Of a DNA stretch of 64,000 nucleotides, positions 1 to 64,000 are shown piece by piece. The notes under the pieces were generated by a model. It ran no database searches. It had not been told where the DNA came from and saw only the letters and a program-made list of their open reading frames with translations. The first letter of the stretch is position 1, and every line of letters starts with the position of its first letter. This DNA comes from an uncultured delta proteobacterium (GTDB lineage Bacteria; Desulfobacterota; Desulfobacteria; Desulfobacterales; SpSt-501), in assembly GCA_963791285.1 (NCBI GenBank), contig CAWBSC010000023.1, positions 399,767 through 463,766 on the forward strand. The letters run 5' to 3'. Both the position numbers and the translations under genes were made by a program.

Positions 1-1
1 G

Positions 2-1750
2 CTCAAGTCGATCGACAGCGCGATCGCGTCCTACCGCAAGGCGTCCGAACTGGCCCCGGGCCGGGCGGACATCCTCTACAACCTCGGCCTCGCCTGCCAG
101 GAAACCGGTCGCAACGGCGAGGCCATCGCCTGCTACCGCCGGGCCCTCGACGCCCGCCCGGATTTCGTGGAGGCGCACCACAACCTGGGGATTGCGCTGC
201 AGGAGGCCGGAGAGCTCGACGCGGCCGCGGACGCCTACGGCCATGCGCTCGCCCACCGCCCCGACTACGCCGAGACGCACTACAACCTCGGCCGCCTGCG
301 CCACCTCCAGCACCGCCTGCCCGAGGCGGTGGCGTCCTACGCTGAGGCGCTCCGCCATCGTCCCGACCACCACCAGGCGTGCAACAACACCGGCAAGGCC
401 TGCCAGGACCAGGGGCGGATCGAGGCCGCCATCGCGTGGTACCGCCGAACCCTGAGCCTGAAACCGGACTCCGCCGAGGCGCGCTTCAACCTGGCCACCG
501 CACAGCTGCTGAACGGGGAATACGAGGAGGGCTGGCAGAACTACGAGGCGCGCTGGGCACAATCCGACTGGCGGCGGTTCTACCCTCGTCGTCTGCCGCA
601 GCCCGCGTGGGACGGCGGGCCGCTCGACGGCAAAACCATCCTGGTGCACTCGGAGCAGGGGCTGGGAGACATGCTCCAGTTCGCGCGCTACCTCCCCATG
701 GTCAAGGCGCAGGGCGGCCGTGTCGTGTTCGAAACCCGAGCCGCCTTGATCGAGCTGTTCCGCGGCTGGGCCTGCCTGGACGACGTCGTGCCGATCACTC
801 CACCGGAAGCGGAGCTTAAGATAGAATTCGACGTCTATGCACCTCTGCTCAGCCTGCCGCGCCTGTTCGGCACGGTCCTGGACTCCATCCCGCGCCGGAT
901 TCCCTATGTGGCCGCAGATCCTGGGCGGGTCTCGGCCTGGGCCCCCCGCATCCAGGGCGATGACTTGCGGGTCGGACTGGTCTGGGCCGGGACGGCCACC
1001 GATCCGCGCCGCGCGACGCCCCTGGCCTGGTTCGCCCCGTGGTCGACCATCCCCGGCGTGCGGCTGTTCGGACTCCAGAAGGGACCCGCGGCGGACCTGC
1101 TGGAACGCGAAGGCCCGCCGCCGGGGATGACGATCGACAACCTCGGGCCCGAGTTCGGGGACTTCGCCGATACGGCGGCGGCCATCGCTCACCTGGACCT
1201 GGTGGTGTCCATCGACACGTCGGTCGCCCACCTGGCCGGCGCCATGGGCAAACCCGTCTACCTGCTCCTGCCCCATGTGCCGGATTGGCGCTGGCTGCTC
1301 GACCGCACGGCCAGCCCCTGGTACCCGACCATGCGGCTCATGCGGCAGGACTCGCCCGCGGACTGGGCGGCCCCCATGACCCGGGCGGCCCGGGGGATCG
1401 ACACCCTGGCGCGCAGCCTCGCGCTCGCACGGTCGGCCTCCGGAGATGACGGCCTCCAGGCTGGGGCCGCGCACTTCCACAAGCGGGGCGATGCGGTCGA
1501 GGCCACGCTTTTCTACCAGCGCCTGCTGCGCGAGCGCCCCGATCACCCGGAAGGCCTGCACGGCCTGGGGCTGCTGGCCTACCAGGCGGGGAACCCCGAG
1601 CGTGCGGTCGATCTCATCGGGCGTGCCGCGGCGCTCTCCCCTGCCGTCGATCGCTACCACTACCATCTCGGCCTCGCGCTCGCGGCCGTGCAGCGTCACG
1701 ACGCAGCGGAAAAGGCCTTCTCGGTGGCGTACGCTCTCAGCCCGGGATAG
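2..1750 (+). CDS. TPR-repeat protein with central GT9 (heptosyltransferase-like) glycosyltransferase domain; 5' end lies outside the window
   Basis: The frame of ORF 167..1750 stays open to the window start (LKSIDSAIASYRKASELAPG...). TPR-type repeats occur at both ends. Central motifs LVHSEQGLGDMLQFARYLP and SIDTSVAHLAGAMGKPVYLL are typical of the GT9 fold. Confidence 0.8.
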   Translation, partial: LKSIDSAIASYRKASELAPGRADILYNLGLACQETGRNGEAIACYRRALDARPDFVEAHHNLGIALQEAGELDAAADAYGHALAHRPDYAETHYNLGRLRHLQHRLPEAVASYAEALRHRPDHHQACNNTGKACQDQGRIEAAIAWYRRTLSLKPDSAEARFNLATAQLLNGEYEEGWQNYEARWAQSDWRRFYPRRLPQPAWDGGPLDGKTILVHSEQGLGDMLQFARYLPMVKAQGGRVVFETRAALIELFRGWACLDDVVPITPPEAELKIEFDVYAPLLSLPRLFGTVLDSIPRRIPYVAADPGRVSAWAPRIQGDDLRVGLVWAGTATDPRRATPLAWFAPWSTIPGVRLFGLQKGPAADLLEREGPPPGMTIDNLGPEFGDFADTAAAIAHLDLVVSIDTSVAHLAGAMGKPVYLLLPHVPDWRWLLDRTASPWYPTMRLMRQDSPADWAAPMTRAARGIDTLARSLALARSASGDDGLQAGAAHFHKRGDAVEATLFYQRLLRERPDHPEGLHGLGLLAYQAGNPERAVDLIGRAAALSPAVDRYHYHLGLALAAVQRHDAAEKAFSVAYALSPG

Positions 1751-1921
1751 AAGGACGCACGCGTCAACCGCGAACGCGCCCGCCGATAGATCCGCATCCT
1801 CCGCGCAGCGGCTCCATGCACCGGACGCACCGGTCACGCCGGCATTCTTCCAGAAGAATTTACCGTGTTCAAACGCGGGCAGAGCGGGATTGGGCGAAAC
1901 GCGGGTTACGGAGGATCGGAA

Positions 1922-3292
1922 TCAGCAGGAGGGAACGGCAGAGAGGGTTTTCGAGGCGGAAGCGTGGGGGGCGGACTGGCGCGGGGAACATCTCATCAGG
2001 CGGCGGCCGAGCTCTTCCTGCCCCGCGGCCGCCAGGGTTCGGGCCAGCTCGCGAAAGGAAACCGGCAGCATTGGGCCCAGGGCGGTTGCGCCTATCGGCT
2101 CGAGGGTCGCTGCGCATCTCTCCGCCTCGGCGTCGCAGGCGTAGGCGGCCGCCAGCAGGAAACGGGCGTGGACGTAGTCGGGAGCCTGCGCTATCAGGGG
2201 CTCCAGCACCGCGACGGCCCGGGCAGCGCCGCCGCAATGCAGCGCGGCCAGCGCCAGGTTGACGTGGGCCTCACGCATCGTGGGCGCGCACCGCAGGGCC
2301 GATTCGGCGCACCGCACGGCCTCGTCGTAGCGGCCCAGCTGCAGGCAGGCGGCGCCCATGTTCACGTAGGCTTCCGGTGAATCGGGGTGGCCCTTTAAAA
2401 AGCGGCCCCAGAGGTCGACCGAGTCCGCGTGGCGGCCCATCCGCGCGGCCTGGATGGCCGCCTCGCGCAGGCTTGCGGGCCGGTCGGTCGGCTCCTGGAG
2501 TTTCCGCCTTTCGAGCTCCGAGTAGGTCCGGGTCTTGCGCAGGGCCTGCTCGGCCTGCAGGGGCCCATAGTGGTGAACCTGCAGCTCGCATGCCTGAATG
2601 GGAATGCCCGCCTCTCTCAGGCTGTGCTCGACGAGCTCATGGACGGGGTGGCGGAACGCGACCCCCGGGGTTCTGGGAAACACCCTCACCTTCTCGCTCG
2701 GGAACCAGCCGGCGCCCGCCTCCTGCTCCGCGTACTCACCCGTGTTGGGCCGCCATCCGACGGTGTTGAGCTCGGAGGTGTAGTTGCGGGTCCGCACGGT
2801 GAACGCAGACGTCGGGGGACCGGCAACGATCTCGCGAAAGCGGCCGTAATCCTGCGGGGAGACGACTTCATCCCCGTCCAGCACGAGGATCCAGTCGCCG
2901 GACGCCTTGGAGATCGAGGCATTGCGCGCCTCGGAGAAATCGTCGCGCCACGGATGCTCGTAGACCCGGGCGCCGAACGCCCGGGCGATGTCCGCCGAGC
3001 GGTCCCGGGACCCGGTGTCGACCACGACGATTTCCTCCACGATCGGCTTGGCGCTGCGCAGGCACCGCGCCAGGTGGTCCGCTTCGTTTTTGACAATCAT
3101 GCACAGCGAGACGCAGGGGGGGCGCAGGCAGGCGGGCGGCCGCAGTTTCGAACGCACCGCCAGCGCCGCGTCGAGCAGGCCGTCATCGATTTCGAAATCC
3201 ACCATGGCCGACTCGATCTCAGTCATGGCGGATTCAAACCTCTCCCGACGCAGGAGCATCTCGATAAGCAGAAAGCGCAGCCGACGATTCAT
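1922..3292 (-). CDS. Family 2 glycosyltransferase with C-terminal TPR repeats
   Basis: 456-aa ORF. GT2 core VSLCMIVKNEADHLARCL...VVVDTGSRDRS...LVLDGDEVV, followed by TPR-like repeats. The start lies 4 nt after the upstream stop (operon packing). Confidence 0.85.
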   Translation of the reverse strand: MNRRLRFLLIEMLLRRERFESAMTEIESAMVDFEIDDGLLDAALAVRSKLRPPACLRPPCVSLCMIVKNEADHLARCLRSAKPIVEEIVVVDTGSRDRSADIARAFGARVYEHPWRDDFSEARNASISKASGDWILVLDGDEVVSPQDYGRFREIVAGPPTSAFTVRTRNYTSELNTVGWRPNTGEYAEQEAGAGWFPSEKVRVFPRTPGVAFRHPVHELVEHSLREAGIPIQACELQVHHYGPLQAEQALRKTRTYSELERRKLQEPTDRPASLREAAIQAARMGRHADSVDLWGRFLKGHPDSPEAYVNMGAACLQLGRYDEAVRCAESALRCAPTMREAHVNLALAALHCGGAARAVAVLEPLIAQAPDYVHARFLLAAAYACDAEAERCAATLEPIGATALGPMLPVSFRELARTLAAAGQEELGRRLMRCSPRQSAPHASASKTLSAVPSC

Positions 3293-3296
3293 GCCG

Positions 3297-5105
3297 TCAC
3301 CATGTCAGGCGCTGCTCAAGGTGCCCCAGGAGCTGAAGGGCTCTGGCGGATGTCGTGTGATGCGCCAGCAGATGGCGGTAACCGGCCGCGGCCACCTGCT
3401 CGGCCTCTTCGACGTGCGCACGGTAATACTGCAGCTGGTCCTCCAGCTCTGGCAGGTCATCAAAAAAAACTGCCGATTGTCCATCGATGAAATTGCTCGG
3501 AATACGGATCGGCGGATGTTCAGCCAGCAGCATGGCCCCATGCGCAGGAATTTCCCAATACCGAACGGTGTCAAACCCGGTTCCGAAAAACGAGAGCCCG
3601 ATTCGAGCCGAACGCAACCGCTCGGCGTACTCCGCCTGAGGGTAGCACGCTTGCAAGTGCCGGCCCAGCATGCGCTCGATCGCGGCCAGGTAAAGGGGAC
3701 GCAACCCCCAAACCGGCTTTCCCGCCCAGAACACGTCGAGGTTGCGTTGGATCGGTCCCCGCACCGGAATCAGGGTGTCGGGGTAGCCGAACGGCAACGG
3801 AATGGTTTTAGACCCGTAGTCTACTCCAGCGAGCATCTCCCGTTTGAACAGCACATCGATCGGCTTGCCGCCGATGTAGTTCGAAATCACATCGACGGGC
3901 GTGCAGCAGTTGTCCCACGTGTCGTAAACCACCAACGGCAGATCGCGGCCAGCCTCCATGATCCGCTGCACATCGGACATCCGCGTCATTTGCACCACAT
4001 CGGCATACAGAATCAGGTCAAAACGCCGGTCTCGGAGTTCCGATAGGATGGATACCAGAGGCACCGGTGACGACGCATGGTCGAAGACGCAAGGATAGTT
4101 GTGAGCGTTGTCCGCAGCACGGCCGTGAAGCATCGGCTTCCAGGGGTACTCCACAACGTTTTCTGAACCGATGGCCCGCACCAGAGCATCGAAAATAGTG
4201 TCCATCCCATAATCCGAATGATCATGGGTCAGAACGAGAATCCGCGGCGCCCTTCTGACCCCGCTCCACGTGACCGCATTCTCCATAGCCGACGGGCTGT
4301 CGCATGCCTGCGGCAATGCATCGAGATACCGTTGGCATTCAGGGTCGGGCGAGACATGAAGAACCGATCTCAACGTGCGCCGAGCCATGGCAGTATTGCC
4401 TATGTGCCGCCAGAACCCCGCCTCGCGGCAATACGCTGGATGGTGGTGCGGCAGCGCCGATGTGATCTGTGCGAACTCGCGCCGAGCTTTGAAATAAAGT
4501 TTGTGCAATGGCTGATCGGCCGGCAGTGCCTGCTGCCAGGCCAGATATAGCTTCTGTTTTTCGGCTGCCACATAAGCCAAGTTCTCGTCGGTGTGGAGCA
4601 GCTCGAACGGGATGTCCTCGAGGACCGCTATGGCATGTTGGAATTGTCCATCCCGTGCAAGCGCACCAGCATGCGCGGCGGGGTTGTAGGCGCAACGAAC
4701 CGCGACAACCCTTATAGCGGCAGCCTCTCCGGCCTCCGGTTGCAGGTGCACGGTTTTGAACCGCAACAGCCCATGCCGGTGCAGCAGCAGGTCCAATTCG
4801 CTCAGGAGGTCCCCTTCGGCGCCGTTCCGGGTGACAAAGCTTATCCTCCCGTTAGGGCCCAGGAACTGAAGCAAATAGGCCAAGTCTATGCGACGGTCGA
4901 CTCTGCCGGTTACGGGGTCGATCACCATGCAATCGAATTCGGCGTTACCCAACGCCGCGGAGCCGGCGGCCGGCATGCTTGGCAGGTACCAAACCCGGCC
5001 CCTCTGAGCGTATTGCTGCCTGCAGGCACCGGACGGGACGGCGCCGATATGCAAAATGCGGTCGATGAAAGGGGGGATCATTTCACCGCAGGCATTTGCC
5101 GTCAT
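3297..5105 (-). CDS. CgeB-like glycosyltransferase (Glyco_trans_1_2 type C-terminal domain) with N-terminal degenerate methyltransferase-like region
   Basis: 602-aa ORF. The C-terminus (GTGFDTVRYWEIPAHGAMLLAE...FFDDLPELEDQLQYYRAHVEEAEQVAAAGYRHLL) matches the pattern I recall for the CgeB/DUF3880 family. Confidence 0.7.
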   Translation of the reverse strand: MTANACGEMIPPFIDRILHIGAVPSGACRQQYAQRGRVWYLPSMPAAGSAALGNAEFDCMVIDPVTGRVDRRIDLAYLLQFLGPNGRISFVTRNGAEGDLLSELDLLLHRHGLLRFKTVHLQPEAGEAAAIRVVAVRCAYNPAAHAGALARDGQFQHAIAVLEDIPFELLHTDENLAYVAAEKQKLYLAWQQALPADQPLHKLYFKARREFAQITSALPHHHPAYCREAGFWRHIGNTAMARRTLRSVLHVSPDPECQRYLDALPQACDSPSAMENAVTWSGVRRAPRILVLTHDHSDYGMDTIFDALVRAIGSENVVEYPWKPMLHGRAADNAHNYPCVFDHASSPVPLVSILSELRDRRFDLILYADVVQMTRMSDVQRIMEAGRDLPLVVYDTWDNCCTPVDVISNYIGGKPIDVLFKREMLAGVDYGSKTIPLPFGYPDTLIPVRGPIQRNLDVFWAGKPVWGLRPLYLAAIERMLGRHLQACYPQAEYAERLRSARIGLSFFGTGFDTVRYWEIPAHGAMLLAEHPPIRIPSNFIDGQSAVFFDDLPELEDQLQYYRAHVEEAEQVAAAGYRHLLAHHTTSARALQLLGHLEQRLTW

Positions 5106-5151
5106 AATTTCCTGCCCTAAAGCGGGTCGTGGCGTACGGAGATCGCACGGA

Positions 5152-6582
5152 TCATGCGGCCTTGGAGGCGGCTGCCAATCGGTCCAGTTCCCGGCCGGCT
5201 TCGACGTTCCAGGGCTCGATTTCGAGCATGCGCTCGAAGAAGGTCCGCCCGTCCTCCGGTCGGCCGAGCGCCAGACAGAGCCTGCCCGTCGCGTGGAGGG
5301 TTTCCAGGTCCTCCGGGTAGGCGCTCAGGACGTCCACGTAGATCTTCAGGGCGTCTTCGTAGCGTCCGAACCCGACCCAGTAGCAGTCCGCCAGGTTCTT
5401 CTGAAACGTCAAGTTGGACGGTTCGAGGCGCGCGGCCTTCTCGTAACGCTCCAGGGCCTCCTGCCGGTCGCCGGCCTGGTAGGCGAGCACCCCCAGGTCG
5501 TTGTGGGCCAGCGCGAAGCCCGGGTGCGCGGCGACCATCTCGCGCAGCCGGTCCCGTCCGGCGCCCGTATCGCCGGCGGCGATCAGGCGCGCGGCGTCCT
5601 CATAGCTCGCCTGGGGTGAGGCGACGGCTGCGGCCGTATCGACCCGCGGCGCCCGGAGCTGGTTCAATGCGTCGTGGGCATCGGTGTTCCAGGGTTCGAG
5701 CTCCAGAATCCGTTCGTAGAACACCCGGGCGTCCTCACCCTGCCCTAATGCGGCGCAGACACGGGCCACTGCGGTGAGCGCTTCGATGTCCTGAGGGGAG
5801 TCCTCCAGCACACGGACATAGATCTTCAGGGCGTCCTCGGTGCGGCCCTGCTCGACCCAGTAGAAATCGGCGAGGTTCTTCTGGAATGTGCCGTTGCCCG
5901 GCTCCAGCCGGGCGGCCTGCTCGTAGTGCCGCAGCGCCCGGTCCTTGTCCCCCGCCTGGTAGCACATCACCCCGAGATCGTTGTGGGCCGCCGCGAATTC
6001 GGGATGCGCGGCAACCAGTTGCTCCAAGCGGGTTCGCGCCGCCGCCGTGTCGCCGCCCTGGACGAGGCGCTGCGCGTCGGCGTATAGCTCCTCCGCACCG
6101 CTCCGGCCGGCAGCCCCGCCCAGGATTCGCTGGATCTTCGCGAGGTTCTCGTTCGCTTCGGTGTTCCAGGGCTCGACGTCCAGCACCTTGCGATAGTGCA
6201 CGGCTGCTTCGGCGAAGCGCTGCAGGCTGACGTGAAGATGGGCCGCGGTCATCTGGATCGTCGTGTCGTTCGGCCGGATGGCCAGGATCCGGACGTACAG
6301 CGCGAGGGCGTCTTCGACACGCGAGAGCTCCACGTGGTAGTAATCGGCCAGGCTGGTCAGGAAGGTTGCGTCGCCGGGGTTTAGGTGGGCGGCGCGCTCG
6401 AAATGCCCCAGCGCCTTCTGCCCGTCCCCGGACCGGTAGTACAGCCCGCCGAGGTCGTGGTGCGCATCGGCGAAATCCGGGAAGGAACGCACCACGTTCC
6501 GCAGCGCCTGAAACGCGTCTTCGGGGCGAGCGGCCTGGAGCAGGGGCCGCATGTTCTCGTACATGTGTTCGATCGGCAGCAT
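5152..6582 (-). CDS. TPR-repeat protein built from three tandem ~160-aa modules
   Basis: ORF 5152..6687. The preferred start is ATG 6582, preceded by AGGAGG (revcomp of tcctaagggg region). Three colinear modules each end in ...EPWNTxA (HDLGGLYYRSGD..., HNDLGVMCYQAGD..., HNDLGVLAYQAGD...). Confidence 0.8.
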   Translation of the reverse strand: MLPIEHMYENMRPLLQAARPEDAFQALRNVVRSFPDFADAHHDLGGLYYRSGDGQKALGHFERAAHLNPGDATFLTSLADYYHVELSRVEDALALYVRILAIRPNDTTIQMTAAHLHVSLQRFAEAAVHYRKVLDVEPWNTEANENLAKIQRILGGAAGRSGAEELYADAQRLVQGGDTAAARTRLEQLVAAHPEFAAAHNDLGVMCYQAGDKDRALRHYEQAARLEPGNGTFQKNLADFYWVEQGRTEDALKIYVRVLEDSPQDIEALTAVARVCAALGQGEDARVFYERILELEPWNTDAHDALNQLRAPRVDTAAAVASPQASYEDAARLIAAGDTGAGRDRLREMVAAHPGFALAHNDLGVLAYQAGDRQEALERYEKAARLEPSNLTFQKNLADCYWVGFGRYEDALKIYVDVLSAYPEDLETLHATGRLCLALGRPEDGRTFFERMLEIEPWNVEAGRELDRLAAASKAA

Positions 6583-6679
6583 GTCTTGCCTCCTAAGGGG
6601 TTTGGCATCGCGCATACGGATGCGCGGGGAGTGGTAACGCTGGGACAGACTACGGATGCGCCTGCGGTGCATGGGAGAT

Positions 6680-7468
6680 TCATGCAAGATTCAGTCCCGC
6701 CATGCGGTTTGCGGGCTGGACATCGGGGATGCGGCGGAGGATTGCGCCGTCCCGTGCGGCCCGCCGATAGGCGGAGAGAATACGCGCGTCCTCGAGCGTC
6801 TTGAGGTCGCGGTGGCGGTGCTCGACGCTGTCGGGCCGGGACAGGTAGAGCCCGAGCGGCTCCCGGATGTGGTGGAATGAGTGGGTCTGGGAAATCCGCA
6901 GCCAGAATTCGAAATCGCCGGAAGAGACCAGGCTCTCGTCGAAGTATCCGTATTCCGCATGCACGCAGCGCCGCCACATGGGCTGGGGGCCGATGAAGCA
7001 GCCCTGCGTCAACAGCGTGTCGCGGTTCCAGTCGTGCCAGCTGAGGACCCGGGTCGGGGTGCAGCGGTCGAAGGTTTGGTTTTCGGCGACCGTTTCCACG
7101 ACATCCGCGTAGACCAGCGCCACGTCCTGCCGCAGCTCCAGCACCCGGCCCATGCGCTCGAACGCATTGGCCTTGTGGCGATCGTCGGTGTTGGCGTTGG
7201 TGAGGTACGTCCCCCGCGCCATGCGGATGGCCCGGTTCCAGGCGGCGTAGACCGTCTCCCGGCGCTCGGTGCGGGTGTAGCGGATGCTGGGGTAGCGTTC
7301 CTGCCAGCGGCGGACGATGGCCCCCTCGCCTTCCTCCGACGCACTGTCGACGACGATGATCTCGATCCGGTCGGCGATGGTCTGCGCTGCGAGATCGACC
7401 AGGCACCCCTCGATGAAGCGAGCCGAGTTGAACGTCGAGATGATGGCGGAGACGAGGGGGGGATTCAT
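6680..7468 (-). CDS. Family 2 glycosyltransferase
   Basis: 262-aa ORF. VSAIISTFNSARFIEGCL...IIVVDSASEEGE...NANTDDRH is a GT2 signature. There is a 4-nt ATGA overlap with the upstream gene. Confidence 0.85.
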   Translation of the reverse strand: MNPPLVSAIISTFNSARFIEGCLVDLAAQTIADRIEIIVVDSASEEGEGAIVRRWQERYPSIRYTRTERRETVYAAWNRAIRMARGTYLTNANTDDRHKANAFERMGRVLELRQDVALVYADVVETVAENQTFDRCTPTRVLSWHDWNRDTLLTQGCFIGPQPMWRRCVHAEYGYFDESLVSSGDFEFWLRISQTHSFHHIREPLGLYLSRPDSVEHRHRDLKTLEDARILSAYRRAARDGAILRRIPDVQPANRMAGLNLA

Positions 7469-10400
7469 GCTCGCGGCACTGGGTTCGCCGAAGGCGCGGC
7501 TCGGTCGGGTCGCGTTCCCGCGGGCGATGGGGCATGGGGGGAATCGCCCCGGAACAGCCGCTGCAGCGCCCGGGAAACTCTTCGGCCGTAGAGGGCCGGG
7601 TTCAGGAAGTCCGGGGTCAGGCTCATGCGCGCGCGAATCCGGCTGCGCAGCGCCTGCCGCAGCGATGCGTCGCGGCCGAGTCGCACGGCTAGCTGGACAT
7701 ATTCGTCTTCGCCGATCGCGACCATCTCCGGAACGCCCAGTTCCCGCAGCATGGCGGCCCCCTGAGCGAAACGCAGCGCGCCGCCGTCGGCGACCGCCAT
7801 GGGAATGTCGGCTCTCAGCGGATCAAGGAGAGAGGTGGCGCCGTTGTAAGGGACGGCGTCCAGATAGACGTCGGCCATCCGGTTGAGGGCGTCGATGCAT
7901 GCACGGTCCGGCATTGAGTCCAGGACGACCAGGCGCCGGGGGTCCACCCTTTTTTCGGAGAGCGCCCTCCGGTACATCCCGGTCATGGCGGCGCGGGGAT
8001 AGATGTCTCCCCACGCCGGACCGAAGGGGTAAAGCACTAAAGAGCTCCCCGGCGTCCGCTCCAGAACCGTCGCCCAAGTACGCATCAGCTCGGGCAAAAT
8101 CTTGAAACAGTTGGCCCCGGAGATGAACAACGTACCGTTGCCCGGGATGCCCAACTCCTCGCGCGACACGTCGATCCTCCGGGGCTCCGGCTGCTGCGTC
8201 AGGTCGAAACAGAGGCCCGATCCTTGGACGGTCAGCAGGGCTTCCGAGAACCCGGACTCTTCCGGGAGTCCGGCGGCGATCGACTCCCCCAGCAGGAAGA
8301 AGTCGACGTGGCGGGATCCCGACGAAACCGGACTGCAGAAATGGACCCCCTGGCGCCGTGCGATCCGGTGATGCGCCAGAATGACCTCGTGGGTGCATCC
8401 GGCCGTGATGTTGTTGCCGAAGAACAGAATATCCAGGTCGGCTTGCCGCATAAGCGCGATACTGGCCTTCAGGTCCCCCGGGAGAACGGTGAGCGAGTCG
8501 GCGTGCTGCCGCGCGTAGTGTTCCAGGGGATCGTGCGTGCGCCGCAGGACGAAGAGATGAACTTCAAACGCCTCCCGGTCGAGGCCGGTAAAGACGGGAA
8601 GCGTGGCAAACACCTCCGAGTGCGGCCGAATGGATCTCAGGTAGACGCCCAGGCGCAGCCGCTGCCGACGGTGCACCCGCGATGCGCAGGGAGCGTCGAC
8701 CGGGCTGCCCGCCCGCCGGAGCACGTACTCCATTATCCGGCCGCGCCGGGCATAGAACGGCCCGGGATCCCGATCGGAGAAAAACAGCTGCATGGGGTTG
8801 GCGGAGTTCAGGAACTCCGACGCCTTCCGGTACGACTCCGGGGATTGCGGATCGGCCTGGGTTTCAGCATGGACCTCTTCGGTGAGCCGCAGCAGATAGT
8901 CGCGGTAGGCGTCGACCTCGCCCGGCTTCTCGAAATACGACGGCCGCGCCAGCCGGTAGCGGAAGACGTCCTCGCGGAGCCAGTCGGGGACCGCGAACTT
9001 CAGGCCGTCGAGGCGGAGCGGCGACAGGTAAATCATGGCCGGCGGCAGGAGCCGCTGAACATGGGCCGCGGATGCCGCTTCGGCGAGCTCTTTCCGCAGA
9101 AGTTCGGCAAGGATCTGCTCCCGGGGCGACAAGGTTCGCGGCAGACTCAGCTGACTCAGGAGCTTGCGGGTCGCGTCGAGGACGCCGCCTAATCTTCCCG
9201 TGGCTATTCCGGTCAGGTCGGATTTGAGCCACACCCGGGCGAGAAACGCCCGCTGCCGTGCTCGGGCCTCGGTCCAGTCGTTGCCCCCGTCATGAGCCGC
9301 GCCGGGACGACCGGGAGCGGTCGACCCCGCAGAGGCGACGGACGCGCCCGCCGAGTCGGCCGGAGCAGCCGATTCGTCCCGATGGCCGTCTTCGGGCAGG
9401 GACGCCTTGAACACTTCGGCGTCGAGGAAGGCGCGGGTGAGGACGCTGTCGGGCATCGCGGCCATCGGGAACAGGCGGAGGTCGCGTCTGCCGGTGGGAT
9501 GGCTCGCCAGGCGTTCGTCGTAGACCGATCGGTATGCCGATAGGACGCGGTCCAGGTCGAATGTCGCCGTCGCGTGGCGCCGGGCCTCACGCGAGTAGGC
9601 CTCGCGGGCGTCCGGGTGCCGGATCAGAAATTCCAGGGACCGCAGCAGCCCCTGAATGTCCTCGTCTTCCACCAGGCATCCGTTCCGGCCGTCGAGCACC
9701 AGCTCCGGGATGCCGCCGATCCGGAACGACACGACCGGGACGCCGCAGGCGAGCGCCTCGATGACCACCAACGGGCAGTTGTCGGCCCTGGGCGTGTATA
9801 AAAAGACGTCCATCGCGTTCAACGCAGCGGCAACGTCCGGCTCGTTGTCGAGGTGCCCGGTGCTGACGACGCCCGGGACCTCAGGGGTCCGAGGCGCCCC
9901 GGCGTTTAGAAACACCAGACCGGGATGACTTCGTCGCATCTCCTGCAGGGTGCGTTGGAGGTGGTGCCCGCCTTTCCAGGCGTTGACCAGCGCCCCGCCG
10001 TGGGACAGGCAGCCGACGACGACTGCGGTGTCCGGGATGCCGAACCGGGCACGGGCCGCAGATCGCTCCGTCGGCTTGAAGACGTCGCAGTCGACCCCGT
10101 TGGCGACAAGCGTGACCGGGTGGTCGCGCAGGATGCTACGCTCCACTTTCTGCTGCAGCCAGCGGGACGGAACGACGATGTGCAGCTTCGAATGCGCGTA
10201 GATCAGTTTCTTGTGCACCCACAGCTCCGCGGTCCGGTCCGTCCAGACACCGGGCTGCGTGTCCGGATAGGGGCACCCGCCGCACCCCGACAGCCATTTC
10301 TCGCAGTCGAATGCGTGGGCGCAGTGCCCGGTGATGGCCTGCATGTCGTGCAGCGTCCAGACCGTCGGTTTCTGGTGCGACAGGACGGAGAGCGAGAACG

Positions 10401-10743
10401 GGTTGAAATAGCCGCCGTGCAGATTGTGGCAGTGGAGGACGTCGGCGGAGCGGACGGCCGGGTGGCGATGGAGCCCGTGACTGCCCTGGAACTCGTAATC
10501 CAGCTCCCCGCGGAGAAAACAGATCATCTCATCCAGCGGGTCCGCCCCGGCGTCGAAGCCCTCGACCCAATCCCATGCGCTCGTTCGGGTGCCGACGAGC
10601 ATCCGGGACGCGTGCCCCTGACGGCGCTGGCCGGTGCACAATCTTTCGGCGACCTTGGCGGCCCCGCCTGCAACGTCGTGTGTGTTGATGTGGAGCACGC
10701 CGGGCGGCCGGTCAACGGATGGGATGCGATTCAGCGGGTTCAA
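7465..10743 (-). CDS. Two-domain glycosyltransferase: N-terminal GT4 (GT-B) fused to a C-terminal OGT/SPINDLY-like (GT41) catalytic region without TPRs
   Basis: The ORF track gives 7465..11502, but the first ~250 codons overlap the upstream gene and are R/G/A/P-rich. The probable start is TTG 10743 (G-rich SD, overlaps the upstream TGA) or GTG 10698 (VLHINTHDVAGGAAKV, a typical GT4 N-terminus). GT4 motif: IEALACGVPVVS. The C-half (RLRLGVYLRSIRPHSEVF...ADVYLDAVPYNGATSLLDPL...) resembles GT41. Confidence 0.7.
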   Translation of the reverse strand: MNPLNRIPSVDRPPGVLHINTHDVAGGAAKVAERLCTGQRRQGHASRMLVGTRTSAWDWVEGFDAGADPLDEMICFLRGELDYEFQGSHGLHRHPAVRSADVLHCHNLHGGYFNPFSLSVLSHQKPTVWTLHDMQAITGHCAHAFDCEKWLSGCGGCPYPDTQPGVWTDRTAELWVHKKLIYAHSKLHIVVPSRWLQQKVERSILRDHPVTLVANGVDCDVFKPTERSAARARFGIPDTAVVVGCLSHGGALVNAWKGGHHLQRTLQEMRRSHPGLVFLNAGAPRTPEVPGVVSTGHLDNEPDVAAALNAMDVFLYTPRADNCPLVVIEALACGVPVVSFRIGGIPELVLDGRNGCLVEDEDIQGLLRSLEFLIRHPDAREAYSREARRHATATFDLDRVLSAYRSVYDERLASHPTGRRDLRLFPMAAMPDSVLTRAFLDAEVFKASLPEDGHRDESAAPADSAGASVASAGSTAPGRPGAAHDGGNDWTEARARQRAFLARVWLKSDLTGIATGRLGGVLDATRKLLSQLSLPRTLSPREQILAELLRKELAEAASAAHVQRLLPPAMIYLSPLRLDGLKFAVPDWLREDVFRYRLARPSYFEKPGEVDAYRDYLLRLTEEVHAETQADPQSPESYRKASEFLNSANPMQLFFSDRDPGPFYARRGRIMEYVLRRAGSPVDAPCASRVHRRQRLRLGVYLRSIRPHSEVFATLPVFTGLDREAFEVHLFVLRRTHDPLEHYARQHADSLTVLPGDLKASIALMRQADLDILFFGNNITAGCTHEVILAHHRIARRQGVHFCSPVSSGSRHVDFFLLGESIAAGLPEESGFSEALLTVQGSGLCFDLTQQPEPRRIDVSREELGIPGNGTLFISGANCFKILPELMRTWATVLERTPGSSLVLYPFGPAWGDIYPRAAMTGMYRRALSEKRVDPRRLVVLDSMPDRACIDALNRMADVYLDAVPYNGATSLLDPLRADIPMAVADGGALRFAQGAAMLRELGVPEMVAIGEDEYVQLAVRLGRDASLRQALRSRIRARMSLTPDFLNPALYGRRVSRALQRLFRGDSPHAPSPAGTRPDRAAPSANPVPRA

Positions 10744-13436
10744 TTGGCCTGCCCCCCCTGTGAATCCGCTGCCCGGCGGGCCGTCGGGGGGGCGGTGGGC
10801 CGGAGCCCGAACGTCTGCGTCCCTCCCGTCGCTGCCTGCTCCCCGCCGAGCCGCTCGCGCCGCTGCAGGAGCGCGAGCGATTCGAAGCGTTCGGCCCCAT
10901 TGGGCTCCGCCAGCCAGGTCGCGAATTGCTCCGCGTCCCAATTCCGCACGAGTTTGCGCGGCAGCGCAAAAAGGGCGGCCGGCAGTCTCAGGCTCCCCTG
11001 GATGTTGGCGATTCCGGCCCGATACCCTTCCCGGGCAACCATCTGCGCCGTCTCGACCGTGAAATCCGAGGCACTCCCGAATGGATAGGAGAAGAAGGCC
11101 ACCGCATCCCCGGTCATGCCTTCGATCTGTTTGCGGGACGCGACGATTTCCTCCAGTTGCTCGTTCGGGGGCAGCGTCGACAACCGCGCATGGGTGACCG
11201 AGTGCGCACCGATTTCGATCAGCGGCGAAGCGCTTAGCATGCCCAGCTGCCTGGCGCTCAACACCGGGTGTGCGACGGGCGTATCCGTCTGCACCTGAGC
11301 CCATTGCCTCAGCTGGGCCAGTGCCGCCTCGATGAGACGCGGAGGCATGGATCGCAGCAGGGCGCAGACACGATCGTGCGCCTGCAGGCGTGCGGGCCGG
11401 CTGCGCAGGTCGAAGTTCATTGCCTCCCGGGTCAGGCCGTCCACACGCAAATCGGAAGGCAGCCGGTCCTGGCGCAGCAGGATCTGCTCCACCTCGTCCC
11501 ACCAGAAGGCGTGCGTGGCGCCGACCATGCCGGAGGTGACGAAAACGGTCGCGGGGAGCCCCAGGGCTTCGAGGACGGGCAGCGCCCGGGTCAGGTTGTC
11601 CGCATACCCGTCGTCGAACGTTACGGCGACGGTGTTGCCGGGCAGCCTGCCCCGGCGCATGTCGTCCAGCAGATCTCCAAGCGGGAGCACCCGGAACCGA
11701 GACCGGAGGTGACCCATGTGGCTCTCGAAATGGTGCGGTGCGACCGAGAGAAGATGGGCATCGGACGGGTCGTCACACACCCGGTGATAGAGGAGAATCA
11801 TTGGAGGCAGTGCGGTTCCCGACGGGGTGACCGCCCGCCCGATCCCGGACGCACGCGGCTCCCCTGCCCCGGTCTTCACCGCCTTAGCGGTGACCAGGAC
11901 CTGATAATCCGGGTCGGAGGCGTCGAGCACGGCGGCAGGGATTTCCTGCATGCTGAGACCTTCCAGAAAGGCCTTGGCCACAGCCAGATTGCCGTGCGGC
12001 GCAACGTGGATCTCGTCGCCGGGCATCACCTCGGAGAGCAGCGTTTTCAATGCCCTGTCCGTGAACCGCCAGTACTCCCCCCACCGGTCCATGTCATAGC
12101 GGGATATCTGGCTGATCCCCGATCCGGTCGCCAGGAGGACGCCGCCGGGCTTGAGGGCGTCGACCGCGTGGCGCACGGCCGCCTTGACGTCGCAGATCAT
12201 CTGGAGCGTCTGGACCAGAATGATGCAGTCGTAGACGCCGCGCGGTATGTTTTCACCCGTGGCCAGGTCGCCCACGATGGTGGCCTGGGGGTCGTCCACC
12301 ACGCTGAGCACGTCGGCCCGCTCCACGTCGCGACCGTATTTTCGCGTGTACCCGCTGTCGCCGATTTCGAGCACCCGGCCGCGGATGAGATCCCGGTTGG
12401 CGTGCAGGAATTTTTCGATGTAGTAGCGGTCGATCGGGAGCCCGCGGTCGAGCCCGAACACCCGGCTGCGCGGCGTCGTACGGCAGTCGAAATCGGCGCC
12501 GTGTTTCGAGGGGCTCGCAACTCCCCCTGCCCGACCCGAGGCGGCCGCTGCCGTCGCCGGAGCGTCGGGCCTGCCGGCCCGGCCGACCAGCGACGGGTGC
12601 CCGTAGATACGCTGCCACAAGCGAGGGCATTCGGCGTCTTCCACCGCGGGCGGCCAGCAATCCGGTGGAGCGGGGGCCGGCTGCAAGGGCGGATTGGTGA
12701 ACCACTCCTCTTTCTTGGTGTTGGTGGCATCCTCCCCGTAGCCGATGTGCTCGACCATGCTCCTGGGCGGCCGCAGGCACAGGCCGCGCCGCAGGATGTG
12801 CCAGTAAAGGAACCGGACGGCCCAGACGTTCTTCTGCAGCTCCTGTTTGGCGGTCGCCGGCAGGTCCGCGCCGTACCGGAAGACATCGATGCCTCCGCGG
12901 TGGCACTGCTGCAGCAGGCTCCACGCGTCCTGCGTCATTCCCGTCCAGGACCGGGCCCATGCGCCCCATGCCAGCGACTCGGCGCGGCCGTCGAAGTAGG
13001 GCCGGTCCTGAACGCCGGCCGGCGTGACGCGCGGGTGGGTCCAGCCGGTGACGCTCATGACGCGCGGGTCGTCCCGGTAGTGCCGCAGGGCACTGCAGAG
13101 ATAGTCGTAGGTCCCCGGGACGCACACGAGGTCGTCTTCGAAGACGACGGCGGCCTCGTGCCGCTGAAAGATCTCGGTCACGCCGGTCAGGATGGAGCGC
13201 CCGAGGCCCAGGTTCTCCGATCGCTCGACCGACTTCACCTCGCACCAGTCGACGGACCGCAGAACGGACCGCACCGCTTCGACCAGCGGGCGGTCCGCGT
13301 CGGACCGGGCCCCGTCGCTGAAAGCGTAGATGAGGGGGACGTGGTTCTTTTCGAGACAGGACAGCGTCCGCCGCACGTGCTGCGGCCGGTTGTAGGCGAA
13401 AAGGACGACGGGGATTTCCGCTCGATTCATGCTCAT
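10740..13436 (-). CDS. Tri-domain protein: GT-A type glycosyltransferase / class I SAM methyltransferase / polysaccharide deacetylase (NodB-type)
   Basis: 898-aa ORF. N-terminus: IPVVLFAYNRPQHVRRTL...VVFEDDLV. Middle: RVLEIGDSGYTRKYG...LKPGGVLLAT. C-terminus: VAVTFDDGYADN...GAHSVTHARLS. Confidence 0.8.
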   Translation of the reverse strand: MSMNRAEIPVVLFAYNRPQHVRRTLSCLEKNHVPLIYAFSDGARSDADRPLVEAVRSVLRSVDWCEVKSVERSENLGLGRSILTGVTEIFQRHEAAVVFEDDLVCVPGTYDYLCSALRHYRDDPRVMSVTGWTHPRVTPAGVQDRPYFDGRAESLAWGAWARSWTGMTQDAWSLLQQCHRGGIDVFRYGADLPATAKQELQKNVWAVRFLYWHILRRGLCLRPPRSMVEHIGYGEDATNTKKEEWFTNPPLQPAPAPPDCWPPAVEDAECPRLWQRIYGHPSLVGRAGRPDAPATAAAASGRAGGVASPSKHGADFDCRTTPRSRVFGLDRGLPIDRYYIEKFLHANRDLIRGRVLEIGDSGYTRKYGRDVERADVLSVVDDPQATIVGDLATGENIPRGVYDCIILVQTLQMICDVKAAVRHAVDALKPGGVLLATGSGISQISRYDMDRWGEYWRFTDRALKTLLSEVMPGDEIHVAPHGNLAVAKAFLEGLSMQEIPAAVLDASDPDYQVLVTAKAVKTGAGEPRASGIGRAVTPSGTALPPMILLYHRVCDDPSDAHLLSVAPHHFESHMGHLRSRFRVLPLGDLLDDMRRGRLPGNTVAVTFDDGYADNLTRALPVLEALGLPATVFVTSGMVGATHAFWWDEVEQILLRQDRLPSDLRVDGLTREAMNFDLRSRPARLQAHDRVCALLRSMPPRLIEAALAQLRQWAQVQTDTPVAHPVLSARQLGMLSASPLIEIGAHSVTHARLSTLPPNEQLEEIVASRKQIEGMTGDAVAFFSYPFGSASDFTVETAQMVAREGYRAGIANIQGSLRLPAALFALPRKLVRNWDAEQFATWLAEPNGAERFESLALLQRRERLGGEQAATGGTQTFGLRPTAPPTARRAADSQGGQAN

Positions 13437-13470
13437 GCACCTTCATCTTTCGTTACATCGACGTGGCGCA

Positions 13471-14586
13471 TTATGATGCACTCGCCATGGTGGCGTAGTG
13501 GTCTGGACATGCCTGGTAATACGGCTTTATTGCGGAGGAGACGGCGTGCGGATCGGAACGGCGGAGCAGTGAATTCGCCGATTCAAATTGGCTGTGCGCT
13601 GAGATCTCAGGAAAAAAATACCGACAGACGTCCACGATTTCACTGAGCTCCATGCACCGATCCCGGTAAACCCACGAAGGCAGATGAGCGTCAACGGATA
13701 GTTGCTTTATTTGATTCAAAACATCGAATGCCTCATTCAGCATGAGGGATCCGAATCTGTGCCTAAAGCAGTTCCGGGTATCCACGAACAAGATGTCTTT
13801 TGCCTCAGTGGTAAGGGCGGAATCGCGGACAACCTTTATGTGCTCATAGGCCAACATCGTCCAAGGGGCGAGTGCCTTGGACCTGGATTTGACGAACCAG
13901 CTATATTGTCGCCGAGTCTGCTCTTGCGCGGTCTCGCACGGCCGGTTCAGTCGGCGAAAAAAAAGCGGAGTGTCTACCTGGGCAATTGAACCGATCAAAC
14001 TGAGTTTGGCAAATATGGTGTGATCGGAACCGATGGTCGTGTAATAATCAAGCGCTTCTTTTAAGATGGATGTGCGGTGTAGACCATAAAACATATTCCC
14101 CCAGTTAAACTCCCAGATGGTTTTGCTGAATCTCCGACACGGGTCCAACCCCTTGGTGTCGAAAGCATCCGCCACCAACTCGACCGGCCGGTCGTCCTCA
14201 TCAATCAGTATGGTTCGTGGATACGCGACGACAACGGACCCTTCCTGTTGGAGGATGTTCAGCAGAGTGGGCATAAACCGCGGGTGGTAGATATCATGGT
14301 CCGCCGCGCACATGATGAACTCGCCTGAACACAGATCGACGGCCTTAATACAGTTGCGTGCGGGTCCCATGTTCATCGTGTTGCGATAATACGTTATGCG
14401 ATTATCGCGCCGGGCATAGTCCCGGCATATCTCGCTGGATCCGTCTTCTGAGGCGTTGTCGGATATAATGAGCTCAATGTCCGGATGCTCCTGAGCCAGA
14501 AGGGATTCGATCGATTTGGCTATAAATGGAGCGGAGTTGAAAACGGTCATTGAAATGGATACCAGCGGTTTTTTTCCAGAGGCCAT
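13471..14586 (-). CDS. Family 2 glycosyltransferase in a low-GC cassette
   Basis: 371-aa ORF. VSISMTVFNSAPFIAKSIESLL...LIISDNASEDGS...AADHDIY. Local GC is about 40-50% against >=65% in the flanks (hand counts of 60-nt blocks at 13681 and 14041). Confidence 0.85.
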   Translation of the reverse strand: MASGKKPLVSISMTVFNSAPFIAKSIESLLAQEHPDIELIISDNASEDGSSEICRDYARRDNRITYYRNTMNMGPARNCIKAVDLCSGEFIMCAADHDIYHPRFMPTLLNILQQEGSVVVAYPRTILIDEDDRPVELVADAFDTKGLDPCRRFSKTIWEFNWGNMFYGLHRTSILKEALDYYTTIGSDHTIFAKLSLIGSIAQVDTPLFFRRLNRPCETAQEQTRRQYSWFVKSRSKALAPWTMLAYEHIKVVRDSALTTEAKDILFVDTRNCFRHRFGSLMLNEAFDVLNQIKQLSVDAHLPSWVYRDRCMELSEIVDVCRYFFPEISAHSQFESANSLLRRSDPHAVSSAIKPYYQACPDHYATMASAS

Positions 14587-14696
14587 CCTACCTCCCAGAG
14601 ACCTATTGCGTGCCGTCTATAACCACCATCGCCAAATTGGGGTGGCACATGGGTGAGGGGGACCCAACAGACCAGTAGTCCGCCTCGCCCCAACCG

Positions 14697-15509
14697 TCAC
14701 ACCCGTTTCAGGAAGCCGTCCGGGGCAGCGGTGATGGCAAGTTTGTGCTCAATCTGTTTGTCGATTTCCAGTTTCAGCGCCGCACCGTCGACGCCGGCAA
14801 GCGGTTTGGCCTGAAGCTGCCGCAAAAACTCGAACACCGCCGTTTTGGGGTTGTTGCCTTTGCCCCAGGGACGGTCGGTGACGAATCCCTCCGGCAGGTC
14901 CTCAACCCCCGTATCCCAAACTACGCAGTAACTGCTTTTCGAGACCAGGGGGGCGTAGGCGTGGAGTTCTGCAAGTACATGGCTGTGCGTGTGGTTGGAA
15001 TCGAGAAAAACCATGACGGTCTTGAATTCAGCGGCTCGCCCATGCACACGATGGACCACGGCCGGGTCTATCGATGAGCCCTCGATCATCTCAATCATGT
15101 GGCGCATCGGATGCGCATCGATTGCGTTGCGGTTGTGCGCGCGGATTTCGATGTCGATGCCCAGCACCCGTCGCCGCGACGCCGCGGGTAGGATCGTCGT
15201 GCCGGCGACGACGGCCTCGCAGTAGTCGAGCAAAGCCAACATCGAGGCGCTCATCACCAGGGAGCCGCCGTGAGCGATACCGGTCTCGATGACCAGATCG
15301 GGGCGAATGCGCCATATCAGCTCCTGAATGGCATATGCATCCTGCGGAACTTGGATGATGGGGCGGCCCAGCCAGGAAAAATTGTAGGCATAATGGTGCT
15401 TGATGGCCGCCTGGTTCCAGTCGTTGGACAAGGCGATAAACGACTTGTCCTCGCCGATCCCGCGGACGTTACGAGCCACTTCCTCCGAGAACAAAGCGAT
15501 TGGATCCAT
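14697..15509 (-). CDS. CmcI / cephalosporin-hydroxylase-family methyltransferase (rhamnosyl O-methyltransferase-like)
   Basis: 270-aa ORF. WLGRPIIQVPQDAYAIQELIWRIRPDLVIETGIAHGGSLV is characteristic of the CmcI family. Confidence 0.8.
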   Translation of the reverse strand: MDPIALFSEEVARNVRGIGEDKSFIALSNDWNQAAIKHHYAYNFSWLGRPIIQVPQDAYAIQELIWRIRPDLVIETGIAHGGSLVMSASMLALLDYCEAVVAGTTILPAASRRRVLGIDIEIRAHNRNAIDAHPMRHMIEMIEGSSIDPAVVHRVHGRAAEFKTVMVFLDSNHTHSHVLAELHAYAPLVSKSSYCVVWDTGVEDLPEGFVTDRPWGKGNNPKTAVFEFLRQLQAKPLAGVDGAALKLEIDKQIEHKLAITAAPDGFLKRV

Positions 15510-15523
15510 CGGTCGCCGGATTC

Positions 15524-17260
15524 CTATTTAAACGTAGTGGGCATGCGGAACGACACCGCCAAATCCTGCCAGCGCGGGTCTGCTGCAACGATGGCCTCAT
15601 AGCGGGACAGGTGTCGTGCGAAGACGTGGGGATCCACCCCCAGTGCCTGCTGCGCCTGAGCGAGGAAATAAAGGGCAAACGGGTGATCGGGATGCCGGTC
15701 CAGCACCTCCTCGAAGCACCGCTGGGCCGTGACGTAATCGCCGGTCCGCATCCGGTAATTGTCGACGAAGTTTGCCTCCAGGTTCAGGCGGTAGATCAGA
15801 TCGGTGATCCGCTGGGGATCTATGCCGGGTGCGCGGATAATGTACTCGGTCATATCCACCCGACCGATCCCGATGTACTTGCTGTCGATCCAGCCCTTTT
15901 CAAAGCAGGTCCTGAACAACTCCGAGCCGCGCAGCGGCGTAGCGTAATTGAAAAAACTCCAATCAATCCCGGCGTCGTGAATGAAGCGCCGGGTCGCCTC
16001 GCGATCTTCCTCGGTCTCGCCGGGGAATCCGATGATGAAAAAGGATTGCACGAAAATGTCGTTGCGGCGCAGGCAACCAATGACATCCTTAGCCTTGTCG
16101 AGCCTCACCGGCTTCTTGATGATGTTCTTGAGCACATGGTCGGACCCGGATTCGATCGCCAGAATCACCGTGTCGACCCCGCCCTGCTTCATCAGACAGG
16201 CCAATTCCTCGTCGATGAACGTCAGCGTGATGCCGTTCGGCATCTCGACCCGAATGCGGAATTCGGCGAGACGCCGAAACATCTCCTTGGCGCGCGGGAC
16301 ATCAATCAGCAACTGGTCGTCGTAGATCGTCAACACATTCATGCCATAGTGTTCGACCAGGTGGCGAACGTGCTCGACGATCGCGTCGACGTCGGCGAAC
16401 CTCATACTCCTGCCATGCAATGACGGCTCAGCGCAAAACACGCAATGGAAGGGGCAGCCGCGCGAGGTGACGATGAAGAACTGTCGGGTATTGCGATCAT
16501 TCCGGTAGCTGGCAAACGGCGAAAACGCCTCCTTCATGCTGTAGCGCGTGTTCTCCACCAGGTCGTAATCGAGTCGGATCGCCTCGTTGAGGTTTGCCGT
16601 CACCACGGATTTCGGCACCCGATGGGCGGCAAGCGACTCGCGTGTAACCCAAGGATCCTTTTCCAGTTCGCGCCGGGGGTCGTCCGACTCGACCAGCGAC
16701 AGCATCGCTTGCTCGCCTTCCGAGTAGCATAGCGCGTCCAGATTCGGCTGATCGGCCAGGATTTCCTCCCACGCGGTCGTCACTGCTGGACCCCCCATCA
16801 GGGTCAGGATGCGCGGGTCGAAGCGCTTGACCGTTTCCGCCAGGTAGGCAACATGAGTGTAGGACGTGTCGTAGCTCATCGAAAAGCCGATCACCTCGGG
16901 GCCGGTTTCGGCCAGCACTCGTTTCAGCTCTGCGATGCGCTGCCCCTCGGTGGCGTACAGATTGAGATCGAGGATTTTCACCTCGGGCGTCGGCCGCGCC
17001 TTGGCCTTAATGTACGAGGCCATGGCCAGCACACCATAGGGGAACGCCAGGAACGAGCGAACCGCCTTGCCGGGCACGGGTGCGCCAGCCTGGAATACCA
17101 GGTACGGCAACACGCACAATATCACCTTGGCCGGAACCTGACGCTTGACCTGATCCGAGACCGGAGCCCAGGGCTGAGCCAAAGACGGATTCGCCGAGCC
17201 GCCTCGAGGTAAGTACGCGAGTTCGCTGCCTCTCGGCACGATTGCCATAGCGTCGCCCAT
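15524..17260 (-). CDS. B12-binding-domain radical SAM enzyme (class B, putative methyltransferase), paralog 1
   Basis: 578-aa ORF. N-terminal cobalamin-binding-like region, radical SAM motif TSRGCPFHCVFCAEP, helical TPR-like C-terminus. Confidence 0.85.
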   Translation of the reverse strand: MGDAMAIVPRGSELAYLPRGGSANPSLAQPWAPVSDQVKRQVPAKVILCVLPYLVFQAGAPVPGKAVRSFLAFPYGVLAMASYIKAKARPTPEVKILDLNLYATEGQRIAELKRVLAETGPEVIGFSMSYDTSYTHVAYLAETVKRFDPRILTLMGGPAVTTAWEEILADQPNLDALCYSEGEQAMLSLVESDDPRRELEKDPWVTRESLAAHRVPKSVVTANLNEAIRLDYDLVENTRYSMKEAFSPFASYRNDRNTRQFFIVTSRGCPFHCVFCAEPSLHGRSMRFADVDAIVEHVRHLVEHYGMNVLTIYDDQLLIDVPRAKEMFRRLAEFRIRVEMPNGITLTFIDEELACLMKQGGVDTVILAIESGSDHVLKNIIKKPVRLDKAKDVIGCLRRNDIFVQSFFIIGFPGETEEDREATRRFIHDAGIDWSFFNYATPLRGSELFRTCFEKGWIDSKYIGIGRVDMTEYIIRAPGIDPQRITDLIYRLNLEANFVDNYRMRTGDYVTAQRCFEEVLDRHPDHPFALYFLAQAQQALGVDPHVFARHLSRYEAIVAADPRWQDLAVSFRMPTTFK

Positions 17261-17283
17261 GTTCCCGCACCCTCCACGGTGCT

Positions 17284-18471
17284 TCAGCGATTCAGGAGAT
17301 ACAGCACGGCGCCAGTGCCATGCCAGCTGTGCAGGCGGAATTTATAGCGATAGCCGCAATCCCTGAACGCCTCCATCAGCGCCTTCGGGCACTCCCAAAG
17401 CCCGAGGCGGTTGTGATAGACCGCCAAAGTAACCAGAGGACGCCACGCACGTATCGTGCCGACACCGCCTAAAATGGCGTCCAGTTCCGCCCCCTCGATG
17501 TGAGCCTTGATAAAACTCGGCCGCAGCCCGAGGTCGTCGATACGCCGGACCGCCACCTGGACGTTACCAAAGTCACAAAACTGCGACGCGAAATCCAGAC
17601 CATCGAAAAAGACCTGGGTCGTGCTCGCGCGACCCACGGCGCAGGCCAGCACATGCATCCGCAACCGTTCGTCGGCCGGAAGAGCGTCCATCCACATCTG
17701 CAATCGCGCGCGGTTCTCGTCATCAGGCTCGACCGCCCAGATCTCGCGGAAGCGATGCCCGACACGCTCCAGAAAGGTCCGGCACACACTGCCGTGGTGC
17801 GCGCCCAGGTCCAGCAGGCTTTCTTCGGTACCGAGGGTATCGGCCACTTCGTCGATAAAATAGCGGTTTTCAGTATTTACCGGGGCGTCGTCGAACAACC
17901 ACTCCTCGTGGAGACGATGCCATGCCAGGAACTGCAAGTGGTGGGCGCGCGACGCATCGTCGTCATAGGCTCTCAGCACGGCGCCGATACCGTCCACCTC
18001 ATCTTGAGTCAACTCGTCGACGAACCAGCCGTTTCCCAGCGGGTGGCGGTCGGCATAAGATGCGGTAATGGTATAGAAAGGGACCATGTCGCTCCATCCA
18101 CTCTCGGCCAGCGGCGTCACCACGCGGGTGTAGGGCACCTTGCCGACGCAGATCGCCAGCAGGTGTGCGGCCTTGTCGCGCGGCGAAACCTCTTCGGGGG
18201 CATGGAGGGCTACGCTTCGCCAAAACGGATCCGAGCGGCGGGTCGCCGCGTCGGCGTCGATGACGAAGGCCACGGGGATACCCAGCCGGTCGAAGTACTG
18301 TTTGGCCAGTTTGCCGAGCGCGCCGGCGCCGTAAAGCGCCAGCGGCTTGTCGACAGGCCGAGCCCGGGCCGTCACCGGCCGCGCGGCGATTTCGTGCAGC
18401 AGCGATATCGCTGCGTGAGCGTCCGGTGAGGTGGTCAGCCGGCGAGATGCCACTCGGTCCCGTGAGGCCAT
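17284..18471 (-). CDS. FkbM-family SAM-dependent methyltransferase with N-terminal Rossmann-like extension
   Basis: 395-aa ORF. LLDLGAHHGSVCRTF...AVEPDDENRARL...FIKAHIEGAELDAILGG has FkbM-type features. Confidence 0.75.
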   Translation of the reverse strand: MASRDRVASRRLTTSPDAHAAISLLHEIAARPVTARARPVDKPLALYGAGALGKLAKQYFDRLGIPVAFVIDADAATRRSDPFWRSVALHAPEEVSPRDKAAHLLAICVGKVPYTRVVTPLAESGWSDMVPFYTITASYADRHPLGNGWFVDELTQDEVDGIGAVLRAYDDDASRAHHLQFLAWHRLHEEWLFDDAPVNTENRYFIDEVADTLGTEESLLDLGAHHGSVCRTFLERVGHRFREIWAVEPDDENRARLQMWMDALPADERLRMHVLACAVGRASTTQVFFDGLDFASQFCDFGNVQVAVRRIDDLGLRPSFIKAHIEGAELDAILGGVGTIRAWRPLVTLAVYHNRLGLWECPKALMEAFRDCGYRYKFRLHSWHGTGAVLYLLNR

Positions 18472-18483
18472 GGCCGTCTCCCC

Positions 18484-20136
18484 TCAGACCGGCATGCCGA
18501 ATTCTACCGCGTACGAACGCCACTCCGGATCGTCGCGTACCAGTCTTCGGTAGGTGCGCATGTTCTCCTCGATCTGCACCGCATCCGCGTTCAGCGCCCG
18601 ATAGGACTGCGCCAGATAGTAATGGCCGAAGGCATGATTGCCGTAGCGCTCGATCACTTCTTCGAAGCAGCCGGCGGCGATCCGATAATCGCCTATTTTC
18701 ATGCGCCGATTGTTGACGAAATTAACGTCGAGGTTCATGAGATAGGCGCGCCGTGAAATCTTCGCAGGTTCCAGGCCTATTTCAGGCGCGTTGAGGATGT
18801 ACTGGTTGCCCTCGATATCGCCGAGCTTCATGTTGCGCGGGATATAGCCCTTTTCAGTCGCAATGCGATACAGCTCGCTACCCCGCACCGGCGACGCCAT
18901 GGAGAACCCGCTCCAATCGAGCCCCCACTCCTTGATGCAGCGCACGGTTTGCTCGCGGTCCTCCTCACGTTCGCCTGGCAGCCCGACGACGAAATAGGCT
19001 TGCACGAAGATATCGTTTTGTTGCAGCGCCTTAACCACCGGGCCGACACGCTCCAGGCGGATCGGTTTCCTGATCACCTTGCGCACCACATGGTCCGATC
19101 CCGACTCGATGGCCAGTGGCAGGGTATCCAGTCCCGCCTGCTTCATCAGGCAGGCCATCTCGTCGTCGATGAAAACCACGGTGACCCCGTTGGGCGTCTC
19201 CAGCCGCAACTTGAATTCCGCGAGCCGGCGGAACAGCTCCTTGGCTCGCCGCATATCCATCAGCAGTTGGTCATCATAGATCGTCAACACGTTCATGCCA
19301 TACCGGTCGACTCGAAACCGCACATGCTCGATGATGGCATCGACCTCGGCATAGCGCATGCTCTTGCCGTGCAGCGAGGGCTCGGCGCAGAACACGCACT
19401 TGAAAGGGCAGCCGCGTGAGGTGACGAGAAAAAACTGGCGCACATCGGTCTCGTTTCGATAGGAGGCGAACGGGGAGAATGCCTCTTTCATGCTGTAGAC
19501 CTTGCGGTCGATTAAGTCATAGTCGACCGCGATGACATCGTTGAGACGTGAAACATACACGCTGGTGGGTTTGACGCCCCGCGATAACGAAGCGCGGGTC
19601 ACCCATGGCGCGCCGGCGAACGCGTCGTCCAAGCTGGGCGAATTGACCACCTTCAGCATCGCCGCTTCGCCTTCGGAGTAGCACAACACATCGATATCCG
19701 GCTGGTCGGCGAGGATCTCCTCGTACGCGGTGGTTGCCGCTGCACCGCCGATGATGACTCGTGTCGCCGCCGAAAATGACTTGGCCTGGCCGGCGATTGC
19801 GGCAACGTGTTTATAAGACTGGTCAAACATCATTGAGATGCCGACGATGTCCGGCCGCAACTCGGCCATCGCCGCGTCGAGCGCCTGTGCATACTGGTCC
19901 GAAGAGTAGCGATTGAGATCGACAATTCGCAGATCGGGAACGGCATGGGCCCGGCGGCGCAAATACGTCGCAATCGACAACACGCCATATGGAAAGGCCA
20001 GGAAGCTGCGGGTCTTGCCCTGAGTGGCATCCTTCTTCTTTTCCAGGTAAGGCAATATCACGAACAGCAGCGACCGGCGCGGGGCGCGGCCCGCAACCGA
20101 TACCGTCGGATCGCAATGCGTTGGGTTCACATCCAT
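18484..20136 (-). CDS. B12-binding-domain radical SAM enzyme (class B), paralog 2
   Basis: ORF 18484..20181. The preferred start is ATG 20136, preceded by AGGAG. Motif TSRGCPFKCVFCAEP. Colinear with paralog 1 over its full length. Confidence 0.85.
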   Translation of the reverse strand: MDVNPTHCDPTVSVAGRAPRRSLLFVILPYLEKKKDATQGKTRSFLAFPYGVLSIATYLRRRAHAVPDLRIVDLNRYSSDQYAQALDAAMAELRPDIVGISMMFDQSYKHVAAIAGQAKSFSAATRVIIGGAAATTAYEEILADQPDIDVLCYSEGEAAMLKVVNSPSLDDAFAGAPWVTRASLSRGVKPTSVYVSRLNDVIAVDYDLIDRKVYSMKEAFSPFASYRNETDVRQFFLVTSRGCPFKCVFCAEPSLHGKSMRYAEVDAIIEHVRFRVDRYGMNVLTIYDDQLLMDMRRAKELFRRLAEFKLRLETPNGVTVVFIDDEMACLMKQAGLDTLPLAIESGSDHVVRKVIRKPIRLERVGPVVKALQQNDIFVQAYFVVGLPGEREEDREQTVRCIKEWGLDWSGFSMASPVRGSELYRIATEKGYIPRNMKLGDIEGNQYILNAPEIGLEPAKISRRAYLMNLDVNFVNNRRMKIGDYRIAAGCFEEVIERYGNHAFGHYYLAQSYRALNADAVQIEENMRTYRRLVRDDPEWRSYAVEFGMPV

Positions 20137-20161
20137 GCTGCACTCCTGTCCCCGCGCCGGA

Positions 20162-21478
20162 TCATGGCGCGCCGCAACCATCGCGCGTTCGGCTCAGTGC
20201 TTCGGCCCATTGCGCCAGCTTCGGGTCGGTGGGAAAGTAATGGTGGAATTGAAAGGCGCTGCCCTTGGTCTCTTCGAAGGCGTCGTGCGGCATGGTTGGG
20301 AGCGCTTTAATCGACAGCGTTCCGTCGTCATTGAAAATGCGGCCCGATTCCTGGCACGCCAGGAACCAGTTGTGGGGCTGATCCCCCAACACGCTTCGAA
20401 AATCGATCCGAGCGCGTGATCGCGACACCAGGTTCTGATAGGTGACGATGAATGCGTCGGCCAGACGCGCGCGGGTGAAACGCTGCCGGACATTCGACGC
20501 TGCCCGTCGAGCCATGGCCTGACGTTCGGCGGGGGTGCGAGATAACCACCGGATCGCCTCCGCGAACTCGCGTCGGGACGACACCACCATCCCCGTCACA
20601 CCGTGAGAGACGATCGCGGTCTCGGCCGCGTTGTCGAGGACAACGGGCACCACGCCCATCGCCATGGCCTCGATCAGCGCATTCTCGGCCGTGCCATAGT
20701 GCCGAGGGTTGAGCAAGTAAGCCAGGACATCCATCTGGCCGAGTTCGGCGGCCACATCGGTGACGTATCCCCGGAACTCGATCAGTTGCGGACGCCCCGC
20801 AGCGACACACTGGCGATGCAACTGCGCACGGTTCAGCTCGTCGCCCACCATCCGCACTCGAAATTCGGGGTCGCGTACGGCGGCTAACCAGTCGACGTAC
20901 TCGGGGTGCAACTTCGAGAAGTTCAAGCTGCCGAGGTAACCGGTCACCATGCGACGAGTTGGGTGGGCCTGTCGCCACAGGGGTGCCGGCAGATCTTCAC
21001 AGCCGACTCCACTGGAAATGACCGTGATCCGCCCCTCGGCCGCCGATCTTGTCCCGCGGATATTGGGAGCACCCAGCGAGCAAGGCGACGTGAGCACGAA
21101 CTGTGATGCCGCATCGGCCAGCCCGGCCGGTATCACCGGATTGACCAGACCGGACTGATGGCACCAGACCAGCAGCCTTGCCGTCAGAGCATGCAACCCG
21201 CACAGGGTCTCCAGAGTAGCTGGATGGTTCCACCACTCCACCTGGACGATGTCTGCCGTCTCGATGCGCCGCCTCAGCTCCTCACGGCCCGGCCGAACGA
21301 CAACGTCGCAGCCCGCGTCACGGATGGGCCGAACGAATTGGGTCTTTTCCGGACTCTCCAGACAAACGAACGAATGCCGAATGTCGCTACCGGCTGCGGC
21401 CGTTGCCCTGACCAGATTCGACAGCGCCCTGCCCACGCCACCGCCCAGATGCGGCGTCAAATGCAAAACGGTAATCAC
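20162..21478 (-). CDS. GT4-type (GT-B) glycosyltransferase with extra C-terminal domain
   Basis: 438-aa ORF. MITVLHLTPHLGGGVGRAL N-terminus; E-x7-E region GTAENALIEAMAMGVVPV. ATGA overlap with the upstream gene. Confidence 0.8.
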   Translation of the reverse strand: MITVLHLTPHLGGGVGRALSNLVRATAAAGSDIRHSFVCLESPEKTQFVRPIRDAGCDVVVRPGREELRRRIETADIVQVEWWNHPATLETLCGLHALTARLLVWCHQSGLVNPVIPAGLADAASQFVLTSPCSLGAPNIRGTRSAAEGRITVISSGVGCEDLPAPLWRQAHPTRRMVTGYLGSLNFSKLHPEYVDWLAAVRDPEFRVRMVGDELNRAQLHRQCVAAGRPQLIEFRGYVTDVAAELGQMDVLAYLLNPRHYGTAENALIEAMAMGVVPVVLDNAAETAIVSHGVTGMVVSSRREFAEAIRWLSRTPAERQAMARRAASNVRQRFTRARLADAFIVTYQNLVSRSRARIDFRSVLGDQPHNWFLACQESGRIFNDDGTLSIKALPTMPHDAFEETKGSAFQFHHYFPTDPKLAQWAEALSRTRDGCGAP

Positions 21479-22554
21479 GCAGAAACCGTCGAGATACGGT
21501 TCACGCCGGAGGTAACGCCTGGAACCGACTCGAGTTCGCCGGGTGCATACACTTTAAACTTCGCCAGCAGGCCTTCCCTGTACGCGTCAATATTGTCCGG
21601 CATGCCATGAGATAATTGTCCGCACTGACCGCACACCGGATTCTGCTTGCGCTTCCCCTGCAGATGCTGCTTGCGCAGGGCATTCATCCGATCACCATGC
21701 CAGATGGAAGGGATGGACTGGGTCCTGGCATCGCCGATGACCAGCTTCCGTCCCCAGTCCAGAAAGCAGGAACTCACCAAGCCATCCGCATTCACCGACA
21801 TCGAATAGAAAATGTAGGGGCAAGTGTCGGTGAAGGTGATCGGCTGCTTGTAAATCCCCTCGATGATTTTGGCGCCCGTGTACGCCTCGACATCGAACCC
21901 CGGCCAGCATGGAGCGAAATTCTCTATGAAGATGCGGTCACAGGAATCGCCGAAGGTATCCAGGAACTCCTGTCGTTGGGACGCAGAGATCAGATCGCCG
22001 GGAATCTTGATCACCACTTCGCAGCCGTTCCGGTTGGCATACAGCCATCGCACATTTTTGACAAAGCGGCCGAAATCGAAATCAAAGCCGGTGAACTTCA
22101 GGTAGTGCTCACGATTCATCCCGTCGACTGAAATATTGATCTTGTCGAGACCCGCGTCGAGGACGGGCCCAAGCCGCTCCGGCGTTATGAGTGAGCCGTT
22201 TGTGGTGGTGTCGACATACTCGACATGGCCGCTGGCCTTGGCGTACGCGATCATCTTCGCCAGGTTCGGGTTGAGGAAGGGCTCGCCGTCCTTGTACAAG
22301 CGCAGCACCTTTATCGGCTTTTCAAACGCGCCCAGGTCATCAACCACCTTCTGAAGAACCGGGAGTTTCATCACCCCTTGATAACGACCGGTTTCATCGA
22401 TCAAGTCTCGGTGCCCTGTCGGGCAAAATGAACAGTGAAAGTTGCAGACACTCGCCGGATCGGCGAAGACCACGAAGGGAGTGGTCAACGGGATCACGTC
22501 CTGCAACGGGGTGCGGCCTTCAAGATTTATTCCAGGTTTCAGCTTGGCTTTCAT
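21475..22554 (-). CDS. Radical SAM protein with SPASM/twitch-like C-terminal Cys cluster
   Basis: 359-aa ORF. CNFHCSFCP radical SAM motif. C-terminal Cys-rich region (TCPYIF...SSCFLDW...CGQCGQ). Confidence 0.85.
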   Translation of the reverse strand: MKAKLKPGINLEGRTPLQDVIPLTTPFVVFADPASVCNFHCSFCPTGHRDLIDETGRYQGVMKLPVLQKVVDDLGAFEKPIKVLRLYKDGEPFLNPNLAKMIAYAKASGHVEYVDTTTNGSLITPERLGPVLDAGLDKINISVDGMNREHYLKFTGFDFDFGRFVKNVRWLYANRNGCEVVIKIPGDLISASQRQEFLDTFGDSCDRIFIENFAPCWPGFDVEAYTGAKIIEGIYKQPITFTDTCPYIFYSMSVNADGLVSSCFLDWGRKLVIGDARTQSIPSIWHGDRMNALRKQHLQGKRKQNPVCGQCGQLSHGMPDNIDAYREGLLAKFKVYAPGELESVPGVTSGVNRISTVSA

Positions 22555-23494
22555 ATCTCACAGGCTGGTCAGCGACGGGGAACCGTCCGGATTCATCTGG
22601 TTTCGTGAATATGGTTTCCGCCATCCCCTCTTCGAGGGTATAGCGCGGCTGCCACCCCAGATTTTGCAACTGGGTATTCGCCCCGCAGATCATGGGCGGT
22701 TCCCATGCGCGATACGGCAGCGCACCGAACTGCACCAATTCCGAGCGACCGATCAGGGTGGCGATGGTCGTCACCACTTGACGAACGGACACCGGACGTC
22801 CGGACGAAACATTGAAGACGCCGCCGGCCCCCTTTTCCAACAGGACGCAGAAGGCTGCGGCCACATCGACGACGTAAATGTAATCCCGCACCTGCTCGCC
22901 GGCTGTTGTGAGAAACGGAGCGCCCCGCGTCAGCGCCCGGATGGCGGCAGGTGGCAGCCGGCGTTCGTCCTCCTGGGGACCATACGGGTAAAAGATCCGC
23001 CCCCAGGCAAACTGAATACCGGCCCGCGCGGCGATCTGCTGGCCCATCAGGCAGCAGGAAAGCTTGGCCGCCGCATATAGACTTTGGGGCCGGAGGGGGC
23101 TGTCCTCGTTCAGGCAGCCCGCGGCCGTGTCGTACTCGAAGCAGGTTCCCGCGCCCACGATCCGGCGGCAGCCCGCCCGGATCAGCTCGCCGAAGAGGGA
23201 TAGGCTCCCGGTCAACGAATGGATATTTTCCGCAGCATTCAGGTAGGCGCCGGGTTCGGCATGCCAGGCCAAGTGAACGCAACCCTCGGGCCGGACGTCC
23301 GACAGGGCGCGTCGCAGCGCTTCCGCGTCGCCGAGATCTCCGGGCATGACCCGGATCGACCGGCGCACCCCGCGCAGGCGATGCAAGTCATTCCCGGGCC
23401 TTGCCAGGACGACGACCTCGTGCCCCCTCGCCAGCAGGGCCCGGGTCAGGTGCGCCCCGATGAAGCCGGAGGCACCGGTCACGAACACCCTCAT
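22520..23494 (-). CDS. NAD-dependent epimerase/dehydratase-family enzyme (likely sugar-nucleotide 4-ketoreductase/epimerase)
   Basis: ORF 22520..23560. The start is taken at MRVFVTGASGFIGAHL (ATG 23494, ATGA overlap with the upstream stop). YAAAK catalytic motif. Confidence 0.85.
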   Translation of the reverse strand: MRVFVTGASGFIGAHLTRALLARGHEVVVLARPGNDLHRLRGVRRSIRVMPGDLGDAEALRRALSDVRPEGCVHLAWHAEPGAYLNAAENIHSLTGSLSLFGELIRAGCRRIVGAGTCFEYDTAAGCLNEDSPLRPQSLYAAAKLSCCLMGQQIAARAGIQFAWGRIFYPYGPQEDERRLPPAAIRALTRGAPFLTTAGEQVRDYIYVVDVAAAFCVLLEKGAGGVFNVSSGRPVSVRQVVTTIATLIGRSELVQFGALPYRAWEPPMICGANTQLQNLGWQPRYTLEEGMAETIFTKPDESGRFPVADQPVRYESQAETWNKS

Positions 23495-24027
23495 GGAAGC
23501 GGCTCCCAATCCCGGTAGGACATGTCCTTTGCGGAAATTGAGCCCACCGGCAGCGGCCACTCGATTTTAAAAGCGGGGTCGTCCCATCGCACACCCCCCT
23601 CGCTTCCCGGGTGGTAGAAGGCGGACACCTGGTAGAAGACTTCCGCACCCTCCGTGAGGGTCTGGTACCCGTGGGCGAAGCCCTCCGGAACATAGAGCAG
23701 CCTGCGATTTCCGGCCGACAGCTCGACCGCCGCCCATTGCGAGAAGGTCGGGGAGTCGGGCCTCAAATCGAGGATGACGTCGCAAATGGCCCCGGCGGTG
23801 CAGCGCACGAGCTTCGCCTCCGCGTGCGGCGCCCGCTGGTAATGCATTCCGCGCACCGTGCCGACCGTGTGATTGTAGGACAGATTGCACTGGACCAGAT
23901 CGGGGTTCAGGCCGTGCGCCAGGAATTCCCGACGGCAAAACGCACGCGCGAAAAAACCCCGTTCGTCCGCGCGGATTTCGGGTTCGATCAGGTAGGCGCC
24001 TTTCAACCGGGTGGCGACGAAACGCAT
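23491..24027 (-). CDS. NDP-4-dehydro-6-deoxyhexose 3,5-epimerase (RmlC/cupin family)
   Basis: 178-aa ORF. RGMHYQ and LYVPEGFAHGYQTL motifs. Confidence 0.9.
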   Translation of the reverse strand: MRFVATRLKGAYLIEPEIRADERGFFARAFCRREFLAHGLNPDLVQCNLSYNHTVGTVRGMHYQRAPHAEAKLVRCTAGAICDVILDLRPDSPTFSQWAAVELSAGNRRLLYVPEGFAHGYQTLTEGAEVFYQVSAFYHPGSEGGVRWDDPAFKIEWPLPVGSISAKDMSYRDWEPLP

Positions 24028-24033
24028 GCCGGG

Positions 24034-24810
24034 CTACCACACCTTCCACTCGGCGCGGCCGGATTCCCATAGTCGGTTGAGGTCTTCCTTGTCGCGCAGC
24101 GCATCCATACACTTCCAGAACCCGTGGTGCTTGTAGGCCATCAGCTGCTGGTCCCGCGAAAGGCTCTCCAGCGGGTCCTGTTCCCACATTTTCTGGTCCG
24201 AGTCCGGCGGCAAATAGGAGAACACGTCCGGCCGCAGGACGAAAAAACCGCCGTTGATCCAGCCGCCGTCGCCGACGATTTTTTCCTTGAAGCTGGATAC
24301 GCGTTCGTCGTCGTCCAGCGTCAGCAGGCCGAACCGCCCCGCCGGCTGGACGGCCGTCACCGTGGCGATTTTCCCGTGTCTGCGGTGAAACGCGATCAAC
24401 TCTTCCAGGCGGATGTCGGCGATGCCGTCGCCGTAGGTCAGCAGGAACTCTTCGTTGCCGACGTAGTGTTGGACTCGCTTCAGGCGGCCGGCCGTCCGAG
24501 TATGAAGCCCGGTTTCCACCAACGTCACCCGGAAATTCTCCGTATTGGCGTGATAGATTTCAAAGCTGTTGGTTTTCAGATTGAAGGTGACGTCCGAATT
24601 GTAGACGTAGTAGTTCATGAAGTACTCTTTGATCATGTACCCCTTGTAGCCCAGGCAGATGATGAAGTCGGTATGCCCCTGCGCGGCGTAAATTTTCATG
24701 ATGTGCCAGAGCATGGGTTTTTCGCCGATCTCGATCATCGGCTTGGGTTTCAGCCATGATTCTTCCGATATGCGAGTACCGAGTCCGCCGGCAAAAATGA
24801 CGACTTTCAT
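24034..24810 (-). CDS. rfbF: Glucose-1-phosphate cytidylyltransferase
   Basis: 258-aa ORF. MKVVIFAGGLGTRISEESWLKPKPMIEIGEKPMLWHIMKIY is a near-textbook RfbF N-terminus. Confidence 0.9.
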   Translation of the reverse strand: MKVVIFAGGLGTRISEESWLKPKPMIEIGEKPMLWHIMKIYAAQGHTDFIICLGYKGYMIKEYFMNYYVYNSDVTFNLKTNSFEIYHANTENFRVTLVETGLHTRTAGRLKRVQHYVGNEEFLLTYGDGIADIRLEELIAFHRRHGKIATVTAVQPAGRFGLLTLDDDERVSSFKEKIVGDGGWINGGFFVLRPDVFSYLPPDSDQKMWEQDPLESLSRDQQLMAYKHHGFWKCMDALRDKEDLNRLWESGRAEWKVW

Positions 24811-24870
24811 GTGATCTCCTGCTGGTCCTGTCGGTGCTTCAGGATATTCTGCGGCCTTGGTCCGCGCGGT

Positions 24871-26073
24871 CTATATTGCGATCGGCCTCGGCCCGCGACA
24901 CCGCGTGCGATCGGCCGGTTTGGGCGTCTCGACGACCGGACGCCTGCGACCCCGATGCTCAGCCGCGGGAGCGGCCGCCCCCATTGCTTTTTCTTCGACC
25001 TGTCGAATCTGCTCCCGACAATACGGGTACATGTCCTTTGCCGGGTGACCGGAGTAATAGGCTTTATACCAGTCGGTCGTCATGCGCAGGCATTCGTCGA
25101 CAGTGAGGACGCTGCGCCAATCGAGATCAGCATGGGCCTTGTCGCAGTTCAGCTTGAGACGCATCGCTTCGTGGGGGGCCTGCGGATCGGAGAGGTCATC
25201 CCAACATCCCTTACCCCAGCAGTCGATGAGCCGGTCGGCCATCGCGGCCACCGTCAGGGCGCTGCGGCTCTCGGGGCCGAAATTCCAGGCGCCGGAATAG
25301 GCCGCGGGGTCTCGCCAGAGGGCGGCGCCGAGGCGCAGATAACCGTGAAGGGGTTCCAGAACGTGCTGCCAGGGCCGGATGGCGTTGGGGTTGCGAATGC
25401 CGATGGCCCGCCCGCTGCTGAGGGCACGGATGCAATCGGGGACGAGGCGGTCTGCACCCCAGTCGCCGCCGCCGATGACATTCCCCGCCCGCGCGGATGC
25501 GGCTCCGATGCACGCGACCCCGGGCCGTGAACCGGAAGGGCGCGGGGAAAAAAACGATTTCAGATACGCCTTGAAGACCAGTTCCGCGCACCCCTTGGAT
25601 GCGCTGTAGGGATCATGGCCCCCCAGCGGGTCGTTCTCCCGGTAGCCCCAGGCCCACTCCTGGTTTTCATAACACTTGTCGCTGGTCACATTGACCATGA
25701 CTCTGACGCTGGCGGTTCGGCGGACAGCCTCCAGCACGTTCACCGTGCCGCCGACGTTCGTGTCGAAGGTCGTTTTCGGCTCATCGTATGAAAGACGAAC
25801 AATGGGCTGGGCGGCCAAGTGAAAGACCACCTCCGGCTGATAGGTAGTGAACGCCTCCATCAGCCCGTTCAAATTTCGAATGTCTCCGTAAAGGTGCGTT
25901 ATTTTCTCGTGCAGCCTCGTTGCCATAAAATTGCTGGGGCTGCTCGGGGGCGCGAGTGAATAGCCGATGACGTCCGCACCCAATTCCTTCAGCCAGATCG
26001 CCAGCCAGGACCCTTTGAAACCGGTGTGGCCCGTGATGAGCACCGTCTTGTCTTTGTAGCTGTCAGCGAACAC
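24871..26073 (-). CDS. rfbG: CDP-glucose 4,6-dehydratase (with ~40-aa low-complexity C-terminal tail)
   Basis: 400-aa ORF. KTVLITGHTGFKGSWLAIWL and YSASKGCAEL motifs. Confidence 0.9.
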   Translation of the reverse strand: MFADSYKDKTVLITGHTGFKGSWLAIWLKELGADVIGYSLAPPSSPSNFMATRLHEKITHLYGDIRNLNGLMEAFTTYQPEVVFHLAAQPIVRLSYDEPKTTFDTNVGGTVNVLEAVRRTASVRVMVNVTSDKCYENQEWAWGYRENDPLGGHDPYSASKGCAELVFKAYLKSFFSPRPSGSRPGVACIGAASARAGNVIGGGDWGADRLVPDCIRALSSGRAIGIRNPNAIRPWQHVLEPLHGYLRLGAALWRDPAAYSGAWNFGPESRSALTVAAMADRLIDCWGKGCWDDLSDPQAPHEAMRLKLNCDKAHADLDWRSVLTVDECLRMTTDWYKAYYSGHPAKDMYPYCREQIRQVEEKAMGAAAPAAEHRGRRRPVVETPKPADRTRCRGPRPIAI

Positions 26074-26512
26074 GAACGTGTTTTCCCCTTGGGCTGCCGG
26101 TTTGAAACGACTCGTCGATCTGCGTCAGATCCCCCTCCGTGTTTGGCGGCGCGAGGGACTGAGTGGGGGCCGACGCCGCGCTCTCGAAATAGCGATTGAC
26201 CTCGTGCTTGACCAGTTCGGCGATTCGCGCGGCAAGGTGCTCCAGTGAAGGCGCAGGTGACATCGCTGCGTCCTTCCGGCCCGACGATATCCGCACATCG
26301 ATTTCATCCAGGCTCAGGCCGTCCGCCTTTAGGCGCTTGATCAGCGCGATCACCGCGACATGCTCGGGGGAGTACCGCCTCTGGCCGCCTTTGCTGCGAT
26401 CGGGGAACATATGGGCTTGGAATTTTCTCTCCCAAAACCGCAGCGTGGACTTGGACACCCCGCACTGCGCGCTGACCTGCTGGATGGTGAATAACTGAGA
26501 ATTGGGTTTCAT
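26063..26512 (-). CDS. MerR-family transcriptional regulator
   Basis: ORF 26063..26602. The start is taken at MKPNSQLF (ATG 26512). HTH: FTIQQVSAQCGVSKSTLRFWERKF...RRYSPEHV. Its 3' end overlaps the rfbG start by 11 nt. Confidence 0.75.
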   Translation of the reverse strand: MKPNSQLFTIQQVSAQCGVSKSTLRFWERKFQAHMFPDRSKGGQRRYSPEHVAVIALIKRLKADGLSLDEIDVRISSGRKDAAMSPAPSLEHLAARIAELVKHEVNRYFESAASAPTQSLAPPNTEGDLTQIDESFQTGSPRGKHVRVR

Positions 26513-26835
26513 CTGAATGATCGATTTTCCGGGAGGTGTGGGATGCCAGGGCATGAGGTCGCGAGCCGGGAATATGGCTCCGCCCCTTCGATTACATCCC
26601 AAGGCGGATTTTCGGGCGTGAACTTTAACTTCCGGTTCAACTTAGCAACATATATGCCATGGACTTCCGCAAAAATTTTTATGTTTATTTTCAGAGTATT
26701 GAACGTGGTTTCACGAGGATAACGTGATCGGAAGTCAAGTCGCTGACGTTCAATCTTCAACCACATGCGCTGCAAGTTTGACGGTCCAAAATCGGGCCGG
26801 CGCCTAAACCTTTCCCCGGCACGGGCGATATTCAT

Positions 26836-28074
26836 ATGCGGGACCTACGGATTTCATGCGGCAGGAGCAGGCAAGACGTGGACAGCGAAATCATAGCGGC
26901 AGTCGCGAACAGACTCTTCGGCGCCAGCACGATCCGGACCGACGGGCTCGAGAGCATGGCCAACGCCGCCCTGCAGCGCGGCATCGACGCCTTCATGGAC
27001 AAGCACTACGAAAAGGCCGTGGAGGAGTTCAAACGCTCGGTCGGGATCGGGCGCAACGGGGCGTATGCGGCGGACGCCGCGCAGTACATGGCCATGTCCT
27101 ACCTCCAGATGGACCAGCCGGAGGAGGCCGTCAAAGCGTACCAGACGGCCCTCGAGATCGACCGCTATCGCGACGATCTACGCGTCAAATTGGGGAATCT
27201 GTACTTTTCCCAGGAAAAATACGAGGACGCACGCACGCAGTACGCCGAAGCCGTGCGCTTGAACCCCAGCACGGTCAACCGTTACTCCCTCGGCCAGGCC
27301 TACATCGAGCTCGGCCGTTACGACGATGCCGAGGCCCAGTACGCCGAAATCCAGCGCATCAGCCCCGAGCAGGCCGGCGGCTACCTGGGCATGGGGTTGA
27401 CCTACAGCCGCAACGGGAAACACGAGGACGCCCTGCAGCAGTTCGACCAGGCGATCGCGCGCGACCCCGGGCTCTTCGATGCCTACGCCCAGAAGGGGTA
27501 CACCTACGCCGACATGGGCGACATGGACAGTGCCCAGAAGATGGTCGACCACCTCGAAAGCGTCGACCAGGCCGACACGGCCGACACCCTCAGCCGCTAC
27601 ATGTACAAGGTGGACCCGCCGAAGATGCTGTTCGGGATGTCGACCAGCTCGTTTCAATTCTCGATGGGAAAGGGCACGCCGTTGGTCGCTCTGAACAGCT
27701 ACCTGGCGACGCCGGGAGCCTCGCGCACCTTGACGATGACGATCCAGTTCGACAAGACCATGGACCGGGCCTCGATCGAGAACGTCGCCAACTGGCAGAT
27801 CAGCCGCACGACCGGCGCGGGGCCGGGGGAATCCTACAACTTCGGCCTGCGGATCCCGTCGACCGAGGTCGGGGTCCAGGGGATCCCGGAGGCGGTCGCC
27901 TGGGACGAGGACAACCTGACGGCGACGGTCTACTTCAAGATCCGGCAGAACTCGAAGGCCAACGGGACGATCGACCCCTCCCACATCGAGTTCCGGTTCT
28001 CCGGCAAGGACATCTACGGCCTGAGCATGGACCCCAAGGCCGACCAGTTCACCGGGTTCAAGGGAGTCGCCTGA
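26836..28074 (+). CDS. TPR-repeat protein with C-terminal Ig-like (SbsA-type) domain
   Basis: 412-aa ORF (alternative start ATG 26956). TPRs in the N-terminal two-thirds. The C-terminus (TLTMTIQFDKTMDRASIENVANWQI...) looks like a bacterial Ig-like fold. Confidence 0.7.
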   Translation: MRDLRISCGRSRQDVDSEIIAAVANRLFGASTIRTDGLESMANAALQRGIDAFMDKHYEKAVEEFKRSVGIGRNGAYAADAAQYMAMSYLQMDQPEEAVKAYQTALEIDRYRDDLRVKLGNLYFSQEKYEDARTQYAEAVRLNPSTVNRYSLGQAYIELGRYDDAEAQYAEIQRISPEQAGGYLGMGLTYSRNGKHEDALQQFDQAIARDPGLFDAYAQKGYTYADMGDMDSAQKMVDHLESVDQADTADTLSRYMYKVDPPKMLFGMSTSSFQFSMGKGTPLVALNSYLATPGASRTLTMTIQFDKTMDRASIENVANWQISRTTGAGPGESYNFGLRIPSTEVGVQGIPEAVAWDEDNLTATVYFKIRQNSKANGTIDPSHIEFRFSGKDIYGLSMDPKADQFTGFKGVA

Positions 28075-28078
28075 TACC

Positions 28079-28564
28079 GTGCCGCATCTGATCGAACATG
28101 CCCGCCGCCATCCGGTCGGCGGCACCTCCGGGGAAACGCTGCGGCGGTCGCTGCGGCGGGCGTTCGAGCTCTCGCGGGACGGGATGTTCCTGGTCGAGGG
28201 GGGGCGGATCCGGGCCGGCAATCGTTTTCTGTCGGAGTGGGGCGGTTACCGCGGGGAAGAAATCGACGGCACCTGCTTCGCGAGCTTTTTCGCCCCCCAG
28301 AGCATGGCGGCGGTCGAGGCGCTGTGCGGCGCAACCGGGGCCGAAGGTTCGCCGACTGAAGCTGCGGCCGTCCTGGTCCGCAAGGACGGCGGGCGGTTCG
28401 CGGTCGGGTTGAAGGCGGAGGGCTGCCGCTTCGACGGGCGTTCCTGCGTCTTGATCGTCGTGGAGCCGCGGGAGCGGGTGTGCCGCGACGCCGCCGGGTG
28501 GGACAGCGACGTGGAGGGCTGTTTCGCGTCCGAGGATGCTCCGTGCGCGCCCGCCTGCGCCTGA
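28079..28564 (+). CDS. Small stand-alone PAS-like domain protein
   Basis: 161-aa ORF starting 5 nt after the previous stop. GMFLVEGGRIRAGNRFLSEWGGYRGEEIDGTCF...VLVRKDGGRFAV resembles a PAS fold. Confidence 0.5.
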   Translation: MPHLIEHARRHPVGGTSGETLRRSLRRAFELSRDGMFLVEGGRIRAGNRFLSEWGGYRGEEIDGTCFASFFAPQSMAAVEALCGATGAEGSPTEAAAVLVRKDGGRFAVGLKAEGCRFDGRSCVLIVVEPRERVCRDAAGWDSDVEGCFASEDAPCAPACA

Positions 28565-28577
28565 GTCTCGGCGCTTG

Positions 28578-28826
28578 TCACCCCTTGGAGGCCATAGCCT
28601 TCAACGCGGCTTCCAGCGTGCGGTTGATGGCGAGCGTCAGATCCACGGCCTCCATGAGCCGCCCTCCGACATCCCCCAGCGCCATCTCCTCGGCCCGTTG
28701 CGCCCACTGCCGGTAGGTCTCGGCGTGGGCGTCGTTGTGCTTCATCCAGTGCGCCAGCAGAATTCTCAGCTTGTCGGCCGGACCCGGTTCGGGATCGGCC
28801 TGCGGATGGTCGTGCAAATGCGGCAT
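28578..28826 (-). CDS. Small helical His-rich hypothetical protein
   Basis: Internal ATG of ORF 28578..28922 (MPHLHDHPQADPEPG...HWMKHNDAHAETYRQW...). Lies downstream of the 353-aa unknown gene. No family recognised. Confidence 0.4.
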   Translation of the reverse strand: MPHLHDHPQADPEPGPADKLRILLAHWMKHNDAHAETYRQWAQRAEEMALGDVGGRLMEAVDLTLAINRTLEAALKAMASKG

Positions 28827-28879
28827 GGGGTTCCCCGGATCGGTTTCCCGGCAGCGTCGCGGCCCCGGCGGGGTGCGCG

Positions 28880-29941
28880 TCAGGAGTAGATGAAGTTCAC
28901 AGGCAGCGGCGGGTACTTCCACACTCCCGGCTTGGGCAGGATGTGCTGGTCGCCGACCGTGAGCCAGTTCAGGTCGGGTTTGAGGTCGCGCAGCTTCCCG
29001 TCTTCCGGCGGCCGTGCCTGCGAGGTCAGCGCATAGGTGGCCTGCACCGTGCAGACGCGCTCCCGGCCTTCCCGGGCGATCACGTAGTACTTCTTGATCT
29101 TGTGGGGCGAAAGCCCGGTTTCCGCCGCGATCCGCTCCAGGTCCTCCTTGTGGAACTTCATCAGCACGAGCTTGGACACCCCGCGCTCGCAGATCCGGAT
29201 CAGGGCCCGCGCCGCGCTGCTGCTCACGTAAACGGTGCTGATGCCGCCGATGCGTCGCAGATACTGCGCCGCCACGATCCCCGCCGTGCGCCGCCCGCCC
29301 GAAATGAAGGACTGGTTGTAGTACTCGAAAAACTTGCGCTGCATGTCCTCCGCGTACTTCTCCCCCTTTTCGTAAAGCTCTTTGGAGATGTAACGCAGGG
29401 TGCGGCCGAGGTCCTCGGCCGCCTCGCTGATCGGCCAGTCGATGCGCACGTGGTAGTGCGACAGGTGATAGCGGTTGCGGCTGACGCCGAGCGGGTCCCG
29501 CTGGATCAGCACCGCGTAGTCCACCGGGAGCAGGCCCCGGATGAAGTTGCGGAAATGGATCGATTCCAGGTAGCGGGCCTGCCGGTCCTGCCGGTCGAGG
29601 ACGGGCACGATGTCCGAGCGCATCAGGTTCGCCTTGGTCGCCCGGTTCTCGTCGAAGAAGCGGATGTATTTCTTGTGCACGGCCGGGATCGCGTCCTCGA
29701 CGAACACCACGAGGAAGGTGTTGTGCAGCTCGTATTCCTGCTCCGGGATACGGCCGCGTGGCTTGAGCTCCCGTTTCTCGACGAACGGATAGGCCAGCCC
29801 GCGGTTCAGGAAGTTGTGATAGGAGTCGATGAGGGCGTACTGGATGAGGAACTGATCGAGGTCGTCCCGCAGCAGTTCGTAGTAGGAGCGCCTCAGCTTG
29901 TGGGCCAGGCTCAGCTCTTCACGGTACAACCAGAATGCCAA
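28880..29941 (-). CDS. Hypothetical protein, 353 aa, no family recognised
   Basis: Complex, non-repetitive composition (MAFWLYREELSLAHKLRRSYYELL...). High GC3 consistent with coding. No motif I can assign. Confidence 0.65.
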   Translation of the reverse strand: MAFWLYREELSLAHKLRRSYYELLRDDLDQFLIQYALIDSYHNFLNRGLAYPFVEKRELKPRGRIPEQEYELHNTFLVVFVEDAIPAVHKKYIRFFDENRATKANLMRSDIVPVLDRQDRQARYLESIHFRNFIRGLLPVDYAVLIQRDPLGVSRNRYHLSHYHVRIDWPISEAAEDLGRTLRYISKELYEKGEKYAEDMQRKFFEYYNQSFISGGRRTAGIVAAQYLRRIGGISTVYVSSSAARALIRICERGVSKLVLMKFHKEDLERIAAETGLSPHKIKKYYVIAREGRERVCTVQATYALTSQARPPEDGKLRDLKPDLNWLTVGDQHILPKPGVWKYPPLPVNFIYS

Positions 29942-30049
29942 GGGGGCTCTCCTTCGATCGGTTCAGCCGTGGCGGCTGGGAGGCGTCCGCGAATCGTCAC
30001 ATAAGATATAGCATAAGGTTCAAAGGAGGAAAAGCGTTCGCCCGGGCGC

Positions 30050-30787
30050 TTACGGCGCCAAGTCGCACGTGCTTCTCTTCCTCAACCGGGCCATCCAGCG
30101 GTAGAGCGGGTCGCGCAGCAGCCAGGCGGCCAGCGCGAACACGAGGGTCAGCGCCGTCACGATGGCGAAGAACATGTAGTCCTTCTCGAAGACCGAGGCC
30201 CCCTGCAGGCTCAGCGCCAACGTCCCGGGAATCCGCCCGATGGTGGAGATGACGAAGAATACCCGCCCCGGGAGCGTCGTCAGCCCGAGGAACATGCAGA
30301 GGTAGTCTTTCGGGAACCCGGGGACCAGGAAAAAGATGAAGATGACCAGGATCCCCTTGTACTGGACCATCTGGTTGTATTTTTCGAAGCTCTCGCAGCG
30401 CACGAGCTTGCGGACGACTCGTTCGCCCAGGAAATGCCCGATCCCGAAGGCCAGCATGGAGCCGATGGTCAACCCGACCGTCGACAGCAGAAAACCGTTG
30501 AGCACGCCGAACATGTAACCGCCGAGGAAGCCGGTTACCTCCCCGGGAATGGGGGCAAAGAGGACCTGCCCGACTTGCAGCCCGACGAACACCAGCGCGG
30601 AGGCCCACCCGGCCGACTTCACCATGTCCCGCACCCACACGCGGTCTGTGAACAGGTCGTAGTACGCCATCAGGTGTTGCCACCAGCTGGATTCGACCAG
30701 CAGGAAGACCGCCAGACAGGAGAGCAGGAACATGACCACCACGATGGTGATGAGCGTCCAGCCGGTTTTAGCTGTGGATTTAGGCAT
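30050..30787 (-). CDS. TVP38/TMEM64 (DedA-related) integral membrane protein
   Basis: 245-aa ORF with multiple hydrophobic helices and the motif GQVLFAPIPGEVTGFLGGYMFG. Confidence 0.85.
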   Translation of the reverse strand: MPKSTAKTGWTLITIVVVMFLLSCLAVFLLVESSWWQHLMAYYDLFTDRVWVRDMVKSAGWASALVFVGLQVGQVLFAPIPGEVTGFLGGYMFGVLNGFLLSTVGLTIGSMLAFGIGHFLGERVVRKLVRCESFEKYNQMVQYKGILVIFIFFLVPGFPKDYLCMFLGLTTLPGRVFFVISTIGRIPGTLALSLQGASVFEKDYMFFAIVTALTLVFALAAWLLRDPLYRWMARLRKRSTCDLAP

Positions 30788-30808
30788 GCGGTTCTATGTT
30801 GAATCCGT

Positions 30809-31127
30809 TCACTTGGATCCGATGCGCCGCAGCCGGCCCCAGATACCGGCCCATCGAGATCCTTGAGGTTCTTGCCCTGCGATGCTTTTCTGGCGCGCCC
30901 ACCGCTCTAAAAACCCCACGCTCCCGGCTCGGTAGGCCCGCTCGAGCCGTTCCGCATGCACGGGAAGCCCCTGCTCGCCCGAAACGGCGCGGCGCAGGCA
31001 CTCGGTCTTCACCTCGCACCGAACGCAGCCCTGGAGGCGACTCCCTCAGGCCCTCGGGTCCGACCGGGAACACCTGCTCGAGGCGCCCAAAGCACTCCGG
31101 GGGCGTCTTGCTGAGATTATCGGCCAT
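30809..31127 (-). pseudogene. Small Cys-rich hypothetical ORF split by a 1-nt frameshift (or sequencing error)
   Basis: ORF 30780..31127 (MADNLSKTPPECFGRLEQVFPVGPEGLRESPP...) continues sensibly only after a frame change near 31029-31037 into ORF 30809..31012 (...GCVRCEVKTECLRRAVSGEQ...). Confidence 0.35.
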
Positions 31128-31145
31128 ATGTCGATCCGGCTTTAT

Positions 31146-31877
31146 TCACGGTCGGGCCGCCCGTTCAGCGCCGAACTCGGAGTTCATGCGCGCGATGTAG
31201 CCCTCGTCGGCGAAGCTGAAGCAGCGGTTGTCGCCGATGATCAGATGCTCGTGCACCACCAACCCCATCACACGAGCCGCAAACACCAATTGCCGCGTGA
31301 CCGCCAAGTCCTCCTCCGAGGGGCGCGGCTCACCCGACGGATGGTTGTGGGAGAAGATCAGGGCGGCTGCGTGATGCTGCAGCGCGGACCGGATCACCTC
31401 CCGCGGGTAGACGCTGCTCGCCGTCAGGGTCCCCTCGGAGAGCGTTTCCAAGGCGATCACCCGGTTCTTGGCGTCCAGGTAGACGGCCAGGAAACACTCG
31501 CGCGTCCGGTCCCGCAAGACGCCCGTCAGGTAGCGCAGGAGGTCCTGCGAGTTGGCCACCATCTCCCGGCCGACCACCTTCTTGGCCAGATAGCGGTCGC
31601 AGACGGACTTGACCAGTCGGAGGCCGATCGCGTTTATCGGCCCGACCCCCGGGACCTCCTGCAGGTCGGCCGGGTCGGCCTCGAGCGCCCCCTGCAGGGT
31701 TTTGAACCGCTTGAGGACGGCCTTGGCGGCGTCCTTGCAGTCCCGGCGCGGCGTGCCCAGCGTGAGCAGCAGCTCGATCACCTCGTAGTCCAGAAAGGCG
31801 TCGAGCCCGGCCGTCAGGAAGCGCTGCCGCAGGCGCCCCCGGTGCCCCGCCCCCTTGTGGTCCTCCCGCTCAGGCAT
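31146..31877 (-). CDS. radC: RadC-family (JAB/MPN domain) protein
   Basis: 243-aa ORF. GHRGRLRQRFL N-terminus and HNHPSGEPRPSEEDLAVT JAB motif. Confidence 0.9.
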   Translation of the reverse strand: MPEREDHKGAGHRGRLRQRFLTAGLDAFLDYEVIELLLTLGTPRRDCKDAAKAVLKRFKTLQGALEADPADLQEVPGVGPINAIGLRLVKSVCDRYLAKKVVGREMVANSQDLLRYLTGVLRDRTRECFLAVYLDAKNRVIALETLSEGTLTASSVYPREVIRSALQHHAAALIFSHNHPSGEPRPSEEDLAVTRQLVFAARVMGLVVHEHLIIGDNRCFSFADEGYIARMNSEFGAERAARP

Positions 31878-31916
31878 TGCGAATCCGTCCAGTCAGATTC
31901 AGGTAAGGACGTCTAT

Positions 31917-32037
31917 AAGGCGAAGCCCAAAGCCCAAGTTCAAGGCGCGCGAGCCCTGCCGAACGAGGCGTGCTGTCGGCACGCCGCAGCCAGTGCAAGG
32001 CGAAGCGCAACGCCGAAATTGGGCTTTCGGCTTCGCC
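31917..32037. repeat. Nested inverted repeat between gpsA and radC
   Basis: GGCGAAGCCCAAAGCCC (31919-31935) pairs with GGGCTTTCGGCTTCGCC (32021-32037), 1 mismatch over 17 bp. Inner hairpin GGCGTGC-tgtcg-GCACGCC near 31967-31985. AAGGCGAAGC also occurs as a direct repeat. Confidence 0.7.
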
Positions 32038-32038
32038 A

Positions 32039-33074
32039 TCAGTCGTCGTCCAGCTCCGGTTTGGGGTCCCGCGTCATCAGTTCGTGCAGCGCCTCCCGCG
32101 GCGGCAGGTCCTCGTAGAGGATCCGATACGTCTGCCGGCTGATCGGCATCTCCACCCCTAGCCGGCTGGACAGCTGGTGGACCGATTGCGCTGTGCGCAC
32201 CCCTTCGGCCACCATGCGCATCGACTCCAGGACGTCGCTCAGCCGCCGGCCGGCCGCAAGCTCGCGGCCCACCGTGTGGTTGCGGCTCAGATTCCCCCGT
32301 GCAGGTCAGGATCAGGTCCCCGTAGCCGGCCAGCCCGCTGAACGTCCGCGGGTTGGCCCCCATGCGCTTGCCCAGCCGGCGGATCTCGGTCATGCCGCGG
32401 GTGATGAGGGCCGCCCGCGTGTTCAGCCCCAGCCCCAGCCCGTCGACGATTCCCGCAGCGATAGCGATCACGTTCTTGAGCGCCCCACCCAGCTCGACCC
32501 CGACCGTGTCCCGGCTGGTGTACACCCGGAAGTTGGGCGTCGCGAAGGTGCGTTGCACCGCCCGCGCCAGTTCGGCCTTGCGCGCGGCCACCGTCACCAC
32601 CGTCGGCATCCGGCGCGCCACTTCCACCGCAAAGCTCGGACCCGAGAGCACCGCCAGGCGCTCATCCGATAGCCCGAGCGTCTCCTTCAGCACCCCGGTC
32701 ATGGTCAGCTCGGTCCCGTTCTCGATCCCCTTGGAGACCGAGACCACGGCCGCCCCGGGTTCCATCCGTGCAGACAGGGCCCCGGCGACCGCGCGCAGGT
32801 GCTGGGAGGGCACCGCCATCACCACCAGGTCCTTGCCGACGACCGCGCGGCCGAGGTCGCCCGTGGCCGTCAGGGTTTCGGCCAACCGGATGCCTTTCAG
32901 AAAGAGCCCGTTTTCATGCCACGCGTTGACCTGCTCCACGATCTCGGGCTCGCGCGCCCAGAGGTCCACCCGATGCCCGTTGCGCGCGAGCAGGTCGGCC
33001 AGCACCGTCCCCCAGCTCCCCGCGCCGACTACTCCGACAAGCCGGCTCTTGCCGGCGGCCGCCTCAGCCCGCAT
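32039..33074 (-). pseudogene. gpsA: NAD(P)H-dependent glycerol-3-phosphate dehydrogenase, disrupted by +1 frameshift in a homopolymer run (probably an assembly error)
   Basis: The N-part is in ORF 31899..33074 (VGVVGAGSWGTVLA...GYGDLILTCTG). The C-part is in ORF 32039..32272 (GRELAAGRRLSDVLESMRMVAEGVRTA...). The switch is at the C5/G5 run 32294-32298. Confidence 0.85.
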
Positions 33075-35535
33075 CGGTCCCCTCCACGCCCGGCTCCACG
33101 CCGTCCTCGTCCTCCTTCTCGGCCAGGCGCGCCGCCCCGACGATGCGCTCGCCCAGATCGACGTCCATCAGCTTCACCCCCTGGGTGTTGCGGCTGATGA
33201 CCGAGATCTCCCGGATCCGCGTGCGGATGACCTTGCCGATGTTGGTCATCAGCATGACGTCGTCCTCCTCCTCGACTCCCATGATGGCGACGACGTTGCC
33301 GTTGCGCTGGCTGGTCTTGATCGAAATGACCCCCTTGCCTCCGCGGTTGTGGACCGGGTACTCGTCGATCGACGTCCGCTTGCCGAACCCGTGCTCGGTG
33401 ACCGCGAACAGGGTCTGGCCGTGGCTGAGCACCTCCATGCTGACCAGGCGGTCCCCCGGGTCGACCGTCATGCCGCGGACACCGCTCGCCACCCGGCCGG
33501 TGGGGCGCACGTCCGACTCGTGGAAGCGGATCGCCTTGCCGCCGGCCGACCCCAGGAAGACGTTCATGGTGCCGTCCGTGATGCGCGCGGAGATCAGCTC
33601 GTCGCCCTCCAGCAGGTTGATGGCAATGATGCCGCCCGCACGCGGGCGGCTGTAGGCCATGATGTCGGTTTTCTTCACGAGCCCGTTGCGCGTGGCCATG
33701 AGGACAAAGGCGCCCGGGACGAACTCCGGCACGGCCAGCACGGTGGCCAGCGTCTCGTTCTCCTGCAGGTTGAGCAGGTTGACGATGGCCTTGCCGAGAC
33801 TCAGGCGGCCGGCCTGCGGGATGTCGTAGCACTTGCACCAGTAGACCTTGCCGAGGTTGCTGATGAAGAGGAAGGTGTGGTGGGTCGAGGCCACAAAAAG
33901 CCGTTCGACGAAGTCGTCCTCGCGCGTGCCCATCGCGGTCACGCCCTTGCCGCCGCGTCGCTGGCTGCGGTAGAGGGTGATCGGGTTGCGCTTGATGTAG
34001 CCGCGACTCGAAATGGTGACCACCATGTCTTCCTCGGCGATCATGTCCGCGCGGGAGATCTCGCCGGTCTCGTCCACGATCTCGGTCAGCCGCGGGTCCC
34101 CGTACTGCTGCTGGATCTCCCCGAGCTCGTCCTTGATGATCTGCAGCACCAGCCGCTCGCTCGCCAGGATCTCGCGGAAGCGTGCGATGTCCTGCAGGAC
34201 ACTCCGGTATTCCTCGAGGATCTTTTCGCGCTCCAGCCCGGTCAACCGCTGCAGCCGCATGTCCAGGATCGCCTGGGCCTGGATGTCCGAGAGCGCGAAG
34301 GTCGCCGCCAGCCCCGCACGCGCCTCGGCCGGCGACGCCGAGCGCCGGATCAGCGCCACCACCTCGTCGAGGTGGTCGAGAGCGATCTTGAGCCCTTCCA
34401 GGATATGGGCCCGGGCCTCGGCCTTGGCCAGGTCGTAACGCGTGCGCCGCACGATGATCTCCTTGCGGTGCATGACGAAGTGCTCCAGAACCTCCTTGAG
34501 GTTCAGCAGCTCGGGGCGGTTGTTGACGATGGCGAGGAATATGATCCCGAAGGTGGACTCCATCCGCGTGTGCTTGAACAGCTGGTTGGTGACCACCTCG
34601 GCCATGGCCTCCTTCTTGAGGCCGAGGGCGATGCGCATGCCCTCGCGGTCGGACTCGTCGCGCACGTAGCGGATGCCGTCGATCTCCTTGTCCCGGATCA
34701 GCTCGGCGATCTTCTCGACCAGCTTGGCCTTGTTGACCTGGTAGGGCAGCTCGGTGACGACCAGGGTTTCGGCCTGGGTGCGCTTGTCCTTCTCGACCGC
34801 CACCCTCGCCCGCACCCGGATGATGCCGCGGCCGGTGGCGAAGGCCTCCCGGATGCCCGTCCGGCCGTAGATGATCCCGCCGGTCGGGAAGTCGGGGCCG
34901 GGGATGTGGCGCATGAGCTCCTCGCAGGTGGTCTGCGGGCGGTCGATCAGCACCTGCAGCGCCTGCACCACTTCGCCCAGGTTGTGCGGGGGGATGTTGG
35001 TCGCCATGCCGACGGCGATGCCGGCCGACCCGTTGATGAGCAGGTTGGGGATCTTGGACGGCAGCACCGAGGGCTCGGAGAGGGACTCGTCGTAGTTCGG
35101 GGTGAAGTCGACCGTCTCCTTTTCGAGGTCCGCGAGCATCTCGTGAGCCAGGCGCTGCATCCGGATCTCGGTGTACCGCATGGCAGCCGCCGGGTCGCCG
35201 TCGATCGACCCGAAGTTCCCCTGCCCGTCGATCAGGGGATAGCGCATGGAGAACCCCTGCGCCATGCGCACGATCGTGTCGTACACGGCCGAGTCCCCGT
35301 GCGGGTGGTATTTACCGATGACGTCGCCGACAATGCGGGCGGATTTCTTGTATGGTTTGTTCCAGTCGTTGTTCAGCTCCCCCATGGCGTAGAGCACGCG
35401 GCGGTGCACCGGCTTCAACCCGTCGCGCACGTCGGGCAGCGCCCGCCCGATGATCACGCTCATGGCGTAATCGAGATAGGACTTCTTCATCTCTTTTTCG
35501 ATGCTGACTTCCGGCGATCGGTCGATCTGGTTCAT
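33064..35535 (-). CDS. gyrA: DNA gyrase subunit A
   Basis: ORF 33064..35694. The start is taken at [16 protein letters not shown] (ATG 35535, AGGAG upstream). Motifs: [35 protein letters not shown]. Confidence 0.95.
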
Positions 35536-35748
35536 CTCCACTCCTGAGACAACGGGCGGTTTGCGAGCCTCCCGGGCGGCCGGCGGCTTGCCCGGGGGTT
35601 CGGCGAAAACGACGTTCGGGGTCGGGAAGGCTTTCGCCCGGCGAAGAGGGCCTTTCGACTGCAGGCGGACACATCGCACCGCCGACGGCCGCACGTGGGG
35701 CAGCGGCCGCCGCGGAGCGGCGGGGCAACCGCTCGGGATACGACGGCG

Positions 35749-35904
35749 TTACCGGCTGACGAAGGCGCCTGCTCCCACCAGGAGCAACACCACGAAAACG
35801 GCCACCGCCGTCAGCGAACCGAAGGTGTAGTATACGACGCCCCCGCCGACGATGGCGGGCACGGCGCAGAATACCAGAATCCCAAGCTTGCGAGCGACAT
35901 CCAT
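35749..35904 (-). CDS. Small hydrophobic (two-helix) hypothetical membrane protein
   Basis: MDVARKLGILVFCAVPAIVGGGVVYYTFGSLTAVAVFVVLLLVGAGAFVSR. Short, so the call is weak. Confidence 0.35.
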   Translation of the reverse strand: MDVARKLGILVFCAVPAIVGGGVVYYTFGSLTAVAVFVVLLLVGAGAFVSR

Positions 35905-35980
35905 GGGGGTGATCTCCTGTGGGAAGGTTTCAAATTGTGTTAACAACAACCCCGAACCAAGTAAAGTGAAAATCAGGGCC

Positions 35981-37267
35981 TCAGCGCTCCACGATCATGG
36001 CCATGCCCATCCCGCCGCCGATGCACATGCTGATCAGGCCGGTGCGGTAGCCCTTGCGCCGCATGTGGTGCATGGCGGTCACCATCTGCCGGGCCCCGGT
36101 GGCGCCGATCGGGTGCCCGAGCGAAATGCCGCTGCCCACTTCGTTCGGCCGGTCGTTCTTCAGCCCGAGCTCGCGCATGCATCCGATCGCCTGAGCTGCA
36201 AAGGCCTCGTTCAGCTCGATCATATCGATGTCCGAAAGCTGCATCCCGGCCCGCTTCAACGCCTGGCGCACCGCCGGCACCGGCCCCAGGCCCATGTAGG
36301 CAGGGTCGAGCGCACCCGAGGCGAAGGCCTTGACCTTCACGAAGGGGGTCAACCCGAGCGCCTTGGCCTTCTCGGCGCTCATGATCAGGACCGCGGCCGC
36401 GCCGTCGTTGATGCCCGAGGCGTTGCCGGCGGTCACGGTGCCGTCGGCCTTGAAGGCCGGCCGGAGCTTGCCCATCTTCTCAACGGAGGTCTCCATGGGC
36501 CGCTCGTCCGTCTTGACGACGATGTCGCCCTTGCGGTCCTTGATCACCACCGGGACGATTTCCTCGTCGAACCAGCCGGCTCTGATCGCGGCCATGGCGC
36601 GCGTGTGGCTGAGCACCCCGAGCTCGTCCTGTTCGGCGCGCGAGATCCCGTAGAGCGCGGCGATGTTCTCCGCCGTGACCCCCATGTGGTAGCCGTAGAA
36701 GATCTCGTACAGGCCGTCGAACACCATCAGGTCCAGGACCTCGCCCTTGCCGGTGAGCTCCATGCGGTAGCCCCAGCGGGCCTTGGTCATGGCCATCGGG
36801 GCGAGGCTCATGGTCTCCATGCCGCCGGCCACGACCACGTCGGCCTGGCCGGACATGACCGCGGACGCGCCGAGCGCGATGGCTTTGAGCCCGGAGCCGC
36901 AGACCTTGTTGACCGTCATCGCGGGGGTCTCCTTGCAGAGCCCGGCGCGGATCACGGCCTGACGGGCCGGGTTCTGGCCCTGGGCGGCCTGCAGCACGTT
37001 GCCCATGATGACCTCGTCCACCGCCAGCGGAGCGGCCGCGGCGTCCCAGTCGGCCGCCTTCTTCTCCAGATCGATCACCCCCTGGTTCTTGAGCTTGTCC
37101 GGGGCCGCGGCCTGCATGTCGGCGCTCGGAGCCGGCCTGAGGTTGACGCGCTTCAGCGTCTGCTTGATCACCAGCGCCGCCAGGTCGATGGCCGCCACGT
37201 CCTTCAACGCGCCGCCGAACCCGCCGATGGCCGTCCGCGCACCGCTCACGATCACCGCATCTCTCAT
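35981..37267 (-). CDS. Acetyl-CoA C-acetyltransferase (thiolase)
   Basis: 428-aa ORF. MRDAVIVSGARTAIGGFGG, NKVCGSGLKA, GISLGHPIGATGAR, CIGGGMGMA. Confidence 0.9.
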   Translation of the reverse strand: MRDAVIVSGARTAIGGFGGALKDVAAIDLAALVIKQTLKRVNLRPAPSADMQAAAPDKLKNQGVIDLEKKAADWDAAAAPLAVDEVIMGNVLQAAQGQNPARQAVIRAGLCKETPAMTVNKVCGSGLKAIALGASAVMSGQADVVVAGGMETMSLAPMAMTKARWGYRMELTGKGEVLDLMVFDGLYEIFYGYHMGVTAENIAALYGISRAEQDELGVLSHTRAMAAIRAGWFDEEIVPVVIKDRKGDIVVKTDERPMETSVEKMGKLRPAFKADGTVTAGNASGINDGAAAVLIMSAEKAKALGLTPFVKVKAFASGALDPAYMGLGPVPAVRQALKRAGMQLSDIDMIELNEAFAAQAIGCMRELGLKNDRPNEVGSGISLGHPIGATGARQMVTAMHHMRRKGYRTGLISMCIGGGMGMAMIVER

Positions 37268-37351
37268 GTCCGAGCTCCTTCAGTGGTGGGTTGACCGGGC
37301 CGCCGCTCAGCGCCGTTATTCAGCCCGGTTGATTGATCAGAAAAGGTTATT

Positions 37352-38728
37352 TTATAGCAGAGTTGGGTGGACAGGGTCAACCGGTATCACCGGGGGGGAG
37401 GACGTCTTGCCCCTGGACTGGGCGCGCAGTTTGCGCCAGCGTTCCAGCCGCTCCGCGACCGTACGCTCGTAACCCCGGTCGGTCGGATGGTAGAACACCT
37501 CGCCCTGCAACTCGTCGGGCAGGTAGTCCTGCGGCGCAAAGGCGTCCCGGTAGTGGTGGGCGTAGCGGTACCCCTGGCCGTACCCGAGCTCTTTCATGAG
37601 CTTCGTCGGGGCGTTGCGGATGTGCAGCGGGACCGGCAGCGACCCGCCCCGGGTGACGGCATCCTGCGCGCTGCCGTAAGCGGCGTAGATGCTGTTGCTC
37701 TTGGGGGCCGTGGCCAGATAGACGGCGGCCTGCGCCAGCGCGAGCTCGCCTTCGGGGTGCCCGAGGAAGCGAAACGCCTCCATGGCGGCCAGCGTGACCG
37801 CCAAAGCCTGCGGGTCGGCGTTGCCGATGTCCTCGGAGGCAAAGCGGACCATGCGCCGCGCGATGAAGAACGGGTCCTCGCCCGCCGCCAGCATGCGCGC
37901 CATCCAGTACAATGCGGCGTCGGGGTCGCTGCCGCGCAGGCTCTTGTGCAGGGCCGAAATCAGGTTGTAGTGCTCGTCGCCGGACTTGTCGTAGACGAGC
38001 GCCTTCTTCTGGAGCGCCTGCTCCATCAGCTCGCGCGTGATGCACCCGCCCCCGGTCAGCGACGCAGCCACCTCCAGGCTGTTCAGGGCCGAGCGCCCGT
38101 CCCCGTCGGACACCCGCACCAGGAGCTCGAGGGCGTCGGGCGCCAGGGTGAGGCGCAGGGTGCCGAGGCCCCGCTCCGCGTCGTCGAGGGCCTGGCGGAC
38201 GATCGTCGCGAGGTCCTCCTCGGTCAGGCGGTTCAGGGTCACCACGCGGCAACGCGACAGCAGCGGGGCGATGACCTCGAACGAGGGGTTTTCGGTCGTG
38301 GCGCCGATCAGGGTGATCAGGCCGCTTTCGACGTGGTGCAGGAAGGCGTCCTGCTGGGCCTTGTTGAAGCGATGGATTTCGTCCACGAAGAGGACGGTGC
38401 GGCGGCGCTGCAGCTGCTGCTGGCGCCGGGCCTCGTCGATCACGGCCCGGATCTCCTTGACCCCCGAGAGCACGGCGGAGAACTGGAGGAAGTGCGAGCG
38501 GGTCTCGCCGGCGATGATGCGCGCCAGGGTGGTCTTGCCGCACCCCGGCGGCCCCCACAGGATCATCGAAAAAATACGGTCCTGCTCGGCCGCCATGCGG
38601 ACGATCGACCCCTCGCCCACGAGGTGCGGCTGCCCGACGAACTCGGACAGGCGGCGCGGCCGCATGCGTTCGGCCAAGGGCCGTCCGGCCTGGGACTCTT
38701 TTTCGGCGTGGTAGTCGAAGAGGTCCAT
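37352..38728 (-). CDS. rarA: Replication-associated recombination protein A (AAA+ ATPase)
   Basis: 458-aa ORF. MILWGPPGCGKTTLA, LFVDEIHRFNKAQQD, and a C-terminal MgsA domain. Confidence 0.9.
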   Translation of the reverse strand: MDLFDYHAEKESQAGRPLAERMRPRRLSEFVGQPHLVGEGSIVRMAAEQDRIFSMILWGPPGCGKTTLARIIAGETRSHFLQFSAVLSGVKEIRAVIDEARRQQQLQRRRTVLFVDEIHRFNKAQQDAFLHHVESGLITLIGATTENPSFEVIAPLLSRCRVVTLNRLTEEDLATIVRQALDDAERGLGTLRLTLAPDALELLVRVSDGDGRSALNSLEVAASLTGGGCITRELMEQALQKKALVYDKSGDEHYNLISALHKSLRGSDPDAALYWMARMLAAGEDPFFIARRMVRFASEDIGNADPQALAVTLAAMEAFRFLGHPEGELALAQAAVYLATAPKSNSIYAAYGSAQDAVTRGGSLPVPLHIRNAPTKLMKELGYGQGYRYAHHYRDAFAPQDYLPDELQGEVFYHPTDRGYERTVAERLERWRKLRAQSRGKTSSPPVIPVDPVHPTLL

Positions 38729-38762
38729 GACGGACGGCCTTACCGCCAGGGTCAGTGTAAAA

Positions 38763-38831
38763 GGGTTCAGGGTTCAGGAAAGGGAGATGCCCTGATGCTT
38801 GCGTTTCCTACTGAACCTGAACCCCGAACCC
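38763..38831. repeat. Imperfect hairpin whose arms are tandem GGTTCAG heptamers
   Basis: Left arm GGGTTCAGGGTTCAGGAAA. Right arm TTTCCTACTGAACCTGAACCCCGAACCC. Lies in the der-rarA intergenic space. Confidence 0.7.
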
Positions 38832-38866
38832 TCTATACTCCGTTCTGAATCCTGTCTCCTGCCCTC

Positions 38867-40201
38867 TTAGTCCGTTGGGCTCTCGCGCCGCTCCCGCTTC
38901 CGCAGGATCAGCCGGATCGGGGTCTGGTCCAGTCCCGTGTGCTCCCGGAGCTGGTTGAGCAGGTAGCGCTGGTAGGAGAAGTGCACGGCATCCGGGTGGT
39001 TCACGAAGAAGAGCACCGTCGGCGGCTTGGCTGCGGGCTGAGTGACGTAGTAGAATTTCACCGGTCGGCCCCGGTACAGCGGCGGCGGGTTGCGCGCGAG
39101 CGCGTCCTCGAGGATCCGGTTGAGCTGCCCGGTGGCGATGCGCTGAGTGTACTGGCCGTACACCTGGTCCACCACGCTGAAAATGCGCGTCACCCTCCGC
39201 CCGGTAAGGGCCGAGACCGTGATGGCCGGGGCAAAGCTCAGGAACTTGGCCTGATCGCGCAGATCGGCCACCATCCGGTGTTCCACGGCGCCGGCGGTTT
39301 CCGCCAAGTCCCACTTGTTCAACACGAACACGCAGCCGCAGCCGCGGTCGTGGGCGTATCCGGCGATCGTGATGTCCTGCTCGGTGATGCCCTCGCTCGC
39401 GTCCATGACGACCAGGGCGACATCGCAGCGCTCGAGGCCGCGCAGCGCCTTGATCACCGAAAATTTCTCCAGTTTTTCGGACACGCGCCCCTTGCGGCGG
39501 ATCCCGGCCGTGTCGATCAGCCGGTAGGTTCGCCCCCGGCGCTGGTAGAGGCTGTCGATGGCGTCACGCGTGGTCCCCGGCTGGGCGCTGACGACGAGTC
39601 GACGCTCCCCTAAAATGGCGTTGATCAACGAGGATTTGCCCACGTTGGGACGGCCGACCACGGCCAGCCCGACGACGTCGCCCTCCCCTTCCGCCGGCGC
39701 ACCGTCGGGCGGCGCGGGCAGGGCTGCCACCAGGTCGTCCAGGAAATCGTTCATGCCGTAGCGGTGTTCGGCGGAAACCGGGTACAGGGTTTCGAGCCCC
39801 AGGCGGTAAAAATCGGAGAGCTTGCCCTCCTGCTCGGGGCCGTCGATCTTGTTCACGGCCACCATGACCGGTTTGGGCGTTCCCCGCAGCAGGTCGAGCA
39901 TGTCGCGGTCGAACGGCGAAAGCCCTGTTTTTCCGTCCAGCACGAGCACCAGGAGATCGGCCTCTTCGACCGCCTGCACGATCTGGAACCGGATTTCCTC
40001 CGAAAAGGCCTCGCCGTCCACAAAACCGCCGGTGTCGACCACCGTGAACTCGACCTCGTTCCAGCTGGCGCTGCCGTGATGCCGGTCGCGCGTCACGCCG
40101 GGATGGTCGTCCACCAGCGCATCCCGGGAACGCGTGATGCGGTTGAACAGGGTCGATTTGCCCACGTTGGGCCGTCCGACGATGGCGACGATCGGGGTCA
40201 T
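38867..40201 (-). CDS. der: Ribosome-associated GTPase Der (EngA), two G domains plus KH-like domain
   Basis: 444-aa ORF with two GRPNVGKS P-loops (IVGRPNVGKSTLFN, VVGRPNVGKSSLIN). Confidence 0.95.
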   Translation of the reverse strand: MTPIVAIVGRPNVGKSTLFNRITRSRDALVDDHPGVTRDRHHGSASWNEVEFTVVDTGGFVDGEAFSEEIRFQIVQAVEEADLLVLVLDGKTGLSPFDRDMLDLLRGTPKPVMVAVNKIDGPEQEGKLSDFYRLGLETLYPVSAEHRYGMNDFLDDLVAALPAPPDGAPAEGEGDVVGLAVVGRPNVGKSSLINAILGERRLVVSAQPGTTRDAIDSLYQRRGRTYRLIDTAGIRRKGRVSEKLEKFSVIKALRGLERCDVALVVMDASEGITEQDITIAGYAHDRGCGCVFVLNKWDLAETAGAVEHRMVADLRDQAKFLSFAPAITVSALTGRRVTRIFSVVDQVYGQYTQRIATGQLNRILEDALARNPPPLYRGRPVKFYYVTQPAAKPPTVLFFVNHPDAVHFSYQRYLLNQLREHTGLDQTPIRLILRKRERRESPTD

Positions 40202-40417
40202 GTGAAATCCGTCATGGTCTCTTAGATAGGGTTTTCAAGGCTGGTATGTCTAATATGGGCCTCAGCCTTAAAAAGCAAGGGCAAACGATTGCGACGATTG
40301 GGAATCCAACGCCCGCAGCTCTCCTTTGAGGCTGAAGATTGCAATTGACAGGAATTTGAAAAACACCTAAAAAATTTCCGGTATATTCACACCCCGACCG
40401 AATCGGAGGGCAAGACC

Positions 40418-40957
40418 ATGCTGGCTGCGGCGGAAACGATACTGCTGGTGGTCGACGTCCAGGAGAAGCTCTCCCGGGCCATGGCGGGCCGCGAGGAACT
40501 CGTCCTCAAGACCCGGCAGCTCGTGGAAGGCGCCCGCGTGCTGGGGGTCCCGATGGTGTTCAGCGAGCAGAACCCCAAAGGCCTCGGCCCGACCCTGCCC
40601 GAAATCGCGGCGCTGGTGCCCGACTTCCGGCCGGCGGAAAAGACCAGCTTCAGCTGCTGCGGCAGCCCGGACTGCATGCAGCAGCTCCGCCGCAGCGGCC
40701 GCCGCGACGTGGTCGTCGCGGGGATCGAAACCCACGTCTGCGTCTACCAGACGGTGGTCGACCTTCTCGCGGAGGGGTTTCGCGTGGAGGTGGTCGCCGA
40801 CGCCTGCGCCTCGCGCACGGTCGAGAACAAGCAGATCGGACTCGAGCGCTGCCGCCGCGCGGGCGCGGCGGTCACCAGTGTCGAAACCCTCCTGTTCGAG
40901 CTGCTCAAGGCAGCCGAAGGGATGCTGTTCAAGGAAATCCTTAGAATTGTCAAATAG
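40418..40957 (+). CDS. Isochorismatase-family cysteine hydrolase
   Basis: 179-aa ORF. LLVVDVQEKL...VVVAGIETHVCVYQT. Confidence 0.85.
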   Translation: MLAAAETILLVVDVQEKLSRAMAGREELVLKTRQLVEGARVLGVPMVFSEQNPKGLGPTLPEIAALVPDFRPAEKTSFSCCGSPDCMQQLRRSGRRDVVVAGIETHVCVYQTVVDLLAEGFRVEVVADACASRTVENKQIGLERCRRAGAAVTSVETLLFELLKAAEGMLFKEILRIVK

Positions 40958-41038
40958 CCCGTCACGGTACGTGAAGCAGCTTCCCAGAGGTGCCGCCCGA
41001 GCCGCGCGCGCAACTTCAGCGGACCGCAGGAGAACGAG

Positions 41039-42106
41039 ATGACTACCCCACCCCGGGTCCTCGTCATCGGCGCCGGTATCGGCGGCCTCACGGCCGCGAT
41101 CGTCCTGGCGGATCACGGGGTCGAGGTCGACCTGGTTGAACGGGGACCGGCGCCCGGCGGCCACGCGGCTCGACTGGCCTGCAAGGCGACCGACCACTGC
41201 GTCCGGTGCGGCGCCTGCCTAGTGACCGCGGCGATCGAGGTCGCGACGGATCACCCCCGCATCCGCCTGCGCCTCTCCAGCCGCGCGGAGACCGTCCGCG
41301 CGACCGACGCGGGCTTCACGTACCAGGTGGTCTCGGAATCCGCCTCCACGAAGGCTGCGGCCGATGCGGTTCTGATCGCAGCGGGCTTCGACCTGTTCGA
41401 CCCCCGGGACAAGCCTTACGGGTTCGGTCTCTACCCCGATGTCGTCACCAACCTGCAGGTCGAGACCCTGCTGCGCTCGCCCGGCGGAGTGGTCAAGCCG
41501 TCCGACGGAACCCCGCCGGCCCGGGTGGCCTTTCTGCAGTGCGTCGGCAGCCGCGACCGGAAACTCGATCACCTGTGGTGCTCCACATTTTGCTGCGGCG
41601 CTTCGGTGAGGGCCGCCGCGCGCATCCAGGCGGCCCATCCGGAGACCGAAATCACCGTCTTCTATATCGACATCCAGTCGTTCGGCCGGGATTTCGAGGC
41701 GGCCCGGAGCGAATACCGCCGCAGCCTGCGCTTCGTGCGCGGGGTGCCGGCCGAGGCATTCCAGGACGGCACCGCGGGGATCCGCCTGACCTGGCTGGAC
41801 CTGGAATCGCGCCAGGCCAGCGAGGAAACCTTCGACCTGGTGGTCCTGGCCTGCGGCATGGTGCCGGCGGCCGGGCTGGCCGAGCCGGCGGCCGGGTTCG
41901 GCCTGCACCCGGAGGCGACCGGCTTCCTCCCCGCGGCCGGTGCCCCGGGTGTCTTTGCCGCCGGTGCGGTGCGCGGGCCGATGACGATCCCCGAGACCAT
42001 CGCAGATGCGCGCCACGCGGCCGCCCGGCTGCTGTCCCATTTGAAACCAGACGCGGCTGAGCGCCCGGGCCGGTCCGCCGCGACCCGACGGACGATCTTC
42101 CCGTGA
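41039..42106 (+). CDS. HdrA-like FAD-dependent oxidoreductase (thioredoxin-reductase-like domain only)
   Basis: 355-aa ORF. VLVIGAGIGGLTAA dinucleotide fold, CVRCGAC, and the HdrA-type CSTFCCG motif. Confidence 0.75.
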   Translation: MTTPPRVLVIGAGIGGLTAAIVLADHGVEVDLVERGPAPGGHAARLACKATDHCVRCGACLVTAAIEVATDHPRIRLRLSSRAETVRATDAGFTYQVVSESASTKAAADAVLIAAGFDLFDPRDKPYGFGLYPDVVTNLQVETLLRSPGGVVKPSDGTPPARVAFLQCVGSRDRKLDHLWCSTFCCGASVRAAARIQAAHPETEITVFYIDIQSFGRDFEAARSEYRRSLRFVRGVPAEAFQDGTAGIRLTWLDLESRQASEETFDLVVLACGMVPAAGLAEPAAGFGLHPEATGFLPAAGAPGVFAAGAVRGPMTIPETIADARHAAARLLSHLKPDAAERPGRSAATRRTIFP

Positions 42107-42134
42107 CCGCGGCCGAACCGGACGAGGACACGCC

Positions 42135-43685
42135 ATGACCCATCCCGTGTGCATTTTCGGCACCCCGGCCGATTCTCGGGAGATCGTCGACGTCTTCCTG
42201 GAGCAGGGACGGCACGTCCTGCTTGTGCCCGGCCCGGACGCGGAGGCCGCGCTCGCGCGGGAGGGTGGGCGCACGGACGGATTGGAGGTTCTGGCGCCGG
42301 CGCGGCTGCTCGCCTGCGGCGGCCGACCCGGTGAGTTCGATCTGACGTTCACCGCCGCAGATGCGGTGGTGCGGCGCCGGGTGTCGGCGCTCGTGCTCGC
42401 CCACAGGCCGGAACGGCATCCGCATTACGCTTCGTACGGGCTGCGGCCCGCACCCGCCGTCCTGCCGGCTGCGCGTCTCGTCGAAATGGGCTGCCGCCCC
42501 CCGGCCGGCACGGTCTGGAAGGAGGTGGCGATCCTGAACGGGCTGCAATCCGAAAGCTCCCCGCGGGCAACCGGCGCGCTGCTGCAGATCGCCCTGCGGC
42601 TCCGGCGTGAGATGCGCGCCCGCTGTCACGTCTTCACCCGCAACCTCCAGGTCGCCGCCGACGGGCTGGAGGCGCTCGCTTACGACGCGCGCACCGCCGG
42701 GGTGGTGTTCCACAAGTTCACCCACTCCGCCCCGGTCATTCGCCAGGACGAGGACGGCCGGGCGCATTTCGCATTCACGGACGAGATCACGGGGGTCGAG
42801 CTCCGGCTCGCGCCCGATCTCGTGGTCGTCGACGAAGCCTTCGAGCCCCCGGCCGTCGTGCGCGAGCTCGCCCGCACCCTCGAACTGGAGACCGATGCAG
42901 CGGGCTTTCCCCAGGCCGACAACGTCCACCGGCTCCCCGTGTTCACGAACCGCCGGGGGGTGCTGATCGCGGGGGCGGCGCTGCCGTGCGGTGCTGCGGG
43001 GGCCGCGGACGCATCCAATCTGATCCTGGCGCTGCGACCCGAATCGAATCCGACCGCCGCGCAGATCGACCCCGCACGGTGCGTACGCTGCCTCACCTGC
43101 TACCGGGTCTGCCCCTACCGCGCGGTGTCGCTTGTCAATCGGCCCGAGGTGCAGCCGGCCGCCTGCGAGGGGTGCGGGATCTGCCGTGCCGAGTGTCCCC
43201 GCCAGGCCATCCGCATCCCCGGGCTGGAGCCGGCGGATATTCGCGGCCTCATCGCGTCCGAGCGGCCCGCGTCCGGGCGGCGGCCGCGCCTGACGGTGTT
43301 CGCCTGCGCACGCTCCGGCGGGCCGGCCGTGCGCTCGGCCGCGGCCGCCGGGCCGTCGTGGGAGGCGCAGGTCACGGTCGTCGAGGTGCCGTGCGCCGGC
43401 AGCCTGAGCCGGGATTTCATCCACTCGGCCTTCGACCTCGGCGCCGACGGCGTCCTGGTCCTCACCTGCCACGACGAGAACTGCCACTCCCGCACGGGCA
43501 ACCGTCTGGCCCGCTCCCGGGTCGCACAGACCCAGGCCTTTCTGGACGGCTGCGGACTGGCGGGCCGGCTCGTCCTTCGGACGATCGCCGCCAACATGCC
43601 GGCCGAGACCGGCCGCGCCCTGGCGGAGCTTGCGGCGCAGCTGACCGCGACCGAGCCGGGTCCCGTCCCGGGGCCGGCCGACTGA
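42135..43685 (+). CDS. Fusion protein: degenerate HdrA-like domain + 2x[4Fe-4S] ferredoxin domain + MvhD-like domain
   Basis: 516-aa ORF. CVRCLTCYRVCP and CEGCGICRAECP. The C-terminus (VFACARSG...VPCAGSLS...LVLTCHDENCHSRTGN) is MvhD-like. Confidence 0.75.
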   Translation: MTHPVCIFGTPADSREIVDVFLEQGRHVLLVPGPDAEAALAREGGRTDGLEVLAPARLLACGGRPGEFDLTFTAADAVVRRRVSALVLAHRPERHPHYASYGLRPAPAVLPAARLVEMGCRPPAGTVWKEVAILNGLQSESSPRATGALLQIALRLRREMRARCHVFTRNLQVAADGLEALAYDARTAGVVFHKFTHSAPVIRQDEDGRAHFAFTDEITGVELRLAPDLVVVDEAFEPPAVVRELARTLELETDAAGFPQADNVHRLPVFTNRRGVLIAGAALPCGAAGAADASNLILALRPESNPTAAQIDPARCVRCLTCYRVCPYRAVSLVNRPEVQPAACEGCGICRAECPRQAIRIPGLEPADIRGLIASERPASGRRPRLTVFACARSGGPAVRSAAAAGPSWEAQVTVVEVPCAGSLSRDFIHSAFDLGADGVLVLTCHDENCHSRTGNRLARSRVAQTQAFLDGCGLAGRLVLRTIAANMPAETGRALAELAAQLTATEPGPVPGPAD

Positions 43686-43695
43686 AGGATTCCCT

Positions 43696-44913
43696 ATGCC
43701 GAACACAACGGATCCGACCCCCCCGGCGACCGCACGCGAGGTGTCCCACCCTTTCGACCTCGAAGCCTGCATGACCTGCGGCCTGTGCGCGAGCGTCTGC
43801 CCGGTTGCGGGCGTGGACGACTTCGACCCGCGCCTGTTCGTGCGTCTGCTGGCCCTCGGCCTCGAGCAGACGGCCGTCGATGCCCGCTGGCCGTGGATCT
43901 GCACCATGTGCGGCAAGTGCGAACACATCTGCCCCATGCAGGTCCGCATCGCCGACGCCGTGCGCCGGGTGCGCTCGCTGCGCGCGCGGGACCGGGTGCC
44001 GGGCGTCCTGCACAAGGGGCTGCAGGCGGCGCTCGAGACCGGCAACAACCTGCGCCTGCCCCGGGAGGACTTCCTGTTTATCCTGGAGGACGTAGCGTCT
44101 GAAATCCGCGAGGAGAAGGGGTTCGAGACGTTCCAGGTCCGGCCGGACCAACGGGGCGCCCGCGTCCTCACGACGATTCACAACAAGCTCGTCAACACCC
44201 ACACCGAGGACCTGAAGCACTGGTGGAAGATTTTCCACGCAGCGGGGGAACGCTGGACGGTGTCCTCTGAGAACTGGGAGGGGACGAGCTGGGGGTACTT
44301 CACGGGCGACGACGACGCCATGAAGACCATGGCCGGCCGCATCCTCCGGCAGATGGAAGATCTGCAGGTCGAGACTCTGCTCTGGCCCGAGTGAGGGCAC
44401 GCCTACCTCGCGACCCGGTCCGGGTTCGAAGCGCACTTCCCCGAGGCAATGAAGACATACCGCTTTGTGACGGTGTTCGACCTGCTCACGGAGTACATCC
44501 GTCAGGGCCGCATCCGTCTCGACCGCAGCCGCTTCCCGCAGCGGGTCGCCTACCACGACCCGTGCAACTACGGCCGCAAGGCCCAGATGAAATTCGGCCA
44601 CGGGTTCTTCGAGGAGCCGCGCTGGATCCTTGGCCAGTGCGTCGAGGATTGGGTCGACCTCTATCCCAACCGCATGAACCAGACCTGTTGCGGCGGCGGG
44701 GGCGGCGCCCTCACGACCGGCTACAAGGCGGAAGGCCTTTTCTACGGCCGGCGCAAGATGGAGCAGATCCGGGCGACCGGCGCCGCGATGGTCGCCGTCC
44801 CCTGCCACAGCTGCCACGGCCAGCTGGAGCAGGTCAAATCCCATTACGGAATGGCGGATCTGGAGGTCAAATACCTCTGGGAGCTCGTGGCGGACGCCCT
44901 CGTGATCGGCTGA
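43696..44913 (+). CDS. HdrD/GlpC-like (Fe-S)-binding CCG-domain protein with probable selenocysteine at the in-frame TGA 44392-44394
   Basis: ORFs 43696..44394 and 44449..44913 are in the same frame and separated only by one TGA. The read-through codons make sense (LLWPE-U-GHAYLATRSGFEAHFPEAMKTYRF). N-terminus: CMTCGLCASVCP and CTMCGKCEHICP. C-terminus: HDPCNYG...TCCGGGGG...VPCHSCHG (CCG domain). Confidence 0.7.
44409..44434 (+). promoter_or_regulatory. Candidate bacterial SECIS hairpin downstream of the in-frame UGA
   Basis: ACCC (44413-16) pairs with GGGU (44422-25) around an apical GGUCC loop. Flanking GCG/CGC can extend the stem. The loop GU lies about 27 nt after the UGA. Confidence 0.5.
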
Positions 44914-44933
44914 CCCTCTCTGGCCCCATCCCG

Positions 44934-44971
44934 CCGCCTCGGCGCCGCAAGGCGCCGAGGCGGTTTTGTTT
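44934..44971 (+). terminator. Rho-independent terminator of the Hdr-like operon
   Basis: Perfect 13-bp stem CCGCCTCGGCGCC / GGCGCCGAGGCGG with a GCAA loop, followed by TTTTGTTT. Confidence 0.85.
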
Positions 44972-45005
44972 CCGAGCGCAGCGAATCTGTCTTCGGAATT
45001 TCCGA

Positions 45006-46241
45006 CTACGCGGGTGATGTCGTGCGGAGCCGGCTGGCCAGGAAAGAACCGAGCAGAACGAGCACGCCCGTGACGACCAGCCCCCCGGCGAACGACCACA
45101 CGTCGCCGGCGAACCCGATGAGGGTGGGCACGACGCCGGCCCCGATGATGAAGGCCGCCGGGGTGGTCAGAGCGACCGCCAGGTTGCGGGCGTTTGGGGG
45201 TACGGACAGGCCGATGGCCGAGAACCCGGCCGGAAAGAAGCAGACCGAGAGCGCCGGCTGGATGCAGACCGGGACGATGAGCCAGGGCATGGGCAGAACG
45301 GCCAGGGCGATCGTCAGGCACCCGTTCAGCAGCAGGACGGTCGTCATGGTGCGCTGCGGGCCGAAGCGGTCGCTGAACCACCCGCTCACGAAAGCAACCG
45401 CGACGCCGGGAATCCGCGAGAGGGCCAGGATGGTGTTGGCCTGCTCACGCCCCAGCCCGTGGCCGTCCACCAGAACGATCGGCAGCACGGCGTAGATCCC
45501 CAGGCTGGCGCCGATCCCGAGACCGAACACCAGCATCAGGATCCAGTAGGCGCGCCCCGCGAGGATCGTCCGCACGGCCCGGAAGTCGGGCGCCTCGCCC
45601 CGGAACTCGCCGGAGCGCCCCCACACCGCGAAGGCGGCCGCCGCCGCCCAGGCCGCAACCCCGAAGGCGCCGATGGCGGCGGTCCAGGGCAGTACCGCCA
45701 GCAGCGCCTCGCACAGGAACGGGGCCAGCACGAAGGCCAGATTGGGGGCCGCTTCGTGGATGGCGATGCCCTTGCCCCAGTGCCGCGTCGGCAGGAAGTC
45801 CATGATGGCCGCCATGGCCGACGGCAGGTAGAGGCCGGCCGCCAGCCCGGCCGCGATCAACCCCAGGCGGACGGTCCAGAGATGGGACCCGGCGGCGGTG
45901 AACAGCAGGGCGGCGCCCAGACCCGTCATGGACAGGATGATCGTCCACCGGTGCGTCAGGCGCGAGGAGACCAGGCCCGAGCCGAGCAGGGCCACGCAGT
46001 ACCCGGCCGAGAGAATGAAAAAAAGGAACCCCGACTGCGCGTGGGAAATGTGCAGGTCGCGCTCGATGGCGGGCAGCAGCGGGGCCAGCGCGATCCGGCC
46101 CACGAAGTTGACGAAGAAGACGACGCTCAGCAGGCAGAGCGGGCCCAGGCGGGTGCGGAACGGATCGTTGCCGGTCGACGGACGGGGCATCATCGACATC
46201 GGTGCACGCTCATACCCGTCGACGCAGTCCGGAGTCGACAC
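45006..46241 (-). CDS. MFS transporter
   Basis: 411-aa ORF with about 12 hydrophobic segments. Motif: FFVNFVGRIALAPLLPAIERDL. Confidence 0.85.
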   Translation of the reverse strand: MSTPDCVDGYERAPMSMMPRPSTGNDPFRTRLGPLCLLSVVFFVNFVGRIALAPLLPAIERDLHISHAQSGFLFFILSAGYCVALLGSGLVSSRLTHRWTIILSMTGLGAALLFTAAGSHLWTVRLGLIAAGLAAGLYLPSAMAAIMDFLPTRHWGKGIAIHEAAPNLAFVLAPFLCEALLAVLPWTAAIGAFGVAAWAAAAAFAVWGRSGEFRGEAPDFRAVRTILAGRAYWILMLVFGLGIGASLGIYAVLPIVLVDGHGLGREQANTILALSRIPGVAVAFVSGWFSDRFGPQRTMTTVLLLNGCLTIALAVLPMPWLIVPVCIQPALSVCFFPAGFSAIGLSVPPNARNLAVALTTPAAFIIGAGVVPTLIGFAGDVWSFAGGLVVTGVLVLLGSFLASRLRTTSPA

Positions 46242-46383
46242 GCGTGGCCTCTGCGTCGGCAGCCCTCTCGATTCCGGCTCATGATTGAAAAACGGCGCCG
46301 CAGACCGCCTGCCGGCGACGGAGGGATCGGCCTGCGAGCCGGCAGGAAAAGGAAACCCGGGTCATGATCCTATGCGCCGTTTT

Positions 46384-47970
46384 TCAAAGCTCGAAGGCCA
46401 TGACGTCGATGATGAGCGGCAGGCTGCGCAGTTCCTGCATGACCTCGTCCGGGATGAGAGAGTCCGTCCGGAAGTAGATCATGGTCTTGTCGCCGTCCTC
46501 CTGCTGCCCCACACGCATCTGGCTGATGTTGATCCGCTTGTTGCCGAGCAGGGTCCCGATGCTGCCGATCGCCCCCGGGCGGTCATGGTTGTGGATCAGC
46601 ACGAAGCGCCCGTAGGGGGGCAGCTCGAGGCGGAAGTTCTCGATCTTGACCAGGCGCGGGTACTTGCGGCCGAAGATGGTCCCGGCCACGCTGTGCGCGG
46701 TCCCGTTGGCCACGGCCCGCACGGTCACGAGGTTGATGTACTCGTCCGAGGGCGCCCGCGTCTCGGAGACCTTGATCCCGCGCTCGCCGGCCATGACCTT
46801 GGCGTTCACGAAGTTGACCGTGTCCTGCACCATGGGCGTGAGGAAGCCTTTCAGCAGCGCGGTGCTCACCGGTGAGAGGTCCTGCTCCGGGAACTCCCCG
46901 GCGTACTCGATGGCGATCTCGCGCGCCGGCCCGCGGCAGAGCTGGGCCAGCAGGCACCCCATGCGCTCGACCAGCGTGAGCAGCGGCCCGATCTTGCCGA
47001 GCAGCTCTCCGCTCACGGCCGGAACGTTCACGGCGTTGATGATGGTGCCCGTCTTCAGGAAGGCCAGGATCTGCTCGGAGATCTGGACCGCCACGTTCGT
47101 CTGGGCCTCGAGCGTCGAGGCGCCCAGGTGCGGGGTGCACACGACCCGCTCGAGCTCGAAGAGCGGCAGCGCCCCGGGCGGCTCGGTTTCGAACACGTCC
47201 AGCGCGGCGCCCGCGACCTTGCCCGAACGCAGCGCCGCGTTGAGGTCGGCCTCGTTCACGATCCCGCCCCGGGCGCAGTTGATGATCATGACGCCGTCCT
47301 TCATCTTCGCGAAGGCGTCCCGGTTCAACAGGCCGGCCGTGTCCTTGAGCTTGGGGACGTGCACGGTGATGTAGTCGGAGCGCCGGTAGAGCTCGTCCAG
47401 CGCGACGGCCTCGTAGCCGGCTTTTTCCACCGCCTCGGCCGTGACGAAGGGGTCGTGCACGATGACCTGCATCTTCAGCCCCCGGGCGCGGTCGGCGACG
47501 ATTGAGCCGATCTTGCCGAAACCGATCAACCCGAGCACCTTGTTGAACACCTCCCTGCCCTGCAGCTTCTTCTTCTCCCAGACGCCCGCCTTCATCGTCG
47601 CGGTCGCCCAGGGGATGTTGCGGCTGAGGGCCATCAGCATCGCGATCGTGTGCTCGGCGGTCGTGACCACGTTGCCGCCGGGGGTGTTCATCACGATGAT
47701 GCCGCGACGAGTCGCGGCCGGGATATCGACATTGTCCAGCCCGATGCCCGCGCGCCCGACCACCTTCAGCCGGGACGCCGCCTCCATCAGGCTCTCCGTC
47801 ACCTTCGTGGCGCTGCGGATGATCAGCGCATCGTAATCGCCGATGATCGCCCTGAGTTCGTCGGGCTTCAGACCGCTGCGAACGTCCACCTGGATGTCCG
47901 CCTCCCGACGCAGGATCTCGAGGCCGACCTCTTCGAGGTTGTCGCTGACCAACACCTTGAACATGCGCAA
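46384..47970 (-). CDS. serA: D-3-phosphoglycerate dehydrogenase (long form with ACT domain)
   Basis: 528-aa ORF. LGLIGFGKIGSIVA NAD fold, the PHLGAST motif, and a C-terminal ACT region. Confidence 0.95.
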   Translation of the reverse strand: MRMFKVLVSDNLEEVGLEILRREADIQVDVRSGLKPDELRAIIGDYDALIIRSATKVTESLMEAASRLKVVGRAGIGLDNVDIPAATRRGIIVMNTPGGNVVTTAEHTIAMLMALSRNIPWATATMKAGVWEKKKLQGREVFNKVLGLIGFGKIGSIVADRARGLKMQVIVHDPFVTAEAVEKAGYEAVALDELYRRSDYITVHVPKLKDTAGLLNRDAFAKMKDGVMIINCARGGIVNEADLNAALRSGKVAGAALDVFETEPPGALPLFELERVVCTPHLGASTLEAQTNVAVQISEQILAFLKTGTIINAVNVPAVSGELLGKIGPLLTLVERMGCLLAQLCRGPAREIAIEYAGEFPEQDLSPVSTALLKGFLTPMVQDTVNFVNAKVMAGERGIKVSETRAPSDEYINLVTVRAVANGTAHSVAGTIFGRKYPRLVKIENFRLELPPYGRFVLIHNHDRPGAIGSIGTLLGNKRINISQMRVGQQEDGDKTMIYFRTDSLIPDEVMQELRSLPLIIDVMAFEL

Positions 47971-47990
47971 GACTCCCTTCTGGATGAATG

Positions 47991-48263
47991 TTACCCCTCA
48001 GGCGGTTTCGAGCGCTCCGCCAGCCCGACGAGACAGGCCGTCTTCGGCATGGGGCGTGCGATCAGCAACCGCTCGAAGGCCTGCTCCGGCAGGTGGTCCT
48101 TTAAAAACCGCACCACGTCGAAGATTTCCCACCAGCAGTCGATCACCTTGAAACACGGGCCGGAGTTCTCGCCGGTCAGGCAGTAGCGGAAGGTCACCGG
48201 ACCGCCCAGCCGCGGGCATCGCCGGCATAACGGATGCGCGCGTTCGTTTTCAGGCTCCGACAT
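47991..48263 (-). CDS. Small Cys-rich hypothetical protein between trpB2 and serA
   Basis: 90-aa ORF (MSEPENERAHPLCRRCPRLGGPVTFRYCLTGENSGPCFKVIDCWW...), tightly packed in the operon. No family recognised. Confidence 0.45.
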   Translation of the reverse strand: MSEPENERAHPLCRRCPRLGGPVTFRYCLTGENSGPCFKVIDCWWEIFDVVRFLKDHLPEQAFERLLIARPMPKTACLVGLAERSKPPEG

Positions 48264-48294
48264 CCCTACTCCCTCCGACCGGATAACGCGCCCA

Positions 48295-49676
48295 TCAGCG
48301 GCTCTTCAGGGCCTGAGGCTTCGGGTATTTCGCCAGGAGCCGCACGGCCTCGTCGATCTCGTGCGCCGGGTACTCGATGTCCGTCAGACCGCCGGCCAGG
48401 TATTTCGCGTAGGACCCGAGGTCGATCAGCCCGTGGCCGCTCCAGTTGAAGAGGATGACCTTTTCGCGCCCTTCCTCCTTGGCCTTGCGCGCCTCGTCAA
48501 CCACGCAGGCGATGGCGTGGTTGGTCTCGGGCGCCGGGATGACCCCCTCGGTGCGGGCGGCGAGCATGCCGGCTTCGAAGGTGGCCATCTGACCGTAGGC
48601 CCGCGGCTCGGCCAGGCCCTCGGCGACGATCTGGCTCACGGTGGGCGCCATGCCGTGGTAGCGCAGGCCGCCGGCGTGGATCGGCGGCGGCACGAAGGTG
48701 TGGCCCAGGCGTGTGCATGGGCAGCAGCGGCGTGTAGCCGGCCGTGTCGCCGTGATCGTAGACGAACGGGCCCTTGGTCAGGGTGGGGCAGGCGGCCGGC
48801 TCGACCGGCAGGATCGACACCTGACGCCGTTGATCTTGTCGAGCACGAAGGGGAAGGCGATCCCGGCGAAGTTGCTCCCGCCGCCGGCGCAGCCGATGAC
48901 GACATCCGGGTACTCCGCCGATCTTCTCCATCTGCTTCTTGGCCTCCAGGCCGATGATGGTCTGGTGCAGCATCACGTGGTTGAGCACGCTGCCGAGCGA
49001 GTAGCGCGTCTTGCCGGAGGTGTCGCTGACGGCCGCCTCGATGGCCTCGCTGATGGCGATGCCCGAGGCTGCCGGGGGTGTCGGGGTGCTGCGCCAGGAT
49101 GTCGCGGCCGGCCTTGGTCTCGTTGCTGGGGCTGGGCACGCACTCGGCCCCCCAGGTCTGCATCATGAGTCTTGCGGAAGGGCTTCTGGTCGAAGCTGAT
49201 GCGCACCATGTACACCTTGCACTCGAGGCCGAACTGAGCGCAGGCGAAGGCCAGCGCGCTGCCCCACTGGCCGGCGCCGGTCTCGGTGGTCAGCCGCTTG
49301 ATGCCGAACACCTTGTTGTAATAGGCCTGCGGGATGGCCGTGTTGGGCTTGTGGCTGCCCGGCGGGCTGACGCCCTCGTACTTGTAGTAGATACGTGCCG
49401 GCGTCTTCGAGCGCCGCTTCGAGCGACCGGGCGCGGCACGAGCGGGCTCGGGCGCCAGATCGTGTAGAGCCTGCAGCACCTCCTCCGGGATGTCGATCCA
49501 GCGCTGGGTGCTGACCTCCTGCTCGATCAGGTTCATCGGGAACACGGGGGCCAGTTGTCCGGGCTGATGGGCTTGCCGTCCGGGCCGAGGGGCGGGTTCA
49601 TTTTGATGTCGGCCAGAATGTTGTACCACTGGCGCGGCATCTCGTCTTCGCTCAGAAAGACCTTCTTCGTTTCCAC
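48295..49676 (-). pseudogene. trpB: Tryptophan synthase beta chain, TrpB2 type, interrupted by at least eight single-nt indels
   Basis: GTG 49676 with AGGAGG upstream. The TrpB2-like sequence is recoverable only by hopping among all three frames: VETKKVFLSEDEMPRQWYNI / GQLAPVFPMNLIEQEVS / LYTIWRPSPLV / TPARIYYKYEGVSPPGSHKPNTA...[14 protein letters not shown] / [16 protein letters not shown] / [13 protein letters not shown]...[18 protein letters not shown] / [18 protein letters not shown] / [17 protein letters not shown] / [16 protein letters not shown]... Confidence 0.85.
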
Positions 49677-49806
49677 GGGTATGCCCTCCTGGTTGCATCG
49701 GGACCGGACGGTGCGCGGCAAGCATGTGACGCCTGGAGCCGCCCGCGGTTCGCCTCGGATCCGGAATTTGTGCCACGCTTATAGCACATCGAAAATCGGC
49801 AAGTAA

Positions 49807-49820
49807 AATGGTAAACCATT
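49807..49820. promoter_or_regulatory. Perfect 6-2-6 palindrome, candidate TetR operator
   Basis: AATGGT-AA-ACCATT lies in the trpB2/tetR divergent intergenic region, about 165 nt upstream of the TetR start. Confidence 0.35.
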
Positions 49821-49985
49821 CATCGACGAGCGGTCGACCCACGCTGGCGCCGGGGCCGTCATCGGCCTGGATGCCCTGGCGTGGGCACCCGGGTTTTCTG
49901 TGGACATTTCGACGCAAATCGGGGTAAGTTTTTTACTTCAGCGCGATAGGCCCGAGGGGCAGGACCGAAGGAGGAAGCACCACCC

Positions 49986-50603
49986 ATGGTTCAGAAACGC
50001 AGAAGCACCGCCATCCGCAAGCAGCAGATCATCGACGCCGCCCGCAAGCTGATCATCCGCAAGGGCAGCGAGCACCTCACCGTCAGGGCGCTGGCCAAGG
50101 AAGTCGGCCTGACCGAGGCCGCCATCTACCGCCACTTCAAGAGCAAGCGCGAAATCCTCTCCTTCCTGATGACCCACATCATGGACGGCATGCTGTTGGA
50201 GATGGAACGGACCGTGAGCAACGGCCTGGAATCCCTCGACACGGTCGGGCACGCCCTGCGCCAGCACCTCTCGGAGATCGAGCAGCGCAAGGGCATGTCC
50301 TTCCAGATCATTGCCGAAATCATCAGCCTGGGGGACAAGCGCCTGAATCGCGAGGTCTACGAAAAGCTCCAGATCTACATCAGCCAGCTGGAGCATCTGC
50401 TTTCGCAGGGCTCCCGCAGCGGCCACGTCCGCGACGACCTCGACCTGCAGGCCTGTGCCACCCTGCTCTTCGGGATGATCCAGGGGCTGGTCAACATCTG
50501 GGCGCTGGCGGGCTACAACTTCGACCTCGCCACCAAGTACGAATCCATGTGGAGCATCTTCCAACTGGCCATCCGCAAGCCCGCCGGCGAGCAGACGGGC
50601 TGA
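49986..50603 (+). CDS. TetR/AcrR-family transcriptional regulator
   Basis: 205-aa ORF. The N-terminal HTH (IIDAARKLIIRKGSEHLTVRALAKEVGLTEAAIYRHFKSK) is typical of TetR. Confidence 0.9.
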   Translation: MVQKRRSTAIRKQQIIDAARKLIIRKGSEHLTVRALAKEVGLTEAAIYRHFKSKREILSFLMTHIMDGMLLEMERTVSNGLESLDTVGHALRQHLSEIEQRKGMSFQIIAEIISLGDKRLNREVYEKLQIYISQLEHLLSQGSRSGHVRDDLDLQACATLLFGMIQGLVNIWALAGYNFDLATKYESMWSIFQLAIRKPAGEQTG

Positions 50604-50660
50604 TCGGCCGCGCGCTTCAGCCCCACACCCGCCATCACGCTCCCCACATCATCCTCGGGA

Positions 50661-50837
50661 TCAATAGCGCCGCCGTGCCCCGTGCGCGCGGCGCGACGGG
50701 TCGCGCGCCTCCTCGAGCGTCACGAGCCCCCGGGCGGCCAGCAGGGGGATCTGCCGCAGAAAGACTTCGGCCGTCGCGACGGCATCCCCGAGCGCGGTGT
50801 GGCACCCGATGACGATGACGCCCAACCGCTCCGCCTC
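50661..50837 (-). pseudogene. 3'-terminal remnant of a DEDDh (DnaQ/epsilon-like) 3'-5' exonuclease gene
   Basis: The minus-frame translation EAERLGVIVIGCHTALGDAVATAEVFLRQIPLLAARGLVTLEEA... carries the Exo III H-x4-D motif. The frame is closed by a TGA at 50838-50840, exactly where GC collapses. No start codon and no Exo I/II region. Confidence 0.5.
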
Positions 50838-51029
50838 TCAAAGCCGGTCAACCCAACTAACCCTCCAATTGCCGATACGATTCCAACCATTTGGATTTTA
50901 TCGTATTTGCCTTACCGATATTGTTGCAGCTTGACCGTGGTGAAGTTTTGCAGAAATCCCTTTTACCAGTACCACATTGTAGTGATAATCATTATATGCT
51001 TGACAGTTGAAAATATGAAAATATTTTTG

Positions 51030-51059
51030 TTGACAAACTATAAATAGGTTTTTTATAAT
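51030..51059 (+). promoter_or_regulatory. Near-consensus sigma70-type promoter inside an AT-rich islet
   Basis: TTGACA (51030-35), an 18-nt spacer, then TATAAT (51054-59). A second TTGACA sits at 51000-05. It lies about 520 nt upstream of the acs start. Confidence 0.5.
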
Positions 51060-51577
51060 TTAGCACAATATAAATCAAATTTAGTTTCTTTAATTTTGTT
51101 CACGAATCGCACTCTCAGTCCCTCTTTTTTTCCGGCAATTTGGGTACCGGCGGAGAAGCCGGCGAAGGAAGCCCTGTGATGGTTTACACCGCCTCTCCTG
51201 CGCAGCGTGTAAGACACCGGCCCCTCCCCAGCGGGTCAGAAGCCTCTACTTCGAATTCCCGAAGAGTATCACCGTGCGGTCCTCAACTTCCCCCTGTTCT
51301 GTCCGAAGGCTTTGGCTGGTAGTGGCGCAAGAGCAAACGAGGCGCGTAGTGCAAGTGTTGGTGTGAAACCCTTTCGACTCGTCACGATTCTTTACCTCAC
51401 AATTGGCGGATAGTGACTTGCGGATGAAACGGCCCCGTGCAGCATCCGCATCACTCCTGCATTTCCATGGGACAGGTGGGCGTTGTGCGCGCACGTACTC
51501 CTTCACGGGTACGCGTGGGGCACCAGGCAGGAGCTTTTCAAAACCAACAACAGGGGGTTTAACGAAGGAGGACAAAG

Positions 51578-53612
51578 ATGGCAGGCAAAGAGCTAACCGG
51601 GTCTTCGGAAGCTGAAATTGCGGTACACTGGGGGGAAGAAGGGCTGATTTACCCAACGCCTGATTTTATCTCCCAAGCCAACATGACCGACCCATCCATC
51701 TACAAGCGGTTCAGCCTGGAGGATTTTCCCAACTGTTTCAAAGAGTACGCTGACATGCTCGACTGGTACGAGTATTGGCACACCATGCTGGACACCAGCG
51801 ACGCTCCCTGCTGGAAGTGGTTTGTGGGGGGCAAGATCAACGCATCTTACAACTGCATCGACCGGCACCTGGCGAAGAACAAGAACAAAGCCGCCATTCA
51901 CTTTGTCCCCGAGCCCATGGGCGAGAAGTACGAGCACATCACCTACCAGGAGCTCTACAAGCGGGTGAACGAGTTTGCGGCATTGCTGCGCGACTTCGCC
52001 AAGCTTAAAAGGGGCGATCGCGTCACACTGCACATGCCGATGGTACCTGAACTGCCGATCACCATGCTGGCCTGCGCCCGACTCGGGGTGATTCACTCCC
52101 AAGTATTCGGAGGCTTTTCGGGACGCGCCTGCGCCGACCGCATCGTGGACTCGCAGAGCCGGGTGCTGATCACGATGGATGCCTACTGGCGCAACGGCAC
52201 CCTGGGCGACCACAAGCAGAACGCGGATATTGCCTGCGACCTGGCAGCCAAAGACGGCCAGAAGGTGGACACCGTGCTGGTGTGGCAGCGCTACCCCGGC
52301 AAGGCCTCCAGTCCTGCGCCCATGGTCAAGGGCCGCGACCACTTCGTAAATGATATCCTCAAGGACTTCTACGGCGCGATCGTCGAGCCGGAAAAGATGC
52401 CGGCCGAAGCACCGCTCTTCCTGATGTACACCAGCGGCACCACCGGCAAGCCCAAGGGCTGCCAGCACAGTACGGGCGGCTACCTGGCCTACACGGCCGG
52501 CACCTCCAAGTACGTGCAGGACATCCACCCCGAGGACGTCTACTGGTGCATGGCCGACATCGGCTGGATCACCGGGCATTCCTACATCGTCTACGGTCCT
52601 CTCGCGATCGGCGCCTCCACCGTCGTGTACGAAGGCGTACCCACCTTCCCGGATGCCGGCCGGGCCTGGCGGATCGCCCAGGACCTGGACGTGAACATCT
52701 TCCACACGGCGCCGACCACCATCCGGGCGCTGCGCAAGCTCGGGCCGGAAGAGCCGGCCAAGTACAACTTCAACTTCAAACACATGACCACCGTGGGCGA
52801 ACCGATCGAACCGGAGGTCTGGCGCTGGTACTACGAACGTTGTCGGAAAGGGTAAGGCCGCCATCGTGGACACCTGGTGGCAGACCGAAACCGGCGGCTT
52901 CCTGTGCAGCACCCTCCCCGCGATGAAACCCATGAAACCGGGCAGCGCCGGACCGGGGATGCCGGGCATCCATCCCATCATCTACGATGAGAACGGGAAC
53001 GTCATCCCGCCGGGGGCCGGCCGCGCCGGGAACATCTGCATCCAGAACCCCTGGCCGGGCGGGTTCCAGACCATCTGGGGCGATCGCGACCGCTTCGTGA
53101 GCACCTACTACGCGCGCTACTGCAAGAACCCCAAGAGCAAGGACTGGCGCGACTGGCCTTACATGACGGGCGATGCCGCGGTCGAGGCGCCGGACGGCTA
53201 TTACCGTATCCTGGGACGCGTGGACGACGTGATCAACGTGTCCGGGCACCGCCTGGGGACCAAGGAAATCGAGTCCGCGGCCCTGGCGGTGGAGGAGGTG
53301 GCCGAGGCGGCGGTAGTGCCGGTGGCGCACGAGATCAAGGGCCGCGAGCCGGATCTCTACATCGCGCTCAAGCCGGGGTTCTCCTCAAGCCCCGAGTTGG
53401 AGAAGAAGATCTCCGACGCCATCATCCGCGAGATCGGCAAAATCGCCAAGCCGCGCAGGGTCTGGATCGTGAAAGACATGCCCAAGACACGCTCCGGGAA
53501 GATCATGCGTCGGGTGTTGGCCGCCATTTCCAACAAGCGGGACGTGGGAGACGTCACCACCCTAGCCAACCCCGAGATCGTCGAGGACATCCAGAAAATG
53601 GCCGCCAAATAG
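51578..53612 (+). pseudogene. acs: AMP-forming acetyl-CoA synthetase with one +1 frameshift (likely sequencing error)
   Basis: ORF 51578..52855 (…YTSGTTGKPKG…WRWYYER) continues in ORF 52866..53612 (VGKGKAAIVDTWWQTETGG…PKTRSGKIMRR). The shift is near 52838-52842 (CGTTGTC versus expected CGTGTC). Confidence 0.9.
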
Positions 53613-53681
53613 GGCGTCGCCCATGGGCGCCCTTCCGCTTACAGCCACGCGCCATTCGCGCGTGGCGAAAGGAGAGAGGGT

Positions 53682-55250
53682 ATGTCGGACACGTACGTAA
53701 AGGAACCGACTCAGGCGTGGGTCACGACCTTCGCCGGAATGGCCATCAATCTCTGCCTCGGAATTCTGTATGCCTGGAGCATGTGGGGGGGGGCGTTGGT
53801 CAGTGAAATGACCCTGTCGGCCGGGGACATCGTCACCCCGAGCAAGGTCATTTCCGCCGCCCAGGCCCAGAAGAACGCCTACGCGGTGCAGCCCGGGGAC
53901 ATCGTGGTCAAACCGGCCAACGCCGTATCCCGGGTCGAGGCACTGAAAGTCAAATTCGGAACCGCTTCGAAGGAAGGATACGCCCTTTTAAGCGAGGTCA
54001 CCCAAAAGGGCGAGGCGCTGAAAGCCGGCGACATCATCACGCACGCCGGCGAGCCGATGTCCGACCCGAAGAACGCGGGGTGGCTATACCTGAACAACGC
54101 CGAAGCCGCCACGCCCTTTTCGCTGTGCGTAATCATGTTCGCCCTGCTGATGATCCCCGGGGGCAAGATCCAGGACCGGATCAGCCCCAAGTTCGGCGCC
54201 ACATTGGGCGGGCTGTTCCTGGCGGCGGGGTGCATCATCGCGGGGCTCATGAAAAGCTATGCCGGACTGATCATCGGATTCGGCATTCTCGGCGGCATGG
54301 GGATGGGGATCGGGTACGCGGCGCCGACCCCGGCCGCGCTCAAGTGGTTCGGGCCCCACCGGCGCGGTCTGATAGCCGGACTGGTCGTGGGGGGATACGG
54401 CGGGGCGGCGCTCTACATCGGCCCGCTGGCGAAATATCTCATCGGCGAATACGGACTCACCCAGAGCTTCGTCATCCTGGGGATCGGCTTTGCCACCATC
54501 GTGATCGTCGCCGGCCAGCTCATCAAGATCCCGCCCCCCGGCTATGTGCCGGCGCCGCCGAGGGTCGCGCAAACCGCCAAGCAGCTGGCGGCCTCGACCA
54601 AGCACAACTGGGAAGCGGGCGAAATGGTCAAGACCTGGCAGTTCTATGCGCTCGTCTTCATGTTCATCCTGACCACGCAGTCCGGCTTGCTGATCATCGC
54701 CAACGCGGCGGGGTTGCTGAGCAAGACCGGCGCAAAGATCCCGTTTTTCGCCGAGAACGCGTGGCTGCTCGTTTCGTTCGGCGGCCTCATCAATGCGTCC
54801 GGCCGCGTGGGCACCGGCTTCTACTCGGACAAGATCGGAAGACAGAACGCCTACTGCCTGAACTGCGGTCTCTCCGCCCTGTGCCTGTTCCTCCTGCCCT
54901 ACATCATTCAGTCCGAGAACATCCTGCTGCTCTTCCTGGCGGTCGGCGTCGCCTACTGGCAGTACGGCGGGGGGTTGGCCCTGATGCCGTCGTTCGTCGG
55001 GGACTTCTTCGGGCCCAAGAACCTGGGCTTCAACTACGGCCTCGTGTTCATCGGCTGGGGCCTCGGCATGTTCATGGCGCGCCTGGGCGGCACCATCAAA
55101 GACCTGACCGGAAGCTTGAACTACGCCTTCTACATTTCCGGCGCGCTGCTGGTCATCAGCGTCGTCCTGGCGCTCGGCACCAAGCGGCCGCTGTGGGAGG
55201 ATTTGAAAGAGCAGGCCAAGTTCAAGGCCAAGGTGGCCAAACCCGCGTGA
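53682..55250 (+). CDS. MFS transporter of the oxalate/formate-antiporter (OFA) type with a ~100-aa hydrophilic insert after TM1
   Basis: 522-aa ORF. TM1 is WVTTFAGMAINLCLGILYAWSMW, followed by a hydrophilic stretch (residues ~42-140) and then 11 more hydrophobic segments. Confidence 0.85.
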   Translation: MSDTYVKEPTQAWVTTFAGMAINLCLGILYAWSMWGGALVSEMTLSAGDIVTPSKVISAAQAQKNAYAVQPGDIVVKPANAVSRVEALKVKFGTASKEGYALLSEVTQKGEALKAGDIITHAGEPMSDPKNAGWLYLNNAEAATPFSLCVIMFALLMIPGGKIQDRISPKFGATLGGLFLAAGCIIAGLMKSYAGLIIGFGILGGMGMGIGYAAPTPAALKWFGPHRRGLIAGLVVGGYGGAALYIGPLAKYLIGEYGLTQSFVILGIGFATIVIVAGQLIKIPPPGYVPAPPRVAQTAKQLAASTKHNWEAGEMVKTWQFYALVFMFILTTQSGLLIIANAAGLLSKTGAKIPFFAENAWLLVSFGGLINASGRVGTGFYSDKIGRQNAYCLNCGLSALCLFLLPYIIQSENILLLFLAVGVAYWQYGGGLALMPSFVGDFFGPKNLGFNYGLVFIGWGLGMFMARLGGTIKDLTGSLNYAFYISGALLVISVVLALGTKRPLWEDLKEQAKFKAKVAKPA

Positions 55251-55440
55251 TCCGAACGCAGCCGAGACGGTGGCGGGCCCGCCGCGTTTACTGCAGCGTG
55301 ACGGCAGCCAAACCGCAGCGGGCTCAGCTGAACAGACCGGGCACCCGGTGCCACGGGATACCCATGATTGCCGGTCGTGTGGCGATTCATACCCGGCCGC
55401 GACCCGCTCCATCGCATATCCACTTCAACAGGAGAGGCCC

Positions 55441-57351
55441 ATGAGCAACGCCTATGACATTGCTTACACCCAATCGATCCAGGACCCCGATGCGTTCTGG
55501 GGCAAGGTCGCCGAGGACTGCCACTGGTACAAGAAGTGGGACAAGGTCCTGGACGACTCGCGCAAGCCCTTTTACCGCTGGTTCACCGGCGGCGAGCTCA
55601 ACACATGCTACAACGCTCTCGACTTGCATGTGGACCGCGGGCGCGGCGGTCAGACCGCCTTGGTCTACGACAGCCCAGTGACCCAGACGGTCAGGACGTT
55701 CACCTACCTGCAACTCCGCGACGAGGTGGCTCGTTTCGCGGGCGCCTTGGCCGCCCGAGGCGTCACCAAGGGCGACCGGGTCATCATCTACATGCCGATG
55801 ATCCCCGAAGCGCTCGTCGCCATCCTGGCCTGCGCCCGGCTGGGCGCCGTGCATTCGGTGGTGTTCGGCGGGTTTGCCCCGCCGGAGCTGGCCGTTCGCA
55901 TCAATGACGCCAAACCCAAATTGATCGTGTCGGCCTCCTGCGGGATCGAGATCAACCGGGTGATCCCCTACAAGCCCCTGCTGGATGCGGCCATCGACAT
56001 CGCCTCGTCCAAGCCCGACGCACTGCATCATCGTCCAGCGGCCGATGCAGAGGGCCGAGATGAAGCCCGGGCGCGACCTCGACTGGAACGAGGTCCTGGA
56101 GAAGGCCAAGCCCCACGACTGCGTGCCGGTGAAGGCCACCGACCCCCTGTACATCCTGTACACCTCCGGCACCACCGGCGTCCCCAAGGGCGTGGTGCGC
56201 GACAACGGCGGCCACGTGGTCGCCCTGAAGTGGACCATGAAGGCCATCTACAACGTGGACGCGGGCGACGTCTTCTGGGCGGCTTCGGACGTGGGCTGGG
56301 TGGTGGGGCATTCCTACATCGTGTACGGGCCCCTCTTCAAAGGCTGCACCACCATCCTCTACGAGGGCAAGCCGGTGGGCACGCCGGATGCGGGTGCGTT
56401 CTGGCGGGTGATCTCGCAGCATAAGGTCAAGTGCCTCTTCACGGCGCCGACGGCGTTCCGCGCCATCAAACGCGAGGACCCGAACGCCCTGTTGATGCAG
56501 ACGTACGACCTCTCCGTGCTTCAAGACGCTGTTCCTGGCCGGCGAGCGCCTGGACCCGGACACCCTGCGCTGGGCACAGAACAGCCTGGGCACGCCGGTG
56601 ATCGACCACTGGTGGCAGACCGAGACCGGTTCGGCCATCGCCGGGAACTGCCTGGGCCTTCACCAGTTCCCAGTCAAGGAAGGCTCCCCGACCAAGGCCG
56701 TGCCCGGCTGGGACCTGGCGGTCCTGGGGCCCGACAAGCAACCGGCCAACACCGAGGAAATCGGCGCTCTGGTGGCCAGGCTACCCATGCCGCCCGGCAC
56801 ACTGCCCACCCTGTGGAACAACGACCAGGGATTCCTGAAGTCCTACCTCGAGGAGTTCCCGGGCTATTACAAGACAGCCGATGCAGGCTTCATCGATAAG
56901 GACGGATACGTCTTCGTGATGTCACGCACCGATGACATCATCAACGTGGCCGGGCACCGGCTTTCCACCGGTGCGATGGAGGAAGTCCTGTCCGACCACA
57001 AGGACGTGGCCGAGTGCGCAGTGCTGGGGGTGGACGATGCCCTGAAGGGCCAGGTGCCCATCGGGTTCATCGTCTTGAAAACCGGGGTGACGCGCAGACC
57101 CCGAAGAGATCGTCAAGGATGTCGTCCAGATGGTGCGGGACCGCATCGGCCCGGTGGCTTCCTTTAAGACGGCCACGGTCGTCAAGCGGCTACCCAAGAC
57201 CCGCTCGGGCAAAATCCTGCGCGGCACGATCCAGAAGATCGCCGACAACAAGGACTGGAAAATGCCGGCCACCATCGACGACCCTGTGGTTCTGGATGAA
57301 ATCAAGCAGGCGCTGGGAAAGGTCGGGTATGCTCAGAGACGGAAACCCTGA
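55441..57351 (+). pseudogene. prpE: Propionate--CoA ligase / acyl-CoA synthetase with three +1 frameshifts (likely sequencing errors)
   Basis: MSNAYDIAYTQSIQDPDAFWGK... The frame order is 1 > 2 > 0 > 1, with switches near 56020, 56520 and 57100 (CCC to CCCC). Motifs: YTSGTTGVPKG, DHWWQTETG, PKTRSGKILR. Confidence 0.85.
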
Positions 57352-57458
57352 AAAGCAGCGACCGACAACAGGCTGATGGCTTTTGAGTGTGGAATGGGGG
57401 TGCGAGCGGTTGCTCCGCCCCCATTTCATTGCGGACCGAGCGGGGTTCCGACGGTGAG

Positions 57459-58641
57459 CTAAACGTACCTGCGCAACGCCTTCTCGAACCCGGGCAACGA
57501 ATTGCGGATGGTGTCGTCGCTCACGCAGAAGGCGATGCGGAAATGACCCGGGCCGTGGAACCCGCTGCCGGGCACGACCAGCACGCGTTCGGCCTTGAGG
57601 GCCTGCACGAACTCCACGTCGTCGGGAATCGGCGCCTGAGGGAACAGGTAAAACGTGCCGGCCGGCTTCACGAACCGGTAGCCCATCGCGGCCAGGCCGT
57701 CGCACAGCAGCTCCCGCTTGCGCCGGTAGGCCCTCGATATCGGCGTGCTCGCCCTGCAGCCGTTCGATCGCGCGCTGCATGAGGGCCGGCGCGTTGACGA
57801 AGCCGAGGATGCGGTTGGCGAGCGCCATGCCCGCGATCAGTTTCTTGCGATGCGCGGCCTGCGGGTTCACGGCTACGAACCCGATGCGCTCGCCCGGGAT
57901 CGAAATGTCCTTGGAGTACGAGGTTGCCAGAACGCTCTCGGGGTAAAACGCAAACAGGCTCGGCACCTCGATCCCGTCGTAGACCACCTTGCGGTAGGGC
58001 TCGTCCGAAATCAGGTAGATGGTGCGGTTGAATTCGCGCTGTTTCTGCCGGAGCAGCTCCCCGAGCGCCTTCAGGCTCTCGGCACCGTACACGGCGCCCG
58101 TCGGATTGTTGGGCGAGTTGATGAGGACGATCTTGGTCCGCGGCCCGATGGCCGCACGCATGGCCTCGAGGTCCAGCTGAAAGTCGGGGCGGCTCGGCAC
58201 CGTGCGGAGGACGCCGCCGTGGTTGTCGGCATAGAAGCCGTACTCGACGAAACAGGGGACCGGGGTCAGCACTTCGTCCCCCGGGTCGAGCAGCGCCTTG
58301 AAGGCGATGTTCAGCGCACCGGCCGCCCCGCAGGTCAGGATGACATCCGACCCTTCCAGGGCGACGCCCTGCTCGCGGCCGACGAAACCGGCCACGGCCG
58401 CGCACGCGCTCGGGTAGCCGGTGTTGGGCATGTAAGCATGCGAGTCGTCACGGCCGGTTGCGACGAGTTCCCGCAGGACCTCCCGGAACCGGGGCGGCGG
58501 CGGCAGGTTGGGGTTCCCGAGGCTGAAGTCGTAGACGTTCTCGGGCCCGTGGATACGCTTGAGCTCGGCGCCCTCCTCGAACATGCGCCGGATCCAGGAG
58601 GACCGGGACAGGGTGTCCTCGATTTTCTTTGCGACCGTCAT
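57459..58641 (-). pseudogene. PLP-dependent (class I, aspartate-type) aminotransferase with one frameshift (likely sequencing error)
   Basis: The N-part is in ORF 57190..58641 (…NSPNNPTGAVY…SYSKDISIPGERIGF…). The C-part is in ORF 57459..57686 (GYRFVKPAGTFYLFP…RIAF). The switch is at GG to GGG near 57729-57733. Confidence 0.85.
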
Positions 58642-58817
58642 GGGGGTGTGCGCTCCTGCATGGGTCAGTCGTTAAAACCGAACGCTGCGCATCTTATCAC
58701 CTCGCCCGTAGACTGGCAATCTCGATCGTCGGGTCATGCGGGTGAGCACGCGTGGAATGGAATTGAAAACGGGCAGGGCCGATGATATGGGAGAGAAAAA
58801 CTCCGAGGAGGCGCTGA

Positions 58818-59096
58818 ATGAGGGGATATCGGGTGATCGGGCTGCTGCTGCTCGTGATACTGCTGGCCGGCTGCGGTACCGCCAGCCGGCTGAACTCCGT
58901 CCAGCTGGGGATGACCAGGGACCAGGTCGTCGGCGTGGCCGGCACGCCCAGCAGCACGAGCGAGATGGGCAACACGCAATATCTGAGGTACCAGTTGATA
59001 AGCGACTGGATCTTCACGGACCGGTACTATGTACGACTGACGGACGGTCGCGTGGACGCGTTCGGGCGGGTCGGGGATTTCAACCTGGGGTTCTGA
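58818..59096 (+). CDS. Small lipoprotein with SmpA/OmlA (BamE-like) domain
   Basis: 92-aa ORF. Lipobox LLAGC. LGMTRDQVVGVAGTP is typical of the BamE-like fold. Confidence 0.7.
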   Translation: MRGYRVIGLLLLVILLAGCGTASRLNSVQLGMTRDQVVGVAGTPSSTSEMGNTQYLRYQLISDWIFTDRYYVRLTDGRVDAFGRVGDFNLGF

Positions 59097-59115
59097 CCGG
59101 GTCGCGGTCGGCTGA

Positions 59116-59895
59116 TCATGCCTTCAGGCCGGCGTAGCCCAGGACCCGCTTCACGTACTGGCGGGTTTCCGCGAAGGGGACATTGCCGTTGTACTGCTCG
59201 ACCGCCCCGGGGCCGGCGTTGTAGGCCTGCAGCGCCAGCTTGACGTCCCCATTGAAGCGGTCCAGCATCTGGCGCAGGTAGCGGGTCCCGCCGTCGACGT
59301 TCTGCCGGACGTCGAAGGCGTTGGTGACCCCGAGGTCTTTGGCGGTCTCGGGCATCAGCTGCATCAATCCCATCGCCCCGGCGGAGGAGACGGCGGTTGG
59401 CTGAAAATTGGACTCGGCGCGGATGACGCTGCGGACCAAGTCGGGGGAGAGGCTGTACTTGGCGGCTGCCTGCCGGATCGCGGTTTCGACTGCGCCGCTC
59501 GAGGCGGCCTCGGCCGGGACGTTCGACCCGACGGAACGGCTGCGCGCGGTGCGGCGCAGCGCCTGGGCTTCCGCGGCCGGCGTCACGGCCTTCGCCGCGA
59601 CCGGGGTCCCGGACGCCTGGGCCGGTGCGGCCTGGGCGCTCGCGATCGACGCGGCGTCGGCTGCCGTGACCGCCGCCCGGGGGGCCTGCACGTTGCCGAC
59701 CGGCCGTTTCAGGTACTCCGCGACCTTCAGACCGGCCGCGGCCGGCGCGCCTGTCTCCCCGGTTTTCTCGGCCTTCAGCATCTCCTCGAACGTGCCGAAC
59801 CGACGACGGGCGGCCGTCCCCACCCGCGCCCCGGCGGCGGCCGAGTGTCGGGGCTCGAGGTAGTCGCGCACGGTGAACGTTTTTTCCAGTGCCAT
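59116..59895 (-). CDS. Lytic transglycosylase (SLT domain)
   Basis: ORF 59116..59994. The start is taken at ATG 59895 (GGGAGG upstream). Motif: AESNFQPTAVSSAGAMGLMQLMPETA. Confidence 0.85.
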   Translation of the reverse strand: MALEKTFTVRDYLEPRHSAAAGARVGTAARRRFGTFEEMLKAEKTGETGAPAAAGLKVAEYLKRPVGNVQAPRAAVTAADAASIASAQAAPAQASGTPVAAKAVTPAAEAQALRRTARSRSVGSNVPAEAASSGAVETAIRQAAAKYSLSPDLVRSVIRAESNFQPTAVSSAGAMGLMQLMPETAKDLGVTNAFDVRQNVDGGTRYLRQMLDRFNGDVKLALQAYNAGPGAVEQYNGNVPFAETRQYVKRVLGYAGLKA

Positions 59896-60174
59896 CCGGG
59901 CCTCCCGTGGGAATTCGCTCCCCGTATTAAAGCAAAGAGCATTCCACTCTCCCCCGGCACGGGCAGATGATTTGTCAACCGCCTGTAAAAACAAATGATT
60001 TGACTAGTCCGGCCGCCGCGTCCACCGGAAGCGACGCGGCGGAGGTCGGCAAAATCGTCCCGGGCGACCAATATCTTGGCGCCTCGGCCGACGCCGAACC
60101 GCGGGCGGGCGGTGCACACGCCGAAACAAGAAGACCGGTCCGGACCAAGACCATCCCGAAAGGAGATACGTCAC

Positions 60175-61518
60175 GTGACTACCGAAAACGCGGGCCTGCG
60201 CCGGGACGCCCTGTCCATTTTCCAGGCTGCGCTGACGGCCGTCGACCCCGAGGAGGCCGTGCGCCGTTTCGTACGGCTCGAACGCCAGACCCTGCGGGTC
60301 GACGGCGAGGCCATCGACCTCTCCGCCTGCGAGAACATCTGGGTGGTGGGGGCCGGCAAGGCCGTGGCGCCGATGGCCAAAGCGCTGGAAGACCTGCTCG
60401 GCGAGCGCATCTCCGGCGGGGTGCTGGTGGTCAAGGACGGGCACGGCCTGCCGCTCAAACGCGTCCGGATCTGCGAGGCGAGCCACCCGGTGCCGGACGA
60501 ACGCGGCGTGCAGGGCACGCTCGAGATCCTCGATCTGCTCTCCGGCGCCGGCGAGCGCGATCTGGTGATCTGCCTCATCAGCGGCGGCGGCTCGGCCCTG
60601 CTGATCGCGCCCTCGGAGGGAATCGACCTGGCCGACAAGCAGGCCACGACCCGCAGCCTGCTCGCCTGCGGCGCGACGATTCACGAGATCAACACCATCC
60701 GCAAGCACCTGTCGCGCGCCAAGGGCGGCCGGCTGGCCGAGGCCGCCTACCCGGCCCGGGTCGTGAGCCTCATCCTCTCGGACGTGGTCGGCGACGATCT
60801 GGACGTCATCGGCTCCGGCCCGACGGTTCCGGACCGCAGCACCTACCGGGACACGCTGGAAATCCTCACGCGCTACGAGATCTGGGAGCGGATCCCGGCG
60901 GCGGTACGCGCGCGCGTGGTCGCAGGGGTCGAGGGGCGCCTGCCCGAGAGCCCCAAGCCGGGTGCACCGGCCTTCGCGCGCTGCTCCCAGGTGCTGGTGG
61001 GCTCCTGCCTGCGCGCGCTCGCCGCGGCCTCCGAGAAGGCCGTCCAGCTCGGCTACCGCAGCCTGGTCCTTTCCTCCAAGGCGGAGGGCGAGGCGCGCGA
61101 GGTGGCCAAGGCCTTTGCATCGATCGGCAAGGAAATCCGTTCCTCCGGCCTGCCCCTGGCCCCGCCCGCCTGTGTGCTGATCGGCGGCGAGACGACCGTC
61201 ACCCTGCAAGGGGACGGCCGCGGCGGACGCAACCAGGAGTTCGTGCTGGCGGGCGCACTCGCGCTGGATGGTCTGGACGGCATCGTGCTGCTTGCGGCCG
61301 GAACCGACGGCACCGACGGGCCGACCGATGCCGCCGGTGCGGTTGCGGACGGGCGCACCTGCGCGGCTGCCCGCGCACTGGGGCTGGACCCGCACGCCTT
61401 TCTCAAGCGCAACGACTCCTACGCCTTTTTCAAGGGGCTCGGCGACCTGATCGTCACCGGCCCCACGCGCACGAACGTGATGGACGTCTACCTGCTGCTC
61501 GTCGGGCCCGCCGCCTGA
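60175..61518 (+). CDS. Glycerate 2-kinase / hydroxypyruvate reductase-like protein (DUF4147 + MOFRL)
   Basis: ORF 60076..61518. The start is taken at GTG 60175 (AAGGAG 9 nt upstream). Motifs: VVGAGKAVAPMA, LISGGGSALL, GTDGTDGPTDAAGA. Confidence 0.85.
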   Translation: MTTENAGLRRDALSIFQAALTAVDPEEAVRRFVRLERQTLRVDGEAIDLSACENIWVVGAGKAVAPMAKALEDLLGERISGGVLVVKDGHGLPLKRVRICEASHPVPDERGVQGTLEILDLLSGAGERDLVICLISGGGSALLIAPSEGIDLADKQATTRSLLACGATIHEINTIRKHLSRAKGGRLAEAAYPARVVSLILSDVVGDDLDVIGSGPTVPDRSTYRDTLEILTRYEIWERIPAAVRARVVAGVEGRLPESPKPGAPAFARCSQVLVGSCLRALAAASEKAVQLGYRSLVLSSKAEGEAREVAKAFASIGKEIRSSGLPLAPPACVLIGGETTVTLQGDGRGGRNQEFVLAGALALDGLDGIVLLAAGTDGTDGPTDAAGAVADGRTCAAARALGLDPHAFLKRNDSYAFFKGLGDLIVTGPTRTNVMDVYLLLVGPAA

Positions 61519-61543
61519 GCGGACGACGGCGCACAAGGCGGTA

Positions 61544-62485
61544 ATGACCGGCAACTTCCGACGAACGCTGCGGGTAATGGCGCTGGCGCTCGCCGGGCTG
61601 GCGGCGGGCTGTGCGGCGCTGCACCGCCCGGCCTGGCCCCCGGCCGTGGCGACGCTCCCGCAGCGGAGCGAGATCGCGACCGTGCCCTTCTTCGCCCAGG
61701 CGGAGTACCAGTGCGGCCCGGCGGCCATGGCCATGGCGATCGGCCGCAGCGGCCTGCACGTAACCCCGGCGGAGCTGACCGAAAAAGTCTACACGGCCTC
61801 GCTGCGCGGCAGCCTGCAGCCGGCGCTGGTCGCGGCCGCGCGGCGCCTCGGGCGGGTCGCCTACGTCATCTCCACCCCGGACGCGCTCTTCCGGGAGATG
61901 GCCGCGGGATACCCGGTCATCGTGCTGCAGAACCTCGGCCTGTCGTGGGTCCCGGTCTGGCACTATGCGGTCGCGATCGGCTACGACATCCCGGCCGGCA
62001 AGATCGTCCTGCACTCGGGGCTGGAGGAAGGCCTGCGCCTCGACTGGGGCGTGTTCGCGGCCACCTGGGCGCGCGCGGACGACTGGGGGCTGCTGGTGCT
62101 GCGGCCGGAGGAGATGCCGGCCACGGCGGAGGAGACGATGTACGTGGAGGCAGTGGCCGGGGTCGAACGCGCCGGCAGCCGGGAGGCGGCGGTCGTGGGC
62201 TACGAAACCGCCCTCTCCCGCTGGCCGGACAACCTCACGGCGCTGATGGGGCTGGGGAACAGCCGCTATGCTCTGGGGGACATGGTCGCGGCGGAAGCGG
62301 TCTTCCGCCGCGCCACCGCGGCGCACCCCGGGGCGGGCGCGGCGTGGAACAACCTCGCGGACACCCTGCTGCGGCTCGGGCGCAAGGCGGATGCGCTGGA
62401 AGCGGCCGCCACCGCGATAAAGCTGGGCGGGCCGCTCGCGGCGACGTTTCAAAAAACCCTTGACGAGATCCGGTCCACCCCCTGA
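61544..62485 (+). CDS. Lipoprotein with papain-like/C39-type cysteine peptidase domain and C-terminal TPRs
   Basis: 313-aa ORF. Signal plus lipobox LAGLAAGC. YQCGPAAMAMAI around the putative catalytic Cys. TPRs at the C-terminus. Confidence 0.75.
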   Translation: MTGNFRRTLRVMALALAGLAAGCAALHRPAWPPAVATLPQRSEIATVPFFAQAEYQCGPAAMAMAIGRSGLHVTPAELTEKVYTASLRGSLQPALVAAARRLGRVAYVISTPDALFREMAAGYPVIVLQNLGLSWVPVWHYAVAIGYDIPAGKIVLHSGLEEGLRLDWGVFAATWARADDWGLLVLRPEEMPATAEETMYVEAVAGVERAGSREAAVVGYETALSRWPDNLTALMGLGNSRYALGDMVAAEAVFRRATAAHPGAGAAWNNLADTLLRLGRKADALEAAATAIKLGGPLAATFQKTLDEIRSTP

Positions 62486-62501
62486 ACACCCCCGGGTTCG
62501 A

Positions 62502-63419
62502 TCAACCGACCGGGACGATCCAGTCCGAAAAATCAGCGTTCGCGCCCGACGTGATCCCGCTCAGGATTCCGGCCAGGCGCACCTGCATCGGACCGGGCAC
62601 GGGCGCGAGCTCGCGGTGCTCGATCCGGCGCACGGGAATCACCTTGAACGGGGTGTTGCCGAAAAAGATCTCCTCGGCCTCGAACAGCAGCGCCGGCGTG
62701 TAGCGCCCCTCCTCGCAGGGAATGTCGAAGCGGCGGCAGATCTCCAGGATCGAGCGCCGGGTGATGCTGTCGAGCACGGTCCCCAAGCCCGGAGTCATGA
62801 CGCGGCCGCCCCGGACCATGAAGACCGACTCCGTCCCGCCCTCCGCGATGAATCCCTCGCTGTCGAGCATGATGGCCTCCTCGAACCCCCGCTGCTGCAC
62901 GTCCAGCTTGGCGACCATCCCGTTCAAGTAGTTGGCGGCCGCCTTGGCGGCCACCGGCACGGTGCGGGGATCCAGCTTGCGCCAGGCGGCGATCCCGGCC
63001 GTGGTGCCCGCCCCGAGCCCCGCACCCGAAAGGCCCAGGTCGGCCGCAGGGTCGAGCGCGAAGACCGCGAGGTCCAGCCGCCGCTGCGGTGGCTGGATGT
63101 CGAGAGCGAGCTGCGGGTAGTACCCGACCATCTTGACGACCCCCTGCTCCAGGCGGTTGGCGCGCACGGCCTCCGCGACGGCCGCGCACAGCTCCGCGTG
63201 TCCGCCCGGCAATTCCATGTGCAGGAGCTCGGCCGAGCGGCGCAGGCGCGCGATGTGGTCGTTCAACCGGAAGACGGCCGGCCCGGCCGGGGTCCGGTAG
63301 AAGCTGATGACCTCGAAGATGGTCGACCCGCGCGCGAAGCTGTGCGACATCATGTGTACCGACGCCTCGTTCCACTTCACCAGATTTCCGTTGATCCAGA
63401 CGAGCCGTTCATCGAGCAT
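62502..63419 (-). CDS. Class IV aminotransferase (branched-chain amino acid aminotransferase-like)
   Basis: 305-aa ORF. FARGSTIFEVISFY, NYLNGMVAKL and GITRRSIL-type (DSITRRSIL) motifs. Confidence 0.85.
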   Translation of the reverse strand: MLDERLVWINGNLVKWNEASVHMMSHSFARGSTIFEVISFYRTPAGPAVFRLNDHIARLRRSAELLHMELPGGHAELCAAVAEAVRANRLEQGVVKMVGYYPQLALDIQPPQRRLDLAVFALDPAADLGLSGAGLGAGTTAGIAAWRKLDPRTVPVAAKAAANYLNGMVAKLDVQQRGFEEAIMLDSEGFIAEGGTESVFMVRGGRVMTPGLGTVLDSITRRSILEICRRFDIPCEEGRYTPALLFEAEEIFFGNTPFKVIPVRRIEHRELAPVPGPMQVRLAGILSGITSGANADFSDWIVPVG

Positions 63420-63442
63420 GGGGGGTCCTTAAAGAGTGAGTG

Positions 63443-63564
63443 TTTGGGTATTTGGGTATTTGGGTATTTGGGTGTTCGGTGTTCGGCAATTGGAAAGTGT
63501 CAGGTTTCAGGTGATAGGTTTTAAGCGCATTGCCCTTAACTCGTAACCTGTAACTCGTAACTCA
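63443..63564. repeat. Cluster of short tandem repeats (8-mer and 7-mers) in the GNAT-ilvE intergenic space
   Basis: TTTGGGTA x3.75 (63443-63474), TTCGGTG x2, CAGGTTT/CAGGTGA/TAGGTTT (63501-63521), and TAACTCG/TAACCTG/TAACTCG/TAACTCA (63537-63564). Confidence 0.8.
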
Positions 63565-64000
63565 TCCCTTTATCCCATAGCACAGCCACTTGAAGCGCTG
63601 GCGCGCGGCGGGGGGCAGGTCGGCGCCGATGCGCGCCAGGAAAAGGTTCTCGGGCTTGAGGCAGAGGTTGGCCTCGTTGGTCGCGTGCTCCCGGAACCCG
63701 CCCGGCGCGAACAGCCGGGCCATCATGCGACGGTAGGCGACAGCGTCCAGGCCGAGCCCCCGCAGGTCCCAGCTCCAGGCGTAGCCGACCACCACGACCG
63801 CCCACTCCTCGATCCGGGGATGTCGGGCGAGCAGGCCGAGCACGGCCCCGGCGATGCCGCGGCCGCGCCGGCTCCGGCTGGTTTCGATTGCGCCGACCTC
63901 CATCACCTCGTCCATCGCGGCCCAGCGCTCCTCGGGCCCGGGCCGGCACAGAACCCCGTAGCCCACGATCCGGTCTGCGGCCAGGGCGAGCACGACCTCG
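63562..64000 (-). CDS. GNAT-family N-acetyltransferase; 5' end outside the window
   Basis: The frame is open to the window end. RSRRGRGIAGAVLGLL matches GNAT motif A. Confidence 0.7.
   Translation of the reverse strand, partial: EVVLALAADRIVGYGVLCRPGPEERWAAMDEVMEVGAIETSRSRRGRGIAGAVLGLLARHPRIEEWAVVVVGYAWSWDLRGLGLDAVAYRRMMARLFAPGGFREHATNEANLCLKPENLFLARIGADLPPAARQRFKWLCYGIKG

What the first reader, a model, noticed from the sequence alone, without database searches (positions are those of the whole stretch)
15524..20136. Tandem paralogous B12-radical-SAM genes bracketing an FkbM methyltransferase
The 578-aa and 550-aa products are colinear over their whole length. By eye, more than half the residues are identical. 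One example is AFSPFASYRN...QFF[IL]VTSRGCPF[HK]CVFCAEPSLHG[RK]SMR...YGMNVLTIYDDQLL...LAIESGSDHV; another is GDY..A..CFEEV near the C-terminus. Both end in a helical TPR-like module that is unusual for class-B rSAM enzymes. A duplication retained within one operon suggests two successive or regiospecific radical methylations.
Basis: seen in the sequence. Interest (0 to 1): 0.55.

Follow-up and report, generated by a model that had tools for sequence, protein, structure and literature searches.

The report
Paired B12 radical-SAM glycan methylase genes
Two anciently diverged sister genes for vitamin-B12-type radical enzymes, each ending in a short TPR tail, sit in a horizontally mobile sugar-decoration gene cassette that in other bacteria lies inside flagellin glycosylation islands. 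They most likely add carbon-bound methyl groups to an unusual surface sugar, and nobody appears to have characterised this enzyme family.

Summary
Genes A (15524-17260, 578 aa) and B (18484-20136, 550 aa) are colinear and 52% identical, and they bracket an FkbM methyltransferase gene. Both have a B12-binding Rossmann domain, a CxxxCxxC radical-SAM barrel and a C-terminal module of about two TPR repeats.

The pair is not a recent tandem duplication. Synonymous sites are saturated. A and B each have 65-81% identical orthologues in other lineages, and 40 residues are fixed differently between the two clades. B is accessory: some cassettes carry A alone.

The genes belong to a conserved, co-directional cassette: CDP-glucose pathway genes, a radical SAM/SPASM enzyme, GT4, B, FkbM, A and a CmcI-like O-methyltransferase. 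The window shows no polysaccharide export genes. TPR-glycosyltransferases, including a GT41 domain, lie next to the cassette. In three unrelated relatives the cassette sits beside flagellin genes; this window has no flagellar genes.

Best reading: two non-redundant cobalamin-dependent radical methylations of a CDP-6-deoxyhexose-derived sugar in a protein-linked glycan. No curated family reaches its cut-off, and the searched literature holds nothing on such enzymes in glycosylation islands. The substrate and the chemistry remain inferred.

The parts
15524..17260 (-). Gene A: B12-binding-domain radical SAM enzyme with TPR-like tail, 578 aa (A clade)
   Evidence: ORF. GGAGG lies upstream of the ATG at 17260. 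Pfam PF02310 54.6 bits and PF04055 83.2 bits. AF2 model pLDDT 86.5, pTM 0.86. Orthologues at 65-76% identity.
16661..17128 (-). A, residues 45-200: Rossmann-type cobalamin-binding domain (5 strands, 5 helices)
   Evidence: Secondary structure of the model. A profile of this domain hits only cobalamin-binding proteins in the PDB: TokK 2e-5, OxsB 1.3e-4, then weaker MetH and CysS hits. AprD4 is not hit.
16433..16456 (-). A, C269-x3-C273-x2-C276: radical-SAM [4Fe-4S] cluster motif
   Evidence: These columns are invariant in the 55-sequence alignment A1.
15551..15817 (-). A, residues 482-570: TPR-like helical tail (about two repeats plus a capping helix)
   Evidence: Helices 482-499, 502-506, 509-522, 527-539, 544-560 and 562-570. 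Profile hits to consensus TPR proteins. Foldseek hits are all TPR folds, with E = 0.1-0.5.
17284..18471 (-). FkbM-family SAM methyltransferase, 395 aa, with an N-terminal region of about 200 aa that has no family match
   Evidence: PF05050 38.6 bits (cut-off 22.7) at residues 221-376. TIGR01444 47.5 bits (cut-off 37.7).
18484..20136 (-). Gene B: paralogous B12-binding-domain radical SAM enzyme with TPR-like tail, 550 aa (B clade)
   Evidence: 52% identical to A. PF02310 60.1 bits and PF04055 74.5 bits. AGGAG lies before the ATG at 20136. Orthologues at 73-81% identity.
19387..19410 (-). B, C243-x3-C247-x2-C250: radical-SAM cluster motif
   Evidence: Aligned with C269/C273/C276 of A.
14697..15509 (-). 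CmcI / rhamnosyl O-methyltransferase-family protein, 270 aa
   Evidence: PF04989 282 bits. It lies directly beside the family's radical-SAM gene in L001, L003, L004, L005, L006, L088, L089 and the P0016 contig, and within about 230 nt in L008.
20162..21478 (-). GT4-type (Glycos_transf_1) glycosyltransferase, 438 aa
   Evidence: PF13692 and PF00534. Its start overlaps the stop of the SPASM gene by 4 nt.
21475..22554 (-). Radical SAM / SPASM-domain enzyme (343-359 aa)
   Evidence: PF04055 64.4 bits and PF13186 49.5 bits. 71-74% identical to its counterparts in L001, L003 and L005.
22520..23488 (-). SDR-family NDP-sugar reductase/epimerase
   Evidence: NCBIfam epimerase/dehydratase hits, none reaching cut-off. 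The gene call in L004 is 322 aa.
23491..24027 (-). RmlC-type NDP-4-keto-6-deoxyhexose 3,5-epimerase
   Evidence: TIGR01221 177.5 bits, cut-off 155.75.
24034..24810 (-). Glucose-1-phosphate cytidylyltransferase
   Evidence: TIGR02623 394.8 bits, cut-off 300.25.
24871..26073 (-). NDP-hexose 4,6-dehydratase; the CDP-glucose type is inferred from the neighbouring cytidylyltransferase
   Evidence: PF16363 and PF01370.
13471..14586 (-). GT2 glycosyltransferase
   Evidence: PF00535 93.7 bits.
7465..10500 (-). Large glycosyltransferase with GT4 and GT41 (OGT-like) domains. The true start is uncertain.
   Evidence: PF13692 and PF13844. It matches the L001 TPR-GT41 protein only weakly: 23% identity over 391 residues, E = 7e-10.

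Best explanation
A and B are two non-redundant members of an uncharacterised subfamily of class-B (cobalamin-dependent) radical SAM enzymes.

Proposed mechanism for each enzyme:
- The [4Fe-4S] cluster on C-x3-C-x2-C cleaves SAM to a 5'-deoxyadenosyl radical.
- That radical abstracts a hydrogen from an unactivated carbon of the substrate.
- Methylcobalamin, held by the N-terminal Rossmann domain, gives its methyl group to the substrate radical.
- A second SAM remethylates the cobalamin.

The likely substrate is a 6-deoxyhexose. It is made from glucose-1-phosphate by the cytidylyltransferase, 4,6-dehydratase, 3,5-epimerase and reductase encoded upstream. It could be modified as the CDP-sugar or after transfer by the adjacent GT4. 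The FkbM and CmcI-like enzymes would add further (O-)methyl groups, and the radical SAM/SPASM enzyme would perform another radical step.

A and B would act at different positions, or one after the other. A is the core enzyme, always beside the CmcI gene. B is an optional extra decoration.

The decorated sugar is probably attached to a protein by soluble TPR-glycosyltransferases. That protein is flagellin in several relatives and is unknown in this organism. The short TPR tail is proposed to dock a partner enzyme or the acceptor.

Shown here: domain architecture, paralogy, age of the divergence, cassette conservation, and flagellin linkage in relatives. Inferred: cobalamin use, methyl transfer, the sugar substrate, the regiochemistry and the protein target.
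For: Architecture:
- PF02310 and PF04055 score above their gathering cut-offs in both proteins.
- The AF2 model (pLDDT 86.5) shows a 5-strand, 5-helix Rossmann domain, a TIM-barrel core and a helical tail. This is the layout described for class I B12-radical-SAM enzymes (PMC12931638).
- Foldseek places it among AprD4, MgmA/QCMT, CysS, TsrM, TokK and OxsB.
- The N-domain profile hits only true cobalamin binders (TokK, OxsB, MetH, CysS, a corrinoid protein) and not AprD4.
- The best NCBIfam alignments that include the N-domain are methyltransferases: Sden_1168, PhpK, MgmA, HpnR.

Non-redundancy:
- pS = 0.63 (saturated) and dN = 0.43, an apparent dN/dS of about 0.3.
- The A clade (65-76% identity to A) and the B clade (73-81% to B) are separate. 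In L001 and L003 the A- and B-type genes lie in the same locus; P0012 and P0039 share a contig length.
- 40 positions are fixed differently in the two clades. They are most frequent in the post-core segment and the B12 domain.

Cassette:
- In L001, L002, L003 and L004 the segment from the 3,5-epimerase through SDR, SPASM, GT4, B, FkbM and A to CmcI keeps the window's order. The order of the first two sugar-nucleotide genes varies.
- Single-copy versions occur in L005, L007, L008, L075, L086, L087 and L088.
- Gaps between genes from 26073 down to 10740 are at most 110 nt, and some genes overlap.
- Against L001, the modification genes (B 80%, CmcI 74%, SPASM 71%, A 70%) are better conserved than the sugar-nucleotide genes (35-57%).

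Protein glycosylation:
- The window contains no Wzx, Wzy, ABC exporter or priming transferase. It does contain TPR-GT2 and GT4+GT41 fusion proteins.
- In L001/L002 the cassette plus a TPR-GT41 gene lies between two flagellin genes and before flaG-fliD-fliS-fliT.
- In L006 (Nitrospirota) the order is rSAM, CmcI, TPR-GT41, an unassigned 159-aa ORF, flagellin, FlaG, FliD.
- In L089 the cassette lies between a flagellin gene and flgJ/flgI-type genes.
Against: - No curated family reaches its cut-off. The best is Sden_1168 at 141 bits against 575, so function is carried over only at superfamily level.
- The closest solved structure by Foldseek is AprD4 (E = 2e-19). AprD4 does not bind cobalamin and is a sugar diol dehydratase (PMC12931638).
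- Class-B enzymes also perform non-methylating chemistry (OxsB, BchE, HpnJ).
- No flagellar gene lies anywhere in the 64-kb window. Flagellin linkage is seen in only 3 of about 15 distinct contexts.
- One TPR-tailed family member, P0027 (54% identical to A), sits in a cluster with no sugar-nucleotide or glycosyltransferase genes. Its neighbours are another B12-radical-SAM gene, an SDR, a class-I methyltransferase and a ThDP enzyme. The family is therefore not restricted to glycans.
- The TPR tail, the SPASM neighbour, and the protein methylase MgmA as best PDB sequence hit would also fit a protein substrate.
Confidence: 0.5

Rival explanations
1. A and/or B act on a protein rather than a sugar. 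The TPR tail would recognise flagellin or another glycoprotein, and the enzyme would C-methylate an amino-acid side chain, as Mmp10, MgmA/QCMT and PoyC do. The SPASM enzyme would be a second protein-modifying partner.
For: The best PDB sequence hit is the methyl-coenzyme M reductase glutamine methylase 9ccb (E = 5e-17). The tail is a TPR module, a typical protein-binding fold. SPASM enzymes often act on peptides (general knowledge). Relatives lie next to flagellin genes.
Against: The radical-SAM genes co-occur with sugar-nucleotide genes, GT4 and sugar O-methyltransferase families in 14 of about 15 contexts, whether or not flagellin is nearby. The CmcI-family gene beside A belongs to a family named for rhamnosyl O-methylation. 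In L088 B's position holds a class-I methyltransferase, which suggests a decoration slot in a sugar pathway.
Confidence: 0.15
2. One or both enzymes are not methylases. They would perform another radical reaction on the sugar: an AprD4-like 1,2-diol dehydration (deoxygenation), an epimerisation or a rearrangement. The Rossmann domain would then be a cobalamin-free relic, or would use cobalamin differently, as in OxsB.
For: AprD4, a sugar-acting and cobalamin-free enzyme, is the top Foldseek hit. The window cassette lacks the E1-type (DegT) 3-dehydrase found in the related cassettes L085, L086 and L087, so a deoxygenation step could be supplied differently. The review lists AprD4 and ArsL among enzymes that do not bind cobalamin yet appear in B12-radical-SAM sequence networks.
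Against: The N-domain profile finds TokK, OxsB, MetH and CysS but not AprD4. The NCBIfam AprD4 model aligns only to the radical-SAM core (residues 258-461, 59.8 bits against a cut-off of 500), whereas the methyltransferase models also align through the N-domain. Cassettes that have E1 still keep the family's radical-SAM gene.
Confidence: 0.2
3. The cassette builds a lipid-linked surface polysaccharide (O-antigen or capsule) rather than a protein glycan. A and B would still methylate the sugar.
For: The window has no flagellar genes. The island holds several GT2 and GT4 genes and a polysaccharide-deacetylase domain. CDP-6-deoxyhexose and 3,6-dideoxyhexose pathways are classic O-antigen pathways (established knowledge).
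Against: No flippase, polymerase, ABC exporter or priming phosphoglycosyltransferase was seen in the island part of the window. TPR-fused GT41/GT2 enzymes are present. Three relatives are linked to flagellin. The island runs off the left end of the window, so export genes could lie beyond it.
Confidence: 0.25
4. B is a functionally redundant or decaying duplicate of A.
For: Some A-type cassettes lack B.
Against: B is intact and keeps every invariant family residue. Its apparent dN/dS is about 0.3 with saturated dS. B-clade orthologues are 73-81% identical across distant hosts. 40 differences are fixed between the clades.
Confidence: 0.05

Closest known systems
Carbohydrate-acting class-B radical SAM C-methyltransferases (GenK, GenD1/GntE, MoeK5, Fom3)
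   Same: Same predicted architecture: an N-terminal cobalamin Rossmann domain followed by a CxxxCxxC radical-SAM barrel. These enzymes methylate unactivated sp3 carbons of sugars or, for Fom3, of a CMP-linked substrate (my own knowledge for Fom3). They are listed as characterised Csp3-methyltransferases in PMC12931638.
   Different: Those enzymes work in antibiotic pathways of actinomycetes. The window proteins sit in a CDP-6-deoxyhexose / glycosyltransferase cassette for a cell-surface or protein glycan, carry a TPR tail, and reach no curated family cut-off.
Sden_1168 / PhpK family B12-radical-SAM P-methyltransferases (NF038361, TIGR04479)
   Same: These are the best-scoring curated models. 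They align from the B12 domain through the post-core region (A residues 111-491; 141.5 and 118.7 bits).
   Different: The scores are far below the cut-offs (575 and 600). There are no phosphonate genes in the cassette. A and B are not members of these families.
AprD4 (PDB 6fd2), radical SAM 1,2-diol dehydratase of apramycin biosynthesis
   Same: It is the closest solved fold by Foldseek (E = 2e-19, TM 0.74 on the target, 18% identity) and it acts on a sugar.
   Different: AprD4 does not bind cobalamin (PMC12931638). Its sequence similarity to A covers only the radical-SAM core, and the N-domain profile does not detect it. It showed no match to the TPR tail.
TokK, TsrM, OxsB, CysS, MgmA/QCMT (solved class I B12-radical-SAM enzymes)
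   Same: Overall fold. The N-domain profile matches TokK and OxsB directly, including the '(G)GxxxT...D...C/H-x-EGE' stretch.
   Different: Identity is 12-17%. The review describes their C-terminal parts as a helix bundle, unnamed C-terminal domains or a PDZ domain. None of these enzymes appears among the top 50 Foldseek hits of the TPR tail, which are all TPR proteins. Their substrates are carbapenams, tryptophan, nucleosides, a carrier-bound acyl group and a protein glutamine.
Flagellin glycosylation islands (for example the Pseudomonas aeruginosa glycosylation island next to fliC)
   Same: In L001/L002, L006 and L089 the cassette lies next to flagellin and other flagellar genes. L001/L002 and L006 also carry a TPR-GT41 transferase.
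   Different: The window has no flagellar gene. No paper in the searched library links radical SAM or cobalamin enzymes with flagellin glycosylation.

Membership tests
Class-B (cobalamin-dependent) radical SAM enzymes, class I layout | Radical-SAM TIM-barrel domain with a CxxxCxxC [4Fe-4S] motif | tested here: met
   PF04055 83.2 bits (A) and 74.5 bits (B), cut-off 29.5. C269/C273/C276 are invariant in 55 sequences. Barrel seen in the AF2 model.
Class-B (cobalamin-dependent) radical SAM enzymes, class I layout | N-terminal Rossmann-type cobalamin-binding domain (5 strands, 5 helices) | tested here: met
   PF02310 54.6 and 60.1 bits, cut-off 32.1. Five strands and five helices at residues 45-191. 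The domain profile hits TokK, OxsB, MetH and CysS, and not AprD4.
Class-B (cobalamin-dependent) radical SAM enzymes, class I layout | Actual binding of cobalamin, and methyl transfer through methylcobalamin | not testable with these tools
   This needs purified protein. AprD4 and ArsL show that a Rossmann-like domain alone is not proof (PMC12931638).
Sden_1168 / PhpK P-methyltransferases (NF038361, TIGR04479) | Whole-protein score at or above the curated cut-off | tested here: not met
   NF038361: 141.5 bits (A) and 142.3 bits (B) against 575. TIGR04479: 118.7 and 96.1 bits against 600.
AprD4 family radical SAM diol dehydratases (NF033070) | Whole-protein score at or above the curated cut-off, with a full-length match | tested here: not met
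   59.8 and 54.1 bits against 500. Only the radical-SAM core aligns. The N-domain profile gives no AprD4 hit. The fold is similar.
Tetratricopeptide repeat (TPR) domains | Pfam TPR model at or above its gathering score | tested here: not met
   A: TPR_14 20.9 against 23.5, TPR_16 20.1 against 32.7, TPR_19 19.7 against 25. B has no hit at E < 0.01.
Tetratricopeptide repeat (TPR) domains | Helix-turn-helix repeat fold and a TPR consensus pattern at profile level | tested here: met
   The family profile of the tail hits consensus TPR proteins: whole-sequence E = 2e-16 against an engineered many-repeat target, 5e-8 against CTPR3Y3. The AF2 model has pLDDT 93.6. All top Foldseek hits are TPR proteins, probabilities 0.9-1.0 but E = 0.1-0.5.
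FkbM-family methyltransferases | PF05050 / TIGR01444 at or above cut-off | tested here: met
   38.6 bits against 22.7, and 47.5 bits against 37.7.
Flagellin glycosylation island | Physical linkage to flagellin or other flagellar genes | tested here: not met
   No flagellar domain among the 38 larger window ORFs scanned with Pfam, and no tblastn hit of the window to FliC, FliD or FliS. The feature is met in the relatives L001/L002, L006 and L089.
Flagellin glycosylation island | Soluble glycosyltransferases with protein-binding repeats, and no lipid-carrier export machinery | tested here: inconclusive
   TPR-GT2, GT4+GT41 and TPR/GT9-like proteins are present. No Wzx, Wzy or priming transferase was found in the part of the island inside the window. 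The island runs off the left edge of the window.

The most novel reading that the evidence does not exclude
The TPR-tailed B12-radical-SAM enzymes, together with the tightly conserved radical SAM/SPASM partner, would form a previously undescribed protein-directed modification system. The TPR tail would dock the glycoprotein substrate (flagellin in several lineages). The enzymes would then install C-methyl groups on the protein-bound glycan or on the protein itself. This would be the first cobalamin-dependent radical chemistry in bacterial protein glycosylation.
Probability: 0.2. Interest if true: 0.75.

Novelty: new variant of a known kind. Interest (0 to 1): 0.5.

Why it matters
Most cobalamin-dependent radical SAM enzymes have no known function. 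The characterised sugar-acting ones come from antibiotic pathways.

This analysis defines a widespread subfamily: at least 910 database clusters at E <= 1e-20 in a candidate-limited search. Its members have a distinctive TPR tail and a conserved set of partners: a SPASM radical enzyme, GT4, FkbM and a CmcI-like O-methyltransferase. The cassette makes a CDP-6-deoxyhexose glycan and, in three unrelated lineages, lies next to flagellin genes.

If the prediction holds, these bacteria decorate a surface or flagellar glycan with carbon-bound methyl branches made by B12 chemistry. That would extend radical methylation into protein glycosylation and tie glycan structure to cobalamin supply. The A-only and A+B cassettes form a natural series for working out regiochemistry.

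Tried and rejected
- Recent tandem duplication or gene conversion: rejected. Nucleotide identity is 60%, third-position identity 44% and pS 0.63. The clades separate in the NJ tree.
- dN/dS as a quantitative test: of limited use because dS is saturated. I report only an apparent ratio of about 0.3.
Most of the 80 loci were 21-31% identical radical-SAM enzymes. Only about 8 were useful (L005-L011, L075).
- Metagenome-contig scan with protein A: the peptide patterns were either too specific or too generic. It gave one 37% relative and one 93% fragment, so it did not provide copy-number statistics.
- Exact look-ups of the window's own A and B proteins: not on record. I could not read beyond the left edge of the window to look for flagellin or export genes.
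- Literature: six searches combining radical SAM or cobalamin with flagellin, glycosylation island, FkbM or polysaccharide found nothing relevant. The single hit, on Rickettsia peacockii, was unrelated.
- Membership of the PhpK/Sden_1168, BchE, HpnJ, MgmA or AprD4 families: rejected on curated cut-offs.
- The idea that two copies go with absence of the E1 3-dehydrase: rejected. L085 has both E1 and two copies.

Full report
**1. What is in the sequence**

Three tightly packed minus-strand genes occupy 15524-20136:
- A: 15524-17260, 578 aa.
- An FkbM-family methyltransferase: 17284-18471, 395 aa.
- B: 18484-20136, 550 aa.

The spacers between them are 12 and 23 nt. Shine-Dalgarno-like AGGAG and GGAGG motifs precede the ATG codons at 20136 and 17260. 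The 100% identical database protein P0043 is 550 aa.

BLASTP of A against B gives 52% identity and 71% positives over 554 colinear residues. Identity by domain is 46% in the B12 domain, 67% in the radical-SAM core and 44% in the C-terminal module. The resemblance extends well outside the radical-SAM core.

**2. Domain architecture**

Both proteins pass the Pfam gathering scores for B12-binding (PF02310) and Radical_SAM (PF04055). The middle protein passes FkbM (PF05050, TIGR01444).

An AlphaFold2 model of A, built on 55 family sequences, has mean pLDDT 86.5 and pTM 0.86. It shows:
- a five-strand, five-helix Rossmann domain at residues 45-191;
- the radical-SAM barrel carrying the invariant C269-x3-C273-x2-C276 motif;
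- six C-terminal helices at residues 482-570.

A 2026 review describes this layout for 'class I' B12-dependent radical SAM enzymes (PMC12931638).

Foldseek against the PDB returns AprD4 first, then MgmA/QCMT, CysS, TsrM, TokK and OxsB. AprD4 is known not to bind cobalamin, so I tested the N-domain separately. A profile of residues 42-215 from 18 family members hits only cobalamin-binding proteins: TokK at 2e-5 and OxsB at 1.3e-4, then weaker hits to the methionine synthase B12 domain, CysS and a corrinoid protein. It does not hit AprD4. The NCBIfam AprD4 model aligns only to the radical-SAM core, whereas the methyltransferase models align through the N-domain as well. The N-domain is therefore most likely a real cobalamin-binding domain. 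Only biochemistry can prove it.

**3. The C-terminal tail**

At the single-sequence level the TPR signal is below threshold in A and absent in B. A profile of the last ~100 residues from 24 family members matches consensus TPR proteins. The separately predicted tail (pLDDT 93.6) matches only TPR folds, including cyclophilin-40, PcrH, designed CTPR proteins and the TPR parts of AspH and OGT. The probabilities are near 1 but the E-values are weak (0.1-0.5), as expected for a 100-residue helical module. None of the C-terminal domains of the solved B12-radical-SAM enzymes appears among those hits.

The module amounts to about two repeats plus a capping helix.

**4. Age and fate of the duplication**

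Synonymous differences are saturated (pS 0.63, third-position identity 44%). dN is 0.43, which gives an apparent dN/dS of about 0.3.

Among the 120 best homologues there are two clear orthologue sets:
- 20 clusters at 65-99% identity to A and about 52% to B. P0001 is the 99% near-identical copy; the other 19 lie at 65-76%.
- 8 clusters at 73-100% identity to B and about 54% to A. P0043 is identical to B; the other 7 lie at 73-81%.

An A-type and a B-type gene lie together in L001 (P0015/P0037) and in L003 (P0003/P0075). Forty alignment positions are fixed differently in the two clades. As a fraction of conserved positions they are most frequent in the post-core segment (35%) and the B12 domain (22%), and least frequent in the linker (5%).

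A and B are therefore old, separately conserved paralogues, not a recent local duplication.

Copy number varies between cassettes:
- A plus B: the window, L004, L001/L002 and L003, and probably the P0012/P0039 contig.
- A alone: L088, where a class-I methyltransferase sits in B's position, and the P0016 contig.
- A single family member: L005, L006, L007, L008, L009, L075, L086 and L087.
- Other adjacent pairs: L085 and L089.

The copy next to the CmcI-like gene is the constant one. B is an optional addition.

**5. Genomic context**

A and B are part of a co-directional array from 26073 down to at least 10740, with gaps of at most 110 nt. In order, it encodes:
- an NDP-hexose 4,6-dehydratase;
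- glucose-1-phosphate cytidylyltransferase (TIGR02623, 395 bits);
- an RmlC-type 3,5-epimerase (TIGR01221, above cut-off);
- an SDR reductase;
- a radical SAM/SPASM enzyme;
- a GT4 glycosyltransferase, whose start overlaps the SPASM gene's stop;
- B, FkbM and A;
- a CmcI / rhamnosyl-O-methyltransferase-family protein;
- a GT2 glycosyltransferase;
- further TPR-GT2, GT4+GT41 and methyltransferase/deacetylase proteins.

From the epimerase gene onwards, the same cassette order recurs in a Rhodocyclaceae MAG (L001/L002), in two metagenome contigs (L003, L004) and, with variations, in at least nine further loci from Alphaproteobacteria, Nitrospirota, Fibrobacteres, Thermodesulfovibrionales, Pelobacter carbinolicus, Methylomagnum ishizawai and others. 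Against L001, the modification genes are better conserved (B 80%, CmcI 74%, SPASM 71%, A 70%) than the sugar-nucleotide genes (35-57%).

The host of the window is an uncultured Desulfobacterales bacterium, judged from GyrA. The island has lower GC3 than its flanks. Together with the 70-80% identity to a betaproteobacterial cassette, this points to horizontal transfer.

**6. What the glycan is attached to**

The part of the island inside the window holds no flippase, polymerase, ABC exporter or priming transferase. It does hold several soluble glycosyltransferases fused to TPR or GT41 modules.

Three relatives are linked to flagellar genes:
- In L001/L002 the cassette plus a TPR-GT41 gene lies between two flagellin genes, followed by flaG, fliD, fliS and fliT.
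- In the Nitrospirota contig L006 the order is radical-SAM gene, CmcI, TPR-GT41, an unassigned 159-aa ORF, flagellin, FlaG, FliD.
- In L089 the cassette lies between a flagellin gene and rod-binding/FlgI genes.

This is the arrangement of a flagellin glycosylation island. The window itself has no flagellar gene, so the target in this organism is unknown. The island also runs off the left end of the window.

One family member is a counter-example. P0027 lies in a cluster without any sugar genes, so the subfamily as a whole is not limited to glycans.

**7. Most likely mechanism**

Each enzyme would cleave SAM at its [4Fe-4S] cluster. The 5'-deoxyadenosyl radical would abstract a hydrogen from an unactivated carbon of the 6-deoxyhexose, either as the CDP-sugar or after transfer. 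Methylcobalamin would deliver the methyl group. A and B would act at different positions or in sequence. FkbM and the CmcI-like enzyme would add heteroatom methyl groups, and the SPASM enzyme would perform a further radical step.

The steps shown here are the architecture, the paralogy, the cassette and the flagellin linkage in relatives. Cobalamin use, methyl transfer, the sugar substrate and the regiochemistry are inferred from the superfamily and the context.

The rivals are a protein substrate (0.15), non-methylating AprD4-like chemistry (0.2), a lipid-linked polysaccharide as destination (0.25; compatible with methylation) and a redundant duplicate (0.05).

**8. Comparison with known systems, and novelty**

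No NCBIfam model reaches its cut-off. The best is the Sden_1168 P-methyltransferase model at 141 bits against 575. The characterised carbohydrate-acting class-B enzymes (GenK, GenD1, MoeK5, Fom3) belong to antibiotic pathways.

Six literature searches linking radical SAM or cobalamin enzymes with flagellin, glycosylation islands, FkbM or polysaccharides found nothing relevant. That library lacks most subscription-journal papers, so an existing description cannot be excluded.

I classify the finding as a new variant of a known kind. It is a class-B radical SAM subfamily with a TPR tail, embedded in a mobile protein-glycan decoration cassette. Interest is moderate (0.5). The enzymology is predictable at superfamily level. 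The context and the natural A-only and A+B series make a concrete, testable case for C-methylated sugars in bacterial protein glycosylation.

Noticed in passing
window 51578-52855 (+) and 52866-53612 (+): An AMP-binding (acetyl-CoA-synthetase-like) gene is split into two ORFs in different reading frames. The Pfam AMP-binding profile is covered at positions 2-310 by the first ORF and 317-378 by the second. This is either a frameshifted pseudogene or an assembly error.
   Followed up: partly
window 10740-13436 (-); L004 13831-16529: The window has one 898-aa ORF that fuses a GT-like N-terminus, a class-I methyltransferase and a polysaccharide deacetylase. In the 99% identical ENA contig the same stretch is called as three genes of 469, 231 and 166 aa. 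It also overlaps the long ORF 7465-11502, whose true start is unclear.
   Followed up: no
window 26063-26602 (-): A MerR-family regulator gene overlaps the start of the 4,6-dehydratase gene by 11 nt. It appears to head the glycan operon.
   Followed up: no
window about 1-26100 compared with 26800-64000: The glycan island has GC3 of about 0.70-0.87, against about 0.9 for most flanking housekeeping genes. Its radical-SAM genes are 70-80% identical to those of a Rhodocyclaceae MAG, although GyrA places the host in Desulfobacterales. The cassette was probably acquired horizontally.
   Followed up: partly
window 21475-22554 (-) and its counterparts in L001, L003, L005: The radical SAM/SPASM gene overlaps the GT4 gene by 4 nt in the window. 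It is among the best-conserved genes of the cassette (71-74% identity across phyla) and has no curated family match. Its role in a sugar pathway is unexplained.
   Followed up: partly
L003 2260-3486; P0016 contig 653-1888; L086 15302-16993; L088 8706-9899: Related cassettes swap in other branching or methylating enzymes. L003 and the P0016 contig have a TylC3-like sugar C-methyltransferase (PF08421/PF08484). Pelobacter carbinolicus (L086) has an E1-like DegT dehydrase and a ThDP enzyme. L088 has a class-I methyltransferase in B's slot.
   Followed up: no
L154/L155 8491-15106 (GCA_900089805.1, FLOH01000019.1): A TPR-tailed family member, P0027 (54% identical to A), sits with a second 494-aa B12-radical-SAM gene, an SDR, a class-I methyltransferase and a ThDP enzyme. 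No sugar-nucleotide or glycosyltransferase genes lie within 10 kb. This may be a different, small-molecule use of the same enzyme type.
   Followed up: no
L087 1-2948 (Methylomagnum ishizawai FXAM01000001.1): A 2691-aa protein without Pfam domains lies directly upstream of the TPR-GT41 gene and the cassette. It could be a non-flagellin glycosylation target.
   Followed up: no
window 17284-18471 (-), residues 1-200 of the FkbM protein: The FkbM domain covers only residues 221-376. The N-terminal 200 residues have no family match. They contain a Rossmann-like 'LYGAGALGK' stretch.
   Followed up: no

Follow-up and report, generated by a model that had tools for sequence, protein, structure and literature searches.

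We propose that positions 43696–44913 of the window (the whole 64,000-nucleotide stretch of DNA analysed here) very probably constitute one gene, coding for a cytoplasmic HdrD/GlpC-like Fe-S oxidoreductase in which the UGA at codon 233 is decoded as selenocysteine (Sec). The Sec reading is supported by the conservation of the TGA, by the presence of Cys at the same column of the homologs, by a covarying GG-loop hairpin at canonical spacing and by the literature.

Two ORFs, 43696–44394 and 44449–44913, lie in the same frame, and the TGA at 44392–44394 is the sole interruption between them. A single-frame translation yielded 405 codons, and both the shared frame and the lone TGA, in the context described by an earlier reading made from the letters of this DNA (the sequence-only reading), were confirmed. 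The translation before codon 233 ends with VETLLWPE and after the TGA it reads GHAYLATRSGFEAHFPEAMKTY, so that the residues flanking Sec233 are QMEDLQVETLLWPE-U-GHAYLATR. The product on read-through is a 405-residue HdrC+HdrB-type (HdrD/GlpC-like) Fe-S protein. TGA is the usual stop codon of this genome, ending 27 of the 38 Pfam-supported genes, and therefore a genome-wide reassignment of UGA was ruled out. A scan of the window for further ORF pairs separated by a single TGA gave no second convincing candidate; the members of a minus-strand pair (18484–20181 / 17284–18471) seem to be neighboring genes, an ATG being located 12 nt past the stop. The features of the locus are listed in Table 1.

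Table 1. Features of the predicted selenoprotein gene and its operon (positions in the window; residue numbers refer to the 405-residue product)
Feature	Position	Strand	Basis or remarks
HdrA-like FAD/pyridine-nucleotide-disulfide oxidoreductase, 355 aa, upstream partner	41039..42106	+	Pfam Pyr_redox_2; NCBIfam HdrA2 sub-threshold
HdrA C-terminal part + 2x[4Fe-4S] ferredoxin + MvhD/FlpD, 516 aa, upstream partner	42135..43685	+	Pfam FlpD E = 2.5e-24, Fer4
Full-length selenoprotein gene (predicted)	43696..44913	+	405 codons including Sec233; stop TGA 44911-44913; single-frame translation
HdrC-like ferredoxin domain, two [4Fe-4S] motifs	43750..43944	+	Pfam Fer4_8, residues 22-83
Degenerate N-terminal CCG-like domain	44140..44430	+	Residues ~149-245; boundaries inferred
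UGA codon 233, Sec (predicted), motif PE-U-GH	44392..44394	+	TGA conservation, Cys homologs
Bacterial SECIS hairpin (predicted)	44408..44429	+	Folding, ortholog pairing, synonymous constraint
Intact C-terminal CCG domain (PF02754)	44545..44826	+	Pfam CCG E = 7.7e-13, residues 284-377
Intrinsic terminator	44933..44974	+	14-bp stem, 12 G-C pairs, then TTTGTTT

Codon 233 was observed to be TGA in all the 80 species-representative Desulfobacterales genomes compared (81/81 when the window gene is included), a result that upholds the earlier proposal of a probable Sec at this codon. It is also TGA in nine loci fetched by protein identity, some of which come from assemblies that are also among the 80 genomes. 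Neither the window nor the nine loci nor the 80 genomes have TAA, TAG or TGY at this position. The 80 genomes are all deltaproteobacterial MAGs; nearly all carry the label Desulfobacterales or Thermodesulfobacteriota, and one was binned as Nitrospinaceae. One related locus (L031) is from an Olavius symbiont. Wherever the contig reaches the end of the gene, the TGA is followed by 170–183 in-frame codons; the exceptions to this count are five contigs that end first and one relative, L010, that has a downstream frameshift. Dozens of database proteins that are 75–95% identical have a length of exactly 232 aa and terminate in LLWPE, which speaks for the Sec reading.

One alternative, which we consider very improbable, is that the TGA is a real stop, giving rise to a 232-aa HdrC-like ferredoxin and a separate CCG protein of ~150 aa that starts from the ATG at 44449. 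Gene callers make this two-polypeptide split in every public assembly examined (a 232-aa "HdrC" and a ~150-aa CCG fragment). Methanogen HdrC and HdrB are also separate subunits, as seen in the PDB matches. The ATG at 44449 is present in the window but lacks conservation: among the orthologs, the first in-frame start past the TGA lies anywhere from codon +5 to +97, and so there is no conserved restart. The 18 codons from the TGA to this ATG (GHAYLATRSG...), which the sequence-only reading had found to translate sensibly, are kept as protein and align with the contiguous Cys homologs. Moreover, the internal codon is TGA in 81/81 sequences, whereas the true terminator of the same gene uses the three stop codons about equally (TGA in 28, TAA in 28 and TAG in 20 orthologs). 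The interval separating the TGA from the downstream ORF contains no terminator-like or promoter-like site, and a split at the TGA would fall inside the HdrB-like fold.

Among 78 full-length paralogs, the Sec233 column is occupied by Cys in 63, Ser in 12, Leu in two and Gly in one. The expectation of a redox Cys at the TGA column was thus borne out, and the alignment of Cys- and Sec-type homologs that had been suggested as a check gave TGA in 81/81 orthologs against Cys in 63/78 paralogs. The presence of Ser in 12 of the 78 paralogs indicates that not every relative strictly requires the residue. The window protein is collinear with full-length Cys homologs of ~480 aa, and with those of 45–52% identity the alignment runs straight through the site (LLLPE-C-GHAY).

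The UGA is followed by a hairpin that is predicted to be a bacterial SECIS element. Its core stem of 5 bp is formed by the pairing of G44412–C44416 with G44422–U44426, and the apical loop is GGUCC (44417–44421). An optional lower extension, in which U44408–G44410 pairs with C44427–A44429 and C44411 is bulged, brings the total to 8 bp; the ΔG of the 29-nt segment including this extension is −10.1 kcal/mol. There are 17 intervening nucleotides between the UGA and the core stem, and 22 between the UGA and the loop, in agreement with the stem-loop having a GGU-containing loop that was earlier placed ~17 nt downstream. The loop of the window sequence can be read either as a 5-nt loop or as a triloop, GUC, closed by an additional G-C pair.

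The fold energy of the single sequence is no better than that of shuffled sequences (z = 0.35 and 0.59), and so the evidence beyond chance is comparative. By register-aware counting, the 5-bp stem is present at a fixed position in 79/81 sequences, and the loop begins with GG in 81/81, usually as GGU. In the class with a 4-nt loop, 19 distinct sequences close the loop with C-G and 12 with A-U, and none leaves these positions unpaired; this covariation arises by synonymous changes (Arg CGG/AGG together with Ser TCG/TCT). The paired cells in this class amount to 91.9%, as against 30–58% when the partners were slid, and none of 500 shuffles matched the observed pairing or covariation. Synonymous variation is low across codons +6 to +12, with the entropy being near zero at +7 and +12. 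The Thr codon at +7 is ACC in 80/80, while the other Thr columns use three to four codons. Conservation across the family is limited to the 5-bp core and does not extend to the lower stem. RNAalifold recovered just 2 bp of the hairpin from a mixed alignment of 76 sequences, because the two registers (4-nt and 5-nt loops) are irreconcilable in an ungapped codon alignment; this was handled by the register-aware counting and by a class-specific alignment.

No Rfam SECIS family was matched, neither by the entire window at the gathering score nor by 44300–44520 at E ≤ 10; a covariance-model search around the site was among the checks that the sequence-only reading had suggested. Rfam covers the short, gene-specific bacterial SECIS elements only sparsely. 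We also compared the hairpin with the published bSECIS constraints, which are a loop of 3–9 nt, an upper stem of 4–16 bp and a UGA-to-loop distance of 16–37 nt (PMC13188914, Figure 2 legend), together with G in the first two loop positions and an MFE ≤ −7.5 kcal/mol (PMC13188914). The window hairpin falls within all of these, with its 5-nt loop, 5-bp stem, GG at the start of the loop, 22-nt distance and −10.1 kcal/mol; the energy cut-off is passed by 56/81 members of the family, calculated for the 29-nt segment.

The properties of the hairpin also bear on the possibility that the UGA is read through without Sec, by near-cognate Trp/Cys decoding or another recoding signal, with the hairpin serving as a generic read-through stimulator. 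The shortness of the core hairpin is in favor of such a read-through. We assign it only a slight probability, as the loop is always GG, usually GGU, placed at the spacing of the SelB-dependent type and matching the GGUC loop of E. coli fdhF. The aligned residue in the homologs is Cys, making a classic Sec/Cys pair, and in family, taxon and motif the gene corresponds to selenoproteins that have already been catalogued. In addition, 31 selenoproteins and the entire sel machinery are on record for Desulfobacteraceae (PMC2702500). The third possibility, that a TGC/TGT Cys codon was turned into TGA by an error of assembly or sequencing, or by a recent pseudogenising mutation, appears effectively refuted by the comparative data and is left with hardly any probability: single-base indels do break other genes of this contig and of its closest relative (acs is split at ~52835, and the frameshift of L010 is in the C-terminal half of the same selenoprotein gene), but these errors are indels and not substitutions, the same TGA is found in the genomes of 80 other species, from several independent metagenome assemblies and different technologies, and both flanks of the TGA are under purifying selection.

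We then return to the product of the Sec-decoded gene. The ferredoxin-motif cysteines (25, 28, 31, 35 and 69, 72, 75, 79) are invariant in alignment A3, and HdrC chains of the PDB match this domain with E = 7e-12 to 1e-9. Cys290, Cys331-Cys332, Cys370 and Cys373 of the C-terminal CCG domain are likewise invariant in A3. The best NCBIfam matches of the protein are HmcF, TmcB, DsrK, HdrC and GlpC, all of them below the family cut-offs. Sec233 had been taken as the first Cys of the PF02754 CCG domain, and this part of the sequence-only reading had to be abandoned: the CCG profile (residues 284–377) starts 51 residues downstream of Sec233, and the first Cys in it, C290, lies 57 residues past Sec233. 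Around Sec233, Pfam CCG gave no match even at E ≤ 10, and no internal repeat emerged when the N-terminal CCG-like segment was aligned with the C-terminal CCG domain by hhalign. The N-terminal CCG-like domain has lost the cysteines of the CCG motif, and Sec233 alone is kept.

The AlphaFold model of a Cys homolog was used as a stand-in for the structure of the window protein. Foldseek matched this model to EtfD, LutA, HdrB and HdrC, and aligned whole HdrB chains to it over 286–290 columns; in the PDB profile searches, the C-terminal CCG domain alone was aligned to HdrB and EtfD. In the model, the Sec-equivalent site has the arrangement strand E303–306 / C309 / helix H311–323, and the C-terminal CxxC has the parallel pattern E441–444 / C446, C449 / H447–460. 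As C309 is situated just past a β-strand and before a helix, the model suggests that Sec233 occupies the CxxC position at the end of the degenerate N-terminal CCG-like domain.

The operon consists of the hdrA-like, hdrA-C+mvhD and glpC-like genes followed by the terminator, a strong one, which starts 20 nt past the true stop and closes the operon; hydrogenase genes are absent from it. The gene order at the HdrA-like gene recurs in the orthologous loci L001 and L003. Synteny is also conserved for the 516-aa fusion, whose NCBIfam matches to HdrA2 and VhuD are sub-threshold. Neither of these two genes has an in-frame UGA. Within the 64-kb window we found no selA, selB, selD or tRNA-Sec genes, and ARAGORN detected no tRNA at all, hence no tRNA-Sec, in the window and 57 related loci.

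Based on these data, the following course of events can be envisaged. Once a translating ribosome arrives at the UGA, SelB-GTP-Sec-tRNA(Sec) would be recruited by the hairpin at 44408–44429 of the mRNA, and Sec would be inserted in preference to release-factor termination, so that translation would run on to the stop at 44911. The N-terminal part of the product would be HdrC-like with two [4Fe-4S] clusters, and the C-terminal part HdrB-like, its first CCG-like domain being without cluster-binding cysteines and its second one intact (C290, C331, C332, C370, C373). The protein and its two upstream partners, the HdrA-like flavoprotein and the HdrA-C/ferredoxin/MvhD fusion, probably make up a soluble electron-transfer complex of the Hdr type. 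Sec233 would function as a redox-active nucleophile beside the remaining CCG cluster, reducing a disulfide-type substrate. The conserved UGA, the Cys homologs, the covarying hairpin, the domain architecture and the synteny are observed, and from them we infer the incorporation of Se, the existence of sel genes in the genome, the location of Sec beside the cluster and the nature of the substrate.

A more specific, and at present rather doubtful, proposal is that the first CCG domain carries no cluster, and the lone Sec, standing in the place of a former ligating CxxC Cys, faces the remaining CCG cluster. Disulfide cleavage would then involve one cluster plus one selenol, analogous to ferredoxin:thioredoxin reductase, as opposed to the two-cluster methanogen HdrB. 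In all the public assemblies examined, this clade is systematically mis-annotated as two genes.

For the Sec-decoded gene, the proper annotation would be one 405-residue selenoprotein and not two genes. The two-gene split conceals a probable catalytic residue and skews the metabolic reconstructions of Desulfobacterales. The present analysis contributes a well-supported ortholog group, spanning more than 80 species, to a family of selenoproteins known from bioinformatics only, and provides a compact covarying SECIS that is usable in experiments. Members of this family have been reported before from sulfate-reducing deltaproteobacteria, and the case is an ordinary one; the understanding of Sec decoding and of Hdr-type enzymes is unchanged by it.

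Comparison with the known systems reveals both likenesses and differences. HdrB (PDB 5odc_B, 8rvu_B and 7bkb_B) shares a two-domain CCG fold with the Cys homolog (TM 0.60–0.66, normalised to HdrB), and the intact C-terminal CCG motif of the window protein aligns to it by sequence. M. smegmatis EtfD (9ojn) was matched to the Cys-homolog model by Foldseek with E = 1.6e-12, and LutA was also matched. Canonical HdrB reportedly has, according to the 5ODC structure paper, two complete CCG motifs that each bind a non-cubane [4Fe-4S] cluster. Unlike canonical HdrB/HdrD, which are characterised by two CX(31-39)CCX(35-36)CXXC motifs or two Pfam CCG domains, the window protein has one Pfam CCG match, the first motif being lost.

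Similar to the SECIS of E. coli fdhF, the hairpin described here is located within the coding region directly past the UGA. The GGUC loop of fdhF is identical to the tetraloop of the GACCA-GGUC-UGGUC members of the family (A-U closed), whereas the window's own loop is GGUCC. The loop starts 18 nt after the UGA in fdhF and 22 nt after it in the window. The fdhF element also has a longer stem (~40 nt), whereas the window family keeps the 5-bp core only.

Also close to the window gene is the Fe-S oxidoreductase-like (GlpC) selenoprotein with the Sec motif UGH, tabulated in PMC13188914 with credit to its ref. 12, a family described from glpC-hdrA-frhD operons of Deltaproteobacteria (PMC13188914, PMC1794560, PMC1976440). 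The window gene has in common with it the motif PE-U-GH, the ferredoxin + CCG architecture, the occurrence in sulfate-reducing or syntrophic deltaproteobacteria, the adjoining hdrA and mvhD/frhD genes and the existence of Cys-containing homologs. Membership of the window gene in the GlpC selenoprotein family is thus supported by motif, taxon, architecture and neighbors as published, and its earlier assignment to GlpC/HdrD-like Fe-S oxidoreductases, a known deltaproteobacterial selenoprotein family, stands on the architecture and on these reports (PMC13188914, PMC1794560, PMC1976440, PMC2702500). The published five-gene operons, glpC-hdrA-frhD-frhG-frhA, are unlike the window operon in that HdrA and FrhD contain Sec as well, and hydrogenase subunits come next. 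Desulfobacterium autotrophicum HRM2, a relative having the complete selABCD set, has a Sec-containing HdrD4 (PMC2702500). By its description, HdrD4 resembles the window protein in being a soluble HdrD (HdrC+HdrB fusion) selenoprotein; the Desulfobacteraceae genome that encodes HdrD4 has Cys paralogs too.

From the translation of window positions 43696-44913 (+), we observed 405 codons in a single frame, of which the sole internal stop is the TGA at 44392-44394 (codon 233; context ...DLQVETLLWPE*GHAYLATRSGFEAHFPEAMKTYRF...). This bears out the sequence-only reading, which had the ORFs 43696-44394 and 44449-44913 in a common frame with one TGA between them. A search of 5.8 billion proteins gave two classes of match to the read-through product. 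The first comprised dozens of proteins with 75-95% identity to the N-terminal ORF, nearly all exactly 232 aa long and ending in LLWPE or LMWPE. The second (~480 aa, 45-52% identity) spanned the whole read-through product and had an extra N-terminal helix-turn-helix (HTH) domain. We compared the DNA of nine of the 232-aa-type genes and of 80 species-representative genomes, which are deltaproteobacterial MAGs, nearly all labelled Desulfobacterales/Thermodesulfobacteriota, including an Olavius algarvensis symbiont and one binned as Nitrospinaceae. Codon 233 was TGA in all of these sequences, and never TAA, TAG or TGY. Wherever the contig included the gene end, 170-183 in-frame codons followed, starting with GHAYL(A/S)TR; this count excludes five contigs that end earlier, and the locus of the closest public relative, L010, has a frameshift downstream. 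The true terminator varied across the genomes (TGA 28, TAA 28, TAG 20).

Full-length homologs have LLLPE-C-GHAY opposite the TGA; of the 78 compared, 63 have Cys in the aligned column, 12 have Ser, 2 Leu and 1 Gly. The Cys that the same reading expected here is present, and the column shows the pattern typical of Sec/Cys pairs; the residue is dispensable in a minority of paralogs. The Cys-type paralogs (P0002-P0099, ~480 aa) all have an N-terminal HTH (PF12728, excisionase/MerR-like) fused to the HdrD-like body, whereas the Sec-type clade lacks it; the fused proteins may represent a redox-sensing regulator lineage.

We rejected a sequencing or assembly error as the origin of the TGA. The DNA of L010 (MAG MFD00905.bin.2.117) is 95-97.7% identical to the window, and its frameshift, from ~10940 (ortholog of window 44640-44913), follows ...GQCVE in the part of the selenoprotein gene that encodes the C-terminal half. 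Beyond it the frame stays open for 657 codons, and the frameshift is probably an assembly indel. In the window, an acetyl-CoA-synthetase-type gene (acs) is split into an AMP-binding part (51578-52855, +) and an AMP-binding_C part (52866-53612, +), with one extra base at ~52835 relative to L010, probably a frameshift or sequencing indel. These assemblies therefore hold indel errors. The TGA, unlike these disruptions, is of the substitution type and common to all assemblies, and so is not an error. A second acs-like gene in the window is seemingly broken (55270-56424, +, ACAS_N and partial AMP-binding; 56598-57167, +, a separate AMP-binding_C ORF). A GpsA-like glycerol-3-phosphate dehydrogenase ORF (31899-33074, -), longer than usual and matching its C-terminal Pfam domain over 1-73 of 142 only, may be another indel-affected gene.

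Restart of translation after the TGA is not conserved, since the first in-frame start codon beyond it ranges from codon +5 to +97 across genomes. The stretch from the TGA to the ORF downstream contains neither terminator-like nor promoter-like sites. Genome-wide reassignment of TGA was ruled out, because TGA closes 27 of the 38 Pfam-supported genes in the window.

Comparative data strongly support a predicted stem-loop shortly downstream of the TGA, as the earlier reading had proposed. A 5-bp stem is present at the same position in 79 of 81 sequences (variants GACCC/GGGUU, GACCC/GGGUC, AACCC/GGGUU and GACCA/UGGUC), and the apical loop starts with GG in all 81 (GGUC 42, GGUCC 26, GGUA 5, others). 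The family exists in two registers, with a 4-nt or a 5-nt loop, for which reason RNAalifold recovered only 2 bp of the hairpin from the pooled ungapped alignment. Among the distinct sequences of the 4-nt-loop class, 19 have C-G as closing pair and 12 have A-U, and none is unpaired there; paired synonymous changes in an Arg codon (CGG/AGG) and a Ser codon (TCG/TCT) bring about the switch. Paired cells in this class amounted to 91.9%, against 30-58% with slid partners, and 0 of 500 shuffles matched the observed pairing or covariation score. Synonymous variation has collapsed at codons +6 to +12 (Thr ACC in 80/80, Arg CGG/AGG only, Glu GAA in 67/68); outside this stretch, 3-4 codons occur at the Thr columns of this alignment and all six at the Arg columns. 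The window hairpin alone folded no better than shuffled sequence.

The bacterial SECIS consensus (PMC13188914, Fig. 2 legend) has an apical loop of 3-9 nt with G in its first two nucleotides, an upper stem of 4-16 bp, a UGA-to-loop spacing of 16-37 nt and an MFE <= -7.5 kcal/mol. The window element has 5 nt beginning with GG, 5 bp, 22 nt (within the range, as anticipated) and -10.1 kcal/mol (29-nt segment with the lower extension), respectively. No Rfam family matched the hairpin. In E. coli fdhF (from MG1655), UGA140 is followed by 18 nt and then ...GCA-GGUC-UGC...; its GGUC tetraloop closed by A-U is identical in the GACCA-GGUC-UGGUC members of our family. From these comparisons, the TGA is very probably a real Sec codon with a real SECIS.

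Features of the probable selenoprotein operon in the window
Feature	Position	Strand	Remark
HdrA-like flavoprotein	41039-42106	+	directly upstream
HdrA-C-terminal/ferredoxin/MvhD fusion	42135-43685	+	directly upstream
Hairpin core stem	G44412-A-C-C-C44416 with G44422-G-G-U-U44426	+	loop GGUCC
Hairpin lower extension	44408-44410 with 44427-44429	+	C44411 bulged
Intrinsic terminator	44933-44964	+	strong, 14-bp stem, 3' of true stop

In the read-through protein, Pfam recognises two domains: 2x[4Fe-4S] ferredoxin (residues 22-83) and a single CCG (PF02754; residues 284-377). The best NCBIfam matches (HmcF, TmcB, DsrK, TfrB, HdrC and GlpC) all fell far under the family cut-offs, and the protein is therefore a generic HdrD/GlpC-like Fe-S oxidoreductase and none of those equivalogs. 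PDB sequence searches matched the N-terminal half to HdrC chains and the C-terminal half to the C-terminal CCG domain of HdrB and to M. smegmatis EtfD. The AlphaFold model of the Cys homolog P0021 (mean pLDDT 84) matched EtfD (E = 1.6e-12), LutA and HdrC, and aligned with full-length HdrB chains over 286-290 columns (TM 0.60-0.66 normalised to HdrB). Together, these matches identify the predicted protein as an HdrC+HdrB fusion, i.e. HdrD-like; the Pfam domains agree with this assignment, which had been made from sequence alone.

While the Sec and SECIS calls of that reading stood, its placement of Sec at the first Cys of a CCG domain did not, as the sole Pfam CCG match begins at residue 284. 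No CCG was matched by Pfam around the Sec in the segments searched, even at E <= 10, nor was an internal repeat detected by hhalign, and PDB profile alignments reach the C-terminal CCG domain only. In the P0021 model, Cys309 lies after strand 303-306 and before helix 311-323; this setting parallels that of the C-terminal CxxC (C446, C449), which comes after strand 441-444 and starts helix 447-460. As the whole of HdrB also aligns structurally with the HdrB-like half of the model, we infer that the first CCG-like domain is degenerate, its other cysteines having been lost, and that Sec stands at its CxxC position. The second motif remains intact, with invariant cysteines (C290, C331, C332, C370, C373).

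In relatives the recurring gene order is isochorismatase, hdrA-like, hdrA-C/mvhD, split hdrD-like, then MFS and serA. The HdrA-like and MvhD-containing genes (41039-43685, +) have no in-frame UGA, and thus Sec occurs only in the HdrD-like subunit of the window operon; in many published operons of deltaproteobacteria, these partners are themselves selenoproteins. Neither sel genes nor tRNA-Sec were found in the 64-kb window, and the 57 related loci scanned likewise lacked tRNA-Sec; ARAGORN reported zero tRNA/tmRNA genes in these loci (about 1 Mb) and in the window (1-64000). A large surface-polysaccharide/glycosylation island occupies 167-26602, with many glycosyltransferases and TPR proteins, two B12-binding radical SAM proteins and one SPASM radical SAM protein, a CmcI-type methyltransferase and dTDP-rhamnose pathway genes. 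The G+C content is ~60-61% at 12-28 kb versus 65-70% elsewhere. Between two long same-frame ORFs, 17284-18471 and 18484-20181 (-), lies one TGA (18484-18486), followed 12 nt later by an ATG; most likely these ORFs are adjacent genes, one encoding a B12/radical SAM protein and the other a product without a Pfam match.

In the predicted selenoprotein gene, the UGA is conserved, the hairpin is of SelB type and covaries, Cys homologs exist, the architecture is HdrD-like and the operon partners are hdrA/mvhD. SelB-dependent Sec insertion would yield the full-length protein, in which Sec233 would be a redox-active selenol beside the remaining CCG cluster, and a soluble Hdr-like complex would reduce a disulfide-type substrate. 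The main value of this result is an annotation correction over more than 80 genomes; secondarily, it hints that in the active site of an Hdr-type enzyme a selenol may take over from an Fe-S cluster that was lost.

As the sequence-only reading had suggested, the gene belongs to a known selenoprotein family, in which it had so far gone unannotated. The "Fe-S oxidoreductase (GlpC)" selenoproteins have been catalogued for years in Deltaproteobacteria (Syntrophobacter, Desulfotalea, Desulfovibrio, Olavius symbionts), often adjoin hdrA and frhD/mvhD, and have the Sec motif UGH (PMC1794560; PMC1976440; PMC1914089; PMC13188914). Besides complete selABCD, Desulfobacterium autotrophicum HRM2 carries an HdrD4 that contains Sec (PMC2702500). 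In the features compared, namely motif, architecture, taxon and neighbour type, the window gene and the GlpC family coincide.
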